A DNA stretch of 64,000 bases from a virus. Position 1 is the stretch's first letter. Every line of letters begins with the position of its first letter. The stretch is from IMG/VR virus record IMGVR_UViG_3300032236_001129, positions 1 through 64,000 of that record; one strand, given 5' to 3'. Below, piece after piece: positions 1 through 64,000 of the stretch. The position numbers and the translations under genes are program-made. The notes under the pieces are model-generated. The model did not search any database, was not told the origin of the DNA, and saw only the letters and a program-made list of their open reading frames with translations.

Positions 1-127
1 GCATTGATTGGAATAGGATTTCCTTAGACCAGATGGTCTGGATTGCTTGTGTAAGCTGGCTGTTAGCGCCAGAATACGCTGTAGGTGATGCGGCGAGATT
101 GCCGGTACCTGTTACGGCTGATGCCAT
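1..127 (-). CDS. Major capsid protein, N4-gp56 family-like (5' end only; runs off the window)
   Basis: Manual translation MASAVTGTGNLAASPTAYSGANSQLTQAIQTIWSKEILFQSM...; AAGGAG RBS upstream; follows scaffold and portal; the IQTIWSKEILFQ segment resembles N4-gp56-type capsids. Confidence 0.8.
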   Translation of the reverse strand, partial: MASAVTGTGNLAASPTAYSGANSQLTQAIQTIWSKEILFQSM

Positions 128-174
128 GTCGGTATTACTCCTTGTTCATATATGGGTTAGGGGGTGTAAAACTA

Positions 175-936
175 TTAACCAAAGATTCCTCGGTCAGTTT
201 GTCCTACTCCTGGGAGTAGCTTACTTCTGACTTTTGCGTATTCAGTAACCGACATAGCAGAAAGTTGTTCTGCCGTAAACTGTTGTTGGTCCGAATTGTT
301 TTCCATGGTTGGTGGCAAAGTAGGCTTTGTTCCTACCATCTCACGACGGGTGGATTGAAGCGCTTGCTGTGCCGAATCTAGAATCTTAGAAGAACGATCT
401 CTAAGATTGGTAATGCTTTGTTCAATCTCATCGGGGTTATTTCCTGAGATTAGATCTACAAGCTCAGGGATAATATTATCCCGCTCTTCTTCTAAACGAC
501 GATTACGATAGTTAGTAAGCTCTGCATACTGGCGTTCACGCTCTAGTAGTGCATCCTTACGAGCAGTTTCTTGACGAAGAGAATCGAGCTGTGAAGCCCA
601 CTCCTTTTCCTTAAGCTCAAGAAGTTGACGAACATCAAGTTCAGCTTCTTCTTTACGCTTTGCTTCTGCTTCTGCTTCAGCCTTTGCAGCTTCAGCTGCT
701 GCTATGCGCTCTTCACGTTCTTTCTTAAGAATGTTAAGTTCTTCCTTAAGAGAATCGATTTGAGGATAGAGCTTTGATTTTTCTTGCTCTCGTACTCGCT
801 TTAGATCGTCTTCAGTGTATCCCTTTTGTTCTGAGAACTGTGGGGCCACTGCTTGAGTTGATTGAGAGCTTGGGACCTCAGAAGCGAAAGCTTCCTGAGC
901 CACTGCATTCTCAACAACAGGTGAATCTGTTGACAT
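175..936 (-). CDS. Capsid scaffolding protein
   Basis: 253 aa acidic coiled coil between portal and capsid genes; C-terminal MSVTEYAKVR typical of scaffold tails. Confidence 0.75.
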   Translation of the reverse strand: MSTDSPVVENAVAQEAFASEVPSSQSTQAVAPQFSEQKGYTEDDLKRVREQEKSKLYPQIDSLKEELNILKKEREERIAAAEAAKAEAEAEAKRKEEAELDVRQLLELKEKEWASQLDSLRQETARKDALLERERQYAELTNYRNRRLEEERDNIIPELVDLISGNNPDEIEQSITNLRDRSSKILDSAQQALQSTRREMVGTKPTLPPTMENNSDQQQFTAEQLSAMSVTEYAKVRSKLLPGVGQTDRGIFG

Positions 937-1046
937 AGTTATTCCTTTAGGTTAATAGGTCGTTGTCCGATTTAGTGCCACGATGACCTGCGGGTTTGTT
1001 TGGTATAAAGTCTGTCAAATACTTAGAGTATTTTCAGCCTTAATTC

Positions 1047-2771
1047 TTAATTAGTTTGCCCCTTGAAATCATCCTCTGCTCCACCGTCTTTGTCGGCTGC
1101 ACGCCACTGTGGAAGCTTAGTTCCATAGGCCTCAGTTACGATTTCTGACTGCATCTGAGCTAGAGTCTGCTCTTCAAACGGCGTGACCACTCCAGGTTGT
1201 CCCATAGGGCCAGGTCCTGTTCCATCACCAGGTTCTGCTCCTGGAGGCATGGTGCCATCTGGCATCATTCCAGTAAGAGAGGTGATAGCGGAGTTGATCT
1301 GTTGCTTAATAAGGTTGACGGCTCCGTCAGCCTTAGCATCCTGGATGAGCTCTGCACGAATTTCTTCGAGCTTCTCTGCTGGGAACTCTTCGCCAAGCTG
1401 ACGTAGAGCACCTTCACGGCTTTCCAAGTTCATATTCATCTTCTGCTGGATTTCGTTGAGGACGATGAGTTTGTCTAGTGGAAGAGGTTGTGGGAAGTGA
1501 ACGATAGTCTCGTAAGTGATTGGATCGTTCAAATCTAGTTGTGTGAGCTGGTTTGGCTTGATTGGGCCATTGAACATTGGGTTGTACGTAAACATCTCTG
1601 GCTCTTTAAATGCCAAAGTACGTAGAACTAGCTCGTTGACTCGGCGTAAGCCCTCTCCATATTGTACAAGCTTTTGCTGGTAGCGATTCATCAAAGGCTG
1701 GTATTGAATGGAGAGCGCAACACCTGAGGTATTAGAAATAGGTTGTACTTGTCCAAGAGCTGACTCTGGGACACCGATCATTTCGTGCATAGCAGTCTTG
1801 ATCATCTTTAGGTACTCAAGAGCACCGGTAAGGCCTTGTCCACCGCCTTCTAGGTTAAAAACCTGTGCATCCTTAGGAAGACCGCCCCAAACCTTCTTAG
1901 GGCCCTTCTCAAGTGCTGAAGCCTTAGCACCGGTGATAACGGTAACTGGGGCTGCGTGGTAGTTAACGATATCTGCAATGTCAGTTGCTGTTTCGTTATA
2001 GGCACGGTTAAGAGTAATAACGTCGTGGCAATCAGATAGTCCCCATGGGGATCCTGAAACACGTACGTTAGGAATATGGATGACTGGAACAATGCCGATA
2101 GGGTTTGGACGGCTATCGATCATTTCATCGTTGATATATTCTTCGATGCGATCATCAGTCAAAATTTCAGTATATGTGTAGACCTGGCGTGTACCTTCTA
2201 CAGAAGTACCCCAAAAACGATACTTGAGCTTGAAACGAATCAAGCGTGAGCGATCGTGTGGGTGGAACTCAGGAAAACAGAAAGAAGCATTGAGTGGAAG
2301 GATACGTACCTTACCAGGATGCTTGCCACCTACAGAATCTTCGTAAGCTTCTTCGTAAGCTACCTTAACGAAGCAGTCTCCGGATACGCCGCCTTGCTGG
2401 CCCATCTCCCAAAGAACACCGTGCTTATCGTTATCAATTTCCCACACACGCTTTAGGATGTCAGGAATGATTGCCTCTGTGGCTACTGGACTGCGGAAAG
2501 ATACTGCACGTCCAAATGTAAAGTTAATAATAAAATCTGTAAAGGCACGATAGTAGTTATATACCATCTGCGATTCGCCTACTTCACGGCGGTAAGACCA
2601 GTGGTGTCCAAGATACATTGCCCAGTTTAGTGAGTAACGGTTTAGACGTGGTCCATGGACTTCGAACTCTTCATCTGCAAGTTCTACAAGTCCCAGTGGG
2701 GAAATGGAGATTGTTAAATCACTCGACGCCGCTCTATACGACGGAGGACTAAAATCAATACCACCACTCAT
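1047..2771 (-). CDS. Portal protein (SPP1 gp6-like)
   Basis: 574 aa; PVIHIPN...GLSD and SGVAL motifs; lies between terminase and scaffold. Confidence 0.9.
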   Translation of the reverse strand: MSGGIDFSPPSYRAASSDLTISISPLGLVELADEEFEVHGPRLNRYSLNWAMYLGHHWSYRREVGESQMVYNYYRAFTDFIINFTFGRAVSFRSPVATEAIIPDILKRVWEIDNDKHGVLWEMGQQGGVSGDCFVKVAYEEAYEDSVGGKHPGKVRILPLNASFCFPEFHPHDRSRLIRFKLKYRFWGTSVEGTRQVYTYTEILTDDRIEEYINDEMIDSRPNPIGIVPVIHIPNVRVSGSPWGLSDCHDVITLNRAYNETATDIADIVNYHAAPVTVITGAKASALEKGPKKVWGGLPKDAQVFNLEGGGQGLTGALEYLKMIKTAMHEMIGVPESALGQVQPISNTSGVALSIQYQPLMNRYQQKLVQYGEGLRRVNELVLRTLAFKEPEMFTYNPMFNGPIKPNQLTQLDLNDPITYETIVHFPQPLPLDKLIVLNEIQQKMNMNLESREGALRQLGEEFPAEKLEEIRAELIQDAKADGAVNLIKQQINSAITSLTGMMPDGTMPPGAEPGDGTGPGPMGQPGVVTPFEEQTLAQMQSEIVTEAYGTKLPQWRAADKDGGAEDDFKGQTN

Positions 2772-2797
2772 CGATTAAATCCTATCATTGTTTGCCC

Positions 2798-3064
2798 TCA
2801 AACTACGAAGTTTCTCTTTTTCATATCACGCTTCTTGCGTGCTATCTTTTGTTTTGCTTTATCTTGTGCTACAGCTTTCCAGTCAATCTTACTTGGATCA
2901 GCGTCTTGCAAAGTTCTTGGTTCCGCCTCACCAGTTTGAGCCCACTGTCTGCTAATCATCTTGTTAGCTTGTGGAGTTGTTCCCGCACCTCTGCGCTTTG
3001 GGTACCGAGCCTTAGCTTGGTTCTCAATCGCCTCATATGATTTGAGGTACTTACGAACTGACAT
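2798..3064 (-). CDS. Small basic hypothetical protein
   Basis: 88 aa K/R-rich ORF with GGGGAG RBS, in the head operon. Confidence 0.6.
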   Translation of the reverse strand: MSVRKYLKSYEAIENQAKARYPKRRGAGTTPQANKMISRQWAQTGEAEPRTLQDADPSKIDWKAVAQDKAKQKIARKKRDMKKRNFVV

Positions 3065-3122
3065 TTTTCTCCCCTATGTTATCCCCGGCCTTGCGACCGG
3101 GGACGACATTAGTATACAGTAA

Positions 3123-3530
3123 TTAGTCGTTGACTGAAGCAGGGTTCATGCGCTCATAGCGTGAGCCATTGCGGAACACTTCTTCAATAACAACCTGTGA
3201 GTGATCTCCGAAGTTACCCTGTGCGAACTCGCCAAGGTATGTTGGAGCTTCGACCCATGCGGCAGAACCGACGTGAGCACGCTCCTTCATTGTCTCTTCT
3301 GGATACTTCTCGAAAACGTTCATGTTGTGGTTAGGACGTCCGTCTGGAGTGTCATAACCTTGATCCAAACCAAGTTGGAAATCGTTTGGAACGTCTGTAT
3401 CTGTTGCAACGCCTTCTTCGAAACGAAGTGGTCCACGAAGACCAGGTGTTGCTGGGCTGAACTTGCGTTCATAAGTTGTGCCTACACGCTCAGGGAATTG
3501 AGGAGTAGGTGCAATATTTTCCATTGCCAT
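3123..3530 (-). CDS. Hypothetical protein, probable virion component
   Basis: 135 aa, AGGAG RBS, between terminase and portal. Confidence 0.65.
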   Translation of the reverse strand: MAMENIAPTPQFPERVGTTYERKFSPATPGLRGPLRFEEGVATDTDVPNDFQLGLDQGYDTPDGRPNHNMNVFEKYPEETMKERAHVGSAAWVEAPTYLGEFAQGNFGDHSQVVIEEVFRNGSRYERMNPASVND

Positions 3531-3615
3531 TGTTTATTCTCCTATAGGGTTGGGATTGAGGTCCTCAGGCTTAATTCTGGCACACTGAGGGGATTTGTCA
3601 TAGTAAATACGATAA

Positions 3616-5208
3616 TTAAAAGAAAGGATTAGAACTTACCTCAACGGTAGGCATAACCATTTCTTGGGTGAGAGAACAAGCCAAGGCTAAAGAATCTACG
3701 AAGTCATCGTGTGCGTGTGCCTCATCTGGCGCTGCTACGAGGAAATTAGGGCCTTTATACTGGACTTCCGCATCAATCATCTGCTGGTAGAACTTCTTCC
3801 AGATACGAAGTCGTCTGGTTTTAGCATGGGCTGGCCATGAAACCATTTGACGTTGTACTAGGGCTTGAAGGTGCTTCCACCGCTTAGACTGCTCTGTTGG
3901 ACTAGATGTTACCGGGATTACCTCAGCACGTGGCATAAGGATCTTAAGACGCCCAGCCACCGCATCACCAACACCGTTGGCATCTACTCCGATAGCTAGA
4001 ACGTCATAATTAGATAAGAACTGTTGGATTTGGAAGTATTGCTCTTCCCAGTCATCTCCCTGAAGTTCAAGCCAATTCAAAACTCTATGGTCATAGTAAC
4101 CGTACTCATCAGGACGATCCCAGTCTACCCACACTACTGTGACAACTGTTGAGTCCATCTTACGAGCTGGGTCAACGCCAACTACTACAGGAGATCTAAA
4201 GTGACTCTTTACAATCTCTTGTGAGGTATCACCAAGCTCATCCATGATGGAAGAGGTGATGAACATACCACGCTCAAGCAACCACTTGCAGTTATAGGAG
4301 AGCTGGAACTCATCTGAGTCCTCGCCAATACGTAGCATCTCTTTCTTAATGAACTTGCCGTAGTTTTCGTTGTACTTAACCACATCACGCCAGTCCCACT
4401 GGAAGTGGTTCTGCTTTGCACGTGATCCGGTTTGACGGCGCTTGTTAAGTTGGATAGCTCGATAAAAGTTATTCTTGTGAGTTGTAGGGGTTCCGGTCTT
4501 AACGATAGTAGCGTTGTAGTACGCACCCATCGGTGCAATAGACTTGGAGACCACAAAGTCATCTGCTTCTTGACACTCATCAATGATGATTAAGTGGAAG
4601 GACTTAGATTCGATCTTAGCTCGTGGGTTAGCTGTCATCATCATAAGCGTAGAGCCAGACTTCTTAAGCTTAATGTTCTTAGTTACACCAGGGGTCTTGG
4701 TAGGGATATCATCGATATCTGGATCTCCAAAGATCTCCATAGCACGCTCGCTGGTAAGGCGTGAAACTGTACGTCCATATAGAGTTTCTACCTGGTTCTG
4801 AACTGGTGCGAACATACCCACCCAGATTCCATCACCAAACTTACCCAGAAGCTCTGGATACATAATAGCTAGGCGGGGAAGGATTACCATCAGGGTAGAG
4901 ACGGTATTAGCAATAGTTTCTGACTTACCTGACTGACGTGAAGCTAAAGCTGTTACTTCTTCACCGTCGTTAATAATAACCGACTCAATAATGCGTCGGG
5001 CTAGAGGTGCTTGATAAGGGTGGAGTTCATGGCCTACAAGGAGCTCCATAAACTGCATGATCTTATCTACAAGAACTTTAACGAACTCTTTAGAGAGCTC
5101 ATCCATTTCCTCTTCATCATCCGCAGGATCTATCTCCTGGGGTTCTAAATCCAGTTCAAGGTCATCAAGGTCAACTTCATCAAAGATTTCGTCCTCAATG
5201 TCACTCAT
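3616..5208 (-). CDS. terL: Terminase large subunit
   Basis: Walker A ASRQSGKS, Walker B IIIDECQ, coupling motif TGTP, RuvC-like GVDPA and HDDFVDS. Confidence 0.95.
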   Translation of the reverse strand: MSDIEDEIFDEVDLDDLELDLEPQEIDPADDEEEMDELSKEFVKVLVDKIMQFMELLVGHELHPYQAPLARRIIESVIINDGEEVTALASRQSGKSETIANTVSTLMVILPRLAIMYPELLGKFGDGIWVGMFAPVQNQVETLYGRTVSRLTSERAMEIFGDPDIDDIPTKTPGVTKNIKLKKSGSTLMMMTANPRAKIESKSFHLIIIDECQEADDFVVSKSIAPMGAYYNATIVKTGTPTTHKNNFYRAIQLNKRRQTGSRAKQNHFQWDWRDVVKYNENYGKFIKKEMLRIGEDSDEFQLSYNCKWLLERGMFITSSIMDELGDTSQEIVKSHFRSPVVVGVDPARKMDSTVVTVVWVDWDRPDEYGYYDHRVLNWLELQGDDWEEQYFQIQQFLSNYDVLAIGVDANGVGDAVAGRLKILMPRAEVIPVTSSPTEQSKRWKHLQALVQRQMVSWPAHAKTRRLRIWKKFYQQMIDAEVQYKGPNFLVAAPDEAHAHDDFVDSLALACSLTQEMVMPTVEVSSNPFF

Positions 5209-5438
5209 TTTATCGCCCTTTCATTAAGAGCATCTAATATTGCATGGAGTGCTTCCGCACCTACTCTTGCCTCTTCTAGAGAATAAGGGTTTTGACTTTT
5301 CTGCCAAGCTGATAGGTTGCGGCCGACAGAGAACATAATCTGGTCAGTCCAAGTAAGTAGCTCAGCGGTAGGAAGCATGCTGACACGCTTTTGTACCTTT
5401 GTTAATTCTTTTTTTAATTTACTCTTCTTCTTGAACAT
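5205..5438 (-). CDS. Hypothetical protein
   Basis: Overlaps the terL start (ATGA coupling); likely start MFKKKSK. Confidence 0.6.
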   Translation of the reverse strand: MFKKKSKLKKELTKVQKRVSMLPTAELLTWTDQIMFSVGRNLSAWQKSQNPYSLEEARVGAEALHAILDALNERAIK

Positions 5439-5718
5439 TCTCTGCCCCAAATCGTATTCTGTCCCAATCAACTTCGTCTTGCTTCATAGCACGTCCGATA
5501 ACAGCTCGTGTTAAAGCTGAACTCTCATCATAGGCCTTAGTCCATTTACCAATGACTAAAGCATACCGTGTAAATGGTAGACGAATAGCCCAGCCGTGTC
5601 CACCACGGTATAGGCCGTCAATCTCTTGTGTTTCTGCTTTCTCTGCGATGCTTGGTGGTTTTACCGGGTACACCATGGTGTGCCAGTAATAGTTACCAAC
5701 GTCATGCGTCTTCGCCAT
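5419..5718 (-). CDS. Hypothetical protein
   Basis: Likely start MAKTHDVG; overlaps neighbours in an operon. Confidence 0.6.
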   Translation of the reverse strand: MAKTHDVGNYYWHTMVYPVKPPSIAEKAETQEIDGLYRGGHGWAIRLPFTRYALVIGKWTKAYDESSALTRAVIGRAMKQDEVDWDRIRFGAENVQEEE

Positions 5719-5974
5719 CTTCGATGCCCTCACATATATGGTCTGGAATTTTGTGCTCATACACAAGTTGCTCGCAAAAGCGGCACTTGAAGATTTTTGG
5801 TTCTGTGAAATCATTTTGTGCAGTCGCCCCTTGTGGAATATCATCATCAAACGGTACGTAGTCCGTAATTACTTCTGTAGCTTGATAAATCTCTGGTGGG
5901 AACGGTCCCTTAGGATTGTGTGCTGTCTTCGGATACGGATGTCCCTGTTTCGTCTGTATTCGCTGTATTCTCAT
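5702..5974 (-). CDS. Hypothetical protein with C-terminal Zn-finger (CxxC..HxC)
   Basis: Likely start MRIQRIQ; FKCRFC...HICE. Confidence 0.55.
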   Translation of the reverse strand: MRIQRIQTKQGHPYPKTAHNPKGPFPPEIYQATEVITDYVPFDDDIPQGATAQNDFTEPKIFKCRFCEQLVYEHKIPDHICEGIEDGEDA

Positions 5975-6227
5975 TTTGTACCTTTGCTTTCTTTGCCTTA
6001 GGCTTAGGAGCAGGTTTTGTCTCTTCAACAACAGGTTCAACTGGTGCTGGAGCTTCAACTACTACTGGTGCGACGATTGGTTGAGCTGTGATGTTCTTCA
6101 CATGTGCTGGAAGCTTCTTTTTATTGATATGCCATGGGAGATGCTTATCACAGTAATTCTGACTATCAGCCCCTGTGTGATCAATAGCATAGTCTGCATA
6201 TGCATTGCAATTTGCGCATTTTGCCAT
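5910..6227 (-). CDS. Hypothetical protein, N-terminal Zn-binding, Pro/Lys-rich tail
   Basis: CANC...CDKH; AAAGGA RBS. Confidence 0.6.
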   Translation of the reverse strand: MAKCANCNAYADYAIDHTGADSQNYCDKHLPWHINKKKLPAHVKNITAQPIVAPVVVEAPAPVEPVVEETKPAPKPKAKKAKVQNENTANTDETGTSVSEDSTQS

Positions 6228-6286
6228 ATTTGGTCCTTTCAGGACGATTTTGTACAGGTATATAGTATCTCATACTTATTTGGGTG

Positions 6287-6316
6287 TTGCGCTAACCCTG
6301 TATTTACTGGTACAGT
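6287..6316 (+). promoter_or_regulatory. Putative SigA-type promoter of the transglycosylase gene
   Basis: TTGCGC-N18-TACAGT with extended -10 TG, in a divergent intergenic region. Confidence 0.45.
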
Positions 6317-6361
6317 ATTTCATAGAGGGGTCATAGCCTCTAACACTAACAACGAAACAAA

Positions 6362-6453
6362 AGAGTTGCAACTAGCCTGGCAGACAGACGCCGGGCTATT
6401 TCTATCCAGGTGACAGGTGGATAGGGATTCGGGTTGGCTCTCTAGCCTAGGAG
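6362..6453 (+). ncRNA. Structured 5' leader (candidate cis-regulatory RNA)
   Basis: Hairpins 6373-6398 and 6402-6424, both with GACAG-containing loops; possible closing stem next to the RBS. Confidence 0.45.
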
Positions 6454-6458
6454 ATAGT

Positions 6459-6986
6459 GTGAATATTAATGGAAAAAGAAAACTAGCGGTAATTGCATTA
6501 GCAATAATGCTCACAGTAACCAATACGGTCACTGCAACAGCTCACGCTGTTAAAGCAAAGGTGGTCCCCATGTGCGTAGACCCCGTCTTAAAATACTCCG
6601 GAATGAAGCACCTAAGCAAAACACAGGTATATGATCTCCTACGCCTAACCGGCTTTAGAGGTCATCAGCTAAACCTTGCTTGGGCAGTAGCTATGAAAGA
6701 AACCCACGGAAATCCTCTATCCCACAACTACAATCCTCGTACTGGGGACAATTCTTATGGGATATTCCAGATCAACTTATATGGGGCTCTAAAAAGCCGT
6801 ATAAGCCAATATGGGCTTGTTTCACCTGCTGACCTATATGATCCCGTTACCAATGCCCGTATAGCCTTTGATATGAGCTCACAAGGCTTAAATTGGGGGT
6901 CTTGGGGAGTAGGGAGACACTCATATAACGGAGGCGTCTCAACCGGTGTTGTAAAGTACTGGCTTAAAGCGGTACCCTCGGTTTAA
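6459..6986 (+). CDS. Secreted lytic transglycosylase (SLT/lysozyme-like)
   Basis: GTG start after AGGAG; signal peptide ending ATAHA; AVAMKET catalytic Glu, SYGIFQIN, W..W motifs. Confidence 0.85.
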   Translation: MNINGKRKLAVIALAIMLTVTNTVTATAHAVKAKVVPMCVDPVLKYSGMKHLSKTQVYDLLRLTGFRGHQLNLAWAVAMKETHGNPLSHNYNPRTGDNSYGIFQINLYGALKSRISQYGLVSPADLYDPVTNARIAFDMSSQGLNWGSWGVGRHSYNGGVSTGVVKYWLKAVPSV

Positions 6987-7000
6987 ACTTTACAAATAGG

Positions 7001-7028
7001 AAAGGCCCCGTAACTGGGGCCTTTTTTA
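7001..7028. terminator. Bidirectional intrinsic terminator
   Basis: AAAGGCCCC-GTAACT-GGGGCCTTTTTT between convergent genes. Confidence 0.8.
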
Positions 7029-7238
7029 TTACTCTAAAGTACCTTCTTTAAAGTGGTCTCCACGAGTTTTTTCCATATCATAGATTATCGCATCGTTACA
7101 GACCCGGCATTTATTGCCATGTCCAAAGTTTGTTGGTTTGTAGCCGCCATATTCATCCATGCTCTTTCCAGACATAACATAGCGGTCGTACTGAGAGATC
7201 ATATCTTGACGATGATCTTCCTTTTGTTCTGGCGTCAT
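7029..7238 (-). CDS. Hypothetical protein
   Basis: 69 aa, coupled to the upstream gene; H..CxxC..H. Confidence 0.5.
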   Translation of the reverse strand: MTPEQKEDHRQDMISQYDRYVMSGKSMDEYGGYKPTNFGHGNKCRVCNDAIIYDMEKTRGDHFKEGTLE

Positions 7239-7528
7239 TTTTTATGCGCTCTACGCTTATTTTCCTTGGCGGTATTCTTGCCATGCTTTAGAGGACGCAA
7301 ATTCTTATCAGAGTCATTATCGTGGTTGTTATCCTTGTGGTCCACGTCTGTACCCTTAGGTAGCTTGCCATGCTTTTTCTCATACTTAGCCTTGGCAGCG
7401 TTCTTAGAGGTAGTGTGCCACTTACCGCTAGAATCCTTGTAGTGCTCAACAATGATCTTACGACCACCGTTAGCCTTAGATCCTTTGTACTCTTTACCGC
7501 CAGCTACTTCTTTTTTCTTAGTAGTCAT
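7235..7528 (-). CDS. Small basic HNH-like protein
   Basis: LPKGTDVDHKDNNHDNDSDKNLRPL resembles an HNH (beta-beta-alpha-Me) motif. Confidence 0.6.
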   Translation of the reverse strand: MTTKKKEVAGGKEYKGSKANGGRKIIVEHYKDSSGKWHTTSKNAAKAKYEKKHGKLPKGTDVDHKDNNHDNDSDKNLRPLKHGKNTAKENKRRAHKK

Positions 7529-7802
7529 TATCGCTCTCCATATGGGTCACATACACAATTACAGATATGCGAGACACACACGGTGTCTAGCATCTCATGA
7601 TTACATTTCTTACAATATCTTGTTTCAGCCATATACTTCTCCAAAACATTTAGGACATGGACGAATATCGTTCACATATCCAAACTTATATCCAGAAATA
7701 CCCACGCCATGTTGAGCCTTACCAGAGTGAACAATCCGGGTAGTTGGAATATCCTCTTTGGTAGGCGTCTGGTGTGCAGAACCAATGGAGAACTCAAAAT
7801 TG

Positions 7803-8006
7803 TTATCCATAGATATCCTTACGTGACATTTGTGGGTCTTGGGATGAATCATAGCACTTATGGCTGTCAGATTCTTTTTTTCCAGCTCTCTTAGCACTGG
7901 CACCGCCAAGTTTTACAACATGATGCTGGCAGGTTTGGCAAGTCCAAGAATGGTGGGTAAGACCATTAAACTTACCGTTTTCGCTGTACTTAATCTCTCT
8001 AGCCAT
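7803..8006 (-). CDS. Hypothetical Zn-binding protein
   Basis: WTCQTC...HKC; coupled to the upstream ORF. Confidence 0.45.
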   Translation of the reverse strand: MAREIKYSENGKFNGLTHHSWTCQTCQHHVVKLGGASAKRAGKKESDSHKCYDSSQDPQMSRKDIYG

Positions 8007-8134
8007 TAGTTATTAGACCCCGATGACTTTCCGGCACGACCAACAGGCTTCATTGCATCTGGATCTGACTGATAGGGAATGCCTGTCAGATAGGTTGCAG
8101 CCTCACGTGCGTTAATACGCAAGTTCTTTGGCAT
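8006..8134 (-). CDS. Small hypothetical protein (42 aa, not in ORF track)
   Basis: MPKNLRINAREAATYLTGIPYQ...; AAAGGA RBS; TAATG coupling. Confidence 0.5.
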   Translation of the reverse strand: MPKNLRINAREAATYLTGIPYQSDPDAMKPVGRAGKSSGSNN

Positions 8135-8184
8135 CTTATTTCCTTTAGGATAATAAGACTTAAAGATCTCGGTTAGAGCCATTT

Positions 8185-11100
8185 TTACTGGAAGTCGCTA
8201 ACTGGAACGTGTACAGGAGAAGCTGGGTTGCTGTGAGGAGCAAATGTGACGTGAGGAGTTGCAAACTTCTTTGCACCTTTGAGTACGGTCTCCTTAGTAG
8301 CATTACCTCTCTGTACAACCTTACCTGTGCCAGGAATGTTTGATCCAGCTTCGTGTAGTTGAACAATACGTCCTTGGCCATGAACTGGGTGAACCATATC
8401 GTTTCCAACATTTACGCTGACTGGGCCAGCAAAGTTTCCAAATTGCTTGCTACGACCTTCGCTTGCACGACCAGCTTTAGCAGCATATGTTGGCTTTTCT
8501 GCAGGTACAGGTAATTTCTCACCATATACACGTTCCATGCTCTTTGGAACTGGCTTAATCTTTGCAGCAGCTTTAGATCCTGGTTTAGGTTCTTTAACTG
8601 ATTTAACAGGGCCGCCACTAAGCATATTCTCAGGTGTACGCATTGGCTGTGCAGCGATGCGCTCATTAAGAGTCTCAATGCTTACGCTGCCTTTGCGTGG
8701 CTTAGCCTTAGGCATGTTAGCTACAGGCTCAAACAAGGTAGTATTTTTCATCTTACCAAAGATCTTATTTTTTTGAGACTCTTCGCTTACTATTGAGTCA
8801 GTTGTTTTGTTTGCTTCGTTTCGTCTCTTTTGAGCTTTTGCTCCTTCAAACTTAGGCTCTACATAGTTAGCTTCACGTGGGTTTTCGCTTTGTCCCTGTG
8901 GGCGAAACTTGCTGAACTGATCAAGACTACGAAGCTCTTTAGCTTCTTCTCTACCAATGTGTCCAGCCTTTACAGCGGCAGCAACATCTGTTTTTTCTGG
9001 AAGATTTTGCATACGTGCGAATACTTCGGTATCACGTACTGGGCCACGATCATCAGCCATAACTTTAATAGACTTTTGACCTACAGCGCCCTTCTTACGA
9101 GCTTCCTTAGGAGTTAAGCCGATGGTATTTTTTTCCATCTTATAGGCAGCACCAACTTGGTTAACAATCTTTGCTTCATTGGTATTAAGACCTGCTGTAG
9201 CACCTGGACGATATACAGTTTTAATTGTATCTCCAAGCTCAACTGTACGCCATTGACGTCCAGCAGATACTTCTCCCTTTGCCTTACTAAATGCAGGAGA
9301 TTCTACGCTACCTACAGAACGTAGGCTAGGCTCACCAGTTTTACTTGGTGCTCCGCCGTATAGTTTTGTATAGGTAGTCTTTCTAGGGTTAACAATAGTA
9401 TTTTGTCGCTTCTCTGCTTCAGCAGCGGCAGCAGCCTTAGTTTGCTTCTGAACAGACTTAGCAGTCTTGTATTCGCTAGAAGTCATGTAAGCCTTTTTCT
9501 CTTCTGGAGAAAGAGTCTTGAGTTCTGATCTAGACTTATACTTTAAAGCTCCTGTAGCAGCTTTCTTTTTATATTCAGCACGCTCTTTAGGGGTACGACG
9601 ACCAAGCTCTTCAGATGTAAGGTATTCATATTCGTTAGGATTCTTAGGTTGCTCTACAATTCCGCTTTGGACCTTAGGCTTTTCACGAAGCTGTGGATTA
9701 AATTCAGTCGCTTCTTCCTTAGTAATCTTTCCCTGCTTAAGGGCAGTATTTACAGCCTTGGTATCACGAACCAACATTTCAGGTCCACGTCCCTTAGGTG
9801 GAACAGGGTTGGTTTGGAAGTGGAATGGGCGCTTTTGAGAAGTCATAGCCATATCGCCTGAAGCAATAGCTTTTCCGACCTTCTTTCCTGCACTCTTTCC
9901 AGCTGCTTTCTTTGCAGCTGCTTCCTTGTCAGAGGTCATAATAGAGCCCTGTGCAATGGCGTAATCAACGGCATGCATCTTTTGACCTTCTGGAACATTT
10001 GTAAGTGGGTGTTGAATCTTTCTCCATACATCGTCGCTATGAAGTGTCCAACCTTCATGGCTACTTACTGTCTCAGGTTCATGTGCCTTTATAGACTCCA
10101 ACATTCCTGATTTAGAGCTAACTGGCTTAGGAGCAGAACGTCCTACGCTAGTAACAAGGTTATTGTGCTCTGCACCTTCAACATACCCAGGAACTTGCTC
10201 AGCTCCCATTAAAGATTCAGTAGTATCTTCTGGAATATGAACCATAGGCTTTTCTACAGCAGTGCGAGTAAAGTCGTTAGGAAGTGATAGTGGACTTACA
10301 CGGCGAGGTTGTCCTGGCTCTGTCTTTTCCCATACAAATGGGTGAACAATACCCTTTTCATCTTCCCAACCCTTATGATGAGGTTGAACTTCATTAGCAA
10401 CATTAATCTTACGCTCAGAATCAGCCTTAAGAACTGCGGCAGACATCATAGCGTCAGTTTTTCTTTCAAACTTTTCTCTGCTTAAACCTGGTGCGCTTTC
10501 AACATCTTTCTTTTCTAAGCCAGGAATGTGGCGCATAGCGTATGCCATTCTCTGGTGAGGTCCACCAAGAATGTCTTGAGTAGTCTTAGGACGAGGATCT
10601 GTAGGCTTGAAACCTTCAACTTCCTTACCTGTACGCTTAGCTTTACGGTGTGCAGCTTGTGCAAGGCTTAAAGCATGTGAATTTACAGTACGTGTTGCTA
10701 CAACGTTTCCTGCAGCATCTTTAACGTCATATGGCTCATCTCCAGCAAATGAGATAGCTTCTGGTGCTTTACCAGTTGCAGCTGATACTACTGGGCGGGC
10801 TTTCTCAAGAGCTGCTTCAGCACGCTCTTTGAAAGATGTTTGATGGTAATCGGTATCTGCAGCTAATCCTCTATCCATAGGACGAAGAGAAGCTGAAGGA
10901 AGCATAGGATCATATTGAGGCTTACCAGGAATTGAAGGCTTTTCTTTGGTGAAGCGCATAGCTGCTTCTGTAATAGCCTGTCCTTCACGTGCACGTTGCT
11001 GACGCTCTAGCTTATCTGCATATGCCTTTTGAGCTTTTTCAGAGTTAGCTGCCTTTTGTTCAGGAGTAAATTCTTTAGGCTCTGTTTCTATAGCAGAAGA

Positions 11101-11676
11101 AGAAAGATCCCCCACTCTAACAGCTGCACCAATAGTAGAAAGATCAGGTCCACCAAGTGTTACGGGCTTTTCAAAGCGTCCACGCTTAGGTGGCGTAAAA
11201 ACTGTAGTTAAAGACTTTTCTTTTTCGGCAGCTTCTTTCTTAGCCTTTTCCTTATTAACTTCAAAATCACGTGTAGGATCTAATTCAATGCCTGCAGCTT
11301 TAGCACGACGTCCTTTACGGGCAGCATGTACTTGGGTTTTAAATGTTTCTTCTTTAGCAATTTTTTCTTTAGTTTCTTCAGCTTTGCGCTTTTCATAAGC
11401 TTTGCCACGAGGAATAGTAACTTTTTCAAGTCCAGGTACGCCTTCTAGCTTAGCAAGACCTGCTTGTAGGCGTGCTTCATCCTTAGCTTGACGCTCTTCT
11501 TTAGTTAGAGCTCCACCAATATTGGTAGCTTCACGGACACGACGATAGCGCTTACGTAGTTCTCTGCGCTCACCTGGTGTTGCAGGCTTAGTAGCTTCTG
11601 GTTCTTCCTTAACACCAAGGTTATCTGCGATAACTTGATCTTCGGGAGCAATGTCTAGTTTTTTCTTTTTCGCCAT
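8185..11676 (-). CDS. Large basic low-complexity protein (possible internal virion protein)
   Basis: 1163 aa K/A/E/P-rich; no enzyme motif seen; C-terminal VHPVHGQGRIV SH3/Tudor-like segment. Confidence 0.7.
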   Translation of the reverse strand: MAKKKKLDIAPEDQVIADNLGVKEEPEATKPATPGERRELRKRYRRVREATNIGGALTKEERQAKDEARLQAGLAKLEGVPGLEKVTIPRGKAYEKRKAEETKEKIAKEETFKTQVHAARKGRRAKAAGIELDPTRDFEVNKEKAKKEAAEKEKSLTTVFTPPKRGRFEKPVTLGGPDLSTIGAAVRVGDLSSSAIETEPKEFTPEQKAANSEKAQKAYADKLERQQRAREGQAITEAAMRFTKEKPSIPGKPQYDPMLPSASLRPMDRGLAADTDYHQTSFKERAEAALEKARPVVSAATGKAPEAISFAGDEPYDVKDAAGNVVATRTVNSHALSLAQAAHRKAKRTGKEVEGFKPTDPRPKTTQDILGGPHQRMAYAMRHIPGLEKKDVESAPGLSREKFERKTDAMMSAAVLKADSERKINVANEVQPHHKGWEDEKGIVHPFVWEKTEPGQPRRVSPLSLPNDFTRTAVEKPMVHIPEDTTESLMGAEQVPGYVEGAEHNNLVTSVGRSAPKPVSSKSGMLESIKAHEPETVSSHEGWTLHSDDVWRKIQHPLTNVPEGQKMHAVDYAIAQGSIMTSDKEAAAKKAAGKSAGKKVGKAIASGDMAMTSQKRPFHFQTNPVPPKGRGPEMLVRDTKAVNTALKQGKITKEEATEFNPQLREKPKVQSGIVEQPKNPNEYEYLTSEELGRRTPKERAEYKKKAATGALKYKSRSELKTLSPEEKKAYMTSSEYKTAKSVQKQTKAAAAAEAEKRQNTIVNPRKTTYTKLYGGAPSKTGEPSLRSVGSVESPAFSKAKGEVSAGRQWRTVELGDTIKTVYRPGATAGLNTNEAKIVNQVGAAYKMEKNTIGLTPKEARKKGAVGQKSIKVMADDRGPVRDTEVFARMQNLPEKTDVAAAVKAGHIGREEAKELRSLDQFSKFRPQGQSENPREANYVEPKFEGAKAQKRRNEANKTTDSIVSEESQKNKIFGKMKNTTLFEPVANMPKAKPRKGSVSIETLNERIAAQPMRTPENMLSGGPVKSVKEPKPGSKAAAKIKPVPKSMERVYGEKLPVPAEKPTYAAKAGRASEGRSKQFGNFAGPVSVNVGNDMVHPVHGQGRIVQLHEAGSNIPGTGKVVQRGNATKETVLKGAKKFATPHVTFAPHSNPASPVHVPVSDFQ

Positions 11677-12452
11677 TATGGATTAACCTTTATACTCTTA
11701 GCTGTCTGAAGCTTACGACGTGCTGGATTGACTTTTGGTCCTGCTGCCGGTGTTACGACCGGTGGGGTAACGGATGGTTGTTGTCCTGCTGCTGCCGATT
11801 TAGGCATTGTTGATTTAGGAGTACTTGCTTTCTTACTCTTAGCTTTTTTAATAGGTTTAGTAGAAGTACTAGCCGCAGACTTATCAAAGTTTAAAAGTGG
11901 GTGGCCCTTAAGAGCATTACCGATATTTTGTAGTTGACCTGGACCTGCAACAAGTGGGGAAATTCCCTTAGAAGGGTCAGCGTGGTTTTCAGCAAGACCA
12001 GCACTAAGTTCCTTCATAGAGTTAAGATCAGTTACAGAAGCATGCTTCTTAGTTGCACGAGCAGCTGCTGCTGTCTTCTGAGCAATCTTAACTGCACCAG
12101 CGGTACTTTGATCAATTTGACCAATTTTATTAAGATGCTTTTGTTGTTCAAGTTGCTCGTCAATTACGCCTTGGTTTATTCCACGCTTCTCTAGCTCTGT
12201 GGTTCTAACACCTTCTAGAGCAGTATCATAGTGATGTTGAATTGCTGCTCGACCTGCAGAGGCAATAAGTCCTTGCTGTTCTCTGTGGGTATCACGATTT
12301 AGGTTAAGCTGGTGTTGGTAATCCATAAGTGCGGTTTCAACTTTCAAACCTTGAGCTTTTGAGATTGCACTTACAGCTGCGCCTAGGACTCCGCCGTTTA
12401 CACCGATATTGTTGCTTGCCTTAACCATGTTAGAGTTTAGTGCGTCCTTCAT
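11676..12452 (-). CDS. Hypothetical protein with K/A/P-rich tail
   Basis: 258 aa; TAATG-coupled to the 1163-aa gene. Confidence 0.65.
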   Translation of the reverse strand: MKDALNSNMVKASNNIGVNGGVLGAAVSAISKAQGLKVETALMDYQHQLNLNRDTHREQQGLIASAGRAAIQHHYDTALEGVRTTELEKRGINQGVIDEQLEQQKHLNKIGQIDQSTAGAVKIAQKTAAAARATKKHASVTDLNSMKELSAGLAENHADPSKGISPLVAGPGQLQNIGNALKGHPLLNFDKSAASTSTKPIKKAKSKKASTPKSTMPKSAAAGQQPSVTPPVVTPAAGPKVNPARRKLQTAKSIKVNP

Positions 12453-12616
12453 ACAGATCCTAACTTTTCAGCTTCTATGTCAAGAAGTTTAGCAATTCCG
12501 CCCTTTTCTGTAAGCGCTTGGGCATTAATATTATAGTGATGCTGGCAAAAAGTCAGCATTCCACTAGGTAAGTTAACAACTACCTTTGCTCTAGCTGAGC
12601 ATTGGTCACATGCCAC
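12449..12616 (-). CDS. Small Zn-binding protein (CxxC..CxHH)
   Basis: Probable GTG start; ACDQCSARAKV...LTFCQHH, a pattern common in actinophages. Confidence 0.55.
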   Translation of the reverse strand: MACDQCSARAKVVVNLPSGMLTFCQHHYNINAQALTEKGGIAKLLDIEAEKLGSV

Positions 12617-12899
12617 CGGCCCCAGCGCTAGCTCCAGATCCTGTAGAGACTGCGCCTGCTTCTCCGGCCTCTCCGCCTGCTGTGACTGCTGAACCACTGT
12701 CATTCTCCTGACTCTCTTGTTGGGATGTTTCACTGGCTTCGTGATTGCTTCCTTCTGTGCCGCCCATACCACCACAGTTGTTACCCCAGCAACCCCACCA
12801 ACTTTGACCAGGTGCCCAGAGTCCTCCACGTCCTACAGAAACCACATGCTCATGCTTATGCTTCATGTGCTTCTTGAGATGATGATCTTTTTGATTCAT
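12606..12899 (-). CDS. His-rich / Gly-Ser-acidic small protein
   Basis: 97 aa, GGGAG RBS. Confidence 0.5.
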   Translation of the reverse strand: MNQKDHHLKKHMKHKHEHVVSVGRGGLWAPGQSWWGCWGNNCGGMGGTEGSNHEASETSQQESQENDSGSAVTAGGEAGEAGAVSTGSGASAGAGGM

Positions 12900-12937
12900 A
12901 TCGGTATTCTCCCATCAATAGAACTCTTAGAAATGCC

Positions 12938-12963
12938 AAAGGCCGGGATTTCTCCCGGCCTCT
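12938..12963 (-). terminator. Intrinsic terminator
   Basis: AAGGCCGGGA-TTTC-TCCCGGCCTT hairpin downstream of 12984..13754. Confidence 0.6.
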
Positions 12964-12983
12964 GCGCTATTTAGTTTTAAAAA

Positions 12984-13754
12984 CTACCAGCCAAGTCCAC
13001 GTACGTGGATGTTGGTGTTTTCATTCTTAATTGATCCTGCTGGGTTCCAAAAACGCTGCAATGTAATAACGTCTTGTAGATCAGATCCAGGCCAGATTGT
13101 TCCACTGGCAGGTGTATCTAGACCAACAGCAGTTGCTGTTTCAAACTCAATCCAGCTAGAGTCATCATTATCGCTAAGTGCTGTGATTGTTACAGGATCT
13201 GAACCAAAATCATATTCGCTATTGTCGATCCAAACCTTGTCACCTACACGTAGCCCAACAAGTGCGCTATCTCCCCAACTGTTGGAGTCGTATGCATATA
13301 CACGAACAGTCTTATCTGTTGAGACGATTCCATTAATTTCTGGGTTGTGATAAGACATGAATAGGTTGAAGTTCAACTTAGTCAACATTTCATCAGCTTG
13401 AGCAACAGTCTTACGAACTAGATCTGGAACTACTTGTTCAATTCCTGGATCTTCATCTCCCGCATAATTTGGAATAAATGAAGGAAAGTCTGAGTAACCA
13501 AGTGCAGCAATAATATGGCTGTCAGCTGGAGTACGACTTACAAGATTGTTAAGGGTTTGGTAGTAATCTCCTGTTTCAAGGATATCACTAACATACTTTG
13601 TTGTGCCTGACCATCCTACGTTCTCATTACCAGCTGTATAAAGCTCAGCTGCTGAACGACCGTGATCTGGTTGCATAGCCATGTTTCCCCACACGAAGTC
13701 AACACGGACATTGCCCGCATCGTCAAGGTGGTATTCAGGAGTTGGACCTGACAT
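12984..13754 (-). CDS. PASTA-like domain protein, paralogue 1
   Basis: N-terminal DDAGNVRVDFVWGNMAMQP shared with neighbours; VVPDLVRKTVAQA PASTA-like start. Confidence 0.65.
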   Translation of the reverse strand: MSGPTPEYHLDDAGNVRVDFVWGNMAMQPDHGRSAAELYTAGNENVGWSGTTKYVSDILETGDYYQTLNNLVSRTPADSHIIAALGYSDFPSFIPNYAGDEDPGIEQVVPDLVRKTVAQADEMLTKLNFNLFMSYHNPEINGIVSTDKTVRVYAYDSNSWGDSALVGLRVGDKVWIDNSEYDFGSDPVTITALSDNDDSSWIEFETATAVGLDTPASGTIWPGSDLQDVITLQRFWNPAGSIKNENTNIHVRGLGW

Positions 13755-13804
13755 TTTTACTTCCTATCTCTAGAGTGTTTAAGACCCTTACGTCTAAGGG
13801 AATA

Positions 13805-14821
13805 TTAAGCTAGTACCCAAGTACCTACTGTTGCGTTAGTATTTGGATTTGCAAGTACTCCGCCAGTAAGTGCAGTCAACTTACATACAGTTCCGCCTGA
13901 GTTGTAGGAGTCATTGTCTTCTACAGTGTTAACTGTCCAGTTTCTATTCAAACTTGTATTGGAGTTTCCAGCAGTTGTAATTGTTGCTCCAGCTGTAGGC
14001 TTTGTTGTACGGCCAAGTAGGAACATGTAAATTTCTCCGCCAGCACACGCAGCATGTCCTGGGAATGAGTTAGTTGAGAATCCAGCTACTGGGTGAGTTG
14101 TTACTACGTAGTTATAAACTACGATATTAACAACAGTTCCTGGGTTTACCTTAGTTCCAGCAGCAATGCTTTGTGACTTAACATGTAAGTTATTTCCTGA
14201 TGTAGCTCCATCTGTTGATGGGTCAGTGTTACCAAGAACAAGACCTGCAGCTGTAAGAGCCGCCTGAGCTGTTTCTGGATCAACCAAACCTACAAGGTTA
14301 GGTACTGTTGGGGCGGTATAAACCTGGTAATGGATTACATCTGTTGGGTTCTTAATACCAGTCGTTAGCTGATGAACTGTTCCATCATTTGCTAAAGTTC
14401 CAGGAAGTGTGCCATCGGCGTTTGAAGTGTTAAATCCAGCATTAGCCAATCTAGCTTGAGCAGCGCTTTCGGTTAGACCTTCAATATTTGGAACAACTGC
14501 CTCTAAACCGGTATCTCCATCTCCAGCATAGTTTGCAATAAACTGTGGGTAGTTTGAATAGCCAGTTGTAGCAATTTCATGGTTATCCCATGTAAAGGTC
14601 TGTTGACGATAATTTCCGCCGTCTCCTGTACCAAAGTTAAGAACATCCCAACCTGAAGCAAGAGATTGACTTCCTACTTCTTTAGAAACAGTCCAGTTAC
14701 CATCGGTGGTGATTTGACTTCCATTACCTGTCCAGGTACGTTGATCATTTGGTTGAATAGGGAAAGGTCCCCATACAAAGTCAACACGTGGATTTCCTTT
14801 ATCATCTACTGGATATGTCAT
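13805..14821 (-). CDS. PASTA domain protein, paralogue 2
   Basis: Two PASTA-like repeats (VVPNIEGLTESAAQARLANAGF; VPNLVGL..AQAALTAAGLVLG..VKSQSIAAGTKVNPGTVVNIVV). Confidence 0.8.
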   Translation of the reverse strand: MTYPVDDKGNPRVDFVWGPFPIQPNDQRTWTGNGSQITTDGNWTVSKEVGSQSLASGWDVLNFGTGDGGNYRQQTFTWDNHEIATTGYSNYPQFIANYAGDGDTGLEAVVPNIEGLTESAAQARLANAGFNTSNADGTLPGTLANDGTVHQLTTGIKNPTDVIHYQVYTAPTVPNLVGLVDPETAQAALTAAGLVLGNTDPSTDGATSGNNLHVKSQSIAAGTKVNPGTVVNIVVYNYVVTTHPVAGFSTNSFPGHAACAGGEIYMFLLGRTTKPTAGATITTAGNSNTSLNRNWTVNTVEDNDSYNSGGTVCKLTALTGGVLANPNTNATVGTWVLA

Positions 14822-14973
14822 TAGTTGCGGCCTTTCGTCGTATACTCAACAAACTTGACTTCTTGCTTAGAGCCACAGTCTTCACATGGGTTGTAAAAAG
14901 CTTTTAGGCTCTTTAATACATCAGTAGATTGTTCTGTGTCATTGCACTTAACACACTTAATTTCAAATTTCAT
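14821..14973 (-). CDS. Zn-ribbon microprotein (50 aa, not in ORF track)
   Basis: MKFEIKCVKC...PCEDCGS; TAATG-coupled on both sides. Confidence 0.55.
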   Translation of the reverse strand: MKFEIKCVKCNDTEQSTDVLKSLKAFYNPCEDCGSKQEVKFVEYTTKGRN

Positions 14974-15605
14974 TATAACCATCCTGCTGTGTTGTTTTTG
15001 GCTGGGTCATTTGTAAAAGCAGTAAACCAGATATCTGAAGGAGAGCAATCAATGTTTACTTCATTGCCCCAAGATTGATAGGAACCAACCACCATTCCAT
15101 CAAGGTCTTTTCCTGTAAAAACAGTTCCAGTTTGCCAATCAATATAAGTAATGTAGCTAGCAGGAATATACGACCAGAAAATAATTCCTGAATCATAACT
15201 TCCGCCTTGCCAATCATATTTATTTGCTCCACCGGTAAATGTAGCCTCTTTAAGAAAAGCAGGGTTTACACCACAAGTGCGAAGATACTCAATTAAATCT
15301 GGCCAACGCCCATCTCCAGACTTAGGAGAGTTATAACAAACTCCTACTGAAGGCCAAACAAATTGATTATCATTCCATTGACCATTAGCATTTGGGGAAT
15401 AAGGGTAAGCATCCCAACGAGTACCGCTAATAGCGTGGCTGTCTCCAGCACCTAGTACAGGTGGGATATATTGCCAAGAATAATTATTAAGTTCGCCAGG
15501 GCGTGAAACATAGTCGTCAGTTCGATCTAAATTTGGCTGCATGGGCATATTGCCAAATTCATACGCTACGATGGCGTTTCCAAGACTATCACGGTCTATT
15601 GTCAT
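14973..15605 (-). CDS. Paralogue 3 of the DxxGN..GNMPMQP family
   Basis: N-terminal DSLGNAIVAYEFGNMPMQPN and DSHAI...YP motifs match paralogues 1-2. Confidence 0.65.
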   Translation of the reverse strand: MTIDRDSLGNAIVAYEFGNMPMQPNLDRTDDYVSRPGELNNYSWQYIPPVLGAGDSHAISGTRWDAYPYSPNANGQWNDNQFVWPSVGVCYNSPKSGDGRWPDLIEYLRTCGVNPAFLKEATFTGGANKYDWQGGSYDSGIIFWSYIPASYITYIDWQTGTVFTGKDLDGMVVGSYQSWGNEVNIDCSPSDIWFTAFTNDPAKNNTAGWL

Positions 15606-15645
15606 AGATAAAACCTTTCCTTAGGCGCTCAGTATGGCATAAGGG

Positions 15646-16212
15646 TTAGGCTTTTTGTACGTATGTATAAATCTTTCCGCCAGAATAGATATCGTGTTTA
15701 CAGGCAATCTCAATAGCCTTACGTAAAATCTTCTCTGCAGCCTCTGGACTTTTAACTTTATTGTATTCTAAAGCCTCAAGTGCTCCTAGAGCCACATCTC
15801 CACCTGAACCTGCGTAGTAGACGTTGCGGGCTTCACGGTCCCACGAGTAGTCTTCGAAGATTGGGTAGAGTACGCCACGGACGGAAATGATAAGGCTAGA
15901 GTCATGACCAGCAGCATCGCCGTCATCTTTGGCGTCGTAACCGGCTTTTATAAAAGTCTCACGCATCTGGGGGATAAACTTATTTGTAATGAACATATCT
16001 AAATTTTCATTAGCACGTGGTTTTGGAGGCTTCCAACCAAATTGGGTAATGTTTCCACCACGGGATGCACCAGAGACAGCAATTAGTACACCATTGTTAT
16101 CTACAACCTTAGAGGTAGCAAGATCCATATAGCGACCGTCTTCACTAGATGCACGGCTATCGCACCCAATGACAGACCAACCATCACCTTGTATAGCTAC
16201 AAGCGTTGTCAT
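15646..16212 (-). CDS. HslV / proteasome beta-subunit-like Ntn-hydrolase peptidase
   Basis: N-terminal MTTLVA..IGCDSR..K; AGSGG..ALGALEA; A..HDIYSGG. Confidence 0.85.
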   Translation of the reverse strand: MTTLVAIQGDGWSVIGCDSRASSEDGRYMDLATSKVVDNNGVLIAVSGASRGGNITQFGWKPPKPRANENLDMFITNKFIPQMRETFIKAGYDAKDDGDAAGHDSSLIISVRGVLYPIFEDYSWDREARNVYYAGSGGDVALGALEALEYNKVKSPEAAEKILRKAIEIACKHDIYSGGKIYTYVQKA

Positions 16213-16249
16213 AGAACCCTCTCAGTAGTTAGGTGTAAATACTATCAGA

Positions 16250-16756
16250 CTAATCGATGGTGCCTTGTGTAAAGTTTTGGGGGTTGCTCTGAGGCAGGTT
16301 ACCTGCAGTAACTGCTTGCCAGCCCTTGTTCTTGTATCTAGATAGAACAGTATCGATGTAATCAGAGGTAGATGAGTACCCTTGGTAGTCATCCCACTCA
16401 TCGGGGGTAACTCCTGGGTATCCAACCATAGTGTTATCACGCATAAGGATAGCTAAGTACTGCTCGTCCTTGTTATACCCAATCTTCTGGGCACGGGCAC
16501 GACCTAGCGGGTTAGAGCTCTTAGCATCCATAACTTCATAGCCAACTCCAAAATCAGGATCCCCACTAAATACAGAGGGCATATTAGATGCAAGTACATC
16601 TAAGCCATCATTACGGGATCGGGGGGCTGGGCCTTGAACTCCTAGAGCACGCTCTGATCCAAGCTCTTGTGTTCTCTGTAAAAGGCTCGTACGCTTATTT
16701 GGGTATAGACGACCGTTACTACCACGGTAAAAACCCTTAGGGACGTCATCAGCCAT
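16250..16756 (-). CDS. KTSC-like domain protein
   Basis: IGYNKDEQYLAILMRD..YPGVTPDEW resembles the KTSC pattern. Confidence 0.55.
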   Translation of the reverse strand: MADDVPKGFYRGSNGRLYPNKRTSLLQRTQELGSERALGVQGPAPRSRNDGLDVLASNMPSVFSGDPDFGVGYEVMDAKSSNPLGRARAQKIGYNKDEQYLAILMRDNTMVGYPGVTPDEWDDYQGYSSTSDYIDTVLSRYKNKGWQAVTAGNLPQSNPQNFTQGTID

Positions 16757-16765
16757 AAGCTAAGT

Positions 16766-16936
16766 CTACTCTTTGCCGCCCCAGCCGCCACCTTTAAAGT
16801 GCGCTGGAGTTGCTTGCCAGATGCGAACTAGCTCATCGCCACACCCGGGGCAGGTTGGTGTATCTACTTCTTCAAAGGAACGGGTAATCTCATGTACCAT
16901 CTTGCATCGTGCACAGCTATAGTCGTATCTTGGCAT
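16766..16936 (-). CDS. FmdB-family zinc ribbon protein (56 aa, not in ORF track)
   Basis: MPRYDYSCARC...CPGCG...FKGGGW. Confidence 0.8.
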   Translation of the reverse strand: MPRYDYSCARCKMVHEITRSFEEVDTPTCPGCGDELVRIWQATPAHFKGGGWGGKE

Positions 16937-16938
16937 TC

Positions 16939-17046
16939 TTAGTCCTTACAGTCAGGGCATTGTGCGGTCGGGTGTTTTGTGCTAATTGGTATCTCAAACT
17001 TCACACCACATCTATAACATAGCACACTTATCATCAATTCAGTCAT
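16939..17046 (-). CDS. Zn-ribbon microprotein (35 aa)
   Basis: CYRC...CPDC; the longer ORF-track version runs through the tRNA and is an artefact. Confidence 0.45.
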   Translation of the reverse strand: MTELMISVLCYRCGVKFEIPISTKHPTAQCPDCKD

Positions 17047-17084
17047 TTCGTCTTCTTCCGGCGGGTATCTTGGTGTATATACAG

Positions 17085-17157
17085 CTGGTCTGCTTGGACT
17101 CGAACCAAGAACCTGCCGATTAACAGTCGGCTGCTCTGCCAATTGAGCTATAGACCA
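17085..17157 (-). tRNA. tRNA-Asn (GTT)
   Basis: Cloverleaf: D-arm GCTC/GAGC, anticodon stem GCCGA/TCGGC with loop CTGTTAA, T-arm CTTGG-TTCGAGT-CCAAG; CCA not encoded. Confidence 0.95.
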
Positions 17158-17216
17158 AGAGGAGCCCTAGTAGGTGGTTTAGTTCTACTAAGGCTCCTAA
17201 TTAATATTCTACCACA

Positions 17217-17666
17217 TTAAGCGATAGTAATCACCTTTGGCTTCTTCTCCTCGGGTAGCTCTTGCTTAAGGGTGATGCGTAACATGCCATCTTTGAGCTC
17301 TGCACCATCAACCACCACATATTCAGCTAGAACGAAGTTCTGCTTGAAGTCACGGGTAGCAATTCCCTTATAGACAGCTTCCTCTTCAGATGCCTCTAAA
17401 CGGCCTTCTACGGTCAGCTGGAGCTCTTTTACCGTAATGGTGATATCTTCCTTAGCAAATCCCGCTACAGCGATCTCTAGGATGTATGAGTCATCCTTTT
17501 TAATGATGTTGTATGGAGGATACCCGCTCGATTTTGAGCTTGAGACACGAGAAAAGGTGTCAAAGAGTGGATCAAAGCCGATTGCCCAGCGATTGAACTG
17601 AGGATATAGGCTTGAGATGTTGAGTTCTGATCTATCTGGAGTGAATCCAGCGTTCATTATTGCCAT
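17217..17666 (-). CDS. Small heat shock protein (Hsp20/IbpA-like)
   Basis: YPPYNI, EIAVAGF, GIATRDF, AELKDGMLRI alpha-crystallin motifs. Confidence 0.93.
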   Translation of the reverse strand: MAIMNAGFTPDRSELNISSLYPQFNRWAIGFDPLFDTFSRVSSSKSSGYPPYNIIKKDDSYILEIAVAGFAKEDITITVKELQLTVEGRLEASEEEAVYKGIATRDFKQNFVLAEYVVVDGAELKDGMLRITLKQELPEEKKPKVITIA

Positions 17667-17991
17667 TTTAATTTCTCCTTAGACGAAATTAGTTAAATTG
17701 AGCCTCTTTTGAGCGCTCAGCATGTAGTTTAGCATGCTTCCCCGCCTATTTTTCACGAACTATGATGAGAGTTACCCCGATTTACGCTCACAAATTAACT
17801 AACTATGACAATTGTCACATTTCGGACACCCGATCAGGCCACTGTATAGGTCAAAATACCCTCAACCCTGCGTTTGGCCTGGCGGACAAGTGCGACTTAA
17901 GCGACTTAAGGGTAGGGGGGGACAAATCGGTCGAAAGTATTTTTTAGAATTATGGGTATCGCTAGGAAAGCGAGAGATAATACGGGCGTGG

Positions 17992-18088
17992 TGCGCTCTG
18001 CTCCTCCTACTCTACTAGGTCTAGTCCCCTAGTGGGGTAGAGGGAGCAGGGCGAGTGACCCTGTTCTCTCTCCCTTAGGAGGGGAGAA
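17992..18088 (+). promoter_or_regulatory. Structured leader of the first plus-strand island gene
   Basis: Long G-U-rich hairpin 17992-18053, then TTCTCTCTCC-CTTA-GGAGGGGAGAA hairpin occluding the RBS. Confidence 0.5.
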
Positions 18089-18090
18089 TT

Positions 18091-18660
18091 ATGTCCACAC
18101 ACACACTAGCAACAGCACTAGAGCCTATCTTCGCAGAAGAGGGCAATAGTGAGAAGGCTGTAACACTCCGTTTCGTCAAGGTAGCAGAGATATTCTCCCG
18201 CTTCCCAGAGTCCAGCATTAACGATGCTTCAGACCTCATTAAGTCTGATGAAGTTCGCCGTCTGGCTCTCGGTGGCTGGTTGCTCTATACCTACGGGGCA
18301 ACGGATAAAAACAAGTCTGCTGTCTATAAGATGGCTCAACTAGGCAAGCCAGAAGCCTACCGCTCTATCCTCAAGGCTAAGTCTTGGGAAGATGTCGGCA
18401 AGGCATACAAGGCAGCCAAGTTGCGTATGGCAAAGGCTAAGGCAGCCAAGAAGCAAGAGGCTAATACCTCTGGCAATACGGCTACCTCTTTGCTTGCGTC
18501 TGCCTCACGCCTTGATGATGACTCACTTGTCTTCGTGGTGAACGAGGAGAATGACGAAGCCATCAAGGCTATGAAGCGTGCTATCAAGCGTTACGAAGCC
18601 ATCAAGACCCATAACAAGGTCAAGGCGGTAATGGAAGAGAGCGCACCAGCCCTAGTTTAA
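18091..18660 (+). CDS. Hypothetical protein, first gene of the early/accessory island
   Basis: 189 aa helical K/A-rich; GGAGG RBS. Confidence 0.75.
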   Translation: MSTHTLATALEPIFAEEGNSEKAVTLRFVKVAEIFSRFPESSINDASDLIKSDEVRRLALGGWLLYTYGATDKNKSAVYKMAQLGKPEAYRSILKAKSWEDVGKAYKAAKLRMAKAKAAKKQEANTSGNTATSLLASASRLDDDSLVFVVNEENDEAIKAMKRAIKRYEAIKTHNKVKAVMEESAPALV

Positions 18661-18689
18661 TTACTAGGTGAGCGCATCACGCAAGTAGG

Positions 18690-19120
18690 AGCAGGGGGGG
18701 CTACGGCTCTCCCTGCCTCTATCTATGTCCATAGTTACTATGGGCGTAGATGGGGTGATACCTCTGCCGTAATACTCAAGTGGAAGTCGCAAGTTGAGAT
18801 GAAAGTATGTATCTGCTATCCCCCAGAGTAATCCACGCCCGTTGATTCGGTGTCCTGCTACGAATAGGCTCTCAACTCTCTATGATGGGAGTTGGGAGTC
18901 TATTCAGGCTACTGTCGCCACGCATCTATTATCATTGTGAGTACCACCAAGCCTACGGCTAGGCGGTGGGTCTGCTATCAGGTATAAGACTAGACGGCTA
19001 GTCTGCTATCAGGTATGAGGCAGGCGGGTATCAGGTAGCGGGTGGAAGAGACATAGAACCTAGCGTACTGACCTATGTGTCTATGTGGCTACTCTCTATG
19101 TCTCTCTCACTCTCTATCTA
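18690..19120 (+). other. ORF-free cluster of G-U-rich hairpins and short direct repeats
   Basis: Hairpins 18691-18716, 18721-18751, 18862-18905; GTCTGCTATCAGGTAT at 18970 and 19001, partial copies at 18812 and 19029. Confidence 0.65.
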
Positions 19121-19191
19121 CACAGAGAGCAATCGGTATCCCCGCCGATTTTCGCCCAACATAAACAATACCCACCACGAAAGGTATCTCA

Positions 19192-19311
19192 ATGAACGCA
19201 TCTATCTATTGTGCTAAGTGTAAAGACAAGCACGATATCAAAGGCGCTGAGGTTATGAACCTCGTAACCATCGGCTCCTCGTATGTATGTAAGTCCTGTA
19301 AGGCTAAGTAA
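19192..19311 (+). CDS. Zn-ribbon microprotein (39 aa, not in ORF track)
   Basis: MNASIYCAKCKDKH...VCKSCKAK; GAAAGG RBS. Confidence 0.65.
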   Translation: MNASIYCAKCKDKHDIKGAEVMNLVTIGSSYVCKSCKAK

Positions 19312-19524
19312 ATGTGTGGCTGCGAATTAGGCGTTATGTGTGCCAAGCACAAGGCTTTACTCCCCAAGGTATGCGCTGTCCCCGACTGTACCTCTACCAA
19401 ACTCGTCTACTCCGGTACTGATGCCTTTATGCTAGGCGTGCCTACCGAGGTCTATTGCTATACCTGCGCCAATATCTTCTCGTTTATTACCTCATACGAG
19501 ACACGCTACGAGATAGCCAAGTAA
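19312..19524 (+). CDS. Cys-rich hypothetical protein
   Basis: 70 aa, abuts the upstream stop codon. Confidence 0.55.
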   Translation: MCGCELGVMCAKHKALLPKVCAVPDCTSTKLVYSGTDAFMLGVPTEVYCYTCANIFSFITSYETRYEIAK

Positions 19525-19561
19525 GTTTCCCCGCCCAATCCCTCACAGAAAGGCAATACCT

Positions 19562-19858
19562 ATGTCCGAAGAACGCTTCATAGAAGAAACCGATCCGCAT
19601 ACCCACCTATGGACACCATACGAACAGGAGCGACCACACCTACTCAACTTCTGTAGTCTGTGCCTTCGCCGTACCTATGTGATGGCTGAACTCACCTACT
19701 CCAATCAAGATGGCGAGACTGTCCATAGTGATTTGCCTCTGGAGCGTGAGTTTCTCCACGATGCCCTCAATGAGTGGCTAGACAAAGGCAACAAGACCGG
19801 CTATTTCTATGTGGGTAATCTCCTCCAACTCACACGAGATATGGGTAACGATATCTAA
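19562..19858 (+). CDS. Hypothetical protein
   Basis: GAAAGG RBS; HxH..CxxC. Confidence 0.65.
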   Translation: MSEERFIEETDPHTHLWTPYEQERPHLLNFCSLCLRRTYVMAELTYSNQDGETVHSDLPLEREFLHDALNEWLDKGNKTGYFYVGNLLQLTRDMGNDI

Positions 19859-19936
19859 CCAAGTTTCCCCGCCAATTTTCTGCCGGCGAGGGCGTTCCAA
19901 CACAAACACACCCACCACCACCAAGAAAGGACAACA

Positions 19937-20065
19937 ATGGACAAAGAACTCGCTCGTGTTATTGACGAGCATCTGAACAAGCTCGAAGAGTTTTGTATTA
20001 CAACTCTTGCTGAGATTGGCACTATCCGACTACAAGTACACCTCCTTAAAAACCTCACAAAATAG
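19937..20065 (+). CDS. Small hypothetical protein (42 aa, not in ORF track)
   Basis: MDKELARVIDEHLNKLEEF...; GAAAGGA RBS. Confidence 0.6.
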   Translation: MDKELARVIDEHLNKLEEFCITTLAEIGTIRLQVHLLKNLTK

Positions 20066-20097
20066 AGTTAACTGAGATGTCTACGGCTATGTAGACA

Positions 20098-20142
20098 CGG
20101 GCGGGTTGAGAGTTAGAGGGAACTCTCCCCGCCCCTTCTTTT
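20098..20142 (+). terminator. Putative intrinsic terminator
   Basis: GGGCGGG..GAGAGTT / AACTCTC.CCCGCCC followed by CTTCTTTT. Confidence 0.55.
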
Positions 20143-20164
20143 ACCCTCAATAGAAAGGCAACAA

Positions 20165-20392
20165 ATGCAAACCCTATCAGTACAAGCAACGATGACTAAA
20201 CAGGTCATCACACAGCACGACAAGCACCTTCTATGTCTAGCCATAATCAAACAGATAATGCTGATGCAAGTGAAAGAGAGCACCTATGTTCCGCAAGTAT
20301 CCCGACAAAGACAAGACACGAGTACAGCGTATACAGGAATTGCGTCGCTCGAACGCAGCGACTTCCTTACCCAACAAAAAGCGTTGGTCTAA
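20165..20392 (+). CDS. Hypothetical protein
   Basis: GAAAGG RBS; the coding frame is uncertain (overlapping CxxH/CxxR ORF 20233..20424). Confidence 0.35.
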   Translation: MQTLSVQATMTKQVITQHDKHLLCLAIIKQIMLMQVKESTYVPQVSRQRQDTSTAYTGIASLERSDFLTQQKALV

Positions 20393-20425
20393 GCGTATGC
20401 GAAACCTTTGGAAGAAGGAGTTAGA

Positions 20426-20569
20426 GTGAGCGATTGGCTTACCGAAGGCGTTAAGACAGAAGCAGGAAAAGAATTGATTATCTATATGAATCAACACTTT
20501 GGCTCAGCAGTATGGGGAAGAGTCATTGACGGAGTAAAAGCCATAGAGAAGGAGTTAAACAATGACTGA
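20426..20569 (+). CDS. Small hypothetical protein (47 aa, not in ORF track)
   Basis: GTG start after AAGGAG; MSDWLTEGVKTEAGKELII... Confidence 0.55.
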   Translation: MSDWLTEGVKTEAGKELIIYMNQHFGSAVWGRVIDGVKAIEKELNND

Positions 20570-20822
20570 TATAACAATCGTTACAATCACAGAAGGCACA
20601 GTCCTTCAGGGTGATGGCGGTGCGTCTACCGGCGCAATCGTGCTCCAACACAAACAAGCCGACAACTATACCGATGTAATCCTCTGCGATGCCTCGGTGG
20701 GTAGCCCTTATGACCCATATGTTGTATGGACTTACAATCACGAACGAGGCACTTGCTCTCGTGGTGAGTACTTTAACAACCTTGACTATGCCAAATCAGC
20801 CTATGAGGAGCGTGAGTGGTAA
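20562..20822 (+). CDS. Hypothetical protein
   Basis: AAGGAG RBS; PYVVW..GEYF...A pattern. Confidence 0.7.
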   Translation: MTDITIVTITEGTVLQGDGGASTGAIVLQHKQADNYTDVILCDASVGSPYDPYVVWTYNHERGTCSRGEYFNNLDYAKSAYEEREW

Positions 20823-21109
20823 TGGCTAAAAAGAAGAAAATAAAATGGGATGGCCCAGAGAATAGTTTCATTGGTAAAACCGTTAACTGGACTGATGAAG
20901 ACTTTCGTAATCACGGATATATGACCGTAAATGAGTTCGTTGAGAAGTTCTCCATTGGACTCAAAGCATATCTTGTCAATAATTGGAAGAGTTTTGATCG
21001 AGACCACCTATTACATCCCGAGGACTTGACTTCCAATATGCTCTGCTATGCCGAATCTGTATACGAGGTAATTAGCATCTTTGGGGTAGGTAGTACAAAT
21101 GAGGATTAA
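20822..21109 (+). CDS. Hypothetical protein
   Basis: TAATG coupling; start MAKKKKI. Confidence 0.6.
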   Translation: MAKKKKIKWDGPENSFIGKTVNWTDEDFRNHGYMTVNEFVEKFSIGLKAYLVNNWKSFDRDHLLHPEDLTSNMLCYAESVYEVISIFGVGSTNED

Positions 21110-21329
21110 CAAAAATCTGCCTGTATATGTAGCATCCGATGAATTGCTACAAGACTTAAATGATTTAGGATACAAGTCTATTGAGTTAGAAGATTTAATA
21201 GACTTTTTAGAAGAGGATGAGTCATACATACTAGATATCTATATCGGTATGGTAATGCACGACGAGTTGGCTTTTATGAGTTCGGCTGCTAGTAGAGCAT
21301 TACAAGCGTTAGATGCTCGTCCAACATAA
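21099..21329 (+). CDS. Acidic hypothetical protein
   Basis: 76 aa; its stop codon lies inside a CAACATAAACA copy. Confidence 0.6.
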   Translation: MRINKNLPVYVASDELLQDLNDLGYKSIELEDLIDFLEEDESYILDIYIGMVMHDELAFMSSAASRALQALDARPT

Positions 21330-21344
21330 ACATTCCCCGTTCGC

Positions 21345-21804
21345 CTATACCACCAGGACACACACCAAACAATACACTCATAAGGATAAGCACGGTAGGT
21401 GGCTGCCTGTTCAGCCTAATATCCTCTGCTTGTAATTCCCCACAGTTGTTGAGCGCAGTGGCGTATAAGATAGGTTCGTAGAACTTACTCACTTACAGAA
21501 CTGTGGATAAGGTAATCCCAAAAACGAGTAAAGGTCCTTTATGTATTTCGTTTGGTGTGTGCTCTGGTTGTATAGACAACCAGTATGAGGACACACGACG
21601 AATATGGAGCCACTCGGTGCGATAGGCGCTAAGACTTCGAACGCTTTACTCTGACGAGTTCGCTATTAGATGTATTCGACCCCCTAGTTCAAGCCCTTTA
21701 CACTCTCGCAAACTTCGTGGGTTGCGAACTGTTCTGGTTGCCCATAACGTTAGATAGTGTGGTCCTTCAAACCGGCAGTATGGGGGCTGTCTAACAGCCC
21801 CCAT
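21345..21804 (+). ncRNA. Candidate large structured non-coding RNA (~460 nt)
   Basis: Long-range helices 21359-21370/21550-21561 (12 bp perfect), 21345-50/21570-75, 21440-47/21499-506, 21577-83/21734-40; terminal 11-bp hairpin 21780-21804; no credible ORF. Confidence 0.6.
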
Positions 21805-21858
21805 CTGTATTAAGATTCCCACGTCCGTGGGATGTACCTGCTAAAAGGAGGTACGGCA

Positions 21859-22062
21859 ATGGCGAAGTCCGCCTTGCATTACTGTAACAACTGTGGTCGG
21901 CGTGTCCAACCACATCAAGCCAAGTTGGAAATCAAAGTGCGTCACGGCACAGATTTCTATCACGAAACTTGGGAAGGGTGCTATGAATCCACACGTGAAA
22001 GTGGTAAGCACGTTATGACTGAGTTAGAGACAGAGTTAGTTAAGATAACTCCAATCTACTAG
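21859..22062 (+). CDS. Hypothetical Zn-binding protein
   Basis: AAGGAGG RBS; CNNC...H...C. Confidence 0.65.
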   Translation: MAKSALHYCNNCGRRVQPHQAKLEIKVRHGTDFYHETWEGCYESTRESGKHVMTELETELVKITPIY

Positions 22063-22099
22063 AGTCAGTTGGTCTGGCGAGACCTGAGGTAAAACACGA

Positions 22100-22230
22100 C
22101 TCCTGAGCAATGAGACTAAACTGCTCACCTAACATTGGTACGACACTTGTGAAGTCGGGAGCAACGAGTTGCGAAATTCTTCCTCTTCGTCTACACCAAA
22201 TGTCCTGAGTATGACAACTAAAACTGCTCA
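22100..22230 (+). ncRNA. Two copies of a small H-type pseudoknot motif
   Basis: CTC-CTGAGCAAT-GAG-ACTAAAC-TGCTCA (22100-22127) and TGTC-CTGAGTAT-GACA-ACTAAAAC-TGCTCA (22201-22230) with compensatory changes. Confidence 0.65.
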
Positions 22231-22232
22231 CC

Positions 22233-22373
22233 GAGTAGGCGCTACCGTCCAATAGAGAAATCCCGAACCGCCAACAATCCCAAAGTATGATTTATTTCAG
22301 AAAGTGGAGGAGCGTACCGGCTGCCGTAAGGTAAGCGGTCAGAGAGTACCAAGGGACATTGGGGCGCCTACTC
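22233..22373 (+). ncRNA. Candidate structured RNA (~140 nt)
   Basis: Perfect 10-bp closing stem GAGTAGGCGC/GCGCCTACTC, inner CCAAT/ATTGG and TCCC/GGGA, GTAA-capped hairpin. Confidence 0.5.
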
Positions 22374-22393
22374 TCCATCTAGAAAGGATAGTA

Positions 22394-22567
22394 ATGATAA
22401 CCCTCATTAAAAGAAACACCACCGAGAAACTTCTATTCCTCTTAGAAGCACAGCTGTTTCACGGCTGCACTCGCAAAGAAGCATTGATGCTATGGAATGA
22501 TGGCATCGATACGCTGTACGACAGCGTCTCAACACAAACAATCCACACCGGAAGGATGGACAAGTAA
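22394..22567 (+). CDS. Hypothetical protein
   Basis: GAAAGGA RBS; start MITLIKRN. Confidence 0.55.
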   Translation: MITLIKRNTTEKLLFLLEAQLFHGCTRKEALMLWNDGIDTLYDSVSTQTIHTGRMDK

Positions 22568-22855
22568 ATGGCAAAAGGAAAAGGCGGAGCAAAAAGCGGT
22601 GGTCGCAACGACAATCGCCCTAATGGCAAGGCATTCAAAAAGGATCCCGGCCCTGCTCAAACACCAAAGACCAACTTCACACATATCAACGGACGCAGTC
22701 CTGAAAACAATGCTAAGCGTGAAGCGTGGAAAGCAAAAGGTGGTCGTTGGAACCACAAATCAATCCCTCATTGGAAGACTGGCAAAGTGTATGTTCCTAC
22801 AGCACTCACACCAGCCTTTGACCCTGAGAAGTTAGAGGCAGCCATTAATGGCTGA
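22568..22855 (+). CDS. Basic G/K-rich hypothetical protein
   Basis: 95 aa; coupled to neighbours. Confidence 0.65.
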   Translation: MAKGKGGAKSGGRNDNRPNGKAFKKDPGPAQTPKTNFTHINGRSPENNAKREAWKAKGGRWNHKSIPHWKTGKVYVPTALTPAFDPEKLEAAING

Positions 22856-23153
22856 GGTTCTCAAAGTCTATTCTCTTGACTATTTAAAAGAGAAACATTA
22901 TTCCGATGACACAACCGAGGATGCCACTCGTCTAGAGTGTGCTGGTCTTGTTATCGGTATGCTCGATCGTTTAGCAAAAAGCAAGCGCTTGCACCTTACC
23001 GAAGATGAGCTTCAGAGTTTGAAAAGCGCATTAGTTTATGCAACGATTGGGCAAACGCCAGTTGGCGATGCCTATATGAATGACACACTCATTGTGGTAG
23101 ACAGCCAAGAAAATGAATACGTTGCAGGAATCCCTGTAACTAACCCAGTATAA
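22848..23153 (+). CDS. Hypothetical protein
   Basis: 101 aa; overlapping start/stop. Confidence 0.65.
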   Translation: MAEVLKVYSLDYLKEKHYSDDTTEDATRLECAGLVIGMLDRLAKSKRLHLTEDELQSLKSALVYATIGQTPVGDAYMNDTLIVVDSQENEYVAGIPVTNPV

Positions 23154-23165
23154 GGAGGGCCAGCG

Positions 23166-23621
23166 ATGGCTACAACATCAACCACATCGTTAACATTCAA
23201 GCGCTCAGTTATCTTAAAGAAACTAGAGACTCGTGTTAATGAAATGAAGAAAGAGATAGACGCATGGGTAAAAGAAAACGACTCTCTATCTGATAGACAA
23301 AAAGCGTGGGACAAAAAAGCCCGTGCTTGGTTTAAAAAGAATGCAGCGTCATTGATTAATGACAATACATCCGTATACCATAACAGCCATTACCACAATA
23401 ACAATAGTTTCCGTTTTACTGTGGAAGCTAGCCCAGATAAAGTAATTGCTGCTATCGGTGAGTATCCAGAGCAAGATTGTCGTCCTGCTTGGGACCGTGC
23501 TGAGTATCGTGGTGTAAGCCCTATTGAAGAACTAGAAGCTAACATCGCTGCATTCAAAGCCGCAGAGGAAGATGAGATTAAGGTCTCAATCAAGAACAAT
23601 ATCTTCCGCTATATTAAGTAA
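23166..23621 (+). CDS. Hypothetical protein
   Basis: 151 aa; AAGGAGG RBS. Confidence 0.75.
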   Translation: MATTSTTSLTFKRSVILKKLETRVNEMKKEIDAWVKENDSLSDRQKAWDKKARAWFKKNAASLINDNTSVYHNSHYHNNNSFRFTVEASPDKVIAAIGEYPEQDCRPAWDRAEYRGVSPIEELEANIAAFKAAEEDEIKVSIKNNIFRYIK

Positions 23622-23638
23622 CCAACACAAACAAACCC

Positions 23639-23665
23639 GGCCCCGTCAATCGGCGGGGCCTTTCT
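23639..23665 (+). terminator. Putative intrinsic terminator directly after a 12-mer copy
   Basis: GGCCCCGTC-AATC-GGCGGGGCC-TTTCT. Confidence 0.55.
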
Positions 23666-23680
23666 CATAAGGAGGGCAGT

Positions 23681-24010
23681 ATGCGCAAGCTGCTGTTACG
23701 TACTAAAAAGGTGGCTGAACAAATCAATCGCCTTATGTTTGAGGAATATCAAGATAACCAATTCGAAGAAAGTCAAACTATGCGCTCATATAGCGCAGGT
23801 ATCATTGACGGCCTTGCATTGGCTTTAACTGTGATATCAGACACACCGGAGAAACTAGCTCCTTCATTCCCTCTAAGCATCTCGTTCTATGAGGAGGATG
23901 ATGAGTCTTGTACCATCGCTGCTAAGCAAGCACGTGTAGAAGCTATGCGTGAAAAGGTATTTGACTTACAGAATCAACAGAAGTTATCATTATTCTATGA
24001 GGAGGTGTAA
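23681..24010 (+). CDS. Hypothetical protein
   Basis: AAGGAGG RBS. Confidence 0.7.
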   Translation: MRKLLLRTKKVAEQINRLMFEEYQDNQFEESQTMRSYSAGIIDGLALALTVISDTPEKLAPSFPLSISFYEEDDESCTIAAKQARVEAMREKVFDLQNQQKLSLFYEEV

Positions 24011-24012
24011 CT

Positions 24013-24747
24013 ATGGCTGTTGACTGGCAATGGGCTAATGACTTCTTATCTAGAGGTCGTAAAAAGTATGAACGCCCCTTGTATGACCGAGGTCTTCGCA
24101 TTTGGAAAGAAAACAAATGGGATCCCGATAGCAATATCCACGTAGGTTGGAAGTATGGTGGCAGTGGCAATGCATTTGTTATCTATCACAAAGATGGCAC
24201 TACAACTATTCAAGGCCATCAACAACCTACTCATTGGGGTGGCAGTTGGCTTCCATTGCGTAGCTATTCTGTTCGCTTTACTATCCAACGCTATGCCGGT
24301 ATTCAGGTATCACAACGCAATTGGCAATATCATCTTACAGAAGATGATGCCCCGCTTACTCCACCAAAGATACAAGGTTGTAGAACTTGTAGACAAACTG
24401 GAAAAGTAGATGCTTGGTGTAACAGTCACAATTGTTACGATGGCGAAAAGGGTCCAGATGGCAAGATGCATTGTGAAACACATCCTGACGCACAGTTTCT
24501 AGGTGTTCAGTATCAATATCGTTGGCACGCATTACCTTGTGAGCATGGAAATCTTGATGGTCATATGGTGCCTAAAGCACAGACTTGCTATAGCTGTGGG
24601 GGCAATAAGAAGCGTGACTATGGCAGCAAGTATCAAACCACAATCTGGGATGGTTCCCCACTCAGACTGCGGGATGGAAAGATAATCAAATCAGCAGCAT
24701 CACTACTAGAAAGGATGGTGGCAGACTATGTCGACCCTGTCGGCTAA
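24013..24747 (+). CDS. Cys/His-rich hypothetical protein (DnaJ-type CxxCxxxG Zn motifs)
   Basis: GCRTCRQTG ... TCYSCGGN. Confidence 0.7.
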   Translation: MAVDWQWANDFLSRGRKKYERPLYDRGLRIWKENKWDPDSNIHVGWKYGGSGNAFVIYHKDGTTTIQGHQQPTHWGGSWLPLRSYSVRFTIQRYAGIQVSQRNWQYHLTEDDAPLTPPKIQGCRTCRQTGKVDAWCNSHNCYDGEKGPDGKMHCETHPDAQFLGVQYQYRWHALPCEHGNLDGHMVPKAQTCYSCGGNKKRDYGSKYQTTIWDGSPLRLRDGKIIKSAASLLERMVADYVDPVG

Positions 24748-25222
24748 GTATGACCCACAAGCAGTACCAGTAAATGAATCAGGTAATATGACAGAAATCA
24801 ATCAGATTGTATTGTATGTAGGCTCCGGCTTACTACCACAGAATCTATTGCGTATGTCAACACAAACATCGGCTCTTCGTGATGCCTTTGTAGCCAACAT
24901 CGCCAGAACCAGTATGGTTGAGGGCGCACTCGCTACGTTCCTTGGCAAGCTCGTTACAATTGAAAATGTAATGACTGCTGAAGAAATTGCAGTATGTGAA
25001 TATGCCGCAACTTTGGCGTATATGACAAACAACATTGATCTCGTTAAAGAGATTCTGATGCGTGTACCACCTAAATCAGTTAACAGCTATCTTCAAACGT
25101 TATACACAGCTGTTGCAGTTCGTAAATGGTCATCAGAAATATTCAATGATGCGCTTGCTGAAGCTTCTACTCAGTCTCTCTATCGATGGGAAGCTGAGAA
25201 AGCTAACGTTATCAACATCTAG
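24728..25222 (+). CDS. Hypothetical helical protein
   Basis: 164 aa overlapping the upstream gene. Confidence 0.65.
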   Translation: MSTLSAKYDPQAVPVNESGNMTEINQIVLYVGSGLLPQNLLRMSTQTSALRDAFVANIARTSMVEGALATFLGKLVTIENVMTAEEIAVCEYAATLAYMTNNIDLVKEILMRVPPKSVNSYLQTLYTAVAVRKWSSEIFNDALAEASTQSLYRWEAEKANVINI

Positions 25223-25248
25223 TTTTGATAGTCCATATGGCTATCAAA

Positions 25249-25420
25249 TGGAATGGGTTGGCTAAGCCTACCGCTGGTTAGACTGGCGTGATGCAAGAGA
25301 ACGAGTACGAAGCGAACAGCGGCACAGTTGCGTGTAACAACCGGTGCTGGTCTGCCTTCTAAAGTATGAGCTAGATCAAATAGTCCCTGCGAGGCATTGG
25401 GGGCAAGCCAATCCAATCCA
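25249..25420 (+). ncRNA. Candidate multibranched structured RNA (~170 nt)
   Basis: Closing stem TGGGTTGGCT/AGCCAATCCA (25254-63/25406-15), inner CCGCTG/CAGCGG and further hairpins; preceded by hairpin 25224-25248. Confidence 0.5.
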
Positions 25421-25438
25421 ATAAAGAAAGGAAACATC

Positions 25439-25699
25439 ATGTGCCACGAATGTGGAGATGAAGAAGATGACATTCAGTTTAGTTCTGAGTTCATCGATGC
25501 TTTACAAGAACTACCTCCTGAAGAAAAGGAAAACGTTCTAGATGATATGCAAGAGTCCATCGCATATGTGATGGAGAAAGCAGAACAGCAAGGGTTCTTG
25601 TTCGAGTTGATTACATCTTGGCCAAGAACAAAGGTTGCTATGTATGAGGCAGCCGTAGTCATGGAGAAAAATATTCTCGATGATGGACACACACACTAG
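25439..25699 (+). CDS. Acidic hypothetical protein
   Basis: GAAAGGA RBS; start MCHECG. Confidence 0.65.
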   Translation: MCHECGDEEDDIQFSSEFIDALQELPPEEKENVLDDMQESIAYVMEKAEQQGFLFELITSWPRTKVAMYEAAVVMEKNILDDGHTH

Positions 25700-25710
25700 A
25701 AAGGCACAAC

Positions 25711-27120
25711 ATGGAGATAGCAGTATTTACCGAGTCTTACGAACCAGGTATGGGTGCAAAGCGACGTCAAATCCTTATGGCACCATATGAGGGAGGCGTA
25801 AAAATCTGGTCACGGTTAACCGATGGAACTAAGGGCCCACACAATAAGTGGGAAGATACTTCATTGGCTGAGCTAAGTGACTTGGTTAGTAGCTCAGAGC
25901 AATTGACAAGGACCCCTGTTGGTGTATATGTTACGGCAGCAGATGAGAAGGCAATTGCAGACAAGGGTTACTCTCCTGTCTTAGGTACCAAGGCATGCAA
26001 TCAACATGCTAAGGCTGACCCAAATACAGATACAACTCCGTTCGCAGAAAAGCTCTGTGAACTCCACGATCAAATCCTAGTGGGGGATGATTCATTGGAT
26101 ACATATGTAATCGATAACCGACGTCAAGCTGGCGCTACAGTTCCATTGGTAATGCCAGTCTCAACACAAACAAACGAGGATGCTATGCCAACTGTTAAGC
26201 AATCTTCTGGTGGCAAAATTCTCAGCGTCAATCTTGCAACAGTTCCACGCAAGGAGCTAGCTGAGCGATATGTTCACCGTAAGATCTGGGGTCAAGAAGA
26301 CTTTGCAGTCTATGACCACGCACGTGCTAAAGGTACTAACATTCTTATCTATGGCCCAACTGGTCCTGGTAAGACTACATCTGTTGAAGCGTGGGCTGCT
26401 GAACGTGGCTTGCGCCTAGCAACAATCTCTGGTAATGCGTCTATGGAACCAAGCCAAATGACCGGCAAGTTCGTCTCTGATGGCGAAGGTGCGTTCATGT
26501 GGATTGACGGTCCCGTAACTGACGTAGTACGTAACGGTGGTGTTCTTCTGCTTGATGAGGTTAACTTCATCAATCCTAAGATCTATACCAACCTATATTC
26601 ATTGACCGATGGTCGTCGTAGCATTACTTTGCTTGACCATCATGGCGAGACTATTGAGGCTCACAAAGACCTCACTATCTTCGCTACTATGAATCCAGAT
26701 TACATCGGCACCACACCGCTCAACTTTGCGTTCCGCAATCGCTTCGACATTCAAATCCCATGGGATTATGACGATGCCGTTGAGGAGAAGTTGATTAGTT
26801 CTAAGGCTCTTCGTATCCTTATGAAGCAACTTCGCACAGAGGCTGCCAAGGGTCAATACGAGACTCCAATCTCTACCAACATGGGTATGGAGTTCATCGA
26901 CCTTATCGACTCTCTCGGCTATGAGTTTGCAGCCGAGAACTTCATTGCTCACTTCAGTACAGATGAGCAAGCCAGCGTACGCATGGTCTTCCAGACTCAT
27001 GAGCACAATGTCAAGTCTGACTTCGGTCTCGAAGCCAACATAAACATTGACCAACCTGCTGATAAGAGTCTTGATGATCGCCTGCAAGAATGGGCACAAC
27101 AAGTATCCGTTAACGTCTAA
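25711..27120 (+). CDS. MoxR/CbbQ/NirQ-like AAA+ ATPase with N-terminal extension
   Basis: Walker A GPTGPGKT, Walker B LLLDEVN, ATMNP, AFRNRF. Confidence 0.9.
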   Translation: MEIAVFTESYEPGMGAKRRQILMAPYEGGVKIWSRLTDGTKGPHNKWEDTSLAELSDLVSSSEQLTRTPVGVYVTAADEKAIADKGYSPVLGTKACNQHAKADPNTDTTPFAEKLCELHDQILVGDDSLDTYVIDNRRQAGATVPLVMPVSTQTNEDAMPTVKQSSGGKILSVNLATVPRKELAERYVHRKIWGQEDFAVYDHARAKGTNILIYGPTGPGKTTSVEAWAAERGLRLATISGNASMEPSQMTGKFVSDGEGAFMWIDGPVTDVVRNGGVLLLDEVNFINPKIYTNLYSLTDGRRSITLLDHHGETIEAHKDLTIFATMNPDYIGTTPLNFAFRNRFDIQIPWDYDDAVEEKLISSKALRILMKQLRTEAAKGQYETPISTNMGMEFIDLIDSLGYEFAAENFIAHFSTDEQASVRMVFQTHEHNVKSDFGLEANINIDQPADKSLDDRLQEWAQQVSVNV

Positions 27121-27129
27121 GGAGGCTAA

Positions 27130-29016
27130 ATGCTTATAGATGAATTAGATGATTCTCCGTGGGGTGGAGATGCTCGTTCTGAGCAAGACCAAGAGCGCAT
27201 AGTTCAACTAGGTGCTTTATGTCGTGTGTATGAACAAGCTGACCGAGTTCTCACTGGTGACCCAGTCATAGTCAACGTCATGCCAGATGGCCCTGCGCCA
27301 GCGTGGTCTGACGGCGCTGCTATCTATATCAATCAGCAAGAAATTACTGATATGGATTTAGAAACGCTAACTCAAGTCACCGGCCTGAACTATCATGAGC
27401 TAGCCCATCACTTCTATACTCCTCGCAAGGGTACAGAGCTAATCAAGTGGGTACTAGCCAACAACTATATGGAATCCGCCAATATGCTCGAGGACCAGCG
27501 CATCGAGACTTTGCTATGCGCTCGTTATCCAGCTGTTGCTCCATATCTCACAGGTACAGTAGCTAGATGGCTTGGTGAGACTCCTGAGGAACGACAGGGT
27601 GTGTATGCTCTCATCCGTGGTCGCAGGTATCTGCCAGTAGAACTACGTGAAGCATATCGTGATGAGTTTGCATTCCCGGAACTCATACCTGCTATCGTAG
27701 ACATCGTAGACAAGTATCGTCTGCTTGCATTCCCACGGGACTACAAGACAGCACAAGTACTTATCCAACGATTCAATGACGAAGTACTCAAACCAATCCG
27801 TGGTGACTTTCCACAGCTATCTGGTGGTCCCAATGGATGTGGTCATCGTGATCCAACAATCAAGGGTCGTCCTGAACCTGGCAAGATGCAAGAGAGAGAT
27901 GCTCAGCGTGCCGGCAATATGGGCAAGCCAGAGTCTGTCTATATGCCAATTCCTAAAGCCAAGGATGATGCCAACACAAACAGCACGCCAGACAAAAGCA
28001 ATCCATCTACAATGCCTGCTCCTAACAGTGCAGCGGAAGCGCTTGCTATACGTGAGGCGATTCAACAATCTAATCAACCACCATCTCTAGAACCAGGCGA
28101 AGGCCATCATGAGAGCAAGGGTGGTGTTCCTGATAATCTCCAGAGTATCTTGGATAACACTATGGAGGATATCTACAACAACAAAGCAGTTCAACAGGAT
28201 ATCAAAGCCAAGCAGCGTGTAATCGTTGGTGGCGATGGTAAGTTCGATGCGTCTACTAAACATGGCAAATTCGACCTCACCGATGTCCCTACTGACACCA
28301 TCATCATGTATCGTGCGTTTGCCAAAGAGTTGGAGCGCCTGCGTGATGAGTGTGAGCCTGGCTGGAACAAGGGTGTACCTAGCGGTAAGCTCAACGTTCA
28401 GCGTGTAATCAATGGATGTGAGATCGACGAAGCCTTTGACCGCTGGGAAGAAGGTAATGATGGCGCCGACGTGGAAGCCGTTATTCTAGTAGATCGTTCC
28501 GGATCCATGGGCTCTGACAACAATGACCGCAATGCTTCTCTTGCATGCTGGACTATCAAGCGTGCGTTGGAAGCCATCGATGCTCCAGTTACCGTGTATG
28601 CATTCGATGACAGGTCAGAGGTTGCGTATACCCGCTCCGAGCGTGCCCACAAAACACGCTTCAAATTTATCTATGGCAGCGGTGGTACAAATCCGTATAG
28701 CTCGTTAATCGCAGCCGAGCAGCTGCTTATGTCTTCTCGTAAGAAGAATAAGATGCTGTTTATCATCACCGATGGTGCCTTCAATCATGAGAAAAATGAT
28801 GAAGTCATCCAACGTATTAGCCGTCGAGGTATCTTGACTGCTATGACTCTTATCATGCGTGATAGAGACTATGAGTACTACAGCAATCGTGGCGAGAGCG
28901 ATAAGACTTTCCGACACGATGCTGAAGTATATGGCCGTATCAATTCAGCCCGTGACTTAGTGCCGTTTGCTAAGGCTGTAGTAATGGGTGCAATCAAGAA
29001 GCGCAGAAGCGCCTAA
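27130..29016 (+). CDS. VWA domain protein (CobT-like, N-terminal HExxH)
   Basis: HELAH..NMLEDQRIE; MIDAS DRSGSM, GGT, IITDG. Confidence 0.9.
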   Translation: MLIDELDDSPWGGDARSEQDQERIVQLGALCRVYEQADRVLTGDPVIVNVMPDGPAPAWSDGAAIYINQQEITDMDLETLTQVTGLNYHELAHHFYTPRKGTELIKWVLANNYMESANMLEDQRIETLLCARYPAVAPYLTGTVARWLGETPEERQGVYALIRGRRYLPVELREAYRDEFAFPELIPAIVDIVDKYRLLAFPRDYKTAQVLIQRFNDEVLKPIRGDFPQLSGGPNGCGHRDPTIKGRPEPGKMQERDAQRAGNMGKPESVYMPIPKAKDDANTNSTPDKSNPSTMPAPNSAAEALAIREAIQQSNQPPSLEPGEGHHESKGGVPDNLQSILDNTMEDIYNNKAVQQDIKAKQRVIVGGDGKFDASTKHGKFDLTDVPTDTIIMYRAFAKELERLRDECEPGWNKGVPSGKLNVQRVINGCEIDEAFDRWEEGNDGADVEAVILVDRSGSMGSDNNDRNASLACWTIKRALEAIDAPVTVYAFDDRSEVAYTRSERAHKTRFKFIYGSGGTNPYSSLIAAEQLLMSSRKKNKMLFIITDGAFNHEKNDEVIQRISRRGILTAMTLIMRDRDYEYYSNRGESDKTFRHDAEVYGRINSARDLVPFAKAVVMGAIKKRRSA

Positions 29017-29038
29017 CCAACACAAACAAGGAGGGTAT

Positions 29039-29230
29039 ATGTACACGATTTATGACAGCATCACGGAGTCTTTAGTTGAAGTCTTTAATGACTATGAGTC
29101 CGCACAAATGTTCCTACTACATCAGTCAGATAACCTAGCCGATGGTGGGGCTAATCTGTCTATTGAATACATTTCTACAGTACAAGAGTGGGCTATGGAT
29201 AATGGCATCAAATTGGAGGCGGTAATGTAA
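29039..29230 (+). CDS. Hypothetical protein
   Basis: AAGGAGG RBS immediately after a 12-mer copy; start MYTIYD. Confidence 0.65.
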   Translation: MYTIYDSITESLVEVFNDYESAQMFLLHQSDNLADGGANLSIEYISTVQEWAMDNGIKLEAVM

Positions 29231-29550
29231 TGGGAGAAGTTATTAACTTCGGAGACTATCTAGCAGCAAAGCAAGCCAACATGACAGTCGGTCAGCTACG
29301 TGGCTCAAGAGAGTTGATGGATGAGCTTCTATCCGAGCTAACTCCTGAGCAACTAGCTAGTGACTATATTCTCTATGTGCCAGAGTCTGTGGACGATGTC
29401 TGGCCTAGAGAGTATCTCTATATCATGCCTGAAGATCTTGGCAATCCCGGCTGTAGTGAGTGCCAGCATCTTAACTGGGAGGTTGTAGAGGATGGCTATC
29501 AAGCCAGATGCAAAGACTGCAAACTAAACGCTTGGAGTGCACCATGGTAA
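29230..29550 (+). CDS. Hypothetical protein with C-terminal Zn ribbon
   Basis: CSEC...CKDC. Confidence 0.6.
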   Translation: MGEVINFGDYLAAKQANMTVGQLRGSRELMDELLSELTPEQLASDYILYVPESVDDVWPREYLYIMPEDLGNPGCSECQHLNWEVVEDGYQARCKDCKLNAWSAPW

Positions 29551-29993
29551 ATACATTTCTACCTTGGCCAGACATGAAACGAACAGCTAAATCCTTAGAC
29601 AACAAGAGACTTGGTAAGCAACGTGTAGAGGCGTTGCAAATTCTGAGGGCCAACTTGGGTCTAACTAAGGGATGGGTTAATCACCCGGCTGCTGTGATGT
29701 GGCGTGGTCACGAAGGTTATCTATATATGTACACAAATGCTATGTGTATAGAGTGGAGACAACGTGGCTATGAAGATAACGTACAAGCACGGCTGCAAGA
29801 GCTGTATGCAGAACATGACATACAAGGTTGGGACCCGCCATGGTGGTGGGGTAATGATGAGTTCCATTCATCACATCGTTCTAACCTAAAGCGTAAAGAT
29901 CCGATTTGGTATCGGTTTCGTGTACGCAAAGATATTCCGTACAAATGGCCTACACCTAGTATGTCATTCAGAACAACAGAAGGAAAAAAATAA
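29544..29993 (+). CDS. Pyrimidine dimer DNA glycosylase / endonuclease V family (MSMEG_6728-like)
   Basis: TFLP..LDNKRLGKQRVEALQI..HPAAVMWRG..H.SHRSNLKRKDP. Confidence 0.9.
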   Translation: MVNTFLPWPDMKRTAKSLDNKRLGKQRVEALQILRANLGLTKGWVNHPAAVMWRGHEGYLYMYTNAMCIEWRQRGYEDNVQARLQELYAEHDIQGWDPPWWWGNDEFHSSHRSNLKRKDPIWYRFRVRKDIPYKWPTPSMSFRTTEGKK

Positions 29994-30190
29994 TGACCAT
30001 GTACAAAGTAACAATCCATGAACACAAGATCTACGATGCGTTCATTGAAGCACCAACACAGCAGCTGGCTATTGAAGAAGCTGAGAACCAAATTGTTGGT
30101 GAAGAAAATGCCAAGTGGCGTGAAGATTACAACGCTGGTTGGGCTGAAGTTGGCGAGGTTGAACTAGTAGAAGAGGAAGACTATGCCTAA
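29993..30190 (+). CDS. Acidic hypothetical protein
   Basis: 65 aa; TAATG coupling. Confidence 0.6.
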   Translation: MTMYKVTIHEHKIYDAFIEAPTQQLAIEEAENQIVGEENAKWREDYNAGWAEVGEVELVEEEDYA

Positions 30191-30716
30191 TTGGTGTGAC
30201 AACGCCATAATGATAAGAGGACAGAAAGATGAAGTACTCAAAGTAAAAGACTTTGTTACTGATGGTAACAATCCGTTTAGCTTTGAGAAAATCTATCCGT
30301 GTCCTCCTAAGTTAAGAAGTGAAAGCGCACCTAATAGAAACACACAAAGCTCTGAATTCAACACCAGTAAGTACGGGGCTAAAGATTGGTATGAATGGTG
30401 TGTTGATAACTGGGGTACTAAATGGGACTCATCTGAAACAGAGTTACTAACAGAACTGTTAGATGAAGACACATTACAAATAACCTGGAGCTACCAAACA
30501 GCTTGGGCTCCTCCCATCGGGGTATATGAGAAGCTGGCGGAGATGTTTCCCAACATAAACATTTTCGTTAACTTCGATGAATCCGGGATGGGATTCTCTG
30601 GTTGGAAATACTACAAGGATGGAGCTGTAGAGAAAGAAGAAGATTACGGCTCTTCCTACTACAGTATCAAGACCTTTATGGAACCAGATACTGATATATG
30701 GGATTGGTTAGATTAG
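30183..30716 (+). CDS. DUF1281/YubB ferredoxin-like fold protein
   Basis: MPNWC.N, DWYEWCVDNWGTKWD, TAWAPP. Confidence 0.85.
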   Translation: MPNWCDNAIMIRGQKDEVLKVKDFVTDGNNPFSFEKIYPCPPKLRSESAPNRNTQSSEFNTSKYGAKDWYEWCVDNWGTKWDSSETELLTELLDEDTLQITWSYQTAWAPPIGVYEKLAEMFPNINIFVNFDESGMGFSGWKYYKDGAVEKEEDYGSSYYSIKTFMEPDTDIWDWLD

Positions 30717-30728
30717 AAATGGAGGATC

Positions 30729-30938
30729 ATGGCCAATGACAAGTTAACTACAAAACTACGAATACTCTATGAGGTAGATATTGCCAAGTGGCGTATTGAT
30801 GATCAAAACGAAATCGAGAACCGTGAGTGGTGTCTTTATGTGTATGACCGTAACCAAGAGCAATGGGTTGCAGTCAGTAGCTTAAACGCACCAGGCGAGG
30901 GAGCTTCGATTAGACATATTCACGTAGTAGAAGAGTAA
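30729..30938 (+). CDS. Hypothetical protein
   Basis: GGAGG RBS. Confidence 0.55.
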   Translation: MANDKLTTKLRILYEVDIAKWRIDDQNEIENREWCLYVYDRNQEQWVAVSSLNAPGEGASIRHIHVVEE

Positions 30939-31038
30939 CCCCGGGCGCAATCCGGGGTACTCGGCTAAATGGTGCAAACTCTGTCGTACTTAGAGCTAGC
31001 ATTAACAAGTATACCCTAGACACTAGAAAGGAGATCCA

Positions 31039-31278
31039 GTGTTTGAATTCGCTAACATGCGATTAAAAGATAAAAACATAAAGAAACTGGTCTCTGCTCT
31101 AGAGGAAGCCGGTCTGGACGTCTCAATGACGCCAGGCAAGCATCACATTAAGGTGGTCAATAGTGACACTAAACAGGTGGTATTCTTTGGACCTCAGTCC
31201 TTAGGAGACTTTAGAGCGGGGAAAAATATACTCAGAGACCTCAAGAAGGTGGGCTTTGAGTCAAACATCAAACTATAG
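31039..31278 (+). CDS. HicA-like (dsRBD-fold) protein
   Basis: LVSALEEAGLDV..GKHHIKV...KNILRDLKKVG pattern. Confidence 0.55.
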   Translation: MFEFANMRLKDKNIKKLVSALEEAGLDVSMTPGKHHIKVVNSDTKQVVFFGPQSLGDFRAGKNILRDLKKVGFESNIKL

Positions 31279-31286
31279 GAGGAAGC

Positions 31287-31565
31287 ATGGCTAAGAAAGT
31301 AGATGCTACATTCAGTGTAGAAATCTGTAAGAACACGGAAAAAGGTGGTGCGTGGTTAGCTACATACACCATTACAGAAGATGGTGTGGAGAAGGGCTAT
31401 GTCAATGAAGCATGGTCTAACGCATCAGCTGCTAAACGATGGATTAAGTCCAAGGTTGTAGAACATACGCCACGTAAGTCCATCAAGCTTGAGATCACAA
31501 CCAAGGACTTAAATGACAAACCAACATGTATCAAGGGTCAACTAACATATAAAGTGGAGGCATAA
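31287..31565 (+). CDS. Hypothetical protein
   Basis: AGGAGG RBS; AWSNASAAKRW. Confidence 0.7.
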   Translation: MAKKVDATFSVEICKNTEKGGAWLATYTITEDGVEKGYVNEAWSNASAAKRWIKSKVVEHTPRKSIKLEITTKDLNDKPTCIKGQLTYKVEA

Positions 31566-31789
31566 TGAACGTCAACATGGAAACTGCAGAGAAGGTTGCT
31601 GAACTAGGCAACATGACTATGGATATAGCTGAAACACTATCTGATCTACTCGGTGACGACGAGCTTGATTATATGATGCTGTTAGACGCTCTTGCTATAC
31701 ATGGCTACACCATTGAGAAGGCCAAGGGTGAGAATATAGCCAGCATAGCCTACATGTACGGCCTCTCATTAGAAGCACAGGATGCATAA
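31565..31789 (+). CDS. Hypothetical protein
   Basis: Coupled ORF. Confidence 0.6.
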   Translation: MNVNMETAEKVAELGNMTMDIAETLSDLLGDDELDYMMLLDALAIHGYTIEKAKGENIASIAYMYGLSLEAQDA

Positions 31790-32065
31790 ATGGATATGGA
31801 GACAATACTTCCCCGGACATGTGTAGTGTGTCATGGCCGGGGTTACATCTTCCAAGGTAACTCGGAAGACTGGGACGTTACAGCATGTGATGCATGTGAT
31901 GATGAAGCGGGAGCTAACTATCTCCTAGCTGCTGACGCATACGACGAAATCGAGATGAAGATGGAAGAAAATGATGAGGAGCTTACCAAATGCCAGGGTT
32001 GTGGTGAGCCGTCTATGCTTGATGAGTTAGACCTAGATCTGCTCTGCGACTATTGCGCTGAGTAA
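31790..32065 (+). CDS. Double Zn-ribbon protein
   Basis: CVVCHGRG..CDAC; CQGC..CDYC. Confidence 0.6.
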   Translation: MDMETILPRTCVVCHGRGYIFQGNSEDWDVTACDACDDEAGANYLLAADAYDEIEMKMEENDEELTKCQGCGEPSMLDELDLDLLCDYCAE

Positions 32066-32073
32066 TCTCACAG

Positions 32074-32113
32074 AAAAAGCCCCCCGGCCTTAATTGGTCG
32101 AGGGGCTTTTTTT
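32074..32113. terminator. Bidirectional terminator at the right border of the plus-strand island
   Basis: AAAAAGCCCC...GGGGCTTTTTTT between convergent genes. Confidence 0.8.
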
Positions 32114-32128
32114 GTTTGTGTTGGCCGT

Positions 32129-32284
32129 TTATGCGAGGTCTTCGTCAGCCTCTGGCTCATCGTCTACGATTGAATCCTCTAGGTCTTCTAAATCGTCCTC
32201 ATCGAAATCGAAATCTTCGAAGCCGTCTTCAAGGTCTGCTTCAAAGTCCTCATCGAATAGGTCTGGGTTGATATCTTCTGACAC
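32129..32284 (-). CDS. Hyper-acidic 51-aa peptide (not in ORF track)
   Basis: GTG start after AAGGAG; MSEDINPDLFDEDFEADLEDGFEDFDFDEDDLEDLEDSIVDDEPEADEDLA. Confidence 0.7.
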   Translation of the reverse strand: MSEDINPDLFDEDFEADLEDGFEDFDFDEDDLEDLEDSIVDDEPEADEDLA

Positions 32285-32293
32285 GCTATCTCC

Positions 32294-34327
32294 TTAGTTA
32301 GTTTTGATGTCTTCTGGATTTACATCTTTAATCATTTTTACTTCACATGCATCTGTAGTGCAATAAGCCTCACCTACAGCATCAAATGCCATTCCAGCAT
32401 AGACGCCGCTCAGATCGATTGGGAACAAAGTCATGCGACCTTCTTCGTACTCTTCAGGATTACTGCGAGTGTATGGCATTTGTGGGTATGACCCATCATC
32501 CATTGCTAAGAATGAAACAGTCTTAAGTTGTCCATCATACATATGCAAAGCCGTACCGATCGCCTCAGCTTCATTCTTAGGGTCAAATGATACGGTTACA
32601 GATACAGAATTGTCAGACCAATAGCGTTGTGCTGTTGCAGCAAGCGCCATCTTCTCATAGATAGATACTTCCTTCTCAGAGCGCACAGCTGATGCCTGGA
32701 TTGGGAAGTAAACCACCGATGTTGTATCCGGAGAGTTAACCTCAGGTTCAACACGGTAATTAGCCATCTTAAATAGTGGGAGCATCGGATCATTGTTAGC
32801 GAAACGAATGGTGCGTAGGAAGTGCTTTCCGCCTGGTGTCCAGTGAACTCCTGGTGATTCTCCAGCCAAAATAGATACAGTTCCTGAAGGCTTGATGGTT
32901 GTGGTCTTGATCGACTCACGGATACCTAGCCATTCTGAGTAACTCTTATCATACTGTTGGACGGTCGTATACCCCTCGTCCATCCACTTACGTAGGATCG
33001 GAAGACCCTTTGTATCAGCAAAGTTAGCCACACCGGAGATTGATGTTCCAATACGGCGGTTACGTTGCATGATGGCGTTGGTCTCTTCCCAGTGGGTAGG
33101 AAGCAGGGTTACAGTCTTTGCATATAGATATGCAAACTTAAGAGTGCGCTTGAAGTCTTCCAAGGTCTCATGTCGGCCGATGTAGGTCTCAACGAGAGTA
33201 CAGCACTCCATAGATTCTAGGGATTGCTCAGCACATGGGTTATACCCGGCAGCACGCCAGTCTTTGTTATTGATTGGGTCTGATAGACGACCATACTGAC
33301 GAGTTACGTCCATCCAAATCACGCCAGGCTCGCCGTTGCGGGCAATACCATCAATGATAGGAGATAGGTCTTGTCCTACAGATACCTCAACAGAGTTGTT
33401 TGACATCCAGCCATGTCCCATGCGCTCAGGGTACATGTCGTAATTCTTAAGATTAAGAAATACCTCATCATCTACCTTGCCCATTAGAAGCTCAGCTGAT
33501 CGGCGTACGTTACCTGATACTACGCAGACACCGATTAGGTTTCCAAGGTCTGCGATATCACGAACCGTAACCTTCTGTCCAGCACGTCCAGAGAAGATAC
33601 TCTCAATGTGCTTATGAAGTTTGATTAATGGTTCTGCTCCGGCGGCAGTTCCGCCAAAGGTTTTAATCGGAGTACCTGCCGGCCGGATTTGGCTGTAGTC
33701 AAATACAGGCCTCTTCTTATCTGCTGTAAGGTAGCTGTTGATGACTGTGGTGGTACTTTCAACCCATCCTTCTCGGGTGTCCGGGATGATGATGGGGTCT
33801 GAATCTGGTTGTGGGTCATAGATCGTAAAGTCCTTGTCTGCACCCTTTGTATCGAAGCCAACGCCAACTCCCAGCATTGAGGCTTCCATTAAGAATGCGA
33901 ATGGTTTTGCAGGGTTGAGTTTGGTCATCGCATCTGTGGATACAAAGGAACAGTTCTGCAACGCTGCAGAATTCTTCTGAACATTGACGAGGGGGGTTCC
34001 CATCATCCATAGACCACGACCAGGTGGAGTCCATTTGAATTCGAACATACGGTCGAATGCTTCTTTTGCCGAGGTCTGAGCCTTGACATCTGACCATGGG
34101 AGTCTTTGACTCTTGGCATGGTCTTTTTGGATTGAGTACATGCCATTGATGACACGCTCACAAGTATCTGCCCAAGTCTCCTTGGTGCCGTCCTCTTTAA
34201 GGCGGGAGTAGGTTCTGATAAAGGTAATCTCCCCAACAGAGTTACCCGCCGCATCCATATAGCCCCAGTTAACCTTCTTGGAACGGTAGGAATTGACAAA
34301 GTCTTCAGCGAGTTTAAACGAAAACAA
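32294..34327 (-). CDS. nrdJ: Class II (adenosylcobalamin-dependent) ribonucleotide reductase
   Basis: PPGRGLW, LQNC, GNVRRSAE, NPCAEQSLE, TIKPSGTVS, C-terminal CTTDAC. Confidence 0.93.
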   Translation of the reverse strand: MFSFKLAEDFVNSYRSKKVNWGYMDAAGNSVGEITFIRTYSRLKEDGTKETWADTCERVINGMYSIQKDHAKSQRLPWSDVKAQTSAKEAFDRMFEFKWTPPGRGLWMMGTPLVNVQKNSAALQNCSFVSTDAMTKLNPAKPFAFLMEASMLGVGVGFDTKGADKDFTIYDPQPDSDPIIIPDTREGWVESTTTVINSYLTADKKRPVFDYSQIRPAGTPIKTFGGTAAGAEPLIKLHKHIESIFSGRAGQKVTVRDIADLGNLIGVCVVSGNVRRSAELLMGKVDDEVFLNLKNYDMYPERMGHGWMSNNSVEVSVGQDLSPIIDGIARNGEPGVIWMDVTRQYGRLSDPINNKDWRAAGYNPCAEQSLESMECCTLVETYIGRHETLEDFKRTLKFAYLYAKTVTLLPTHWEETNAIMQRNRRIGTSISGVANFADTKGLPILRKWMDEGYTTVQQYDKSYSEWLGIRESIKTTTIKPSGTVSILAGESPGVHWTPGGKHFLRTIRFANNDPMLPLFKMANYRVEPEVNSPDTTSVVYFPIQASAVRSEKEVSIYEKMALAATAQRYWSDNSVSVTVSFDPKNEAEAIGTALHMYDGQLKTVSFLAMDDGSYPQMPYTRSNPEEYEEGRMTLFPIDLSGVYAGMAFDAVGEAYCTTDACEVKMIKDVNPEDIKTN

Positions 34328-34369
34328 AATACAGCCTCATTTCTTGATAGTTATCACTATTATCAGGTA

Positions 34370-35848
34370 TTACAGATTAAAGCCCTCATCTAATATTTTA
34401 CTCGATTGGGCCTCACTTAGTCCACCGTTGGGGAGCTCACGGAGGGTGTTAGCTTTATCACCAAATAGGGCTGACAGCACACCACCAGAGGTTTGACGCT
34501 CTGCCGTGATACGAATGAACTCTTTATTTTCTTCCAGTTCCTTCATTTGTCCAACCAACTTAAAGAGTCGGTCGATTTCTTGGCCGGTGTTAGGATCTGG
34601 GTATCCACCGTTCAATTCTTCAGCATATCGTGCAAAAGCGACTCTAGCGCCCTGCATTTCGATCATTGTGTTTAATAATCCCTTGAGTTGGTCTTTAGTT
34701 TTTACCTCGACTGGGAGGTTGAAGGCGCAACTATTAGCAGGTTTGAAAGCCGGACAGTTGGCTGCCACAAAGCAGGTATCGCATTGACGAAGCGAAGCTG
34801 AGGTGCTCTGAAGAACTGAAACGTCCTTGATAACATCTCTGCCATCTTCATCTTTCTCAACTACGGTCTTAGTTTTTACACCAAAAACTGGGAGAATTTT
34901 ACGGTCATCTGAGTCTCTTTCAGCTAAAACTTTCCTACCTTCTTGAGGTCTGTTATCAGGAAGTAACCCCCCTGTTTCCGCACTTCCGGGGTCATCCATA
35001 TACTCGCTGTTATCAGCTAACTTCTTACCGGATCTCTTATCCAAGGCATTCTCCAATTGCAAGTAGCTCCAAATAGCGAGGCGGGTTACCTCGTTACTAT
35101 CGTCATTAATAATCTTGTCGTAGTCCAAGCCAGCCTTCTCAATGATCGCTTTATAGCGAGGGCGTGCCTGGTCTTTCTGCTTCTTCTGGTAGCGTACCAA
35201 TCGGGTACCGTCCCAGACAATTGTCTCGCCTCGCATCATAGGGCTGAGCCAAGAAAGGCTACTAGCTGTGGTCAAGGCTACCTGCCGTAGGTTATCAGGT
35301 TTAGCACATGCCACACCATGAAACTGCAGGTCAGGAAACTCGTGTAGAAGGGCTCTAGAACGGGCTGCAAGGCTGGTGTCGTCCTCTAGGGTCTCTCCCA
35401 GTAGAGCAACGTTTAAGAAGCGCTCTGCGAGGCCGTAGAGGGCTGTATGGCCCTGTTCCTGGTGCCATACTACCCATAGCTTTTCATCACCGATATTATC
35501 GATCATCGTGTTTCGGTGATAATTAGACCAAGCAGGCCCTAAGGCCTTGACATCAAGTTCAGTAGCTCCTGTGATTCTATCGGCATTGATACCGACCCAT
35601 TCCTCATAGGACTCTGCGTACTCTTGAAGTTCTCGTTCAGTTAGGTTCAGATCATTGATCTGGTGGCCTCCGCCGTCAACGTAGACCTGAACATCATCCG
35701 GGAATCTTCCCTGGATCAGGTAGTCTTTGGTTTTAGGCAAGCCACGCTTGACTAAACGATAATAGTTAATACTGACGTGCTTAACGCCCATGTCAGTTAA
35801 AAGGATTCGGTGGGACGGTACTTCAGCCCCCATGAAGACTAGATTCAT
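34370..35848 (-). CDS. TGT/DpdA-like TIM-barrel protein fused to a Cys-cluster + helical domain
   Basis: VYVDGGG..ELD..VVWH..FHG..SSLSW order of motifs; CDTC-x5-C-x8-C. Confidence 0.55.
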   Translation of the reverse strand: MNLVFMGAEVPSHRILLTDMGVKHVSINYYRLVKRGLPKTKDYLIQGRFPDDVQVYVDGGGHQINDLNLTERELQEYAESYEEWVGINADRITGATELDVKALGPAWSNYHRNTMIDNIGDEKLWVVWHQEQGHTALYGLAERFLNVALLGETLEDDTSLAARSRALLHEFPDLQFHGVACAKPDNLRQVALTTASSLSWLSPMMRGETIVWDGTRLVRYQKKQKDQARPRYKAIIEKAGLDYDKIINDDSNEVTRLAIWSYLQLENALDKRSGKKLADNSEYMDDPGSAETGGLLPDNRPQEGRKVLAERDSDDRKILPVFGVKTKTVVEKDEDGRDVIKDVSVLQSTSASLRQCDTCFVAANCPAFKPANSCAFNLPVEVKTKDQLKGLLNTMIEMQGARVAFARYAEELNGGYPDPNTGQEIDRLFKLVGQMKELEENKEFIRITAERQTSGGVLSALFGDKANTLRELPNGGLSEAQSSKILDEGFNL

Positions 35849-36306
35849 TCGAACCGGTTGATTCTACTACCTAGATGGGCTTGAAGCAAAGCGTCACGTT
35901 GACGATCCACCTCGTTTTGAAGGTCTTCCCAAGGTTTAACAACTCTGTTAGTTCTAACAAAGCGTGGAGATGCAAACATCATAGCTGGAATACCCATGGC
36001 TAGAGCTGCGGCACAGAAGTCCGCATCAGCATCAATAAAAAGATCAACTTTACCTTTAGACTTTGCGATGTCTAGATGACGTAGGCGCAATTCCTGGCCT
36101 TCAAAGAACTTTGAATTATCATAGATCTCGCCATAGCCAACAATCATGTGGCTGCGGAGCCAATGTTCCGTCTTATCCGGATCCATGTCAGAACTTAGAA
36201 CGACACGATAAAACTCAGAAAGAATTCTAAATAGCTTGATTCCTTCCGGGATAGGATCTCCTACCTCGGTCATTAAGACGCCTTCTATGGCGATAATTGC
36301 TGACAT
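35845..36306 (-). CDS. HAD-fold protein (degenerate motif I)
   Basis: IIAIEGVL, PIPEGIKL, LFIDAD. Confidence 0.6.
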   Translation of the reverse strand: MSAIIAIEGVLMTEVGDPIPEGIKLFRILSEFYRVVLSSDMDPDKTEHWLRSHMIVGYGEIYDNSKFFEGQELRLRHLDIAKSKGKVDLFIDADADFCAAALAMGIPAMMFASPRFVRTNRVVKPWEDLQNEVDRQRDALLQAHLGSRINRFE

Positions 36307-36421
36307 TATTCCTCTTCATCGTTGTCCAAATGTTTCTGCTCACAAAGTCTTGCGAGAGAAGCTACCACGTACATCTTGTTACATAACTGGCACTGGTACC
36401 TGTCCATATGCCTATTGTACC

Positions 36422-36724
36422 TTACTTCTTGCCTTTATTCCTTTTTGAGATTGCCGCAGCTTTCTTTTTAGCGTCAGCTTTTGAGCTAGCGCCCCAAGCC
36501 TGTAACGATAGAAGCAGACGTGTTGGTTCGCCATTTGGCTTGTGCTCTGGGCCAGAAGCATTTCCCATACGTGCCAAAAATGAGGCACGGCGTGGGTTAT
36601 CTCCAGATTTAACTGGTGCCTTTAGATTGTGACCTTCTGCCTTAGCAGATGCACGACCCTTAGCGTTAAGTCCACCTTTAGGGTTCTTACCTTCTTTGCG
36701 TTGCCAAGCTGGTGTTGAAGCCAT
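36422..36724 (-). CDS. Small basic protein (DUF6321-like)
   Basis: PAWQRKEGKNPKGGLNAKGRAS...RRASFLARM. Confidence 0.7.
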   Translation of the reverse strand: MASTPAWQRKEGKNPKGGLNAKGRASAKAEGHNLKAPVKSGDNPRRASFLARMGNASGPEHKPNGEPTRLLLSLQAWGASSKADAKKKAAAISKRNKGKK

Positions 36725-36891
36725 TACTTTTTCTTCTTTCGTGCGGCTGCAATATTATCTACAGCATTTGGATATGGGCGACCTGCAGCTTTAGCTCTAG
36801 CCTTAGCAGAGGCTTTTTGACTCTTACTTAATTTTGAATGCTTACCGCCGTCAGGATCTTTTTTATCCCAAACTGGTTTTTCTTTAGCCAC
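36724..36891 (-). CDS. Small basic protein (55 aa, not in ORF track)
   Basis: MAKEKPVWDKKDP...AKARAKAAGRPYPNAVDN. Confidence 0.65.
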   Translation of the reverse strand: MAKEKPVWDKKDPDGGKHSKLSKSQKASAKARAKAAGRPYPNAVDNIAAARKKKK

Positions 36892-37798
36892 GAAGTGATC
36901 TCCTTATCAGAGTAGATGTTGAAGGCAGTTCAATTCCATAAAGCTCTTGTTGGGTCTTCTTCTCTTTAGATTCTCTTTGATCTTTGATAGCTCTCAATGC
37001 TTGGATAGCACCAGATTGCTTGCCGGCTTGCCAACGATAGTTGTGGAAGTCAGAGTATCCGGATCCAACCTGGCTAAATGCAATCTTACGACCATGGTGA
37101 ACATCGTCATAGAATGCAATAGCTTGATCCTGAGCTAGCTTCAGCTTTGTTTCTGCGTTGATACGATAAGCATCGTTAGGTGCGTTTCTAAGATCATTGA
37201 TAGCTCTGTTGTGACGTTCCAAGATTTCTACAGCCATGTCATGATCACGCTGTGCTTTTTGTTCCCAGTCACGGCTGTAAGGTGGTTGAGGATTATGTTC
37301 TGGTCGAACAGTCCAGCCATCTGCAATTAGATCATAAGCTGCGTACGGATTGATCTCACGAATATCTGTAGCAGGATTTACATAGTATGTAAGTTCGTAG
37401 CCTTCCCAGTTACGGGTGTTAGGCATAATCTCAGAGTTAAAACTCTCATTGAACATAGCTGCAATCTCATTGTTAGAGAAGCCGGTATATTCTGGGTTAG
37501 CTTGGCGGAATTTGGTGTACTCAATACCAACTAGGCAATCTAGATCGCCAGGTTGACGGGCTGCCTGCCATTGGTATGAGACACCAGATCCCGCAAGCCA
37601 AGCCTTAGTCCATTTGTATGGATCATTGAAGTTACGACTTAGATAGTCAAATAGAATCTCTAAGATTCCATCTCGCATAGATATGCGAAGTGAATCACCT
37701 TGGAATAAACGTGGGTCTAACTCAGCTGCGGGTGCGCTGAAATAAGAAGTAGCCCCGGGTGTGATACCCGGAGCTTCCATATAGTCGTAAATTCCCAT
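36884..37798 (-). CDS. Pol-beta-superfamily nucleotidyltransferase
   Basis: WLAGSGVSY...GDLDCLV...YELTYYV. Confidence 0.75.
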   Translation of the reverse strand: MGIYDYMEAPGITPGATSYFSAPAAELDPRLFQGDSLRISMRDGILEILFDYLSRNFNDPYKWTKAWLAGSGVSYQWQAARQPGDLDCLVGIEYTKFRQANPEYTGFSNNEIAAMFNESFNSEIMPNTRNWEGYELTYYVNPATDIREINPYAAYDLIADGWTVRPEHNPQPPYSRDWEQKAQRDHDMAVEILERHNRAINDLRNAPNDAYRINAETKLKLAQDQAIAFYDDVHHGRKIAFSQVGSGYSDFHNYRWQAGKQSGAIQALRAIKDQRESKEKKTQQELYGIELPSTSTLIRRSLRG

Positions 37799-37850
37799 AT
37801 GCGTATTCTTCCATCCTGTACGTCGTTACGTCTCGGCTTGAAGACTACAA

Positions 37851-38135
37851 TTATTTAGCTTCTTTAGCTGCCTTTGCCTCTTCTGCAATAGCTGCAATGC
37901 GAATAGCTGAATATTCAGCTGCTGCTTGAGCCTGAAGATCCATAAGTATTTCAGAGGTGTAGCGGCGAACTTCGATAAGAGTTGCTTCACGCTCTACAGG
38001 TACTGTAAAGATTGAAGGGTTCTTCTCAATGAATACATTTCCGCCCTCATCAATGAGTACTGCAAATCCTGCAGTAAGTTTAGGAGCGTTTGTAGCAGGA
38101 GTTTCTGCTGCTGGTGTTGTTACTTCTTCTGACAT
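37851..38135 (-). CDS. Hypothetical protein
   Basis: 94 aa ORF in operon. Confidence 0.65.
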   Translation of the reverse strand: MSEEVTTPAAETPATNAPKLTAGFAVLIDEGGNVFIEKNPSIFTVPVEREATLIEVRRYTSEILMDLQAQAAAEYSAIRIAAIAEEAKAAKEAK

Positions 38136-38143
38136 GTCATTTC

Positions 38144-38722
38144 CTATTCGTATAGTCCGAGTTTTTTACGGTTCTGTTCTACTACGTACGTTTTAGCTGG
38201 GCAGAAATCGCAAAGGTAAACCTTTGTGCTAGCCGACTTCGCTGCGCTATCTAGACCGAGATCCTTACGGATATCGTCAGTTCCTTTAGGGATTAGTCGC
38301 TTCTTTTCTGACTTCCAATCCATACAGCCTTCTGTAGGACGCAGATGAAGGTTAAAGCACTTCATAGCGTCATCACCAAAGGTTGCTTTAGTTGTGTAAT
38401 AGTCTGGGTCAATGTCTGCTAGACCGCCACCGACTCTATTTCTGAGATTCTCAATGATCTGCTTCTTTACCTCAGGACGTGAATAAAGCTTAACTCCCAC
38501 TTTAGATAGGAAGCCTGAGTGTGGAATGCCGGCAGATTGGTGATTATCAATTAGAACCTGCAGCAATACGTCATCATCTGGATGACCTTCGTAATCTGGC
38601 AGCTCTTCAATTGTCTTGCAGTTATAGCAATAGAGTAGACGGATCTTAGGACCGTCGTCTTTAATCTCTGTATATGTGCCCTCGTCGGCATTGCCGCCTT
38701 GGCCTAAAATTGGAATGCTCAT
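38144..38722 (-). CDS. Hypothetical Cys-containing protein
   Basis: CYNC ... C..H..C ... CDFCP. Confidence 0.7.
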   Translation of the reverse strand: MSIPILGQGGNADEGTYTEIKDDGPKIRLLYCYNCKTIEELPDYEGHPDDDVLLQVLIDNHQSAGIPHSGFLSKVGVKLYSRPEVKKQIIENLRNRVGGGLADIDPDYYTTKATFGDDAMKCFNLHLRPTEGCMDWKSEKKRLIPKGTDDIRKDLGLDSAAKSASTKVYLCDFCPAKTYVVEQNRKKLGLYE

Positions 38723-38767
38723 TGTTTACCCCACTTATCCCTCTATACAATATCGTACCACAGATTG

Positions 38768-40093
38768 CTAGAGTCCCCGACCACCATTAAACTCATTGTT
38801 ACGGGATAGGTAGCTCTGCCAATCTTCATCTTCGTTCTCTACGTTACGCTCGTGAGTTTCCATGCCTGCTCCGCTAACTTCTTCCATATATCGGGAGAAA
38901 GCGCCGGCACGGCGGGAGATTGGTAGGGGTTGTTGCTTTTTACGAACCTCTTCGTTGCTTACCTTAGGGGTAGCCTTTGTTTGAAGCGATGAAAGAACAT
39001 AGTTTGGAGTTACTACGCCTTCTCCATGCTGCTCAATAATAGAATGTAAAGATTCACGGTCTAGCTTTTTACCGGATTTATGATGAGCAAGAACAGCCTT
39101 CATGACATTGTCAATAGGCGCATTACCTTTTCCAATAGGCGTATCTGTTCGCTCAGAATGTGGCTTAACATAGTTGCCTCGAGCAATACCTTTTCTACGT
39201 CCTTCAGCAGACTCACCAAGAGTGAGCATACTTCTTACAGGAACGCCGGATTTACCGACAAAGTAGTTTTCTTTATCAGCTTTGCGCTTCTCTTCTTGTT
39301 CTTCACCAATTTTTGCTAGCTGCTCAGGAGTTTTACCGCTGCTAAGCGTCTGCTTATCCTCTTTAGATAATTCTTCCCAGTTACGTCCAGCCATGCCTTT
39401 ACGAGCACGCTCTAGAGCCGTATTAAGAGCTGTTTCTTTATACTCAGGTGTACGAGTCTGTGCAGGCAATGGTTTTGTTGTTCCAGGTGTGCGACCAGCA
39501 CCTGCATATGGAGTCATTTGTCCAAACCAGGAGCGCTCATCTTCTGGGCTAACGCCATGATGAAAGATCATACCGGCAGACATGACTGCTTTAACATCAT
39601 TGCTCATGCCAGCTTGCTCATGAACAATACGATTTTCAACGTCAGGTGTAATAGGTTCTGGAGACTTTACGTAGATATCTGGGTTATCTTTACGCCAGTT
39701 AGCCAAGTGCTCTTGTTCTTCAGATAAATGTTTAGGGCATAGGGGAAAACCTACTCCACCAATTGTGCTTGAAGAAGGGGTGTGAAAAATATGGGTAGCT
39801 TGAGGATGACTTTGATCGTGATCTTCACTCTTAAAGTGACAAGCAACACCTTGGCCAACTCTACGACGAGAAGTAACCGCAGTTCTTTTTACAGTTCCTG
39901 GTGTACCTGAAGCAGGGTTTGGTTGGAATACTTCCATGCTCTTTTGCTTAGGGCGATGCTTAGGTTCTTTAGGGCCTTCAGTAATTTGAAGACTATTACC
40001 TTCGTCATTGCTCTCATCTTCAGGGTCGTAAACAGAACGAATGTTCTTACCTGCATACGTTCTAGCAAACCCTAAGATATCTTCAACGGACAT
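38768..40093 (-). CDS. Low-complexity hypothetical protein
   Basis: 441 aa, largely disorder-prone; small C..H..C..H core. Confidence 0.65.
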   Translation of the reverse strand: MSVEDILGFARTYAGKNIRSVYDPEDESNDEGNSLQITEGPKEPKHRPKQKSMEVFQPNPASGTPGTVKRTAVTSRRRVGQGVACHFKSEDHDQSHPQATHIFHTPSSSTIGGVGFPLCPKHLSEEQEHLANWRKDNPDIYVKSPEPITPDVENRIVHEQAGMSNDVKAVMSAGMIFHHGVSPEDERSWFGQMTPYAGAGRTPGTTKPLPAQTRTPEYKETALNTALERARKGMAGRNWEELSKEDKQTLSSGKTPEQLAKIGEEQEEKRKADKENYFVGKSGVPVRSMLTLGESAEGRRKGIARGNYVKPHSERTDTPIGKGNAPIDNVMKAVLAHHKSGKKLDRESLHSIIEQHGEGVVTPNYVLSSLQTKATPKVSNEEVRKKQQPLPISRRAGAFSRYMEEVSGAGMETHERNVENEDEDWQSYLSRNNEFNGGRGL

Positions 40094-40095
40094 TG

Positions 40096-40353
40096 TTATT
40101 TCCAGTCGTTGGCGTTGTACTCATGACTTACATCATTGCGTAAATTTTTGATTGCTTCTGGGCGTACATTTCCCTTAGCATCACGAGCACCCATTGGTAG
40201 GTTAATCTTATCATCATCTGGAGAACCTTCTTTTCCACCGGTAGCTACCCAGTGAGCGTGAAGGCGTGCAATTTCTTCATCGGGATTCCAAGGCTTACGT
40301 GGTGTAGGGCGAACCTGCTTGCGTAACTTAGAACGATCTGGTACGTTGCTCAT
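40096..40353 (-). CDS. Hypothetical protein
   Basis: Coupled ORF. Confidence 0.55.
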   Translation of the reverse strand: MSNVPDRSKLRKQVRPTPRKPWNPDEEIARLHAHWVATGGKEGSPDDDKINLPMGARDAKGNVRPEAIKNLRNDVSHEYNANDWK

Positions 40354-40652
40354 TAGTATCCTTCCGGCCTTCTTGATTCTCTTGCTCGTTTAATAGCCCT
40401 ACCTTCACTAATAGAGTGAAGTTTTCCTTCTTGTTGGCCATTTTTAAAATAGTTAGTTCTTCCTAACTCCATATTCAAAGAGTCTTTGACGTCCCCAGAG
40501 TTTTCTATAGCACTATTAATATGAGTATCTAAAGCGCCTACTTTTACTTTAGGAAAATCAATTACTTTGGCATCTGGAAGACTTTGAAAGTATTTTTTAA
40601 GGCCATGACGCCTACGAGTTTCTCTGACTATAGTTTTAATATCTTTAGCCAT
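40353..40652 (-). CDS. Basic hypothetical protein
   Basis: Coupled ORF. Confidence 0.55.
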   Translation of the reverse strand: MAKDIKTIVRETRRRHGLKKYFQSLPDAKVIDFPKVKVGALDTHINSAIENSGDVKDSLNMELGRTNYFKNGQQEGKLHSISEGRAIKRARESRRPEGY

Positions 40653-40653
40653 A

Positions 40654-40947
40654 TTAGTTACTCTTAGGTTTTTTTGAGATTACTGATGCAATGTTAGCTT
40701 CGGTAATGCCATGCATTAAATGTCCTGAACGAGTAGATGGGGCGTCTACTTGACTTGGAGCCATACCAAGGGCAGTAAAAAACTTACCCTCTCCTGAACC
40801 AAATTTAGCTCTAGGCTTCTTAGGTTCTGTATTTTCAGGAATACCTAAAACATTTAAAACTTTATTTCCTACTTTTTTAAGGTCGGCAGCAGCGGGAGAG
40901 CTCTTGAGCTTCTCAATACGTCCCTTACGCTGCGATGCCTTGGCCAT
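40654..40947 (-). CDS. Basic hypothetical protein
   Basis: Coupled ORF. Confidence 0.55.
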   Translation of the reverse strand: MAKASQRKGRIEKLKSSPAAADLKKVGNKVLNVLGIPENTEPKKPRAKFGSGEGKFFTALGMAPSQVDAPSTRSGHLMHGITEANIASVISKKPKSN

Positions 40948-40950
40948 TTT

Positions 40951-41229
40951 TTAGTAAGTACCCAACATCTGATCGTTAGAGATGTGCGCTACAGGCATTG
41001 GAGCACGAGGAGCTGAGTTTGCATCGTCAGATCCTGGAACAACCTTGTTAGGTGTCTCTTGATCAATAAAGTCATAGTTCCAGTATGGATGTAGTCCACG
41101 GCGGTTAGCCAAGACGATATCTTCACCGGTTCCTGGTGCAGTTGTTGTATTAGGACGTACCTTGCGGTACTTTCCATCTGTTGCGCCTTCTTTGATGCTC
41201 TCGTTGAGAGATTTATTTTCGATACGCAT
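40951..41229 (-). CDS. Hypothetical protein
   Basis: EGATDGKYRKVRP motif. Confidence 0.6.
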   Translation of the reverse strand: MRIENKSLNESIKEGATDGKYRKVRPNTTTAPGTGEDIVLANRRGLHPYWNYDFIDQETPNKVVPGSDDANSAPRAPMPVAHISNDQMLGTY

Positions 41230-41231
41230 TG

Positions 41232-41687
41232 TTACTTCTTTCTTGTTACTGTGTATGGTGATTGATAGTTCGCAGGCTTTTGCTTACTAATATCGTGATC
41301 AATTGTAGAACGTCCTGGTAAACCTGGCTTTGGCCCTACTGGCTTTGGCTTAGGTGAGATTCCACCGTGAGGGGGCTCACTATTTGGCCCCTTTGGATAT
41401 TCATTTGGCTTTGTCTTTGGACTACGCTCCTCAGGTTGTGGCTTAGTAGTCTTAGGCTTAATCTCTGGGTTATGAGGATTGTGCGGAGGATTGTGATTTG
41501 GCTTATCCTTAGGGCCTTTACGATCAACATGATTATGTGGGCTACCTGAATCAGGATTCTTAGGCTCAACCTTATCTTTAGTACGTTCAATAATTGTTAC
41601 GTGGGATTGTTCTGGTGACCACTTATCGCCACGAAATGCTTCGCCAACACGCTTAGTGTTATGCTCTCTACGCTTTTTACTAAACAT
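41232..41687 (-). CDS. Pro/Lys/His-rich disordered protein
   Basis: 151 aa; PHNP repeats. Confidence 0.55.
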   Translation of the reverse strand: MFSKKRREHNTKRVGEAFRGDKWSPEQSHVTIIERTKDKVEPKNPDSGSPHNHVDRKGPKDKPNHNPPHNPHNPEIKPKTTKPQPEERSPKTKPNEYPKGPNSEPPHGGISPKPKPVGPKPGLPGRSTIDHDISKQKPANYQSPYTVTRKK

Positions 41688-41848
41688 TATTTCTTCGCTT
41701 TCTTTGCTGATTTCTTTTCTGCTGGCTTAGCCGATGCCTTAGCTTTAGCCTCAATTTGAGCCTTACGTTCAGGAGTCATGACCTTAAGTTTTTCAACCTT
41801 ATAGTCCATGTCCTTGCCATGAGGATCTTTGATACGCTTCTTTGCCAT
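41687..41848 (-). CDS. Lys/Ala-rich microprotein (53 aa, not in ORF track)
   Basis: MAKKRIKDPHGK...AKPAEKKSAKKAKK. Confidence 0.55.
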   Translation of the reverse strand: MAKKRIKDPHGKDMDYKVEKLKVMTPERKAQIEAKAKASAKPAEKKSAKKAKK

Positions 41849-41863
41849 GGTGTCATTATTCCT

Positions 41864-42067
41864 TTATTTTGGTTTTGTGTCAGGACTATGATGCTTCTTA
41901 ACCCGTGGACGGGTAACTTTTTTACCCCTGGCGTGGCTAGTCTTCTGACGTCGTTTAGTAGATGCCGATTTGCTTCCTGGATTTAAGCTGGAGGCCTGTC
42001 CCGAGACCCAAGGGCCTGCGGCTTTCTTATCCCAGCTATCAACTGAGGTAAATTGCTTACTCTTCAC
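41864..42067 (-). CDS. Basic hypothetical protein
   Basis: 67 aa K/R-rich. Confidence 0.5.
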   Translation of the reverse strand: MKSKQFTSVDSWDKKAAGPWVSGQASSLNPGSKSASTKRRQKTSHARGKKVTRPRVKKHHSPDTKPK

Positions 42068-42233
42068 GGGAGGCCATCAAACTCTTAGAATGCCTCTCAT
42101 ACTTTGCATTTCTGCAATAAGGGCATAGTCCGTCATCGCTGTAGATTGCTTCCAGGGGAGTCATTGGATACCCACACTTCTTACATGGAAGAGTTCCATC
42201 ATAGATAGTTAGTGTTGAGACGTCCTCACCCAT
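42057..42233 (-). CDS. Zn-ribbon protein
   Basis: Likely start MGEDV; CKKCG..CPYC. Confidence 0.55.
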   Translation of the reverse strand: MGEDVSTLTIYDGTLPCKKCGYPMTPLEAIYSDDGLCPYCRNAKYERHSKSLMASREE

Positions 42234-42549
42234 TTGTCTGGTTTCCGCACTCACACTTGCCAGAAACAACACCTGGAAGAGTCCAGCAGTTACGGCATAC
42301 GCCATTAGCTACTAGACTTTCTCCCTTAATGCGTGTAGTTCCACCTGGAGTCTTAACATAGTCAAGCTGCTTACCGGTTGCCCAACGACCGACAGTTCTT
42401 GGATCTACGCTGAAGATATCTGCAACCTGTGAGGGCGTGAATAACTTATCTTTGTTAGGGGTAACAGGAAGGCTAGACTTATTAGATCCGCTGCCCTTTT
42501 TACCTGGGGCTGGAGTCACTGGAGCTGCAGCTTTTTTTCTAGGTGCCAT
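42226..42549 (-). CDS. BldC-like MerR-family HTH protein with C-terminal Cys cluster
   Basis: LFTPSQVADIFSVDPRTVGRWA..GKQL..VKTPGG..R closely parallels Streptomyces BldC. Confidence 0.8.
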   Translation of the reverse strand: MAPRKKAAAPVTPAPGKKGSGSNKSSLPVTPNKDKLFTPSQVADIFSVDPRTVGRWATGKQLDYVKTPGGTTRIKGESLVANGVCRNCWTLPGVVSGKCECGNQTNG

Positions 42550-42909
42550 TTACCACACACTTTCTGAGACGTTTCGAGCTGTACCGGAGTATGAACCGTT
42601 TTCACGTGTAAAGTCTACACGAGTTGGGTAGAACTCCTCGTTTACATCCATCACGTCCATGATACCTAGCGCACGGGTGCGGTATCCAAAACGTGGTGGA
42701 AACAATTGTACCTGAGGAAGAGGGGGACGTACTAAATCTTGTAGTAGAGCTGCCGGCATTGTGGCGGATTTAAGGGCACGAGCCATAAACGCTTCTTGAG
42801 CATTTGCAAATGGGCCCATGTAGTCATAGCGAAGAAGACTTGGTTCTGGATCTTCATTGACAATTGGACGACCTTTACTATGGTCATAGACTCCGTCTTG
42901 ATTTTCCAT
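42550..42909 (-). CDS. Hypothetical protein
   Basis: Conserved-looking DGVYDHSK; ORF in operon. Confidence 0.6.
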   Translation of the reverse strand: MENQDGVYDHSKGRPIVNEDPEPSLLRYDYMGPFANAQEAFMARALKSATMPAALLQDLVRPPLPQVQLFPPRFGYRTRALGIMDVMDVNEEFYPTRVDFTRENGSYSGTARNVSESVW

Positions 42910-43133
42910 TAGCGCCACTTTTTCTTGTCAAATTTGTTTTCTAGTCTTCCTAATTTAAAGCTAGCTATGCGGCCGATCTTATTGCGCATCTCATCGACGA
43001 CAGCATCATTGCAATGGTCGCAAGTAGCTCCGTGACCTAGATTATTATGGCGAATACCGGTTCTATTTTTTTCAGAAATATGCTGTGCTTCGTAGGTACC
43101 GTCGTCGTTGCTATAGTCATAGAATGCAGGCAT
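42909..43133 (-). CDS. Hypothetical protein
   Basis: H..H..CxxC. Confidence 0.5.
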   Translation of the reverse strand: MPAFYDYSNDDGTYEAQHISEKNRTGIRHNNLGHGATCDHCNDAVVDEMRNKIGRIASFKLGRLENKFDKKKWR

Positions 43134-43678
43134 TATTGCCACCTTGGTTTCATGTGTTGGAAGTTTTGTCCAGTACGTGGATTAAACTCGGCTGGGACAT
43201 TTGAAGAAATATTTGCTTTACCGTCATTCACTAAATGAGGTGCTGGAGCTAGGGCTGTTTTAGGAGCATTACGTGTTCCCAAAAAGACCACTGCCCCTTC
43301 GACGTTAGTCAAGTGGTAGTTTTTTTCTTTGAGCCTTCTGTCAGGCTTAAGATTTTCTGGCCAGAGGTATTGAGCTGGATCAATACGTTCGCCACGGTGA
43401 ACACCACGCTGATAGGCACGTTGGTTCTGACGATTCTTAAGTGAATCTAATACTGTGTCGCCTACTGAGAATGGCTTGCCCTTATCATCACGACGAGTAC
43501 GGATTGTTCCTAGGTAACCGTCTGGATACTCTGCTTGAGGCGCACGTCCCACACCAATACGAAGGAAGTCCATAGCACTACGAGGTACTACAGGCGTGCC
43601 TCCACCACCGGTGGTTGTATAAGCACCGATGTAACCGCTGGCTCCAAGATACTGCCAGTTATTGTGTGAGTTAGGCAT
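43133..43678 (-). CDS. Hypothetical protein
   Basis: 181 aa; AEYPDGYLGTI..RRDD..YQRGVH.GERID. Confidence 0.7.
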   Translation of the reverse strand: MPNSHNNWQYLGASGYIGAYTTTGGGGTPVVPRSAMDFLRIGVGRAPQAEYPDGYLGTIRTRRDDKGKPFSVGDTVLDSLKNRQNQRAYQRGVHRGERIDPAQYLWPENLKPDRRLKEKNYHLTNVEGAVVFLGTRNAPKTALAPAPHLVNDGKANISSNVPAEFNPRTGQNFQHMKPRWQ

Positions 43679-43738
43679 GCTGTCAGTATATACGAAAAAG
43701 GGGACAGATGGTTAGTCTGTCCCCAAATTCTTTAATCT

Positions 43739-43933
43739 TTACTTAGATGCACCGATACCGAATGCTGCGTCCTTTGGATTGAGCGCACGGAATAGCGGAC
43801 CTGCGACTGCACCAATAGCTGCCATACCGATTGACTTGGCGTCAGAGTGGCCAGCTAAGTACATACCTAGGCCTGCCGATACCGCTGTGCGGGCATATGA
43901 CGCTACGATTGCTTGAAGTGCTTTTGAGTTCAT
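43739..43933 (-). CDS. Small two-TM membrane protein (holin-like)
   Basis: AAGGAG RBS; SYARTAV..LNPKD pattern. Confidence 0.6.
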   Translation of the reverse strand: MNSKALQAIVASYARTAVSAGLGMYLAGHSDAKSIGMAAIGAVAGPLFRALNPKDAAFGIGASK

Positions 43934-44003
43934 GTTTCTCCTTGTTAGGTAAATCCCCTTTAGGGGGCCTAATAAATATTCTACCAAATATTTGGAAGAA
44001 GCG

Positions 44004-44300
44004 CTACTTCTCTAGACGCTTAAGGATTTCCCGTGCTACTACTAGGGTTTCCATGTCTACATCGAAGTCTTCTTTAGCTTTTTTACGATCAAGTTCTCCT
44101 TGACGGTTTGTAGCGTTTAGGATCAAGCCAGAGAGCAGGATAGACTCAAGAGAAACTATTAATGTTAAGAATAGGAATGGGTAAGGCTCCATAAAAAACC
44201 AGATGGTCCACATTACGAGATGAAACCCGATAAAAGCTGGCTTACCAAAGTTCTCAGCTGCCCAATCAGATAGCTTATGAACTAGGTTGTGCAACTTCAT
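44004..44300 (-). CDS. DUF1003-like membrane protein
   Basis: PYPFLFLTLIVSLESI..IL..NRQ..D. Confidence 0.7.
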   Translation of the reverse strand: MKLHNLVHKLSDWAAENFGKPAFIGFHLVMWTIWFFMEPYPFLFLTLIVSLESILLSGLILNATNRQGELDRKKAKEDFDVDMETLVVAREILKRLEK

Positions 44301-44554
44301 TCACTAACCTCATCTACATGCTGTTCGAAGCGTCCTTCTAGCTTATCAACCTGTGATTTGATAGCTACTTGGTCTTGACGCAATTCTTTAAGCAGCGGGA
44401 TAACTTCTAGGGTTACCTTGTCATGCAATGAGCTTCCATGATTAGGACGAAGCTCAGCAAGATACTTCTTGATTACCCAGTGACCGACTGCACCAACAAA
44501 AGCTAGAAGTGCAATTACACCGGAAATAATATTCCATCGATCAGCGGTTGTCAT
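44297..44554 (-). CDS. Single-TM + coiled-coil protein (lysis-associated type)
   Basis: N-terminal TM, ELRPNHGSSL, coiled coil. Confidence 0.65.
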   Translation of the reverse strand: MTTADRWNIISGVIALLAFVGAVGHWVIKKYLAELRPNHGSSLHDKVTLEVIPLLKELRQDQVAIKSQVDKLEGRFEQHVDEVSE

Positions 44555-44650
44555 TCAATCTCCTGGGCGTGTAGTGACAATAGCAGTACTATGCCGACAA
44601 AAATGCGATACGTCATGTTAAACTATGATTAATCATAAGAGGAGATTAAA

Positions 44651-46789
44651 ATAAGAAAACTACGTCTACTCGTAGAACTATTTCTTGCATCAATCCTTTA
44701 CTTTTCTGTATCACAACTCGCAGCACACGCCGATGATTTAACACCTTCAGATCAGGTGGCAATTTCCCCTGCCTCTGACACATCTACAGCTACAGTATCC
44801 TTACCTGTTGCTCTTGCCTCTGCTATCTCTACAGTAGACGGCGCTACAGTTACTGTAAATGTTGCAATTCAAACAGCTAGTGATTCTTTAACTGCTGTTG
44901 TAGACACCCAAGAAAAAATGCAGGTGGTGGAGTCTAGTACCGTAGCCGTTGCAGCTATTGATTCTGCCACGGTTGCTATCAATGATGCTCACGTAGCTAT
45001 TCAAGCTGCTGAGTCAGCAACTGTTACAGCTGCGTTGGATCTGCAAGCTGTAGATTCCCAGACAGTTGTTGTTGCCATAGCAACTACTAACTTAGATAGT
45101 TCTACTGTAGTGCTTAACGTGGCCACTGCAGCTGTCGATTCCCAGACCCTTGTAGTCTCCCAAGATGCAGTTGCTTCTCAGAATGCCCAAGCTGCCGCCG
45201 ATTCTTCTACCGTTACTGTGACCACAGGTGGGGTATCAGCTACGGTTTATAATGGAACAGGTAGATCACCGGCACTTCCTACAGATCAAACAACCCCTAT
45301 TCTTACAACTATAGTTCCACAGATCATTAACAATTGGGGTGGAGGTTCGGTACAAGGTGGCCCAGCTGATCGTGTGATCGTTAAATATGAAGGCACGATT
45401 ACTGCCCCTGCTGATGCAGTGGCTGTTAAGTACGCTGTTTACTCTGATGATGGGGCTAAGCTGTATGTTGATGGTCAGCTAGCAATCAATAACTGGAGAG
45501 ACCAAGGACCTACTTGGAGCCCATACAGTCCTGTGTATGATGTGACTACTAATAAGTCTCAAAATTTTGTGCTTTGGTACTATGAAAATGGTGGAGGTGC
45601 AGTTTGTACTCTTGGCTGGGCAATCTTTAGAGCTGATGGTACAGGATACTTTACAAGCCCTACTGCACCTAACTTTGGTACCACAACTACAACCAAAGAT
45701 CAAGCATTAGTAGCTGCAGCTCAAGCTGCGTTGGATACTCTTAATAATGATAGTGCTGTTTTAGTTACTCTTCAAGATGCAAAGACAGCTGCAGAAAATG
45801 TTGTAGCTGCGGATACTCAAACCAAAGCGGATGCTATCTCTCTATTAACACAGTTAACCGATACTACTACAGCATCTGTTGCCACAGCTGTAGATCTATC
45901 TAATCAAGCTGCTGCAAAAGCTAATGATGCTAAAGCAGCATTGGATACAGCAGTTACCACAGTTTCCAGCGTTGTTGCTCAATATATTGACGCTCAGCTT
46001 CAGTTGCAAGCTCAGAGAGATGCTGAAGCTGCCGCTGCCGCAGCTGCTGCAAGAGCTGCTGCAGTTGCTCCGGCTCCAGAACCTCAACCTGCTCCTCAAC
46101 CTGAACCAGATCCGCAACCTCAGCCCGATCCACAACCTCAACCGGATCCACAACCACAGCCAGATCCTCAGCCGCAACCAGATCCACAACCTGCGCCGCA
46201 ACCAGACCCAGGACCCGCACCTGCTCCTCAGCCAGAGCCTGCACCCGCTCCTGCGCCTGCTCCAGCGCCCGAACCAACTCCTGCACCTTCACCTGAACCA
46301 CCTGTCGTTCCTGGTCTAGTTCCTAATAATCCAGACTCACTACCAGATAGTGTACCAAAGGAAGCGCCTAAAGAAGTTCTCGTGCCTCACGTACAAGTTG
46401 ATAAAGCTGGTGTAGAAAATGGTGGCATTGAATTCTTTGGTACTAAAACACAGCCACAAGTAGTTGGAGAAGATGGAAAGCTTACCCCGCCTCCACCTCC
46501 TCCAGGTTCAGGGCTACCAATTCCTCCGGATGCGATAACCTTGAGCGATACATTTATCGGACAACCAGGCGGCACAACATTTAACGCACCTGACGTTGCC
46601 GTTCCCGTTATAGAAACTCCTGTTACTGGGGCTTTAGCGGCGGTACCTGGGGTACAGGCTCTCAATCATGCATTCGTTGCGATGGCTAACATCGGTAACG
46701 ATATGTCCCCTATCACCCGTAAAAAAGCAAAGAAAATCTTGGTATTGACAACCGTCATTGCCGCCGTAAGAAGGAGATTTGGTAACTAA
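44651..46789 (+). CDS. Secreted/surface PA14-domain protein with Pro-rich repeats
   Basis: SDDGAKLYVDGQ..W..Q and YYENGGGA PA14 motifs; Ala/Val/Thr stalks; (PQPD)n; in-frame signal peptide upstream of the GTG at 44756. Confidence 0.8.
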   Translation: MRKLRLLVELFLASILYFSVSQLAAHADDLTPSDQVAISPASDTSTATVSLPVALASAISTVDGATVTVNVAIQTASDSLTAVVDTQEKMQVVESSTVAVAAIDSATVAINDAHVAIQAAESATVTAALDLQAVDSQTVVVAIATTNLDSSTVVLNVATAAVDSQTLVVSQDAVASQNAQAAADSSTVTVTTGGVSATVYNGTGRSPALPTDQTTPILTTIVPQIINNWGGGSVQGGPADRVIVKYEGTITAPADAVAVKYAVYSDDGAKLYVDGQLAINNWRDQGPTWSPYSPVYDVTTNKSQNFVLWYYENGGGAVCTLGWAIFRADGTGYFTSPTAPNFGTTTTTKDQALVAAAQAALDTLNNDSAVLVTLQDAKTAAENVVAADTQTKADAISLLTQLTDTTTASVATAVDLSNQAAAKANDAKAALDTAVTTVSSVVAQYIDAQLQLQAQRDAEAAAAAAAARAAAVAPAPEPQPAPQPEPDPQPQPDPQPQPDPQPQPDPQPQPDPQPAPQPDPGPAPAPQPEPAPAPAPAPAPEPTPAPSPEPPVVPGLVPNNPDSLPDSVPKEAPKEVLVPHVQVDKAGVENGGIEFFGTKTQPQVVGEDGKLTPPPPPPGSGLPIPPDAITLSDTFIGQPGGTTFNAPDVAVPVIETPVTGALAAVPGVQALNHAFVAMANIGNDMSPITRKKAKKILVLTTVIAAVRRRFGN
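46070..46300 (+). repeat. Coding tandem repeats (PQPQPD / PA)n
   Basis: 18-nt degenerate units with synonymous variation. Confidence 0.8.
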
Positions 46790-46974
46790 TGAAGCAATTC
46801 TTTAAAGATATATCTTCAGATTTCTTCAGTGAGATCTGGACATTCGTAGGGCTATTCTCAGCATGGCTAGTACTAACTGGTTCTGCTAAGACCGTCATCG
46901 GTAAGGTAACCCTAGCCTCTTTTGTAGTGTGGATTCTTACCCTCCGTCTTCGTAACCCAAAGGATAAAGAATGA
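46789..46974 (+). CDS. Two-TM membrane protein (holin candidate)
   Basis: Hydrophobic, upstream of the endolysin. Confidence 0.6.
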   Translation: MKQFFKDISSDFFSEIWTFVGLFSAWLVLTGSAKTVIGKVTLASFVVWILTLRLRNPKDKE

Positions 46975-47345
46975 AAACAACAGGAAACATTCTTCTACGT
47001 ATCGTTGCTGTGTTTGCAGCTAGCGGTCTAGGAGTTATCGGTGCTGGTTCTATCGCAGGAATCTCAGTACTAAAAGCCGTAACAGTAGCTGGTCTAACAG
47101 CGGTTGCTGCGGTAGTAGAAAAACTTGCTCGTGGCTTTATGAACGACGGTAAGCTTGACCTAGATGAAATTAACGCAGCATTTGCAGCAGTTGATGTTAA
47201 CTCTAAGACAGCTGCTGACCTTCAAGTTGAAGCCAAGCAAAACGGTCAGGATATCTTAATCAAGGCTGATGGTGGAACAACTGTAGCGACTCCAGTTGCT
47301 GCAGCAGCACCAGTAGTAGACCAAAGCCACCCAGATTATAACTAA
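46971..47345 (+). CDS. Membrane protein (holin candidate)
   Basis: Two N-terminal TM segments; DGKLDLDEIN. Confidence 0.65.
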   Translation: MKTTGNILLRIVAVFAASGLGVIGAGSIAGISVLKAVTVAGLTAVAAVVEKLARGFMNDGKLDLDEINAAFAAVDVNSKTAADLQVEAKQNGQDILIKADGGTTVATPVAAAAPVVDQSHPDYN

Positions 47346-47355
47346 GGAGTAAAAC

Positions 47356-48102
47356 ATGGCAGCAGAAAAAGGAACAGCAGCTCGTATGGTTGAAGTAGCT
47401 CTTGCAGAAGAAGGCTACGTAGAAGGTCCAAAGGACAATGAAACTAAGTACGGCGCATTTACAAAGGCTAACTTCTTGCCTTGGTGTGGCTCATTCGTTA
47501 TGTGGTGTGCTAACCAAGCTGGCGTAAAGGTACCTAATACAGTATCTACAATGGCAGGTGCAGCAGCTTTCAAGAAGCTCGGTACTTGGACAGACGCAGC
47601 GGTAGCTCAGCCAGAACCAGGAGACATTGTTTACTTTGACTTCATGGCTGGCGGTGCTCCAATCGAGCACGTAGGCATTGTTGTTCGTGACAATGGCGAT
47701 GGCACAATCACCACTATCGAAGGAAATACTTCTGGAGATAAGAAGAAGTCTGGTTCACAGGCTAACGGTGGAGAAGCTGTTGTAAAGCTTCGTGCTTATA
47801 AGAAGAACAAGAAGGCTCTCCCAATCTTCATTGAAGGTTTTGGTCGCCCCAACTATGTAGGTAATGACGTGCATGTGGATCCAGTCCCAGCAGTTAAGCC
47901 AGCATTTCCAGGACAAATCAAGCCAGGAGACAAAGGCGAGAACGTTAAGACAATCCAGCATGCACTTACTCTTGTAGAAGATGGTGACTATGGCCCTGCA
48001 ACTAAGGCAGCAGTTATCAAGTTCCAGGATAACCATGCTAATCTAGATTCAAATGGAATTGTTGGCCCAAAGACTTGGGCAGCACTCATGGATCTACTTT
48101 AA
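47356..48102 (+). CDS. Endolysin: CHAP domain + peptidoglycan-binding domain
   Basis: PWCGSFV, HVGIV, TIEGNT; DGDYGPATKAAV..FQ..GIVGPKTW. Confidence 0.92.
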   Translation: MAAEKGTAARMVEVALAEEGYVEGPKDNETKYGAFTKANFLPWCGSFVMWCANQAGVKVPNTVSTMAGAAAFKKLGTWTDAAVAQPEPGDIVYFDFMAGGAPIEHVGIVVRDNGDGTITTIEGNTSGDKKKSGSQANGGEAVVKLRAYKKNKKALPIFIEGFGRPNYVGNDVHVDPVPAVKPAFPGQIKPGDKGENVKTIQHALTLVEDGDYGPATKAAVIKFQDNHANLDSNGIVGPKTWAALMDLL

Positions 48103-48115
48103 GAATATAAATAAG

Positions 48116-48142
48116 AAAGCCCCCAGTGATGGGGGCTTTTTT
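48116..48142. terminator. Bidirectional terminator
   Basis: AAAGCCCCCA-GTGA-TGGGGGCTTTTTT. Confidence 0.8.
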
Positions 48143-48143
48143 A

Positions 48144-49298
48144 TTACAGTGGATTACCCACCGTGTCTACTGTGGAATGAATCTCTTGTCCACGATACAT
48201 TGTCTTACCCTTATGGATATGAACCTGATCAAAGTGGAAGCTGTCATCATCGCCATCTTTGTAGAAGATAACGCTTACGCCTTGCTGCCAGTTTTCAAAG
48301 TATTGAAGCGCTTGACCTTTGACATCCACCCCACCCTTGACAGAAGGGACTGCACCGTCCACTCGGCAGAGGCATCCTGGACTAAAAGACACGCTCTTAA
48401 TCGCCTGGTCACGATCAAATACTGTTTTTGATTGCTGTTCCATTCGATGAGTGTGACCAAAGAGCGTGGAAATATTTGGATTCGAATTTGCATACTGCGC
48501 AGCCGTTGAACCGCTGGAGTTAGCCCGATCACCATGCATAGCACGGAGACGCTTATTAATCCAATGTGCAGCAGCAGGGTAACCATCAATAAACTCCACT
48601 CCAAGTTCGTCACAACGTAATAGATTTTGTAAACTTAATACAGGCCAAGCATCTGGGATGTTAGCTACTTTAATACCGTAAGCTGCAGCAGCGTTAGTAT
48701 TAATAAAACGATTGAGGCGCTTGTCGTGATTGCCTTCCAAAAGAATGATTCGTGAATCCACGCCGGCGTTAGCACGCTGCTCAGCAAGGAAACGATGACC
48801 ACGATTGATAGCAAGCTGAGCAGTGTGTGCAAAGTTTGTCTCCTGTTCGTATGTACCGTACATCGGTAAGTCTAGGAAATCTCCTAGGTTAATGACTTGA
48901 GCTAGTGGATGGCCATGATCTAAACCTACTATTTGTAAAGCCACATCCATAGCAGCTTCATCATGGAAAGGATCTAAGGCACCGTCTTCATACTTACGGT
49001 AGCCAATCTGTGGGTCTGGTAGCGCAACGGCAACCTTCCAGTCACTGCTGATTAGTGCAGGCGTACGAACCTTAGGTTGTACGATGGTAGGAGCTGCCTC
49101 TTGTACAGGCTGCCAAGCCGGGCCCTCGCCCCATTTGGGGGACAGGATGATCTTAGTGTCATCCGGATTTGTAGAAAGACTAACCTTACTAATCTTGCCT
49201 ACATCTTCTGCAGTAAGACCATTAGCCTTAAGCAGCTTCTCAATAGAACTAATAGCTCCATCTGTTTTAGCGTTATTGTATGCGTCTTCTAGCGACAT
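48144..49298 (-). CDS. Metallophosphoesterase (calcineurin-like)
   Basis: PDPQ, GDFLD, GNHD, HG, GHTH motifs. Confidence 0.88.
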   Translation of the reverse strand: MSLEDAYNNAKTDGAISSIEKLLKANGLTAEDVGKISKVSLSTNPDDTKIILSPKWGEGPAWQPVQEAAPTIVQPKVRTPALISSDWKVAVALPDPQIGYRKYEDGALDPFHDEAAMDVALQIVGLDHGHPLAQVINLGDFLDLPMYGTYEQETNFAHTAQLAINRGHRFLAEQRANAGVDSRIILLEGNHDKRLNRFINTNAAAAYGIKVANIPDAWPVLSLQNLLRCDELGVEFIDGYPAAAHWINKRLRAMHGDRANSSGSTAAQYANSNPNISTLFGHTHRMEQQSKTVFDRDQAIKSVSFSPGCLCRVDGAVPSVKGGVDVKGQALQYFENWQQGVSVIFYKDGDDDSFHFDQVHIHKGKTMYRGQEIHSTVDTVGNPL

Positions 49299-49528
49299 GC
49301 GCAGGTTCCGTTTCTATGCTCTCTTAAAGAGGTTAGTCCAAATGTTGCTCCGGCAGATTTGTAAAGATCAAAAAGACTTCGTGTAGAAAAGTCATCATCA
49401 TTTAAAGAGGTTTTAAATGCAGCTAAATCGTTTTCATTGAGCAAGGTAGACCACGCACCAACTACACACATCCCAGCTACAAAGGGATTACTTTCTTTTG
49501 CTTCAGAATATAAAGCTTCTAAACTCAT
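49289..49528 (-). CDS. Hypothetical protein
   Basis: C...HRNGTCAC. Confidence 0.6.
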   Translation of the reverse strand: MSLEALYSEAKESNPFVAGMCVVGAWSTLLNENDLAAFKTSLNDDDFSTRSLFDLYKSAGATFGLTSLREHRNGTCACR

Positions 49529-49594
49529 TGCGCCTCCTAATTTCTATCTAATAGGGGATCCGTGAGGACCCCCTATTAAATATTATACTAGATA

Positions 49595-49939
49595 TTAGTA
49601 CGAAGAATCAATACCAGATTCAAAACCACGATGAGTAACTGGAGGAATGACTGGGCTGTTAGCCATTGTCATACCTGCAGCTGGATCATTTGGCTTGACG
49701 ATATTGGTTACGATGGTGTGTGAAGCACCATTGCGTTCAGCTGCAGAGATAGGACGGTTTGCACGTGTGCCTTGTCCCTGAGCTGCTGGGTCTCCTGCTT
49801 GAGTATTCTTGCGTCCTTCAAGCTTGCCTGATGCAGGCTTAGCTGATGGTGCTGTGAAGGCTGTGCCTGCACGACCCATTGAGGAACGACCTTGTGTGTT
49901 TTCTGCTGCTACTGCAGCATCGACATCTGACTTTGCCAT
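49595..49939 (-). CDS. Hypothetical protein
   Basis: 114 aa A/G/S-rich. Confidence 0.6.
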   Translation of the reverse strand: MAKSDVDAAVAAENTQGRSSMGRAGTAFTAPSAKPASGKLEGRKNTQAGDPAAQGQGTRANRPISAAERNGASHTIVTNIVKPNDPAAGMTMANSPVIPPVTHRGFESGIDSSY

Positions 49940-49985
49940 GTTGGTACCTAACTGTTAGAGGTGAGATCTCGTCTCAAATCTTATA

Positions 49986-50264
49986 TTAATTTGCAGTGAT
50001 TGTAAAGACAATTGCGCTAATCTGGCCATCTCTTGAATCTACCGTAGTAAATCCTGGACGGCAACTTAGGTTCATTCCCCTTGGTGCAACGTAACCACTG
50101 GCAATAGCAATAGCTTTTACCGCCTGGTTAACTGCTGATGCACCCACTGCACGAAGCTGTACTTGGGGCTTTTCATATAGGGCGTGGGCGATAGCTGAGC
50201 CCACTGATTGTGCATTAGATCCTGCGCCTACACGCAAGAATTTCTCTTCTGTTGAATCAGTCAC
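49986..50264 (-). CDS. spoVS: SpoVS family protein
   Basis: SVGSAIAH..RAVGASAVNQAVKAIAIASGY..PGF. Confidence 0.88.
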   Translation of the reverse strand: MTDSTEEKFLRVGAGSNAQSVGSAIAHALYEKPQVQLRAVGASAVNQAVKAIAIASGYVAPRGMNLSCRPGFTTVDSRDGQISAIVFTITAN

Positions 50265-50351
50265 GATTTGTAGTCCTTTAGGTTCGATTTTTAGTCGCCC
50301 ACCTAGCCCCTACAATACCCTTTAAAAGCCCGTCAGTACGGCTATAAGGCC

Positions 50352-50690
50352 TTAACTCTTAAGCCCCCTACCCAAGAGGTCAACCCATACAGAAGCAGGC
50401 ATTGTGGCGTACCACTGGCCTACATCCGTAGTGCCTTTCTTCTTATGAATAACAACGCCTGTCCAAGCGCCATCATTCTTCATCTCTGTCTCTAATTCTT
50501 TTAGCCACTCTGATAGCTTCATCGTAGCTTGATTTTTAATCTCAATAGTTACACCAGGAATGCCTGATACATCCCCCTTGTCAAGGGTCGCACCGGCTAG
50601 ACGGCGATCTGCATATGGGAACCACTGCTTAAGCCATGCCACCACAGCCCGCTCTGCCCCACTACCTTTTGCTTTAGCTGGGTTACTCAT
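50352..50690 (-). CDS. Holliday junction resolvase-like nuclease (PD-(D/E)xK)
   Basis: KAKGSGAER..DKGD..IEIKN. Confidence 0.8.
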   Translation of the reverse strand: MSNPAKAKGSGAERAVVAWLKQWFPYADRRLAGATLDKGDVSGIPGVTIEIKNQATMKLSEWLKELETEMKNDGAWTGVVIHKKKGTTDVGQWYATMPASVWVDLLGRGLKS

Positions 50691-51166
50691 GTTGTGTACC
50701 TCCGTTGTCGTGATCGTAATCCACCATCAGATGTGCGACGGGTAAGCTCACGAGATACGACTGAGCAGTCTCTCTCAATGTTCTGAGTTCTAGTTTCAAT
50801 AAGCTTACGGAACGCATACTTAGTATCGTAGTCGTAGATCAGTTCCTGGATCTCATCTGATGCTTGGATCTGTGCCTTGATTAAGGTGACAGTATCTCCC
50901 TTGGCTCCAGTCCAGCTTTTAAGTAAAGCCACTGACTCAGCATTTTTTAAAGTGCTTTCAGCTTCACGCTCGTTGACTACTGCGATAGCAAAAGCTCCAG
51001 CCAAGTGATCATTCCACTGCGTGTACTGTACGAATAGATCCATAAGACCTTCATCATCCAGCTCAGTAATGTCACGAGGTAGATTAGGAATGTCGTACTC
51101 AGGCCGAGGAGTTAAAGCAAACCCCAGCTCGTTAAGTGCGGCCACTACTTTGGTAGAAATACTCAT
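50687..51166 (-). CDS. Helical hypothetical protein (possible recombination mediator)
   Basis: 159 aa coiled coil ending SRELTRR, in the recombination operon. Confidence 0.55.
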   Translation of the reverse strand: MSISTKVVAALNELGFALTPRPEYDIPNLPRDITELDDEGLMDLFVQYTQWNDHLAGAFAIAVVNEREAESTLKNAESVALLKSWTGAKGDTVTLIKAQIQASDEIQELIYDYDTKYAFRKLIETRTQNIERDCSVVSRELTRRTSDGGLRSRQRRYTT

Positions 51167-52032
51167 TCGGATTCCTTTCTAAAAGGCGCACAACGTTTGC
51201 ATCCATTTTCTGAATCTTGGTTGCACATAGGAGGACGGTCGTTAGCTACAGCCCAGGCAACGTCCAAAGCCTTGTCAAAGATCTCAGCTGTATATTCTGG
51301 GTTGTACTTAACCACGAACTCTTTATATTCCTGGTTAGCTTTAAGCTCATAGATAAATACGATCTCTTCTGGTGCTGCCTCAAGCAGACCTTCTTCTACC
51401 ATTAGGTGGCAGAGGTGAAGGTAAACCTGTCCTTGTAGCTGGTGAGAACGTAGAGGTGTGCGGATGTTCTTCCACACTACATCGATATCATTGTTGTACT
51501 GCGCCATCATGGCAGGCATTTCCATACGGATAGTGCCGGTACCAATAGACTTAATCTCAATCAGGCAGTCATCACCTAGACCTTTGATCCAACCGTCAGC
51601 ATGACCACGCATCATATGCTTGTCACTGCGTAGAGGAACTTCGAGATACTCATCTTCAATATCCACATTGTTAGATGCTAGATCCCAACCTTTACCTGTA
51701 GGGCCATGCCACATACCATAAAGCACACCCATCTCTCTAAACCAGTTCTGCCACTTAGCGTGGATAGTATGGCCTTCTGCAAAGATAGATGCTAGACGAA
51801 GCGTAGGCTTGTCACGAGTCTCTTGATAGTTTCCCTTGATAGCGTGGTACTGAGCAAGTGCACACCACTCAGGCTTAATAATATCTGAAGGATGAATATA
51901 ACTCTGGTCTCGGTCATCAAAGGGCTTAGATAGAACATGGCGTTCTAACGCACCCATAAGGCGTGTATCACGCTTGTTCGCATTAAGAAATGCTTTTAAA
52001 TCTTTACTAGGAACCGTCACCGGCTTTCCCAT
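51163..52032 (-). CDS. Cas4-like PD-(D/E)xK exonuclease
   Basis: HPS..C, G..IH, GHADG, IEIKS, QGQVY, C..C..C. Confidence 0.85.
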   Translation of the reverse strand: MGKPVTVPSKDLKAFLNANKRDTRLMGALERHVLSKPFDDRDQSYIHPSDIIKPEWCALAQYHAIKGNYQETRDKPTLRLASIFAEGHTIHAKWQNWFREMGVLYGMWHGPTGKGWDLASNNVDIEDEYLEVPLRSDKHMMRGHADGWIKGLGDDCLIEIKSIGTGTIRMEMPAMMAQYNNDIDVVWKNIRTPLRSHQLQGQVYLHLCHLMVEEGLLEAAPEEIVFIYELKANQEYKEFVVKYNPEYTAEIFDKALDVAWAVANDRPPMCNQDSENGCKRCAPFRKESE

Positions 52033-52348
52033 TTTTGCCTCCTTGTTCAATCCACTCATCTAAAGTTAGCCCCTGCTTCTTAAATTTACGTTCGGCTGCA
52101 TTACGTTCTCTGTGGGATAAACCGCCAAAGATTCCATGTAGCTCGTTGTTGTTGATGGCTTCCTTAAGACATTCTTTACGTACAGGACACGGTGGTCTCC
52201 CATCCTTGCCCCAACAGATTGCCTTAGCCTTGTCAGCTATGGGCTTGTATAAAGCTTTGTCTCGGGGTGGGAAGAACATCTCTGTATCTTCTCCCTGACA
52301 CTTAGCATCATATCGCCAAGTCCACGCTGGGTCGTCGTCGTAACGCAC
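52007..52348 (-). CDS. whiB: WhiB-family transcription factor
   Basis: W..AKC..FFP..AKAIC..CPVRKECL..GIFGG..ER. Confidence 0.92.
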   Translation of the reverse strand: MRYDDDPAWTWRYDAKCQGEDTEMFFPPRDKALYKPIADKAKAICWGKDGRPPCPVRKECLKEAINNNELHGIFGGLSHRERNAAERKFKKQGLTLDEWIEQGGKNGKAGDGS

Positions 52349-52665
52349 TATTCACCTCTTACTGCATTGCGCAGTTCAAAAAAATCCTCCTCTAATAGTA
52401 CGACGTAGTTTTCACCATCTAGATGCAGGCCGAGTACCGGTGTTCTGCTATCAAGTATTGCTTCCTTAGTAATCTTCTCAAGCACCTCTGCTTTGATCGT
52501 TACTGACTTCTTGCCAGTCCACTTGTGCTCGATAAGGAGGTCGTCAGTTCTGACGTCCCCCTTACGAGACCAAAATGCACCAGAGGCAGCATTGCGCTTA
52601 CCGCCCGTGACTTTCTCTAAACGCTTTTCATGCTTTAGAGATTGTTTCTGACCCTCACTCTTCAT
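52348..52665 (-). CDS. Putative resolvase / PD-(D/E)xK nuclease
   Basis: E..ASGA..KGD..IEHK. Confidence 0.7.
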   Translation of the reverse strand: MKSEGQKQSLKHEKRLEKVTGGKRNAASGAFWSRKGDVRTDDLLIEHKWTGKKSVTIKAEVLEKITKEAILDSRTPVLGLHLDGENYVVLLEEDFFELRNAVRGE

Positions 52666-53716
52666 CAGGACTTAGCATCAATACTGGGGTTGACTTCAAG
52701 GTATCCATCACAGCTGCTGTGAGTTCTTCCCGCAAGTCAATCTCTTCTCGAAGCGAATCAATGAGAGCTTGAGCTCCTTGCCACTTACGATCATTATAGT
52801 ACATCCAGCCACCACGTCGATCCACGATGCCATTGAGTAGAGATAGAGCTACGATTTCCTTACCGGAGTCATAGCTACCTGCATCAATAGGACCACCGTC
52901 TGCGAAGTAGAAGTCTAGATAAGCAGTCTGTTGTGGAGGATAAGTCTTGTTCTTAATAGTACGGACACGGATGGTTTGCCCCACACGGCGCTTCTCCTGT
53001 CCGGTGCCTACCTCAAGCCATTCATCACGCTTTACTTCGCAACGAACGCTGTAGGCATAGTCTTTACCAAGACCTCCCGGTGTTGTACGAGGATCGCCAT
53101 GCATGACGCCGATCTTCATACGGTATTGATTAATCATCATGCCCAGTACGGGGCGTTCTGACTCAATCAAATCTCTTTTAGTTGCTGACATCACCTTACG
53201 GAAAAACTTATTGGTGATTAAAGCTCCTCGTCCGACGGTGAATTCATCCATTGCTTTCTCATCCTCCGCAGAAGGAACGAGGGCAGGAAGAGAATCAATA
53301 ACAACCATATCCACCGCTTTGCTTTCCATGAATTTAATAACGGCATCGAAGGCATCCTCCATACTATTGGTTTCAACAAGTAGAACACGACCTGTGTCTA
53401 CTCCGCAGAGCTCTGCGTATTTTGCATCGAAGTCTTCAGCAGCAATCCATACTGCTGTGAACTCTGGATTGACTTGCTGGTTAGCAGCGATGGTACGAAG
53501 AGCGAGCGCTGTCTTACCATGTGATGCCTCACCTACTAGTTCTACCCAGCGGTTCATAGGCCAACCTCCACCTAGAACAACATCTAAGGTAAGAGAACCG
53601 GTTGTGATTCTGCTAGGCATGTTGACGTCGCTAGCTGCAACGACAGTGTTAGATCCCAGCTTCTTGTTAAGGAGAGCTGCTACCTTGAGTGCCTCTGAAT
53701 TAATTGTCATTGTCAT
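52655..53716 (-). CDS. recA: RecA/UvsX-like recombinase
   Basis: TGSLTLDVVLGGG, GEASHGKT, VIDSL, INQYR, TPGG. Confidence 0.93.
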   Translation of the reverse strand: MTMTINSEALKVAALLNKKLGSNTVVAASDVNMPSRITTGSLTLDVVLGGGWPMNRWVELVGEASHGKTALALRTIAANQQVNPEFTAVWIAAEDFDAKYAELCGVDTGRVLLVETNSMEDAFDAVIKFMESKAVDMVVIDSLPALVPSAEDEKAMDEFTVGRGALITNKFFRKVMSATKRDLIESERPVLGMMINQYRMKIGVMHGDPRTTPGGLGKDYAYSVRCEVKRDEWLEVGTGQEKRRVGQTIRVRTIKNKTYPPQQTAYLDFYFADGGPIDAGSYDSGKEIVALSLLNGIVDRRGGWMYYNDRKWQGAQALIDSLREEIDLREELTAAVMDTLKSTPVLMLSPDEE

Positions 53717-54114
53717 TAACCGATCCTATCTACGATTACATTTGGATTGAAGCCGCCACCTTGGCCTACTTGCTTTGCTTTCTGCGTAGGTGTGCCGGAA
53801 GATCCAGCAGGCATTCCTGCTCCAGATCCTTGCTGCATTACCGGATAGCCACAGTCATAGCAACGCATACGTTGCGTACCTACTGGGGCAAAATAATTTC
53901 CAGAGTTACACTCGGGGCAACGATCTGCCTTCTTTGCACTCTGAGCTTTGGTAGTTAACTGATCGGTATTTGGATCATAGTTAACCTGAAGATTGGGCTG
54001 TTGTGGCTGTGGTGTATACGGAACCTGAGCGTTAGGAGTGCTTTGCACACCAGGTTGACGTGGGTTCTGATTACCGAGCTTGTTAGCCCACCAGTTTTGA
54101 TTACTCATATTCAT
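53716..54114 (-). CDS. Zn-ribbon hypothetical protein
   Basis: CPECNSGNY..RCYDCGYP. Confidence 0.7.
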   Translation of the reverse strand: MNMSNQNWWANKLGNQNPRQPGVQSTPNAQVPYTPQPQQPNLQVNYDPNTDQLTTKAQSAKKADRCPECNSGNYFAPVGTQRMRCYDCGYPVMQQGSGAGMPAGSSGTPTQKAKQVGQGGGFNPNVIVDRIG

Positions 54115-54529
54115 GTCCTGCCTTTGATTCTAGTAGTCCTAAATCAAATAGAGTTGAGATGCACGAGATGGAGGAAGACAGAGCAACGATCTTAAATAGA
54201 GCTGTCATCTTGTCAAGAGACTCGTCATTGATATCTAAAGCTTCTACATCGTTATCATCTAGGACGTAGGCTGCTATAGATATGCGAGCTGCCATATCTG
54301 AGTGCGAATCAATAAACGGCAATAAGCTAGCAAAGCGTTCTAAGCGCTTTTGACTAGCTTGCTCTTCCATGTCTGATACCTCATCTGAAATTGGAGGCAA
54401 GCCCAAGGCATTAGCTATGCCTTCGGCTGGCTCCAACATCGTGTCATAGATAGCCTGTCGTATTAAGATAGGCAAGGGTATGTGCTTTACCCTGGTTCTC
54501 TGAGGTTTCTTCTTACGTTTAAAAATCAT
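54101..54529 (-). CDS. Hypothetical protein
   Basis: Likely start MIFKRKK. Confidence 0.6.
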   Translation of the reverse strand: MIFKRKKKPQRTRVKHIPLPILIRQAIYDTMLEPAEGIANALGLPPISDEVSDMEEQASQKRLERFASLLPFIDSHSDMAARISIAAYVLDDNDVEALDINDESLDKMTALFKIVALSSSISCISTLFDLGLLESKAGHEYE

Positions 54530-54657
54530 GGGCGAGATTCCCAACGCTTCTCGCAACGTGTGCAAAGGATAGTGAAATCCTGCTGCGTCCAAGAAATGCT
54601 ATACATCTTGTGCCCAAATACTCTACAAATAAACTGACTCACTTTGCTTCTACCCAT
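54526..54657 (-). CDS. Small CxxxGH..CxxC protein (43 aa, not in ORF track)
   Basis: ICRVFGHK...CTRC; coupled to the polA end. Confidence 0.5.
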   Translation of the reverse strand: MGRSKVSQFICRVFGHKMYSISWTQQDFTILCTRCEKRWESRP

Positions 54658-56632
54658 CTTTTGCTTCTCCCCATCTATTGACAATTTTAACATCTGCTAG
54701 AAGTGGGATATCTAGGGCTTTGATGCCTTCCATAGCTTCACGAATAGCGGCTGCTGTTTCTTCTATAATCTCTATAGGCGCAACTGTAACTAGTTCATCA
54801 TGAATAGTTAGGATCATAGCAGCACCGTCAGGAAGCAGGTTGTATGCCCGCACCATTGCTAGCTTAATAAGATCCGCAGCAGAGCCTTGAATAACTGTGT
54901 TGAACGCCTGACGTTCTGCACCAGCACGACGACCCATCTCAGGAGACAGAAGGTCTGGTAGATAACGACGACGGTTTAGATATGTAAGAGCATAAGGAAC
55001 CGGACCACGCCTACGAGTTTCAGCAATGACCTTCTTCTTATACTTAGCAATAGACGGAAACTTACGTCCAAAGCTGTCTAGCAGATCACGTGCTTCTCTA
55101 GAGGAAACTCCAATAGAAGTAGCAATCTTTTCAGGACCAACCCCGTACATCATTGCAAGTACGAGAGTTTTAGCAGCACTGCGATCTACTCCCACCGTGT
55201 TACCGATGGTGGTATAGATATCGACTCCATCAATATAGTTCTGACAAAGAACTCTATCTCCAGAGAATGATGAAAGAATGCGTGGCTCGATCTGTGAGTA
55301 GTCAGCTACAACAAGTTGGTAGCCCTCAGGAGCTACGAACAAGTTACGGATAGCCTTACCGTTCACAGTACGAGGGTTAGGTACATTCTGCAAATTTGGA
55401 TTCCGACTTGAAAAGCGCCCCGTGTCTGCACCGTACTGAATGAAGTCAGTATGGATGCGGCCTTTAAGGAGGAGAGATTTTTTAGCCACTGTTTTTGCTT
55501 TTCCACCTGTGGTGCGAGTGATGTCACCGCCTAGGTATGGAATCACATAAGTTGTAAGCAACTTATTCAAGTCGGAATAATTGAGTAGGGCATCAACTAA
55601 AGCATCCTTGCCCTGGAATGCTTTGAGCGCAGGCTCAGACACCGAGTAGTCTGAGATGACGGGAGCCAACCCCGCTTCGCTATTGCTGATGCCCTTAGGC
55701 GTAAGAAGGCGAGGTCGAAGCCCACGACCGCCATCTTGTTTGGATGAAAAAAGTAACTTCTGCTTTTCAGGAACACTGTTAATGTTAAAAGCTTTACCAG
55801 CTAGGCGATAGATATCAGCTTTAGTAGTCTCTAGCTGTAGCTCAAGGTTGTTCTTAAGAACCTTTAGAGCCTCGACGTCAATGTCTGCACCGTGTAATTC
55901 CATGCTAGAGATAACACGTAGCACATCCATCTCAAGATTAAATACACCACGCACACTATCACGATCTAGACGGGGTTCAAACTTCTTCCAAAGCTTCCAG
56001 GTCCACTCAGCATCTAGTGCAGCGTAGGTAGCAACATCGTCAAAGGTGTGGATTTCAATTTGAGCACCAACACCTTTGACCATGTTGTAATTGAACTCTC
56101 GTTTTAAGCAATCATCTAGCCCCAGAGCACGGCTATTCCGGGTGTCAAGAATAAAAGCTGCGTTGAGAGTACAGGCATATGGTTGAGCAGGAAGCCCACC
56201 GATGTATTTAGAAACACTTTGTAAATCGAACTTAAGGTTGTGACCAATTTTTAGATTGTCACTAAAGAATAAAGGCTTTAGAGCTTTGAATACTTCACCA
56301 GCTGTGAGTTGCTCAGGGGCTTCACTAAAAATCTTTGTGGCTTTACGCTCATCTTTACTGTAATCGATAGGGCGAATAGGCAAGCCCTTGATAAGACGAT
56401 CTTGGGCAGAAGGTAGCAAAGGATAATCAGTACGTACGTAGTCACCATTAGGGTGACCCATAGGGATAACATCAACACGGCCGTCAGTTGCGAGCGCAAT
56501 CCAAACGACTTGGTTCTGTCGTGGGTCTCCACGAGTATCGCCCATAGTTTCTACGTCAAAGACAAAAGCGTCTTTGTTTAAGTAGTACTCTACGAGTTCA
56601 GATAACTGATCCTCGGTTGTAATAATATTCAT
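54650..56632 (-). CDS. polA: Family A DNA polymerase with 3'-5' exonuclease
   Basis: FDVET, HNLKFD, YAALD; TGRFSSRNPNLQN, DYSQIEPR, K..YG, IHDEL. Confidence 0.95.
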   Translation of the reverse strand: MNIITTEDQLSELVEYYLNKDAFVFDVETMGDTRGDPRQNQVVWIALATDGRVDVIPMGHPNGDYVRTDYPLLPSAQDRLIKGLPIRPIDYSKDERKATKIFSEAPEQLTAGEVFKALKPLFFSDNLKIGHNLKFDLQSVSKYIGGLPAQPYACTLNAAFILDTRNSRALGLDDCLKREFNYNMVKGVGAQIEIHTFDDVATYAALDAEWTWKLWKKFEPRLDRDSVRGVFNLEMDVLRVISSMELHGADIDVEALKVLKNNLELQLETTKADIYRLAGKAFNINSVPEKQKLLFSSKQDGGRGLRPRLLTPKGISNSEAGLAPVISDYSVSEPALKAFQGKDALVDALLNYSDLNKLLTTYVIPYLGGDITRTTGGKAKTVAKKSLLLKGRIHTDFIQYGADTGRFSSRNPNLQNVPNPRTVNGKAIRNLFVAPEGYQLVVADYSQIEPRILSSFSGDRVLCQNYIDGVDIYTTIGNTVGVDRSAAKTLVLAMMYGVGPEKIATSIGVSSREARDLLDSFGRKFPSIAKYKKKVIAETRRRGPVPYALTYLNRRRYLPDLLSPEMGRRAGAERQAFNTVIQGSAADLIKLAMVRAYNLLPDGAAMILTIHDELVTVAPIEIIEETAAAIREAMEGIKALDIPLLADVKIVNRWGEAKDG

Positions 56633-56709
56633 TGCTCTCCTGTGAGTAGGTTAGGGAGCCGGTAGAAAGGAGGTTCAAAAACCCGGCTCCCCAACATTAG
56701 TGGGATAGA

Positions 56710-57414
56710 TTAGTTAGCAGCAGCGATTTCTCGTGCTACATCAGCGAGCTCTTCCTTAGAGGACATGTAGAGTGCCTCAGGACCAAATGGCTTAAGAGTC
56801 TTGATGTATTCAGCTGTTGCTACTGGATCGATATCCCAATCCTCAGCGAGATCACGTTCCTTAACAGGAACGACAGAGTGAGTAGTCTTGGTACCAGTAC
56901 CAGACTTACTTACTGCGTAGTACAAATCTGGGCGATTGAGTGGGCCGGTCTTTGGATCAGACGCAAGCTTCTCAAGCTGCTTACAGAGACGTACACCTAC
57001 GATCATTAGTTCAAGCGATGGGCCTTCTGGATCAGAAAGGTTAAGCACTGTGAATGCAAACTTCTGTGATGGCACGCTACCTACTGCGATGAGTGGGTCG
57101 CCCTCACCAACAGAGATGAATGACTTCTTGCCTGGACGGTTAACCCAGTGTTGCATGAAAGCCATTGGCTCTGATGAGATGAACTTAACGAGTTGTAGAT
57201 CTTCATCAAACTTAAAGTCGGTAGCGAACTTGCTGTTCTTTACAGTAGCCTGCTTGGCTGCAGCCCAACCGGTTTGGATGATAGATGAATTTGAAGAGGT
57301 AGTTGTTTCGTCCTCTTCGATAAAAAGATCTTCTTCAGTAACAGAAGATGTTGTTGTGTATGAGTCTACGTTTGGAACGTCTGACTTATTGGCACGAAGT
57401 GATGTTGCGGTCAT
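56710..57414 (-). CDS. Single-stranded DNA-binding protein (gp32-like)
   Basis: VKF..QHWV..SKSGTGTKT; sits next to polA. Confidence 0.6.
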   Translation of the reverse strand: MTATSLRANKSDVPNVDSYTTTSSVTEEDLFIEEDETTTSSNSSIIQTGWAAAKQATVKNSKFATDFKFDEDLQLVKFISSEPMAFMQHWVNRPGKKSFISVGEGDPLIAVGSVPSQKFAFTVLNLSDPEGPSLELMIVGVRLCKQLEKLASDPKTGPLNRPDLYYAVSKSGTGTKTTHSVVPVKERDLAEDWDIDPVATAEYIKTLKPFGPEALYMSSKEELADVAREIAAAN

Positions 57415-57440
57415 GTTGGTCTTCTTTCATAGGTCGTTGG

Positions 57441-57911
57441 TCAGTTAACTTCTTGATCGTGAATATGTTTCCAAGTATCCATCAGTTCTAGTGATAGATC
57501 TGGATGCCTATTCCAATCGATTCTTGGAGCTTCTATAAGCCCACGGGCTTCAAAAGCTTCAATGGTAGCTTCTACTATTGCTCTGCTGTACATTCGCCAA
57601 CCTGGCTTCTTTACACCATTTACAATAGGAGACTTTAGTCTATAAGGTGCACGAGGAATATATCCCTTGCGTTCCCATAAACGGATAGTCACTAGAGGTC
57701 TACCGAGTGCTAGAGCAAAAGCCCCTGCACTAAATAATTCTACCACATTTCCGTTAGGTAGTTTCTTACTTTGTGGGTCTGAATCCCACGAGCCTTCTTC
57801 TTTTACCTTAGGCTTTTTAGCCTCAGGGTTTAGAGGACGACGCTTTCTTTTAGAGCCTGGATAGTACTCATCGAGTTCCGATAGAAGACGATTTACTTGA
57901 TCGTCGCTCAT
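57441..57911 (-). CDS. MerR-like HTH DNA-binding protein
   Basis: FSAGAFALALGRPLVTIRLWERKGYIP..RMYS. Confidence 0.75.
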   Translation of the reverse strand: MSDDQVNRLLSELDEYYPGSKRKRRPLNPEAKKPKVKEEGSWDSDPQSKKLPNGNVVELFSAGAFALALGRPLVTIRLWERKGYIPRAPYRLKSPIVNGVKKPGWRMYSRAIVEATIEAFEARGLIEAPRIDWNRHPDLSLELMDTWKHIHDQEVN

Positions 57912-58170
57912 GGGAGTACCCTTCTGAACTCTTTGAATATACTTGGCGTTCATGATAGCTAGTAGGCTTTCTAGATGCCTTAGCCATCTGATCTTCACGC
58001 AGCTTCTTCCTTACAATTTCAGCTGCAGCTTCTTCCTCATTTAATACAGAACGTTCTTCTGAAAGAACAATCTCTACAAGAGTCTGAGCCACTTCTGCTA
58101 AACGATCTTCTTCTACATCAGGAAAGTTATCCTGAATAAAGTTTTCTAATAGTGGAGAGATAATCTCCAC
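57868..58170 (-). CDS. Hypothetical protein
   Basis: Probable GTG start MEIISPLL. Confidence 0.45.
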   Translation of the reverse strand: MEIISPLLENFIQDNFPDVEEDRLAEVAQTLVEIVLSEERSVLNEEEAAAEIVRKKLREDQMAKASRKPTSYHERQVYSKSSEGYSHERRSSKSSSIGTR

Positions 58171-58174
58171 GTGC

Positions 58175-58612
58175 CTAGGATTTGCTCGGAATGAACGCAT
58201 AAGACACCGCCTTAGGAAACATTGAGTCGATCTCTTCTTCGGTAAGAAGATCTTCGTACAAGCAAGCCATAACCTCTGACTCATCTAGAACAGGTACAAG
58301 CTTATAGCAACGATCAGTAAGACCCTTTTGCTTTAGGATTGCACGAGCAGTATCTTCGTCAAGCTTTTGTGTGACTCTGCGTTGACGCTGCAGGGACTGA
58401 TAGCCATCTACCTCTTCGGGTAGCGTGTACCAGATATGACCCTTTTCATCGGGCGTACCCTCATTATCCACAAGATCAGATAGCTCTGCCTTGAGGCTAG
58501 ATTGTTCTTTGGTTAGGTCTTCGATACGACCACGTAGACTTACATACTTACGCACCTTGGCAACAATTGGGTTACCTTCTTTAGGTGCTTCTCTTTCAAT
58601 AACTTTTGGCAT
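58175..58612 (-). CDS. Hypothetical protein (Gam/Gp157-like coiled coil)
   Basis: 145 aa; N-terminal coiled coil. Confidence 0.55.
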   Translation of the reverse strand: MPKVIEREAPKEGNPIVAKVRKYVSLRGRIEDLTKEQSSLKAELSDLVDNEGTPDEKGHIWYTLPEEVDGYQSLQRQRRVTQKLDEDTARAILKQKGLTDRCYKLVPVLDESEVMACLYEDLLTEEEIDSMFPKAVSYAFIPSKS

Positions 58613-58634
58613 TTGTTTAACCCCCCTATTAAAT

Positions 58635-58663
58635 ACTATACCACAGGAAAATTAGTCTTGCAA
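58635..58663 (-). promoter_or_regulatory. SigA-type promoter
   Basis: TTGCAA-N17-TATAGT with TG extension on the minus strand. Confidence 0.65.
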
Positions 58664-58807
58664 CTCCGGCTTAACGTAGTCCTTTAGGGCAGCCACGATT
58701 ACATCCGTGACTGTACGGCCATCGATCTGAGCCTTGTCTTTGACAGCGGTCCAGAGCTCGTTTGATACCCGGATGGTACGGGTCGGGGTCTTAGGTGCGT
58801 TTGGCAT
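58652..58807 (-). CDS. Ribbon-helix-helix DNA-binding protein (51 aa, not in ORF track)
   Basis: TPTRTIRVSNELWTAVKDKAQIDGRTVTDVIVAALKDYV. Confidence 0.8.
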   Translation of the reverse strand: MPNAPKTPTRTIRVSNELWTAVKDKAQIDGRTVTDVIVAALKDYVKPELQD

Positions 58808-58816
58808 CCCACTAGT

Positions 58817-60397
58817 TTAGACCATCGTCTCTTGAAGGAATGCTTTAAGACTACCCAAATTTAATTCAACTCCACCGGCCTCGTTGATACCCTCGCCATC
58901 CATAACAGCGTCAGCCACTGCATTCTTTTGCAACAACATATCGTGTTGTCGCTCTTCGATAGACCCCTCCATCAGGAAGTCTTGAATAACGATACTAGGC
59001 CACGTCGAAGATGCTCTGCGTATGCGGCCATTTCTTTGAAGAGCCAGCCCAGCGTTCCAAGGCAGATCATAGTTAATGAGTAGATTAGCTTGAGGCAAGT
59101 CCACACCATACCCACCGGCATCACTGCTAACAAGCACACGGCAATCTGGATCAGTTTGAAAAGTAACCTTAGCGTGTTCTTTATCTCTAGCATCTAGCTC
59201 TCCTGTATACAGCTGTGCGTTAAAGTCTTCAAGCTCACGAGCAATAAGCTTAGCCATATGTACATAGCTGGTAAAGATAACAACCTTATTCTTATCATAG
59301 CTTTCTAAGAATTCATATACATAGCGACGAAGAGCATCCATCTTTGGAGATCCCTTTAGATCATCAAGCTTGCCAGCCTCATCTAAATCATTTACATACT
59401 TTGATCCAGCTCCGTTGTCATACCGGTACTTGCCGGCTGATGTCTTAAGCAAAGCTGGCGCATCACAAAGCATTCTTAATGCTGTTAGTTTAGACATGAT
59501 CTTTCCCTTGAGAGCATTGGCTGCCTCATTCTGATTCTCACCAGAGTAGTGTGAGAATAAGTCAAAGGATGTGCCGTAGCTATCAATTGCCTGCTCTAGA
59601 TCATCTAGGATTTCACTGGCAATAAGGTTGTAGAGCTTTACCCCGGCCCGATCAAACGGCACACGGATAGGCTCAGCAAAGATAGTCTTAGGTAGGTAAG
59701 GTGCTACGTCTGGGTCTTGCTGACGCTTGCGTACACTGGCAGTAGCCATAGCAGTATTTAATGTAGGTAGATTGCGGTAACGCTCTACCCCACCAAAATG
59801 ATTACGAACAATAAAAGTCTTATCAAATAAATCAAAACGTCCTAGAACTTTAGGATCCACAAACTGCATGATGCTATAGAGTTCCTCAGGCTTACCGTTC
59901 TCGATAGGAGTTCCGGTAAGAGCATACTTAACTCTACTGTCTAACTTCTTTACATGCTTGGAGCGTTTAGATCTGAAGGACTTGATGGCTGTTGCTTCAT
60001 CGCATACGATGAATCCTCTGCAGAGCTTTGATACTTGCTCCCAGTCGTTAACAACTTGCTCGTAGTTGATAATGACGTAGTCAACGAGCGTATGGCCCCA
60101 GTCGAAAGCTTCTTCGTATTGAGCTTCTCGTTGCTTTGGGGTGCCATCAATGACCAAAGGGTTTGCAGTACCATTTGTAAATTTCCTAATCTGTTCAGCC
60201 CATTGATACTTAAGGCTTGATAAACAGATAATGATACCAGGCTCTGTAATTTTTTCTTGTTCTTTTAATTTTTCTAGTGCAGCAATAGTAAGAACAGTTT
60301 TACCCAGGCCAAGGTCGTAGGCCACCAGCATCTTCTTGCGGGCGACCATAGTCTCTACGGCATCAACCTGGTAAGGTAAAAGTGTTCCTGTGAACAT
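58817..60397 (-). CDS. SNF2-family helicase
   Basis: DLGLGKT, CDEAT, LTGTPIEN, GVDL, QRNGRIRR. Confidence 0.92.
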   Translation of the reverse strand: MFTGTLLPYQVDAVETMVARKKMLVAYDLGLGKTVLTIAALEKLKEQEKITEPGIIICLSSLKYQWAEQIRKFTNGTANPLVIDGTPKQREAQYEEAFDWGHTLVDYVIINYEQVVNDWEQVSKLCRGFIVCDEATAIKSFRSKRSKHVKKLDSRVKYALTGTPIENGKPEELYSIMQFVDPKVLGRFDLFDKTFIVRNHFGGVERYRNLPTLNTAMATASVRKRQQDPDVAPYLPKTIFAEPIRVPFDRAGVKLYNLIASEILDDLEQAIDSYGTSFDLFSHYSGENQNEAANALKGKIMSKLTALRMLCDAPALLKTSAGKYRYDNGAGSKYVNDLDEAGKLDDLKGSPKMDALRRYVYEFLESYDKNKVVIFTSYVHMAKLIARELEDFNAQLYTGELDARDKEHAKVTFQTDPDCRVLVSSDAGGYGVDLPQANLLINYDLPWNAGLALQRNGRIRRASSTWPSIVIQDFLMEGSIEERQHDMLLQKNAVADAVMDGEGINEAGGVELNLGSLKAFLQETMV

Positions 60398-60942
60398 TAA
60401 ACTAGGAGCCCCTGCATTCTTGTCTTGACCATAAGTTCTAGGTCTTCGATGGTTCCATTGTTAGTAAAGATTTGGTCTACCTTATACCCATCCATCTGTG
60501 ACTCTGATACATGAGCGTTAACAGCATCTATGCCTACACGCTTTACACGCCACAGCTGTGAGTTTGGGAATCCCTTTACATAGTCCGCTTCGTTGGTAAA
60601 GCGAACATCGGTAACCACAATATTATCCGAAGGAGTATAGGAACTTAAAGCCTGCTTAACCCAGAAGTCTTCCCCGAATACTTTACGAGCAGCTACTCCT
60701 GAGTTCTGAAGTAGGCGGCGAATATGTGGAGATTGCTTAGCCTTTTCCCAACCGTCACGGTCTACCCGTGCCTTAACAAATACTGGCTCTCCAACTATAG
60801 AGTCAAACATTGGATTAGTCTCATAAAGAAAGTCACGAATCTTGTCAGCAAATGCTACACGGGTATAACCAAACTGATCCACAAGGATTTTAGCTACTGT
60901 GTCTTTGCCTGACTGTGCGTATCCTGTTAGTCCGATAATCAT
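60397..60942 (-). CDS. Deoxynucleoside monophosphate kinase
   Basis: IIGLTGYAQSGKDT..FAD..R..LQ..VTDVRF.NE..H.SE. Confidence 0.88.
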   Translation of the reverse strand: MIIGLTGYAQSGKDTVAKILVDQFGYTRVAFADKIRDFLYETNPMFDSIVGEPVFVKARVDRDGWEKAKQSPHIRRLLQNSGVAARKVFGEDFWVKQALSSYTPSDNIVVTDVRFTNEADYVKGFPNSQLWRVKRVGIDAVNAHVSESQMDGYKVDQIFTNNGTIEDLELMVKTRMQGLLV

Positions 60943-61904
60943 AAAAATGCCGCCTCCCCGAACACTGAATGTTTTGAACCCTCTATACAATAGTGTACCA
61001 AATCTTCTGGCATGTCGCCAATATCTTTGTACTCGCTTCCTTGATAGTTCAAGAACCAGCACTCCATACCTTCTTTGCGAGTTCTTTCAAGTAGATCTAA
61101 AGATGCTTTCTTACCGGCAGCATCGTTATCCATTGCGATAATCAACTTGTCTGCTTCCTTCATCAGCTGGATCTGCAGATCACTGACTGAAGCACCGAAG
61201 GTTGAGACTCCTCCAGCTACTCCCAATGATGCTAGGCGTACGCAGTCTAAAGGAGACTCAACTACAATCATTGTTCCGCCGGTAAATACGTCAAGACCAA
61301 ATAAAGTTCTGGACTTGCCTACTCCAGTAGGACGGTTACGGAAGAAGCGTTCTGTTTGACTCTTCTCTTGCCAACCCATAAGCGTTTTAGATTGTGGGTT
61401 ACGAATAGGAGTGATCCAAGAATTCTTTTCTGGATTCCAACGCACACCATAATGAGCACAAGCATCTTCAGTAAGACCACGTTCCTCTAATGCCCAGTCA
61501 GGAACATCATCAAAGACAGCAAGGCGTGCCTCGCTCATGCTTACCGGAGCTGGAAGAGATATATAAGAGTTGCGAGCCTCTTCAAGCTGGCGAGCAAGGT
61601 ACTCAAAGTTAACTTCGATATTGCTACGAAGCCAATCCTTGGCAGCATCAAAGTCAACATGTCCCCATGGGGTAGTAAACTCTTTGATCTCACCAACAAG
61701 AGTAAGAAGGGTTCCTTTGTACCCGCATGAGAAACAGTGATGAACACCAGTCTCAGCATTCATAGACCAGGAGGGATTGTTATCTTCCCGGCCTGTGCGC
61801 TCCAAGTGCATTGGGCACCAAGCAATTAGCTCATCACCACGGTGATGATGAGTTTCAATACCGAGTGTAAGTAATACGCCTTCTACTGAGCCCTCTGCGT
61901 ACAT
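60939..61904 (-). CDS. DNA primase (CHC2 Zn finger + TOPRIM)
   Basis: CPMH..CFSCG; VVESPLD; MDNDAAG; KDIGD. Confidence 0.92.
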   Translation of the reverse strand: MYAEGSVEGVLLTLGIETHHHRGDELIAWCPMHLERTGREDNNPSWSMNAETGVHHCFSCGYKGTLLTLVGEIKEFTTPWGHVDFDAAKDWLRSNIEVNFEYLARQLEEARNSYISLPAPVSMSEARLAVFDDVPDWALEERGLTEDACAHYGVRWNPEKNSWITPIRNPQSKTLMGWQEKSQTERFFRNRPTGVGKSRTLFGLDVFTGGTMIVVESPLDCVRLASLGVAGGVSTFGASVSDLQIQLMKEADKLIIAMDNDAAGKKASLDLLERTRKEGMECWFLNYQGSEYKDIGDMPEDLVHYCIEGSKHSVFGEAAFL

Positions 61905-62113
61905 TATTCTTTCCAGATGTAAGTTGGGTTATCGATTGGTGTAGGAGCTGTAGCTAGAGTTCCGCACAAGGCGCACTCCATCTCTGTAAAGTACATAGCA
62001 ATCTCGTAGTCATCGAACATCGCTTGGATATTCCAGACCTTAGAACCGCATGGACATATATGTGTAGGCTCTCCTCGAAGATCCAACGCTAAGCTTTCTT
62101 CTTTTTCAATCAT
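61904..62113 (-). CDS. Zn-finger hypothetical protein
   Basis: CPCG..CALCG. Confidence 0.6.
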   Translation of the reverse strand: MIEKEESLALDLRGEPTHICPCGSKVWNIQAMFDDYEIAMYFTEMECALCGTLATAPTPIDNPTYIWKE

Positions 62114-62364
62114 CGTCTCGCCTTTCTGCGAATATTACGGCGCTCTTTAGGAGTGGTTCCACCCCATACGCCTTCCTTCTCGTTAATACTTAATGCATAT
62201 GCTAGACACTTGTCTTTAATCCAGCAATCGTTACAGACCTTCTTGGCCTGTGCTACATCTGATGGTTCGTACTCTTCTGGAAAGAAGATCTCCGTATCGT
62301 AATCAACACAGAGCTGAGTACCATCAAATGGATTGGACGCCAGCGAAAGCAGCATACTCTTCAA
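62110..62364 (-). CDS. whiB: Second WhiB-family protein
   Basis: LC..IFFP..AKKVC..C...CL..GVWGGTT..ER. Confidence 0.9.
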   Translation of the reverse strand: MKSMLLSLASNPFDGTQLCVDYDTEIFFPEEYEPSDVAQAKKVCNDCWIKDKCLAYALSINEKEGVWGGTTPKERRNIRRKARR

Positions 62365-63559
62365 AACGACCCTCCTCCCAATCCCATAGTAGATCTGTCG
62401 AACCCATACCTGAAATACGGCTAGCAGCCACAGTTAAGGAACGAGATGAATCATCTTCTTCATCCTGACGTTGTAGAACTAGAACTATGTCTGAGTCCTG
62501 CAAGAAAGATGATGTGTAACCAATTGAGTCTGCAGTAACCTTGCCCCCACGCATCTTAGAGCGCAGAGTCTGGGTACTAACTACAACTGGAATATCGTAA
62601 CGCTGTGCTACACGCTTCATTCCACGAGTAAGACTACGTAGTGAGCGCTCGCTTTCTGTTTCACCAGTCTCTTCATCAAACATAAGATACATACCATCCA
62701 CGAATAAGATATCAGGATTGTACTTCTCTACCTTTGCACACAAACCGGTAATAGTTCTAGAGGCCACTGTGTCGGGCATCCAGAAATCATCACGTGCGAT
62801 GCCTAAGTGATCTAGATAGCGTTGCTCTTCTTCTGTACGCAAAGCTCCCATGATCAAACGCTTATGCGAGATGTGAGAACGCATAGCATCGTAACGAGTT
62901 TTCATTTCACGAGCTGTCATTTCAAATGATTGAAACATTACTCGTTGGTTTTCATCCTGTGCTTTGATAGCCATCTGCATGGCAAGCACAGACTTACCGG
63001 TCTTAGGAGGAGCAGCAATTGTCCACAGCTGCTGCTTCATAACACCAGAAGTAATCTCATCGATAGTTCTAAAGCCAGTAGACAATCCAAGCAAACCATT
63101 GGGACGAGTCTTGATAGCCATGTACTCGTCGTAGCGCTGCATAGGATCATCGCTTAGGTTTTCATCTAAAGATTCTCGTTGGTTGTCGTTCATCAAGATC
63201 TGCGCTGCAGACGCCATGGTCTGTAGAGCTGTGTTGTGATCTTGCTGAGAGACTGCCTGCTGAGCTTCCAACAAAGCATCGATAGTCTTCTGACGCTTAC
63301 GGTATTCGATAAGCTGGTCAAGAAGGTATTCGATACTGTCTTCTACGGCATGCAGGACGTAGGTAGGAAAGTTATCCTTAACAGTTACGGCAGTAGGGAC
63401 TTCTCCATACTTCTCGTTATGCTTGGTAATGAACTTCCACACCTGCTTGTTGAGATCATTGAAGAACCAGTCTTCTTGTACCCCAGTCTCAAGCAGTGGC
63501 TTGATATCTCTATTGCGGATAGCTTTAGATAATAACCGCTCTTCGTTATTTGCTGCCAC
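62324..63559 (-). CDS. dnaB: DnaB-like replicative helicase
   Basis: APPKTGKS, SFEM, FVDGMYL, STQ, QDSD. Confidence 0.9.
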   Translation of the reverse strand: MAANNEERLLSKAIRNRDIKPLLETGVQEDWFFNDLNKQVWKFITKHNEKYGEVPTAVTVKDNFPTYVLHAVEDSIEYLLDQLIEYRKRQKTIDALLEAQQAVSQQDHNTALQTMASAAQILMNDNQRESLDENLSDDPMQRYDEYMAIKTRPNGLLGLSTGFRTIDEITSGVMKQQLWTIAAPPKTGKSVLAMQMAIKAQDENQRVMFQSFEMTAREMKTRYDAMRSHISHKRLIMGALRTEEEQRYLDHLGIARDDFWMPDTVASRTITGLCAKVEKYNPDILFVDGMYLMFDEETGETESERSLRSLTRGMKRVAQRYDIPVVVSTQTLRSKMRGGKVTADSIGYTSSFLQDSDIVLVLQRQDEEDDSSRSLTVAASRISGMGSTDLLWDWEEGRFEEYAAFAGVQSI

Positions 63560-63962
63560 TCATCCCCCCCTCGTTTAAGAACCAGTGACCGTATCTTAAT
63601 GCACGATCTGGTATGTCAATCACATACTTTACTTCCGGCCGGTAAGGTAGCTCTGCAACTAAGTCAGCAACTACGTTATAAGCCTTGGCATAGTTAAAGG
63701 GATTGGTGCCTAGATTATCTAAGTCTTCTAGAACCCTATCCATAGAACTCTGTGGCATTTCAAAGCCGACCAACTCAAGAGTGTAATCATGAGTCTCTTT
63801 GAATCTCCAGAAGTGAGCAAGAGATTGTCGGTTGTATGTCGTCTCGACATACGGTACTGATATGCCCATCACTTTATTAATTTTTGTTTCCCTACTAAGC
63901 AAGCAGTCTAACGAGACAATGACTCGCATGGGAATCTCATTTGAAATGTCGCCCCCCCGCAT
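63546..63962 (-). CDS. Hypothetical protein (possible degenerate HAD fold)
   Basis: M.GGDISNE..VSLDCLL; upstream of dnaB. Confidence 0.6.
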   Translation of the reverse strand: MRGGDISNEIPMRVIVSLDCLLSRETKINKVMGISVPYVETTYNRQSLAHFWRFKETHDYTLELVGFEMPQSSMDRVLEDLDNLGTNPFNYAKAYNVVADLVAELPYRPEVKYVIDIPDRALRYGHWFLNEGGMSGSK

Positions 63963-64000
63963 GATTAAACGATCTCGATCTTGCCGTAGTTAACTAACAG

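What the first reader, a model, noticed from the sequence alone, without database searches (positions are those of the whole stretch)
19156..32124. Oriented, quasi-periodic 12-mer YCAACAYAAACA marks the whole plus-strand island: candidate undescribed region-wide control system
Seen: CAACA(C/T)AAACA, always preceded by a pyrimidine, occurs at 19157, 19898, 20646, 21322, 22530, 23623, 24858, 26162, 27036, 27972, 29018 and 30551 on +, with spacings of 676-1533 nt. One inverted copy lies at 32113-32123, exactly at the island's right border, where it is sense to the convergent nrdJ transcript. I saw no copy in the other ~50 kb (manual scan). Uniform-composition expectation is about 0.06 copies per window. 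Seven copies lie inside ORFs and use all three frames (LQHKQ at 20646; STQT at 22530, 24858, 26162; ANIN/ANTN/PNIN at 27036, 27972, 30551), often in linkers, so selection acts on the nucleic acid, not the protein. The others sit in 5' leaders (19157, 19898), on or just after stop codons (21322, 23623, 29018, 32113) and directly before terminators (23623, 32113). Established analogy: mycobacteriophage L5 stoperators are asymmetric repressor sites oriented with transcription, but they mostly lie at gene boundaries. Inference: this is a polar site system that silences, anti-terminates or processes the early transcript, or guides stepwise DNA entry or protection. Candidate readers in the window are the first island gene (18091), the RHH (58652), the MerR-like HTH (57441) and the BldC-like protein (42226).
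Basis: partly seen in the sequence, partly recalled or inferred. Interest (0 to 1): 0.92.

Follow-up and report, generated by a model that had tools for sequence, protein, structure and literature searches.

The report
Oriented 12-base word in phage early operon
A 100-kb uncultured phage of actinobacteria writes one exact 12-letter word about every 1,000 bases along the sense strand of its early-gene block, its relatives keep the word while the genes around it change, and what reads it is still unknown.

Summary
YCAACAYAAACA occurs 12 times on + (19156-30561) and once on - (32113-32124). There is no one-mismatch copy in the window and no other copy in the 100,206-bp genome; about 0.01 copies are expected by chance.

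It is under selection. Seventeen related viral loci carry the same word in the same layout: several sense copies, plus one reverse copy just before the terminator of the converging nrdJ operon. Spacing is regular (CV 0.2-0.3). One in-gene copy is kept letter-perfect in at least 14 relatives while neighbouring codons drift. More distant relatives use sister words (CCGACACAAACA, CCAACCCAAACA, CCAAGGCAAACA).

It is specific to this phage family. It is not enriched in 401 actinobacterial genomes, and unrelated viral contigs show only single, chance-level hits.

I found no phage RNA polymerase, integrase or L5-type repressor.

My best reading (0.4) is a signal read on the transcript or sense strand by a phage-specific factor that controls early RNA segment by segment. 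The main rival (0.3) is a stoperator-like polar DNA roadblock. A conserved 92-aa basic early protein (31287-31565) is the leading candidate reader, but it is unproven.

The scan had already noted this word in a related genome (e1-5997159).

The parts
19156..19167 (+). word copy 1 (CCAACATAAACA), intergenic, just after a weak hairpin, 25 nt before an SD-led ATG at 19192
19897..19908 (+). word copy 2, intergenic, after a C-rich/G-rich hairpin, 29 nt before the ATG at 19937
20645..20656 (+). word copy 3, inside ORF 20562-20822; the position is not kept in most relatives
21321..21332 (+). word copy 4, overlaps the TAA stop of ORF 21099-21329; followed by a ~460-nt ORF-free stretch; a co-occurring strain diverges at 21339
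22529..22540 (+). word copy 5, at the end of ORF 22304-22567, 27 nt before the ATG at 22568
23622..23633 (+). word copy 6, directly after the stop of 23166-23621 and 5 nt before terminator hairpin 23639-23660
24857..24868 (+). word copy 7, inside ORF 24728-25222
26161..26172 (+). word copy 8, inside the MoxR-type AAA+ gene (25711-27120), read as (P/S)TQT; kept letter-perfect in at least 14 relatives while flanking codons vary
27035..27046 (+). word copy 9, near the 3' end of the AAA+ gene; present at this place in only one relative locus (L027)
27971..27982 (+). word copy 10, inside the VWA gene (27130-29016), in a low-complexity linker
29017..29028 (+). word copy 11, directly after the VWA stop and directly before the SD AGGAGGG and the ATG at 29039
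30550..30561 (+). word copy 12, inside ORF 30183-30716
32113..32124 (-). the single reverse copy, sense to the converging nrdJ operon: 4 nt after the stop of a 51-aa acidic ORF and 6 nt before the terminator
32074..32112 (.). A-run, GC hairpin and T-run: a two-way intrinsic terminator between the island and the nrdJ operon. On the + strand the complement of the word extends the U-rich tail.
31287..31565 (+). 92-aa basic early protein 'B' (beta3-alpha-beta2, no known family); leading but unproven candidate reader
31039..31278 (+). 79-aa HicA-like protein (GKHH motif; Pfam HicA_toxin E 0.0014, below the cut-off); possible RNA-cleaving partner, not universal in the family
17762..32065 (+). the plus-strand early island. 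The left third is hypervariable and its gene order is shuffled among relatives. The core is the AAA+ and VWA genes, a DenV-like gene and small conserved ORFs.

Best explanation
The word is the cis-acting half of a control system specific to this phage family's hyperplastic early operon. It is read in the sense orientation, most simply on the nascent or finished transcript (or on the displaced sense DNA strand), by a sequence-specific factor encoded by the phage family. I favour control of the long early RNA in segments. One site per ~1 kb, placed at gene junctions where possible and otherwise written through tolerant protein linkers, would let a binding or cutting protein process, release or destroy every part of the early message together. 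This is the logic of T4 RegB (my own knowledge), but with a 12-nt address that only this phage's RNA carries. A copy just 5' of a terminator hairpin would couple the same factor to the 3' end of the nrdJ operon RNA.

Shown: the word exists, is exact, is restricted to the island, always lies on the sense strand, is regularly spaced, is selected at the nucleotide level, is family-specific, and often sits beside RNA-type hairpins.

For: (1) Every copy is sense to its local transcript: the 12 island copies and the reverse copy, most extra copies in relatives (two exceptions are listed under evidence against) and the five cassettes of L224.
(2) The word contains only A and C (or T), and is about 74% unpaired in its RNA context, against 35% for its complement.
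(3) Where it meets a terminator it lies on the transcribed side, 1-7 nt 5' of the stem: 14 reverse copies, copy 23622 and G006 61564.
(4) In L224 each word sits directly 3' of a CUCUCU/GGGAGGG hairpin, about 75-105 nt downstream of a TAGAGT -10-like box.
(5) In L239 and L220 the sister word CCAACCCAAACA pairs with its complement as the closing 12 bp of long hairpins. The inner stems differ between copies but stay complementary, and a terminator follows. That indicates selection on a folded single strand.
(6) Variation within the W-type relatives (L011-L027) is by transitions only (Y1, Y7, R3), and the two Y positions are never both T (0 of 138).
(7) Even spacing with copies forced into long genes fits a need for one site per length of RNA.
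(8) 24% of copies start 0-5 nt after a stop codon and 42% have an SD-led start 10-45 nt downstream.
(10) Protein B is present in 18 of 21 loci with at least 3 words, including distant L224. It is diverged where the word is the C-variant and undetected where the word is CCAAGGCAAACA.
(11) A HicA-like (mRNA-interferase family) gene lies next to B in most relatives.
Against: There are no RNA data, so no RNA ends, cuts or footprints are shown.

Native flanks do not make the word significantly more accessible than shuffled flanks (0.74 vs 0.72, P 0.07).

In L239 and L220 the word is base-paired. A single-strand reader could not use it there, whereas a duplex-DNA reader could use both layouts.

Two extra copies (G005 84338 and G006 85631) lie on the strand opposite the main gene direction: G006 85631 is antisense inside a + ORF, and the local gene strand at G005 84338 was not settled.

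L022 has six words but no B. G006, L021, L024 and L224 lack the HicA-like gene. So neither candidate is universal, and the link between B and the word is confounded by shared ancestry and synteny.

B has no significant structural match. Its best hints (AP2/GCC-box type, Z 4.3) would point to duplex DNA.

An exact, asymmetric, transcription-oriented site has a proven DNA-level precedent in L5 stoperators.
Confidence: 0.4

Rival explanations
1. Stoperator-like polar roadblock. A phage protein binds the duplex 12-bp word as a monomer and stops RNA polymerase moving in the sense direction. This shuts off the early operon after the early phase, and the reverse copy backs up the terminator that keeps nrdJ-operon transcription out of the island.
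For: The site is asymmetric, 12 bp, near-exact and always oriented with transcription. Those are the defining properties of L5-type sites, where reversing the site abolishes repression (PMC9283540; PMC6550527). The word prefers gene junctions. It is family-specific and sister words occur in diverged lineages, as for Cluster A subclusters. A duplex reader would work both for solo words and for the inverted pairs of L239/L220. B has a weak AP2-like resemblance.
Against: Sites are confined to one 13-kb operon rather than spread over the genome. No integrase, partition genes or L5-type repressor were found. A roadblock does not explain even spacing with copies forced into long genes, the A/C-only composition, or the covarying hairpins. 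No copy overlaps a recognisable promoter.
Confidence: 0.3
2. Recombination or cassette-shuffling signal, as in the PeSL elements of T4-type phages. The shared word gives microhomology at which early genes are swapped between co-infecting relatives, and any regulatory role is secondary.
For: The island is hyperplastic. Its left third has few homologues, and gene order differs among relatives (for example the homologue of 23166-23621 sits elsewhere in L013, L018 and L019). Several homology blocks begin or end at 23621/23622. A co-occurring strain diverges 7 nt after copy 21321. L224 has promoter-hairpin-word cassettes. PeSLs are described as junction elements that mediate such shuffling (PMC4122927).
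Against: Twelve bases is very short for homologous exchange. The copy inside the AAA+ gene is conserved in a non-mobile core gene. Even spacing, strict exactness and the conserved reverse copy at a terminator are not expected from a by-product of recombination. W-type words have no promoter or stem-loop of their own.
Confidence: 0.1
3. A DNA-level mark on one strand: a site-specific nick (as in T5, phiKMV or LUZ24-type phages, from my own knowledge) or a site-specific base exchange by the neighbouring TGT/DpdA-like enzyme. The complementary strand, TGTTTRTGTTGR, carries TGT twice.
For: Exact site-type specificity with no near-miss copies. A TGT-family gene lies 2.2 kb away and is conserved in the family, including G006. 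The 3' half of the word (its complement is TGTTTG) is invariant in all sister words.
Against: Nothing explains why a nick or modification should be confined to the early operon, follow transcription sense in other places, or sit beside terminators. The only run found is held as contigs, which cannot show nicks or modified bases.
Confidence: 0.07
4. Promoter for a phage-specific transcription machinery (T7-like logic or sigma appropriation).
For: Exact, one-directional, about 1 kb apart, some copies inside genes, and often 10-45 nt before an SD-led start, as for T7-type promoters (my own knowledge).
Against: No phage RNA polymerase was found by PHROGs or Pfam on the large proteins, or by a DxDGD scan. 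The largest unknown protein (8185-11676) is not conserved in G006. No -10-like box is enriched downstream. Several copies fire straight into a terminator 1-7 nt away. In L224 the promoter-like box lies upstream of the word, not in it.
Confidence: 0.05
5. A host-defined polar word borrowed by the phage (Chi-, KOPS- or uptake-sequence-like), for example to stop a host exonuclease entering at a genome end.
For: The complement is GT-rich like known Chi sites (my own knowledge). The copies form a one-directional array, and sister words occur in lineages that may have other hosts.
Against: In 401 Actinomycetota genomes the word occurs 0-6 times per genome, no more than its backwards-read control. 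Unrelated viral contigs do not use it. The true host is unknown, so this is not absolute.
Confidence: 0.03

Closest known systems
Stoperators of Cluster A mycobacteriophages (L5 gp71, TipsytheTRex repressor; PMC9283540, PMC6550527)
   Same: A short (12-14 bp) asymmetric site in many near-identical copies, oriented with transcription, mostly at gene junctions, with lineage-specific sister sequences, in phages of Actinobacteria.
   Different: Stoperators number 20-30 and are spread over the whole genome of temperate phages with a known HTH repressor. Here 13 copies are confined to one early operon of an apparently virulent 100-kb myovirus. Copies are written through long genes to keep spacing even. 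The word is A/C-only and sits beside RNA hairpins. No such repressor was found.
Start-associated sequences (SAS/ESAS) of Cluster K mycobacteriophages (PMC3203893)
   Same: A 13-bp asymmetric word of unknown reader, restricted to the non-structural part of the genome, in one orientation with a single copy on the other strand in several phages, conserved across subclusters next to unrelated genes, and absent from host genomes.
   Different: SAS contain the Shine-Dalgarno core and sit 3-7 bp before start codons. This word has no SD, is 10-45 nt or more from starts, and half the copies lie inside genes.
PeSL promoter-early stem-loop cassettes of T4-type hyperplastic regions (PMC2839356, PMC4122927)
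   Same: Repeated oriented junction elements in a hypervariable early-gene region whose genes are shuffled among relatives. The L224 lineage has promoter-like box, hairpin and word cassettes.
   Different: PeSLs are composite promoter/terminator sequences. The W-type word is a bare 12-mer without promoter boxes or its own hairpin, and it also occurs inside conserved genes.
T4 RegB sites (GGAG in early mRNA junctions; my own knowledge, not tested here)
   Same: The proposed logic is the same: an early phage product acts at a short sequence repeated through early transcripts, mainly at gene junctions, to time early mRNA decay.
   Different: RegB reads 4 nt with host S1 help and has no homologue detected here. 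The 12-nt address, even spacing and in-gene copies would be new.

Membership tests
Cluster A stoperator system | asymmetric 13-14 bp site bound without dyad symmetry | tested here: met
   12-nt non-palindromic word with unconserved flanks
Cluster A stoperator system | [quoted passage not shown] | tested here: met
   12 copies on the island sense strand and 1 on the nrdJ-operon sense strand
Cluster A stoperator system | 20-30 sites distributed through the whole genome | tested here: not met
   All 13 copies lie within 19156-32124 of a 100,206-bp genome; relatives have 0-2 extra copies
Cluster A stoperator system | L5 gp71-type repressor (N-terminal HTH plus stoperator domain) encoded by the phage | tested here: inconclusive
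   No such family by Pfam, PHROGs or PDB sequence search; a 185-aa MerR-like protein exists but is unlinked to the word
Cluster A stoperator system | temperate lifestyle (integrase or parABS) | tested here: inconclusive
   No integrase, resolvase or ParA/B among the ORFs of at least 200 aa or the small non-structural ORFs that were scanned; six mid-sized ORFs and the small ORFs of the structural region were not scanned
SAS/ESAS of Cluster K | word lies 3-7 bp upstream of the start codon and contains the SD core | tested here: not met
   The shortest distance to an SD-led start is 10 nt, and only 15% of copies lie within 15 nt; half are inside ORFs; the word has no G
SAS/ESAS of Cluster K | one orientation, non-structural region only, absent from host genomes | tested here: met
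PeSL cassettes | composite early promoter plus stem-loop | tested here: not met
   No -10 enrichment and no general hairpin next to W-type copies; only the L224 lineage shows a -10-like box, hairpin and word
PeSL cassettes | located at junctions of swappable genes in a hyperplastic region | tested here: met
   Hypervariable, re-ordered island genes; blocks ending at 23621/23622; strain break at 21339
Host polar words (Chi, KOPS, uptake sequences) | strong over-representation in the host chromosome | tested here: not met
   0-6 copies per genome in 401 Actinomycetota genomes, equal to the control. The true host is unknown. Two of the 401 genomes (G012, G059) are unpublished; the claim does not depend on them.
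T7-type phage promoters | phage-encoded RNA polymerase that reads them | tested here: not met
Site-specific nicks (T5/phiKMV/LUZ24 type) | single-strand interruptions in virion DNA at the word | not testable with these tools
   Only assembled contigs of the source sample are available

The most novel reading that the evidence does not exclude
The word works by pairing with its own complement. In the L239/L220 lineages the word and anti-word close long hairpins in cis. In this phage the only anti-word on the island's sense strand lies at the very 3' end of the early transcription unit, just past the last hairpin, where it could pair with any of the 12 upstream words. A small protein of a new fold (B) would read that duplex or the free word. 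This would be a programmable, nucleic-acid-addressed switch for a whole hyperplastic operon, a kind of control not described in phages.
Probability: 0.12. Interest if true: 0.85.

Novelty: new variant of a known kind. Interest (0 to 1): 0.62.

Why it matters
Early regions of large uncultured phages are mostly unknown genes that turn over quickly. Here a letter-perfect signal outlasts those genes. It is kept at about 1-kb spacing even when that means writing it through conserved proteins, and it changes in step with lineage. That points to a dedicated cis/trans control system for early expression in a widespread family of likely actinobacterial phages recovered largely from lake metagenomes. 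It would also show whether the dispersed oriented words seen in many actinophages (stoperators, SAS and this one) share a principle or are independent inventions. The sister words and the hairpin-embedded form provide natural specificity controls for experiments.

Tried and rejected
- **Phage collection.** No near-identical DNA in the INPHARED phage collection.
- **Literature.** The literal word turned up no relevant paper among the 20 of 153 string matches listed (primer-type matches only).
- **Rfam.** Only tRNA-Asn at 17085-17157 was found.
- **First island gene as reader.** Rejected: no homologue in any relative.
- **Phage RNA polymerase.** None found.
- **Downstream promoter boxes.** TANNNT is not enriched after the word.
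- **General hairpin association of forward copies.** None.
- **Antisense guide elsewhere in the genome.** The only complement on a sense strand is the reverse copy itself. Taking that copy as the guide conflicts with L017 and L021, where its third base differs from the forward copies.
- **NusA/BoxC or rrn-leader mimicry.** The leader and spacer of one small actinobacterial rRNA operon have no word-like sequence.
- **Inversion between forward and reverse copies (shufflon-like).** No such joints in the source-sample contigs, although contigs drop rare forms.
- **RNA runs.** No RNA holder is listed for this stretch, so expression and RNA ends could not be examined.
- **Host assignment by nrdJ.** The first genome scan found nothing. 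The second gave about 59% identity to Georgenia and Actinotalea, plus MAG contigs that may be mis-binned phage. The host remains unknown.
- **HicA-like protein as universal reader.** Rejected: absent from G006, L021, L024 and L224.
- **Fold of protein B.** No PDB match above background (Foldseek E at least 0.04; VIA Z at most 6.1). A profile search of PDB sequences found nothing.
- **TCTAAAGAAG in other nrdJ-bearing phage groups.** It looked like a parallel word, but it is low in complexity and occurs on both strands, so I do not count it.

Full report
**1. The observation**

YCAACAYAAACA occurs 12 times on the + strand between 19156 and 30561 and once on the - strand at 32113-32124. Dinucleotide shuffles expect 0.01 copies. 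The 11-mer core has no one-mismatch variant anywhere in the 64-kb window, although chance alone would give about three. The window is the first 64 kb of a 100,206-bp virus record, and the other 36 kb has no copy. Flanking bases are not conserved, apart from a weak preference for A or T after the word. Gaps between copies are 676-1563 nt. Their regularity (CV 0.25) was never reached in 5,000 random placements. Seven copies lie in ORFs, in all three frames, against 0.83 expected when synonymous codons are shuffled.

One detail needs correction. The reverse copy follows a 51-aa very acidic ORF downstream of nrdJ, not nrdJ itself. It sits 6 nt before a strong two-way terminator.

**2. The setting**

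The genome is a contractile-tailed phage, with baseplate wedge, portal, large terminase and major head protein genes. Almost all genes are on the - strand, except the island at about 17.8-32.1 kb and a small lysis block. Two WhiB genes and PASTA-domain proteins point to an actinobacterial host.

The island holds many small unknown ORFs, a MoxR-type AAA+ gene with a VWA partner, and a DenV-like glycosylase. I found no phage RNA polymerase, integrase or L5-type repressor.

**3. Conservation**

Eighteen viral loci encode the VWA protein at 30-86% identity. Seventeen of them carry the same word: 2-11 forward copies on the island's sense strand and, wherever the locus reaches that far, one reverse copy. 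That reverse copy always lies a few bases after a stop codon and 1-7 nt before a GC hairpin with a T-run. Five nearly complete relatives show the same island restriction, with 0-2 extra copies.

The copy inside the AAA+ gene is present in at least 14 relatives. All four of its third-codon positions are invariant, while the codon before it is seen as GTA, GTT, GTG and GTC. Other in-gene copies come and go between close relatives while spacing stays regular (CV 0.20-0.32 in eight of eleven loci). So selection keeps both the letters and the density of copies, but not their positions.

The only variation within the W-type relatives (L011-L027) is C/T at positions 1 and 7, never both T in 138 copies, and A/G at position 3 in two lineages. 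More distant family members use sister words. CCAAGGCAAACA occurs in G006, including one copy between a hairpin after the head-protein gene and the next gene's start, and one in a stop-word-terminator arrangement. CCAACCCAAACA occurs in L239 and L220.

**4. Who could read it**

A scan of the viral collection for TAA plus the word returned 80 loci. Every locus with three or more copies belongs to this family, and unrelated contigs have single hits at chance level. In 401 Actinomycetota genomes the word occurs 0-6 times per genome, no more than its backwards-read control. Two of those genomes, G012 and G059, are unpublished, and nothing here rests on them.

The first island gene has no homologue in any relative, and the left third of the island is hypervariable with shuffled gene order.

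The most widely kept small island gene is 31287-31565, a 92-aa basic protein. It is present in 18 of 21 loci with three or more words. The three loci without it are two truncated loci and L022. It is also present in distant L224, where no other island protein of this window was found in the 22-kb locus. It is diverged (25-34 bits) in the lineages with the C-variant word, and undetected in G006, which has the most different word.

Its predicted structure is confident (pLDDT 85, beta3-alpha-beta2) but matches no solved fold above background. The first 60 residues overlay AP2/GCC-box domains only weakly (Z 4.3).

Next to it lies a 79-aa HicA-like gene with a GKHH motif, but four lineages that have words lack it. 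Both are candidates, not findings. The correlation is confounded by shared ancestry and by conserved gene order next to nrdJ.

**5. Clues to the level of action**

Nearly every copy examined, in any genome, is sense to its local transcript. The exceptions are one extra copy in G006 (85631), which is antisense inside an ORF, and one in G005 (84338), which lies on the strand opposite the main gene direction and whose local gene strand I did not settle. The word is A/C-only and is predicted to be about 74% unpaired as RNA, though native flanks add little to that (P 0.07). Next to terminators it is always on the transcribed side.

In L224 each of five words follows a CUCUCU/GGGAGGG hairpin, about 75-105 nt after a TAGAGT box. 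In L239 and L220 the word and its complement form the closing 12 bp of long hairpins (-67 to -95 kcal/mol). The inner stems differ between copies yet remain complementary, and a terminator follows.

These features favour a signal that acts on a single strand, most simply the transcript. They do not exclude a duplex-DNA reader, which would cope better with the paired form.

No -10-like box follows the word. No inversion joints were seen in the source-sample contigs, and one strain contig diverges 7 nt after copy 21321. No RNA run holds the sequence.

**6. Verdict**

This is a real, conserved cis element, specific to one phage family, that marks an early operon. The best-supported reading (0.4) is a sense-strand or RNA-level address read by a phage factor to handle the early message segment by segment. 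The main rival (0.3) is a stoperator-like polar DNA roadblock. Recombination junctions (0.1), a nick or modification site (0.07), a promoter (0.05) and a host polar word (0.03) are less likely.

Measured against the known families, the system shares asymmetry and orientation with stoperators but not genome-wide spread, and no matching repressor or sign of a temperate lifestyle was found. It shares restriction and orientation with SAS but not start-codon linkage. It shares the hyperplastic setting with PeSLs but not their promoter/terminator make-up.

I re-derived that independently. This report adds the spacing statistics, the codon-level conservation, the sister words, the hairpin-embedded form, the host-genome control and two candidate proteins.

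Noticed in passing
window 31039-31278 (+) and 31287-31565 (+): A HicA-like 79-aa gene (GKHH motif, below the Pfam cut-off) is followed by a conserved 92-aa basic protein of unknown fold. The order resembles a toxin-antitoxin pair, but the second gene occurs alone in several relatives.
   Followed up: partly
window 32129-32284 (-): A 51-aa extremely acidic ORF (runs of D/E/F) with its own SD lies directly after nrdJ. It could be a DNA-mimic or anti-defence type protein. The reverse word copy follows its stop.
   Followed up: no
L239:9745-9910, 12180-12340, 13410-13570; L220:17725-17890, 21370-21520: Long perfect hairpins (-67 to -95 kcal/mol) are closed by the sister word CCAACCCAAACA and its complement. 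Their inner stems covary, and in four of the five a separate terminator-like hairpin follows. They resemble processing sites or small palindromic mobile elements.
   Followed up: partly
L224:15795-21000: Five repeated cassettes: a TAGAGT (-10-like) box, a variable leader, a CUCUCU/GGGAGGG hairpin, then the word. In this distant relative the array is on the same strand as nrdJ.
   Followed up: partly
window 21333-21830: An ORF-free stretch of about 460-500 nt lies right after word copy 4. Depth in the source sample doubles over 21036-21602, and a second strain's contig diverges at 21339.
   Followed up: partly
window 34370-35848 (-): A TGT/DpdA-like protein (PHROG queuine tRNA-ribosyltransferase, E 7e-53) is conserved across the family, including G006. 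This suggests possible 7-deazaguanine-type DNA modification. No link to the word is shown.
   Followed up: no
G010:C1:269086-270288 (Acidimicrobiaceae MAG): Two CCAACACAAACA copies lie 1.2 kb apart on one strand of a large contig. This may be a prophage-like or mis-binned relative and could hint at the host.
   Followed up: no
L046 (106-kb contig of a 'Cyclobacteriaceae' MAG) and several Lake Mendota MAG contigs: These contigs carry nrdJ at 57-74% identity to the phage gene inside MAGs of unrelated phyla. They are probably phage contigs binned by mistake.
   Followed up: no
L191:2367-4249; L209:12037-13874; L205:8220-9367: Other nrdJ-bearing phage groups carry their own one-strand repeated 10-mers (for example TGGTATGGCT x7, GCTTTTGCTA x6) just beyond nrdJ. 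Lineage-specific oriented words may be common in this wider group.
   Followed up: no
window 49986-50264 (-): A SpoVS-family protein (Pfam E 1e-25) is 69-71% identical in the most distant relatives, unusually conserved for a small phage protein.
   Followed up: no

Follow-up and report, generated by a model that had tools for sequence, protein, structure and literature searches.

An apparently undescribed family of structured RNAs in uncultured freshwater phages

What is the element that separates two small genes, an open reading frame (ORF) at 21099-21329 and a 67-aa gene at 21859-22062, in the viral DNA studied here? From the letters alone, the original prediction had proposed a large, multi-domain phage non-coding RNA with a possible conformational switch. 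In this report, comparison with homologous loci establishes, at the level of sequence, that the element (21345-21808) belongs to an undescribed family of structured RNAs, encoded on the plus strand and carried by uncultured freshwater phages of ~90-105 kb. We regard it as a new family within a known kind, that of the large structured phage RNAs.

The locus, its phage and its relatives

The window (the whole stretch of DNA that was analysed) is taken from an IMG/VR virus record of 100,206 bp, of which it covers the first 64 kb; the two ends of this record share a 79-bp overlap. Its genes run leftward up to ~17.7 kb and rightward from 18.1 to ~31 kb. The element lies in the rightward block, among small unknown genes, and this block closes with a gene for an AAA_5 ATPase and a gene for a VWA-domain protein. 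The phage DNA polymerase is nearest to those of the Streptomyces phages Alone3 and BRock (40% identity; these phages have genomes of ~112-116 kb), a kinship that weakly hints at an actinobacterial host for the clade. No GenBank phage matched either the element or the surrounding 12 kb at the DNA level, and searches of Pfam and PHROGs gave no match for eight small neighbouring proteins. Neither a sigma factor (PF04542) nor a GntR-family regulator (PF00392) was found in the phage genome. The profile for phage RNA polymerase (PF00940) likewise had no match there, a blank that carries no weight given that the same profile matched none of the control genomes.

The region had been described as free of ORFs, and between the stop at 21329 and the ATG at 21859 there are indeed only short ones (30-67 aa). 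The longest ORFs in 14 homologues measure 30-91 aa and differ from one homologue to the next in strand, place and length; a protein-coding reading was therefore rejected, with no ORF kept in any of these respects. The claim of novelty also stands. Rfam 15 (4227 models, including GOLLD, ROOL, HEARO, OLE, raiA, 6S, RNase P, tmRNA, group I/II introns, riboswitches and T-box) contains no family that matches the element: a search of region 21000-22600 at E <= 10 returned two chance hits, both outside it, and a search of six relatives at E <= 1 returned only tRNAs and chance hits. In the window, the sole Rfam match at the gathering threshold is a tRNA-Asn at 17085-17157, and ARAGORN likewise finds this tRNA-Asn only. 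ARAGORN detects no tRNA-like or tmRNA structure in the element, the tRNA-Arg of some relatives lying outside it. An intron reading was rejected as well: the element sits between a stop codon (21327-21329) and a ribosome-binding site (RBS) with its ATG (21845-21861), and no intron model matches.

As a folded molecule, the element outperforms its own shuffled versions. The plus strand of 21330-21830 folds at -162.6 kcal/mol, compared with -137.3 +/- 5.6 kcal/mol in dinucleotide shuffles (z -4.53; 0 of 100 shuffles as good). The minus strand of the same region folds equally well (z -4.40), and energy alone therefore cannot choose the strand. The types of base pair can. In the modelled pairs, G-U cells outnumber A-C cells by 57:4 and 40:8 in the two alignments described below (97:12 together), and GNRA loops (GAAA, GCAA, GUAA, GGAA, GAGA) cap a covarying stem on the plus strand only. 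These facts lead us to assign the structure to the plus strand, which is the sense of the surrounding genes.

Homologues were reached by several routes. The protein encoded downstream led to two related contigs with a recognisable element and an identical 18-mer, TGGTTGTATAGACAACCA; exact scans of IMG/VR and metagenomes with this 18-mer gave more members, with chance hits mixed in; a protein profile gave members with altered 18-mers (L048, L054/L055); and whole records of distant relatives, searched by core sequence and then by a core pattern, yielded a second subclade (subclade 2: L309, L310, L313, L314, L315, L323/L329, L326 and L327). A scan with the conserved 3' leader motif found no new members, and a first pattern, built from an arm of the stalk helix P1, found chance 18-mer hits only. 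The downstream protein itself has many metagenomic homologues. About two dozen distinct homologues of the RNA were collected, all on phage-like contigs, several of which are 90-105 kb long; the members span 317-607 nt from the 12-mer to the next start codon. Covariation was measured as the number of pairs with changes on both sides, relative to 500 shuffles and to slid partners. The compensatory changes, which back most of the helices, lie well above both controls, which argues that the RNA structure is under selection.

A three-part architecture

The family has three parts: a stalk, P1, with an interchangeable tip; a near-invariant hairpin, H-local; and a core closed by a helix, P3. Besides its conserved loops, the core has a UUCG-like hairpin, a strong hairpin at its 3' end and, in some members, a GNRA hairpin. 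The features of the local member and its flanks are as follows.

20822-21109, plus strand: gene for a 95-aa helical protein with an invariant HPEDL motif (the 'HPEDL' protein), the most constant neighbour of the RNA
21321-21332, plus strand: copy of a clade-specific, oriented 12-mer, CCAACAYAAACA, containing the TAA stop codon of ORF 21099-21329
21333-21344, plus strand: linker, UUCCCCGUUCGC; its string CCCGTTCGC recurs in subclade 2, in the loop of a stop-codon hairpin located before the RNA
21345-21377, plus strand: 5' arm of the P1 stalk (CTATAC, ACCAG, CACACACCAAAC, AATACA); helix 1
21378-21542, plus strand: tip of domain 1, type A, multi-branch, with helices AAGGA/UCCUU, UAAGCA/UGCUUG, GGUA/UAUC, GGCUG/CAGCC, CCACAGUU/AACUGUGG, GCG/CGC and UAGGUUC/GAACUUA
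21543-21575, plus strand: 3' arm of the P1 stalk, whose last 11 nt overlap the competing hairpin H-local
21565-21582, plus strand: H-local, UGGUUGU-AUAG-ACAACCA, a near-invariant hairpin of 16-18 nt that excludes the outer 11 bp of P1
21587-21596, plus strand: 5' strand of P3 (GAGGACACAC), the closing helix of domain 2, whose two strands have other sequences in each lineage
21597-21698, plus strand: 5' part of the domain 2 interior, with a conserved GCUAAG, an optional module and a conserved AUGUAUYCGACCCC; helix 3 (4/4 pairs covary)
21699-21733, plus strand: hairpin whose tip, ACUUCGUGGG, is conserved and whose stem covaries freely; helix 4 (10/13 pairs with compensatory changes)
21735-21744, plus strand: small hairpin UGG-UUGC-CCA, a weak helix (UUGG/CCAA, GAUU/AAUC or AUUG/CAAU in relatives)
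21757-21768, plus strand: 3' strand of P3 (GUGUGGUCCUUC), pairing with 21587-21596
21776-21808, plus strand: GC-rich 3' hairpin, an 11-bp core (21780-21804) extended by CAG/CUG; helices 5-7; terminator-like, without a good U-tract
21805-21858, plus strand: conserved leader of the next gene, with single-stranded CUGUAUUAAGAUU, a covarying hairpin at 21817-21832 and an RBS hairpin; helix 8
21859-22062, plus strand: 67-aa zinc-ribbon-like gene (CxxC...H...C) with a strong Shine-Dalgarno sequence, directly following the RNA in subclade 1 only

Domain 1 was predicted to be closed by a long interrupted helix, and that helix is present. Its arms (21345-21377 and 21543-21575) form a 33-nt interrupted inverted repeat that is 99.6% paired across 9 homologues; in the local member, P1 comprises 26 bp with 2 mismatches and 1 G-U. 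One predicted segment, AATACA/TGTATT, keeps its pairing in relatives as CCACA/TGTGG and CTACA/TGTAG, as read from the sequences. In the alignment of 9 type-A sequences, the domain 1 consensus has 69 pairs, with 97.7% of cells paired. Double changes affect 12 of these 69 pairs, compared with 5.2 +/- 1.6 in shuffles (0/500 as good) and 0-1 when partners are slid. The other helices that had been proposed in this domain fared unevenly: TAAGCA/TGCTTG, AAGGA/TCCTT, CCACAGTT/AACTGTGG and TAGGTTC/GAACTTA belong to the consensus, most of them with compensatory changes, but GGTAG/CTGCC is absent from it, the family having GGUA/UAUC and GGCUG/CAGCC instead.

The stalk is the constant part of domain 1, and its tips are of at least four interchangeable types. 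P1 is a near-perfect duplex of 22 to ~45 bp in every member, and the stalk forms in each of the four domain 1 forms (folding z -2.8 to -7.9). Besides type A, there are two unrelated multi-branch domains, type B in L010 (on a stalk of ~45 bp) and type C in L048, and a mini tip, a plain hairpin of 22-25 bp, in L012, L014, L015, L022, L054 and all of subclade 2. The entire tip has been replaced between near-identical phages (L014 versus L009/L044). Such an exchange of a whole interior between close relatives, together with the 33-nt arms that bound this variable interior, would be in keeping with a remnant or passenger of a mobile element, whether a MITE-like insertion with the P1 inverted repeat at its ends or an intron in decay. 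We give this explanation almost no credence. The arm sequence has no second copy in the genome and is confined to this locus in IMG/VR, where its other hits are unrelated coding sequence with no second arm; thus, the P1 element is not transposing. Further, no group I/II intron model matches, flanking exons are absent, and the arms keep G-U pairs on the plus strand only.

The alignment of domain 2 (12 sequences, 47 pairs) is rough in the variable parts, with 93.6% of cells paired. Double changes occur in 24 of the 47 pairs, against 9.7 +/- 1.9 in shuffles (0/500 as good) and 2-9 when partners are slid. The best helices are the hairpin with tip ACUUCGUGGG, the GC-rich 3' hairpin and the optional hairpin. 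This last hairpin (21648-21659) has the loop UGAC here and one of the GNRA loops listed above in relatives; its stem alternates between ACUCA/UGAGU and CCUAU/AUAGG. The 11-bp hairpin that had been predicted at 21780-21804 is perfect and covaries.

Two other pairings proposed for domain 2 were not borne out by the comparison. Conservation is lacking for AGTTCGC/GCGAACT, as GCGAAC is part of helix 4, a local hairpin with strong covariation. The proposed closure of the domain, CAACCAG (21577) with CTGGTTG (21734), retains 4 bp in relatives (CCAR/YUGG), competes with the small local hairpin and is missing from the minimum-energy fold. The lineage comparison points instead to helix P3 as the actual closure. 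Its 5' strand begins a few nt past the 18-mer, whereas the 3' strand reaches almost to the start of the 3' hairpin. The sequences of P3 vary by lineage: GAGGACACAC/GUGUGGUCCUUC here, AAGCAUUGC/GCAAUGCUU in L015, AUCACCG/CGGUGAU in L048, GUAAC..CCGA/UCGG..GUUAC in L031 and, as read from the sequences, CACCAU/AUGGUG versus CACUAC/GUAGUG in subclade 2.

The nearest known RNAs in kind are ROOL and GOLLD. These are large, ornate, multi-domain RNAs of unknown function, often phage-borne and often near tRNA genes, and some of them come from lake metagenomes (PMC5737381; 10.1101/2024.12.08.627333). Like them, the present RNA is hundreds of nt long, multi-domain and supported by covariation, and in three relatives a tRNA-Arg is found nearby, just past the next gene. 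Unlike them, it is smaller (its core is ~200 nt), it lies inside an early operon, it combines a long, perfect stalk, whose tips can be exchanged, with an invariant hairpin that competes with this stalk, and cmscan gives no match.

H-local and the competing pairing

The original prediction had noted that CAACCAG could pair locally with an upstream CTGGTTG. This alternative exists as the hairpin H-local (21565-21582). H-local and P1 share 11 nt, which end the P1 3' arm and at the same time make up the hairpin's 5' half; H-local is mutually exclusive with the outer part of the domain 1 closing stem (P1-outer). In 12/12 full-length members tested, the minimum-energy fold has P1-outer and lacks H-local. 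Forcing H-local costs 1-9 kcal/mol, least in the mini forms; the value for L048, where a non-canonical pair was forced, is artefactual.

The invariance of the 18-mer in the first homologue set is a search artefact, as that set had been collected with the 18-mer itself. The informative members are those found by protein- and core-based searches that did not use it. H-local has at least four variant forms (AGGUUGU..ACAACCU, GGGUUGU..ACAACCC, GGAUUGU..ACAAUCC and GGAUUGC-AUA-GCGAUCC), and P1-outer is CUAUAC/GUAUAG or, in L310 and L314, CUAUGC/GCAUAG. In L310 the change is three-way: a U-to-C substitution in the shared strand is matched both by an A-to-G in the P1 5' arm and by an A-to-G in the H-local 3' arm. 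In L314, the shared-strand change is followed by the P1 partner alone. The competing pairings behind the predicted switch therefore both show compensatory changes in homologues found without that sequence. This is what a switch predicts, and a real conformational switch is favoured on that ground. Both P1-outer and H-local appear to be under selection, with few independent substitutions behind the switch.

The inner 12-16 nt of H-local are closer to invariant than a hairpin needs to be. The inner 16 nt, GGTTGTATAGACAACC, are identical to a site that lies between the -35 and -10 hexamers upstream of hutU-hutH in Massilia (Oxalobacteraceae), and the same site recurs in promoters of Janthinobacterium and Duganella. 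It fits the operator consensus of the HutC subfamily of GntR regulators, GT-N-TA-N-AC. The 16-mer was also seen at an AT-rich locus in a metagenome-assembled genome (MAG) of Actinomycetota, which gave no further clue.

Another possibility, then, is that the palindrome acts as DNA, either as an operator for a GntR/HutC-type or phage regulator or as an origin or single-strand initiation signal with hairpins of single-stranded DNA. Sequence-specific DNA binding could explain the near-invariance of the inner hairpin, a protein that binds DNA as a dimer would likewise be compatible with symmetric changes such as AGGTTGT...ACAACCT, and single-stranded DNA also tolerates G-T wobble. Nevertheless, we consider a DNA-level role improbable. 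The phage has no GntR-family gene, its likely host group differs from that of the hut promoters, and the site stands in a structured RNA region where no promoter hexamers flank it. In L310 and L314 the GT..AC core is broken while the hairpin persists, and the third partner, in P1, changes along with it, which an operator would not explain. The GNRA loops and the overall pattern of covariation are RNA features. Further, in the 596 Gb scanned, chance alone would yield an exact 16-mer ~280 times, and the match may thus be a coincidence.

Genomic setting and possible roles

In 16 distinct relatives the HPEDL gene is found upstream of the RNA, in some of them with a single ORF in the interval. The zinc-ribbon gene comes next after the RNA, in the same orientation, in 16/16 members of subclade 1. 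In subclade 2 that gene is 2.2-2.9 kb downstream (L309, L313, L314, L315), and a large gene or other non-coding motifs follow the RNA. The neighbouring proteins give few clues. No relatives were found for the 76-aa product of ORF 21099-21329, and the protein atlas yielded unnamed viral clusters only. AlphaFold models of the zinc-ribbon protein (pLDDT 77) and the HPEDL protein (pLDDT 78) matched no solved fold (Foldseek E 0.09 or worse; VIA Z 3.6 or less), known RNA-binding folds included, and a weak likeness to small ribosomal zinc-ribbon proteins is not significant.

The element was said to begin 12 nt after a copy of a 12-mer; the copy at 21321-21332 does end 12 nt before the helix. Relative to the RNA, the 12-mer comes first in subclade 1 and second in subclade 2. 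Its copies are confined to one 13-kb block, where they are repeated about every kb, always oriented with transcription, often at stop codons or just 5' of start codons. In this respect the 12-mer, and the 12-mer only, resembles the stoperators of Cluster A mycobacteriophages (PMC9283540) and the start-associated sequences of Cluster K (PMC3203893), which are asymmetric words of 12-13 nt, repeated and oriented with transcription: it too occurs about once per kb at stop codons or just before starts. It differs from them in sequence, in its confinement to a single 13-kb block and in that no repressor has been identified. An antisense relation between the RNA and the 12-mer was considered and rejected, their complementarity being no greater than chance in 12 members.

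How is the RNA transcribed? The stop codon of the upstream gene falls inside the 12-mer, 15 nt before P1, and in L010 P1 begins ~14 nt past a stop codon. Sigma-70-like sites are fewer in the region than chance would give (14 found versus 25 expected). Among the sequencing runs listed, the sequence occurs in one, a DNA metagenome that may be its source, and in no RNA run. With no room for a promoter of its own before P1, the RNA is probably transcribed together with the genes of the rightward early operon. Simple read-through is harder to reconcile with subclade 2, where a hairpin followed by a T-run is found just 5-10 nt ahead of P1. The idea of an independent RNA is supported in one sense, since its placement in subclade 2 supports independence from particular neighbours, and not in another, as no promoter of its own is visible.

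The arrangement in subclade 1 invites a comparison with riboswitch and T-box leaders, in which a structured domain with mutually exclusive pairings likewise stands before a terminator-like hairpin and a second hairpin that masks the Shine-Dalgarno sequence. As a cis-acting leader (an attenuator, a riboswitch or a protein-responsive element), the core would respond to a ligand or protein, and the expression of the next gene would depend on the P1/H-local switch together with the 3' and RBS hairpins. The constant position of the zinc-ribbon gene across subclade 1 agrees with this, as does the covariation of both P1-outer and H-local. The RBS hairpin (21834-21839 with 21849-21854) also covaries and occludes the Shine-Dalgarno sequence AAGGAGG (21845-21851); this hairpin and the terminator-like hairpin before it mean that a cis-regulatory role fits at least subclade 1. 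For the family as a whole, however, we find a leader credible but unlikely. In subclade 2 the downstream sequence differs and the zinc-ribbon gene lies 2-3 kb away, and the RNA is therefore not simply that gene's leader. No conserved anti-terminator was found: in L010, L015, L031 and L048, the 5' arm of the terminator-like hairpin offers no pairing to the conserved GACCCC, and no conserved partner for either the 3' hairpin or the RBS hairpin was found in the homologue sequences. A size of 300-600 nt, swappable tips, such modularity and a perfect P1 duplex of 26-45 bp are all atypical of riboswitch leaders, and the RNA matches neither a known aptamer nor any cis-regulatory family in Rfam.

In the early mRNA of phage T7 and in the lambda N leader, RNase III hairpins lie between the cistrons of a polycistronic early transcript, as duplexes of about two or more helical turns. 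P1 is an intercistronic duplex as well, and its cleavage would leave structured ends and could trigger refolding. A duplex of ~20 bp or longer is expected of an RNase III site; P1 has 26 bp here, ~45 bp in L010 and 22-25 bp in the mini forms. Perhaps, then, the element serves in mRNA processing or stability and nothing else, with P1 separating cistrons in the manner of the T7 early-mRNA sites, the remaining hairpins protecting the mRNA ends, and the RNA having no function of its own. Its position in a polycistronic early region and the near-perfect duplex of 22-45 bp in every member speak for this, the mini forms resemble single irregular hairpins of ~25 bp, and a tip that is freely swapped is what one would expect of a passenger. 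We judge it distinctly unlikely all the same. The T7 and lambda N sites are single hairpins of ~60 nt with no conserved multi-helix core attached, and the cleavage of P1 is here a prediction. Processing would need neither the near-invariant 16-nt hairpin nor a 200-nt core whose conserved loops, GNRA hairpin and P3 have been kept by compensatory change over deep divergence.

The most likely interpretation, in our view, is that the element is an autonomous module, probably a protein-bound non-coding RNA rather than the leader of one particular gene. To the fuller form of this proposal, an autonomous non-coding RNA of the early operon that is co-transcribed and possibly processed at P1, we assign about an even chance, judging from the sequence comparisons. 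The RNA would be made as part of an early polycistronic transcript. P1 would form first, because its arms are transcribed before the competitor. By its length of 22-45 bp, the P1 duplex would be a natural processing site of the RNase III type. Cutting or opening P1 would free its 3' arm to refold into H-local, and the released core would then have H-local as a structured 5' end and the GC-rich hairpin as its 3' end. The swappable tip, the conserved hairpin and the conserved loops would provide the surfaces for recognition or binding. Candidate partners are the small helical protein encoded at 20822-21109 and, in subclade 1, also the downstream zinc-ribbon protein. The roles suggested at the outset, a protein sponge, an anti-defence decoy or an RNAP-binding RNA, are neither favoured nor disfavoured by these comparisons.

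A bolder possibility, which we hold to be something of a long shot, is that the family represents a new class of phage ribonucleoprotein or ribozyme-like RNA with a processing-triggered switch, in which the stalk tips would be specificity modules under diversifying selection and the invariant hairpin would perhaps mimic a host HutC-type operator. If this were true, a cut or unwound P1 would release a compact core that refolds around the invariant hairpin, and the interchangeable tips could, for example, bind host factors or defences or act as decoys for them.

Conserved tertiary-style features are seldom met in large structured RNAs, and with each class that was added new biochemistry has tended to come to light. 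The present family offers a compact core, an optional GNRA module and a stalk tip that is exchanged between otherwise near-identical phages. Because two mutually exclusive pairings have both been kept by compensatory mutation, it may also serve as a tractable example of a natural RNA switch in uncultured, abundant lake phages. Finally, the RNA marks a rightward early region of 13 kb that is unusually rich in non-coding signals, and it would thereby provide a way into the gene control of phages that have no recognisable RNA polymerase, sigma factor or repressor.

Sequences flanking the phage RNA

In subclade 2 of the relatives, the HPEDL gene upstream of the RNA, whose helical product has 95 aa in the window, has a hairpin across its stop codon. 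A strong GC hairpin, accompanied by a T-run, comes next, and these hairpins stand just 5-10 nt upstream of P1, the long stalk helix of the RNA. The position of the GC hairpin and T-run before P1 is awkward for read-through synthesis of the RNA.

Features flanking the RNA
L309 1333-1420, stop-codon hairpin and GC hairpin with T-run (equivalent place in L313, L315, L323 and L327)
window 22063-22393, second non-coding stretch with repeated motifs (also L007 2557-2700; L008 4247-4410)
L031 2559-2632, minus strand, tRNA-Arg
L045 2172-2245, minus strand, tRNA-Arg
L054 1757-1830, plus strand, tRNA-Arg

The second non-coding stretch carries the conserved motif GUCCUGAGYAUGAC ... AAAACUGCUCA in two copies, together with a GGUCUG..GACCUGAGGUAAAAC motif. 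In two members of subclade 2 (L313 and L314), these motifs lie directly 3' of the RNA, without the zinc-ribbon gene (67 aa in the window) intervening. Three relatives have a tRNA-Arg (anticodon TCT or CCT) just 3' of that gene; in the window, this position is occupied by the repeated motifs instead.

A repeated 12-mer and the transcription machinery

The 12-mer CCAACAYAAACA occurs in 12 plus-strand copies at positions 19156-30561 of the window, spaced at 0.7-1.5 kb, against a chance expectation of 0.06 per window. A single minus-strand copy (32113-32124) lies 3' of the leftward RNR gene, and the rest of the 100-kb genome has none. The copies are spread over all three reading frames, frequently coinciding with a stop codon or preceding a start codon by 15-40 nt, and the 12-mer is present in all relatives, there exclusively on the plus strand. 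It resembles stoperators (PMC9283540) or, alternatively, start-associated sequences (PMC3203893). One copy (site 26162-26187) falls within the AAA_5 ATPase ORF (25711-27120). After this copy come GAGG and, at 26185, an in-frame ATG shortly ahead of the ATPase domain. This ATG may be an internal start, or the gene may have been mis-joined.

Sigma-70-like promoter matches in window 18000-32500 numbered 14, fewer than in shuffles (25.2 +/- 4.8). No recognisable sigma factor was found in the genome; a search for a single-subunit RNA polymerase gave no match, but carries no weight, since its control likewise matched nothing.

A shared hairpin sequence and a candidate DNA modification

In Oxalobacteraceae loci, GGTTGTATAGACAACC is sited between TTGACT and TAGACT/TATGCT hexamers, 5' of urocanase and histidine ammonia-lyase genes. 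There it is probably a HutC operator, and its sequence is identical to the phage RNA's inner hairpin.

Further features
L086 2427-2442, GGTTGTATAGACAACC between promoter hexamers (likewise in many Oxalobacteraceae loci, L088-L165)
window 34370-35848, minus strand, queuine tRNA-ribosyltransferase homologue (492 aa, PHROG 887)

The queuine tRNA-ribosyltransferase homologue, which adjoins the ribonucleotide reductase gene, hints at a 7-deazaguanine-type modification of DNA.
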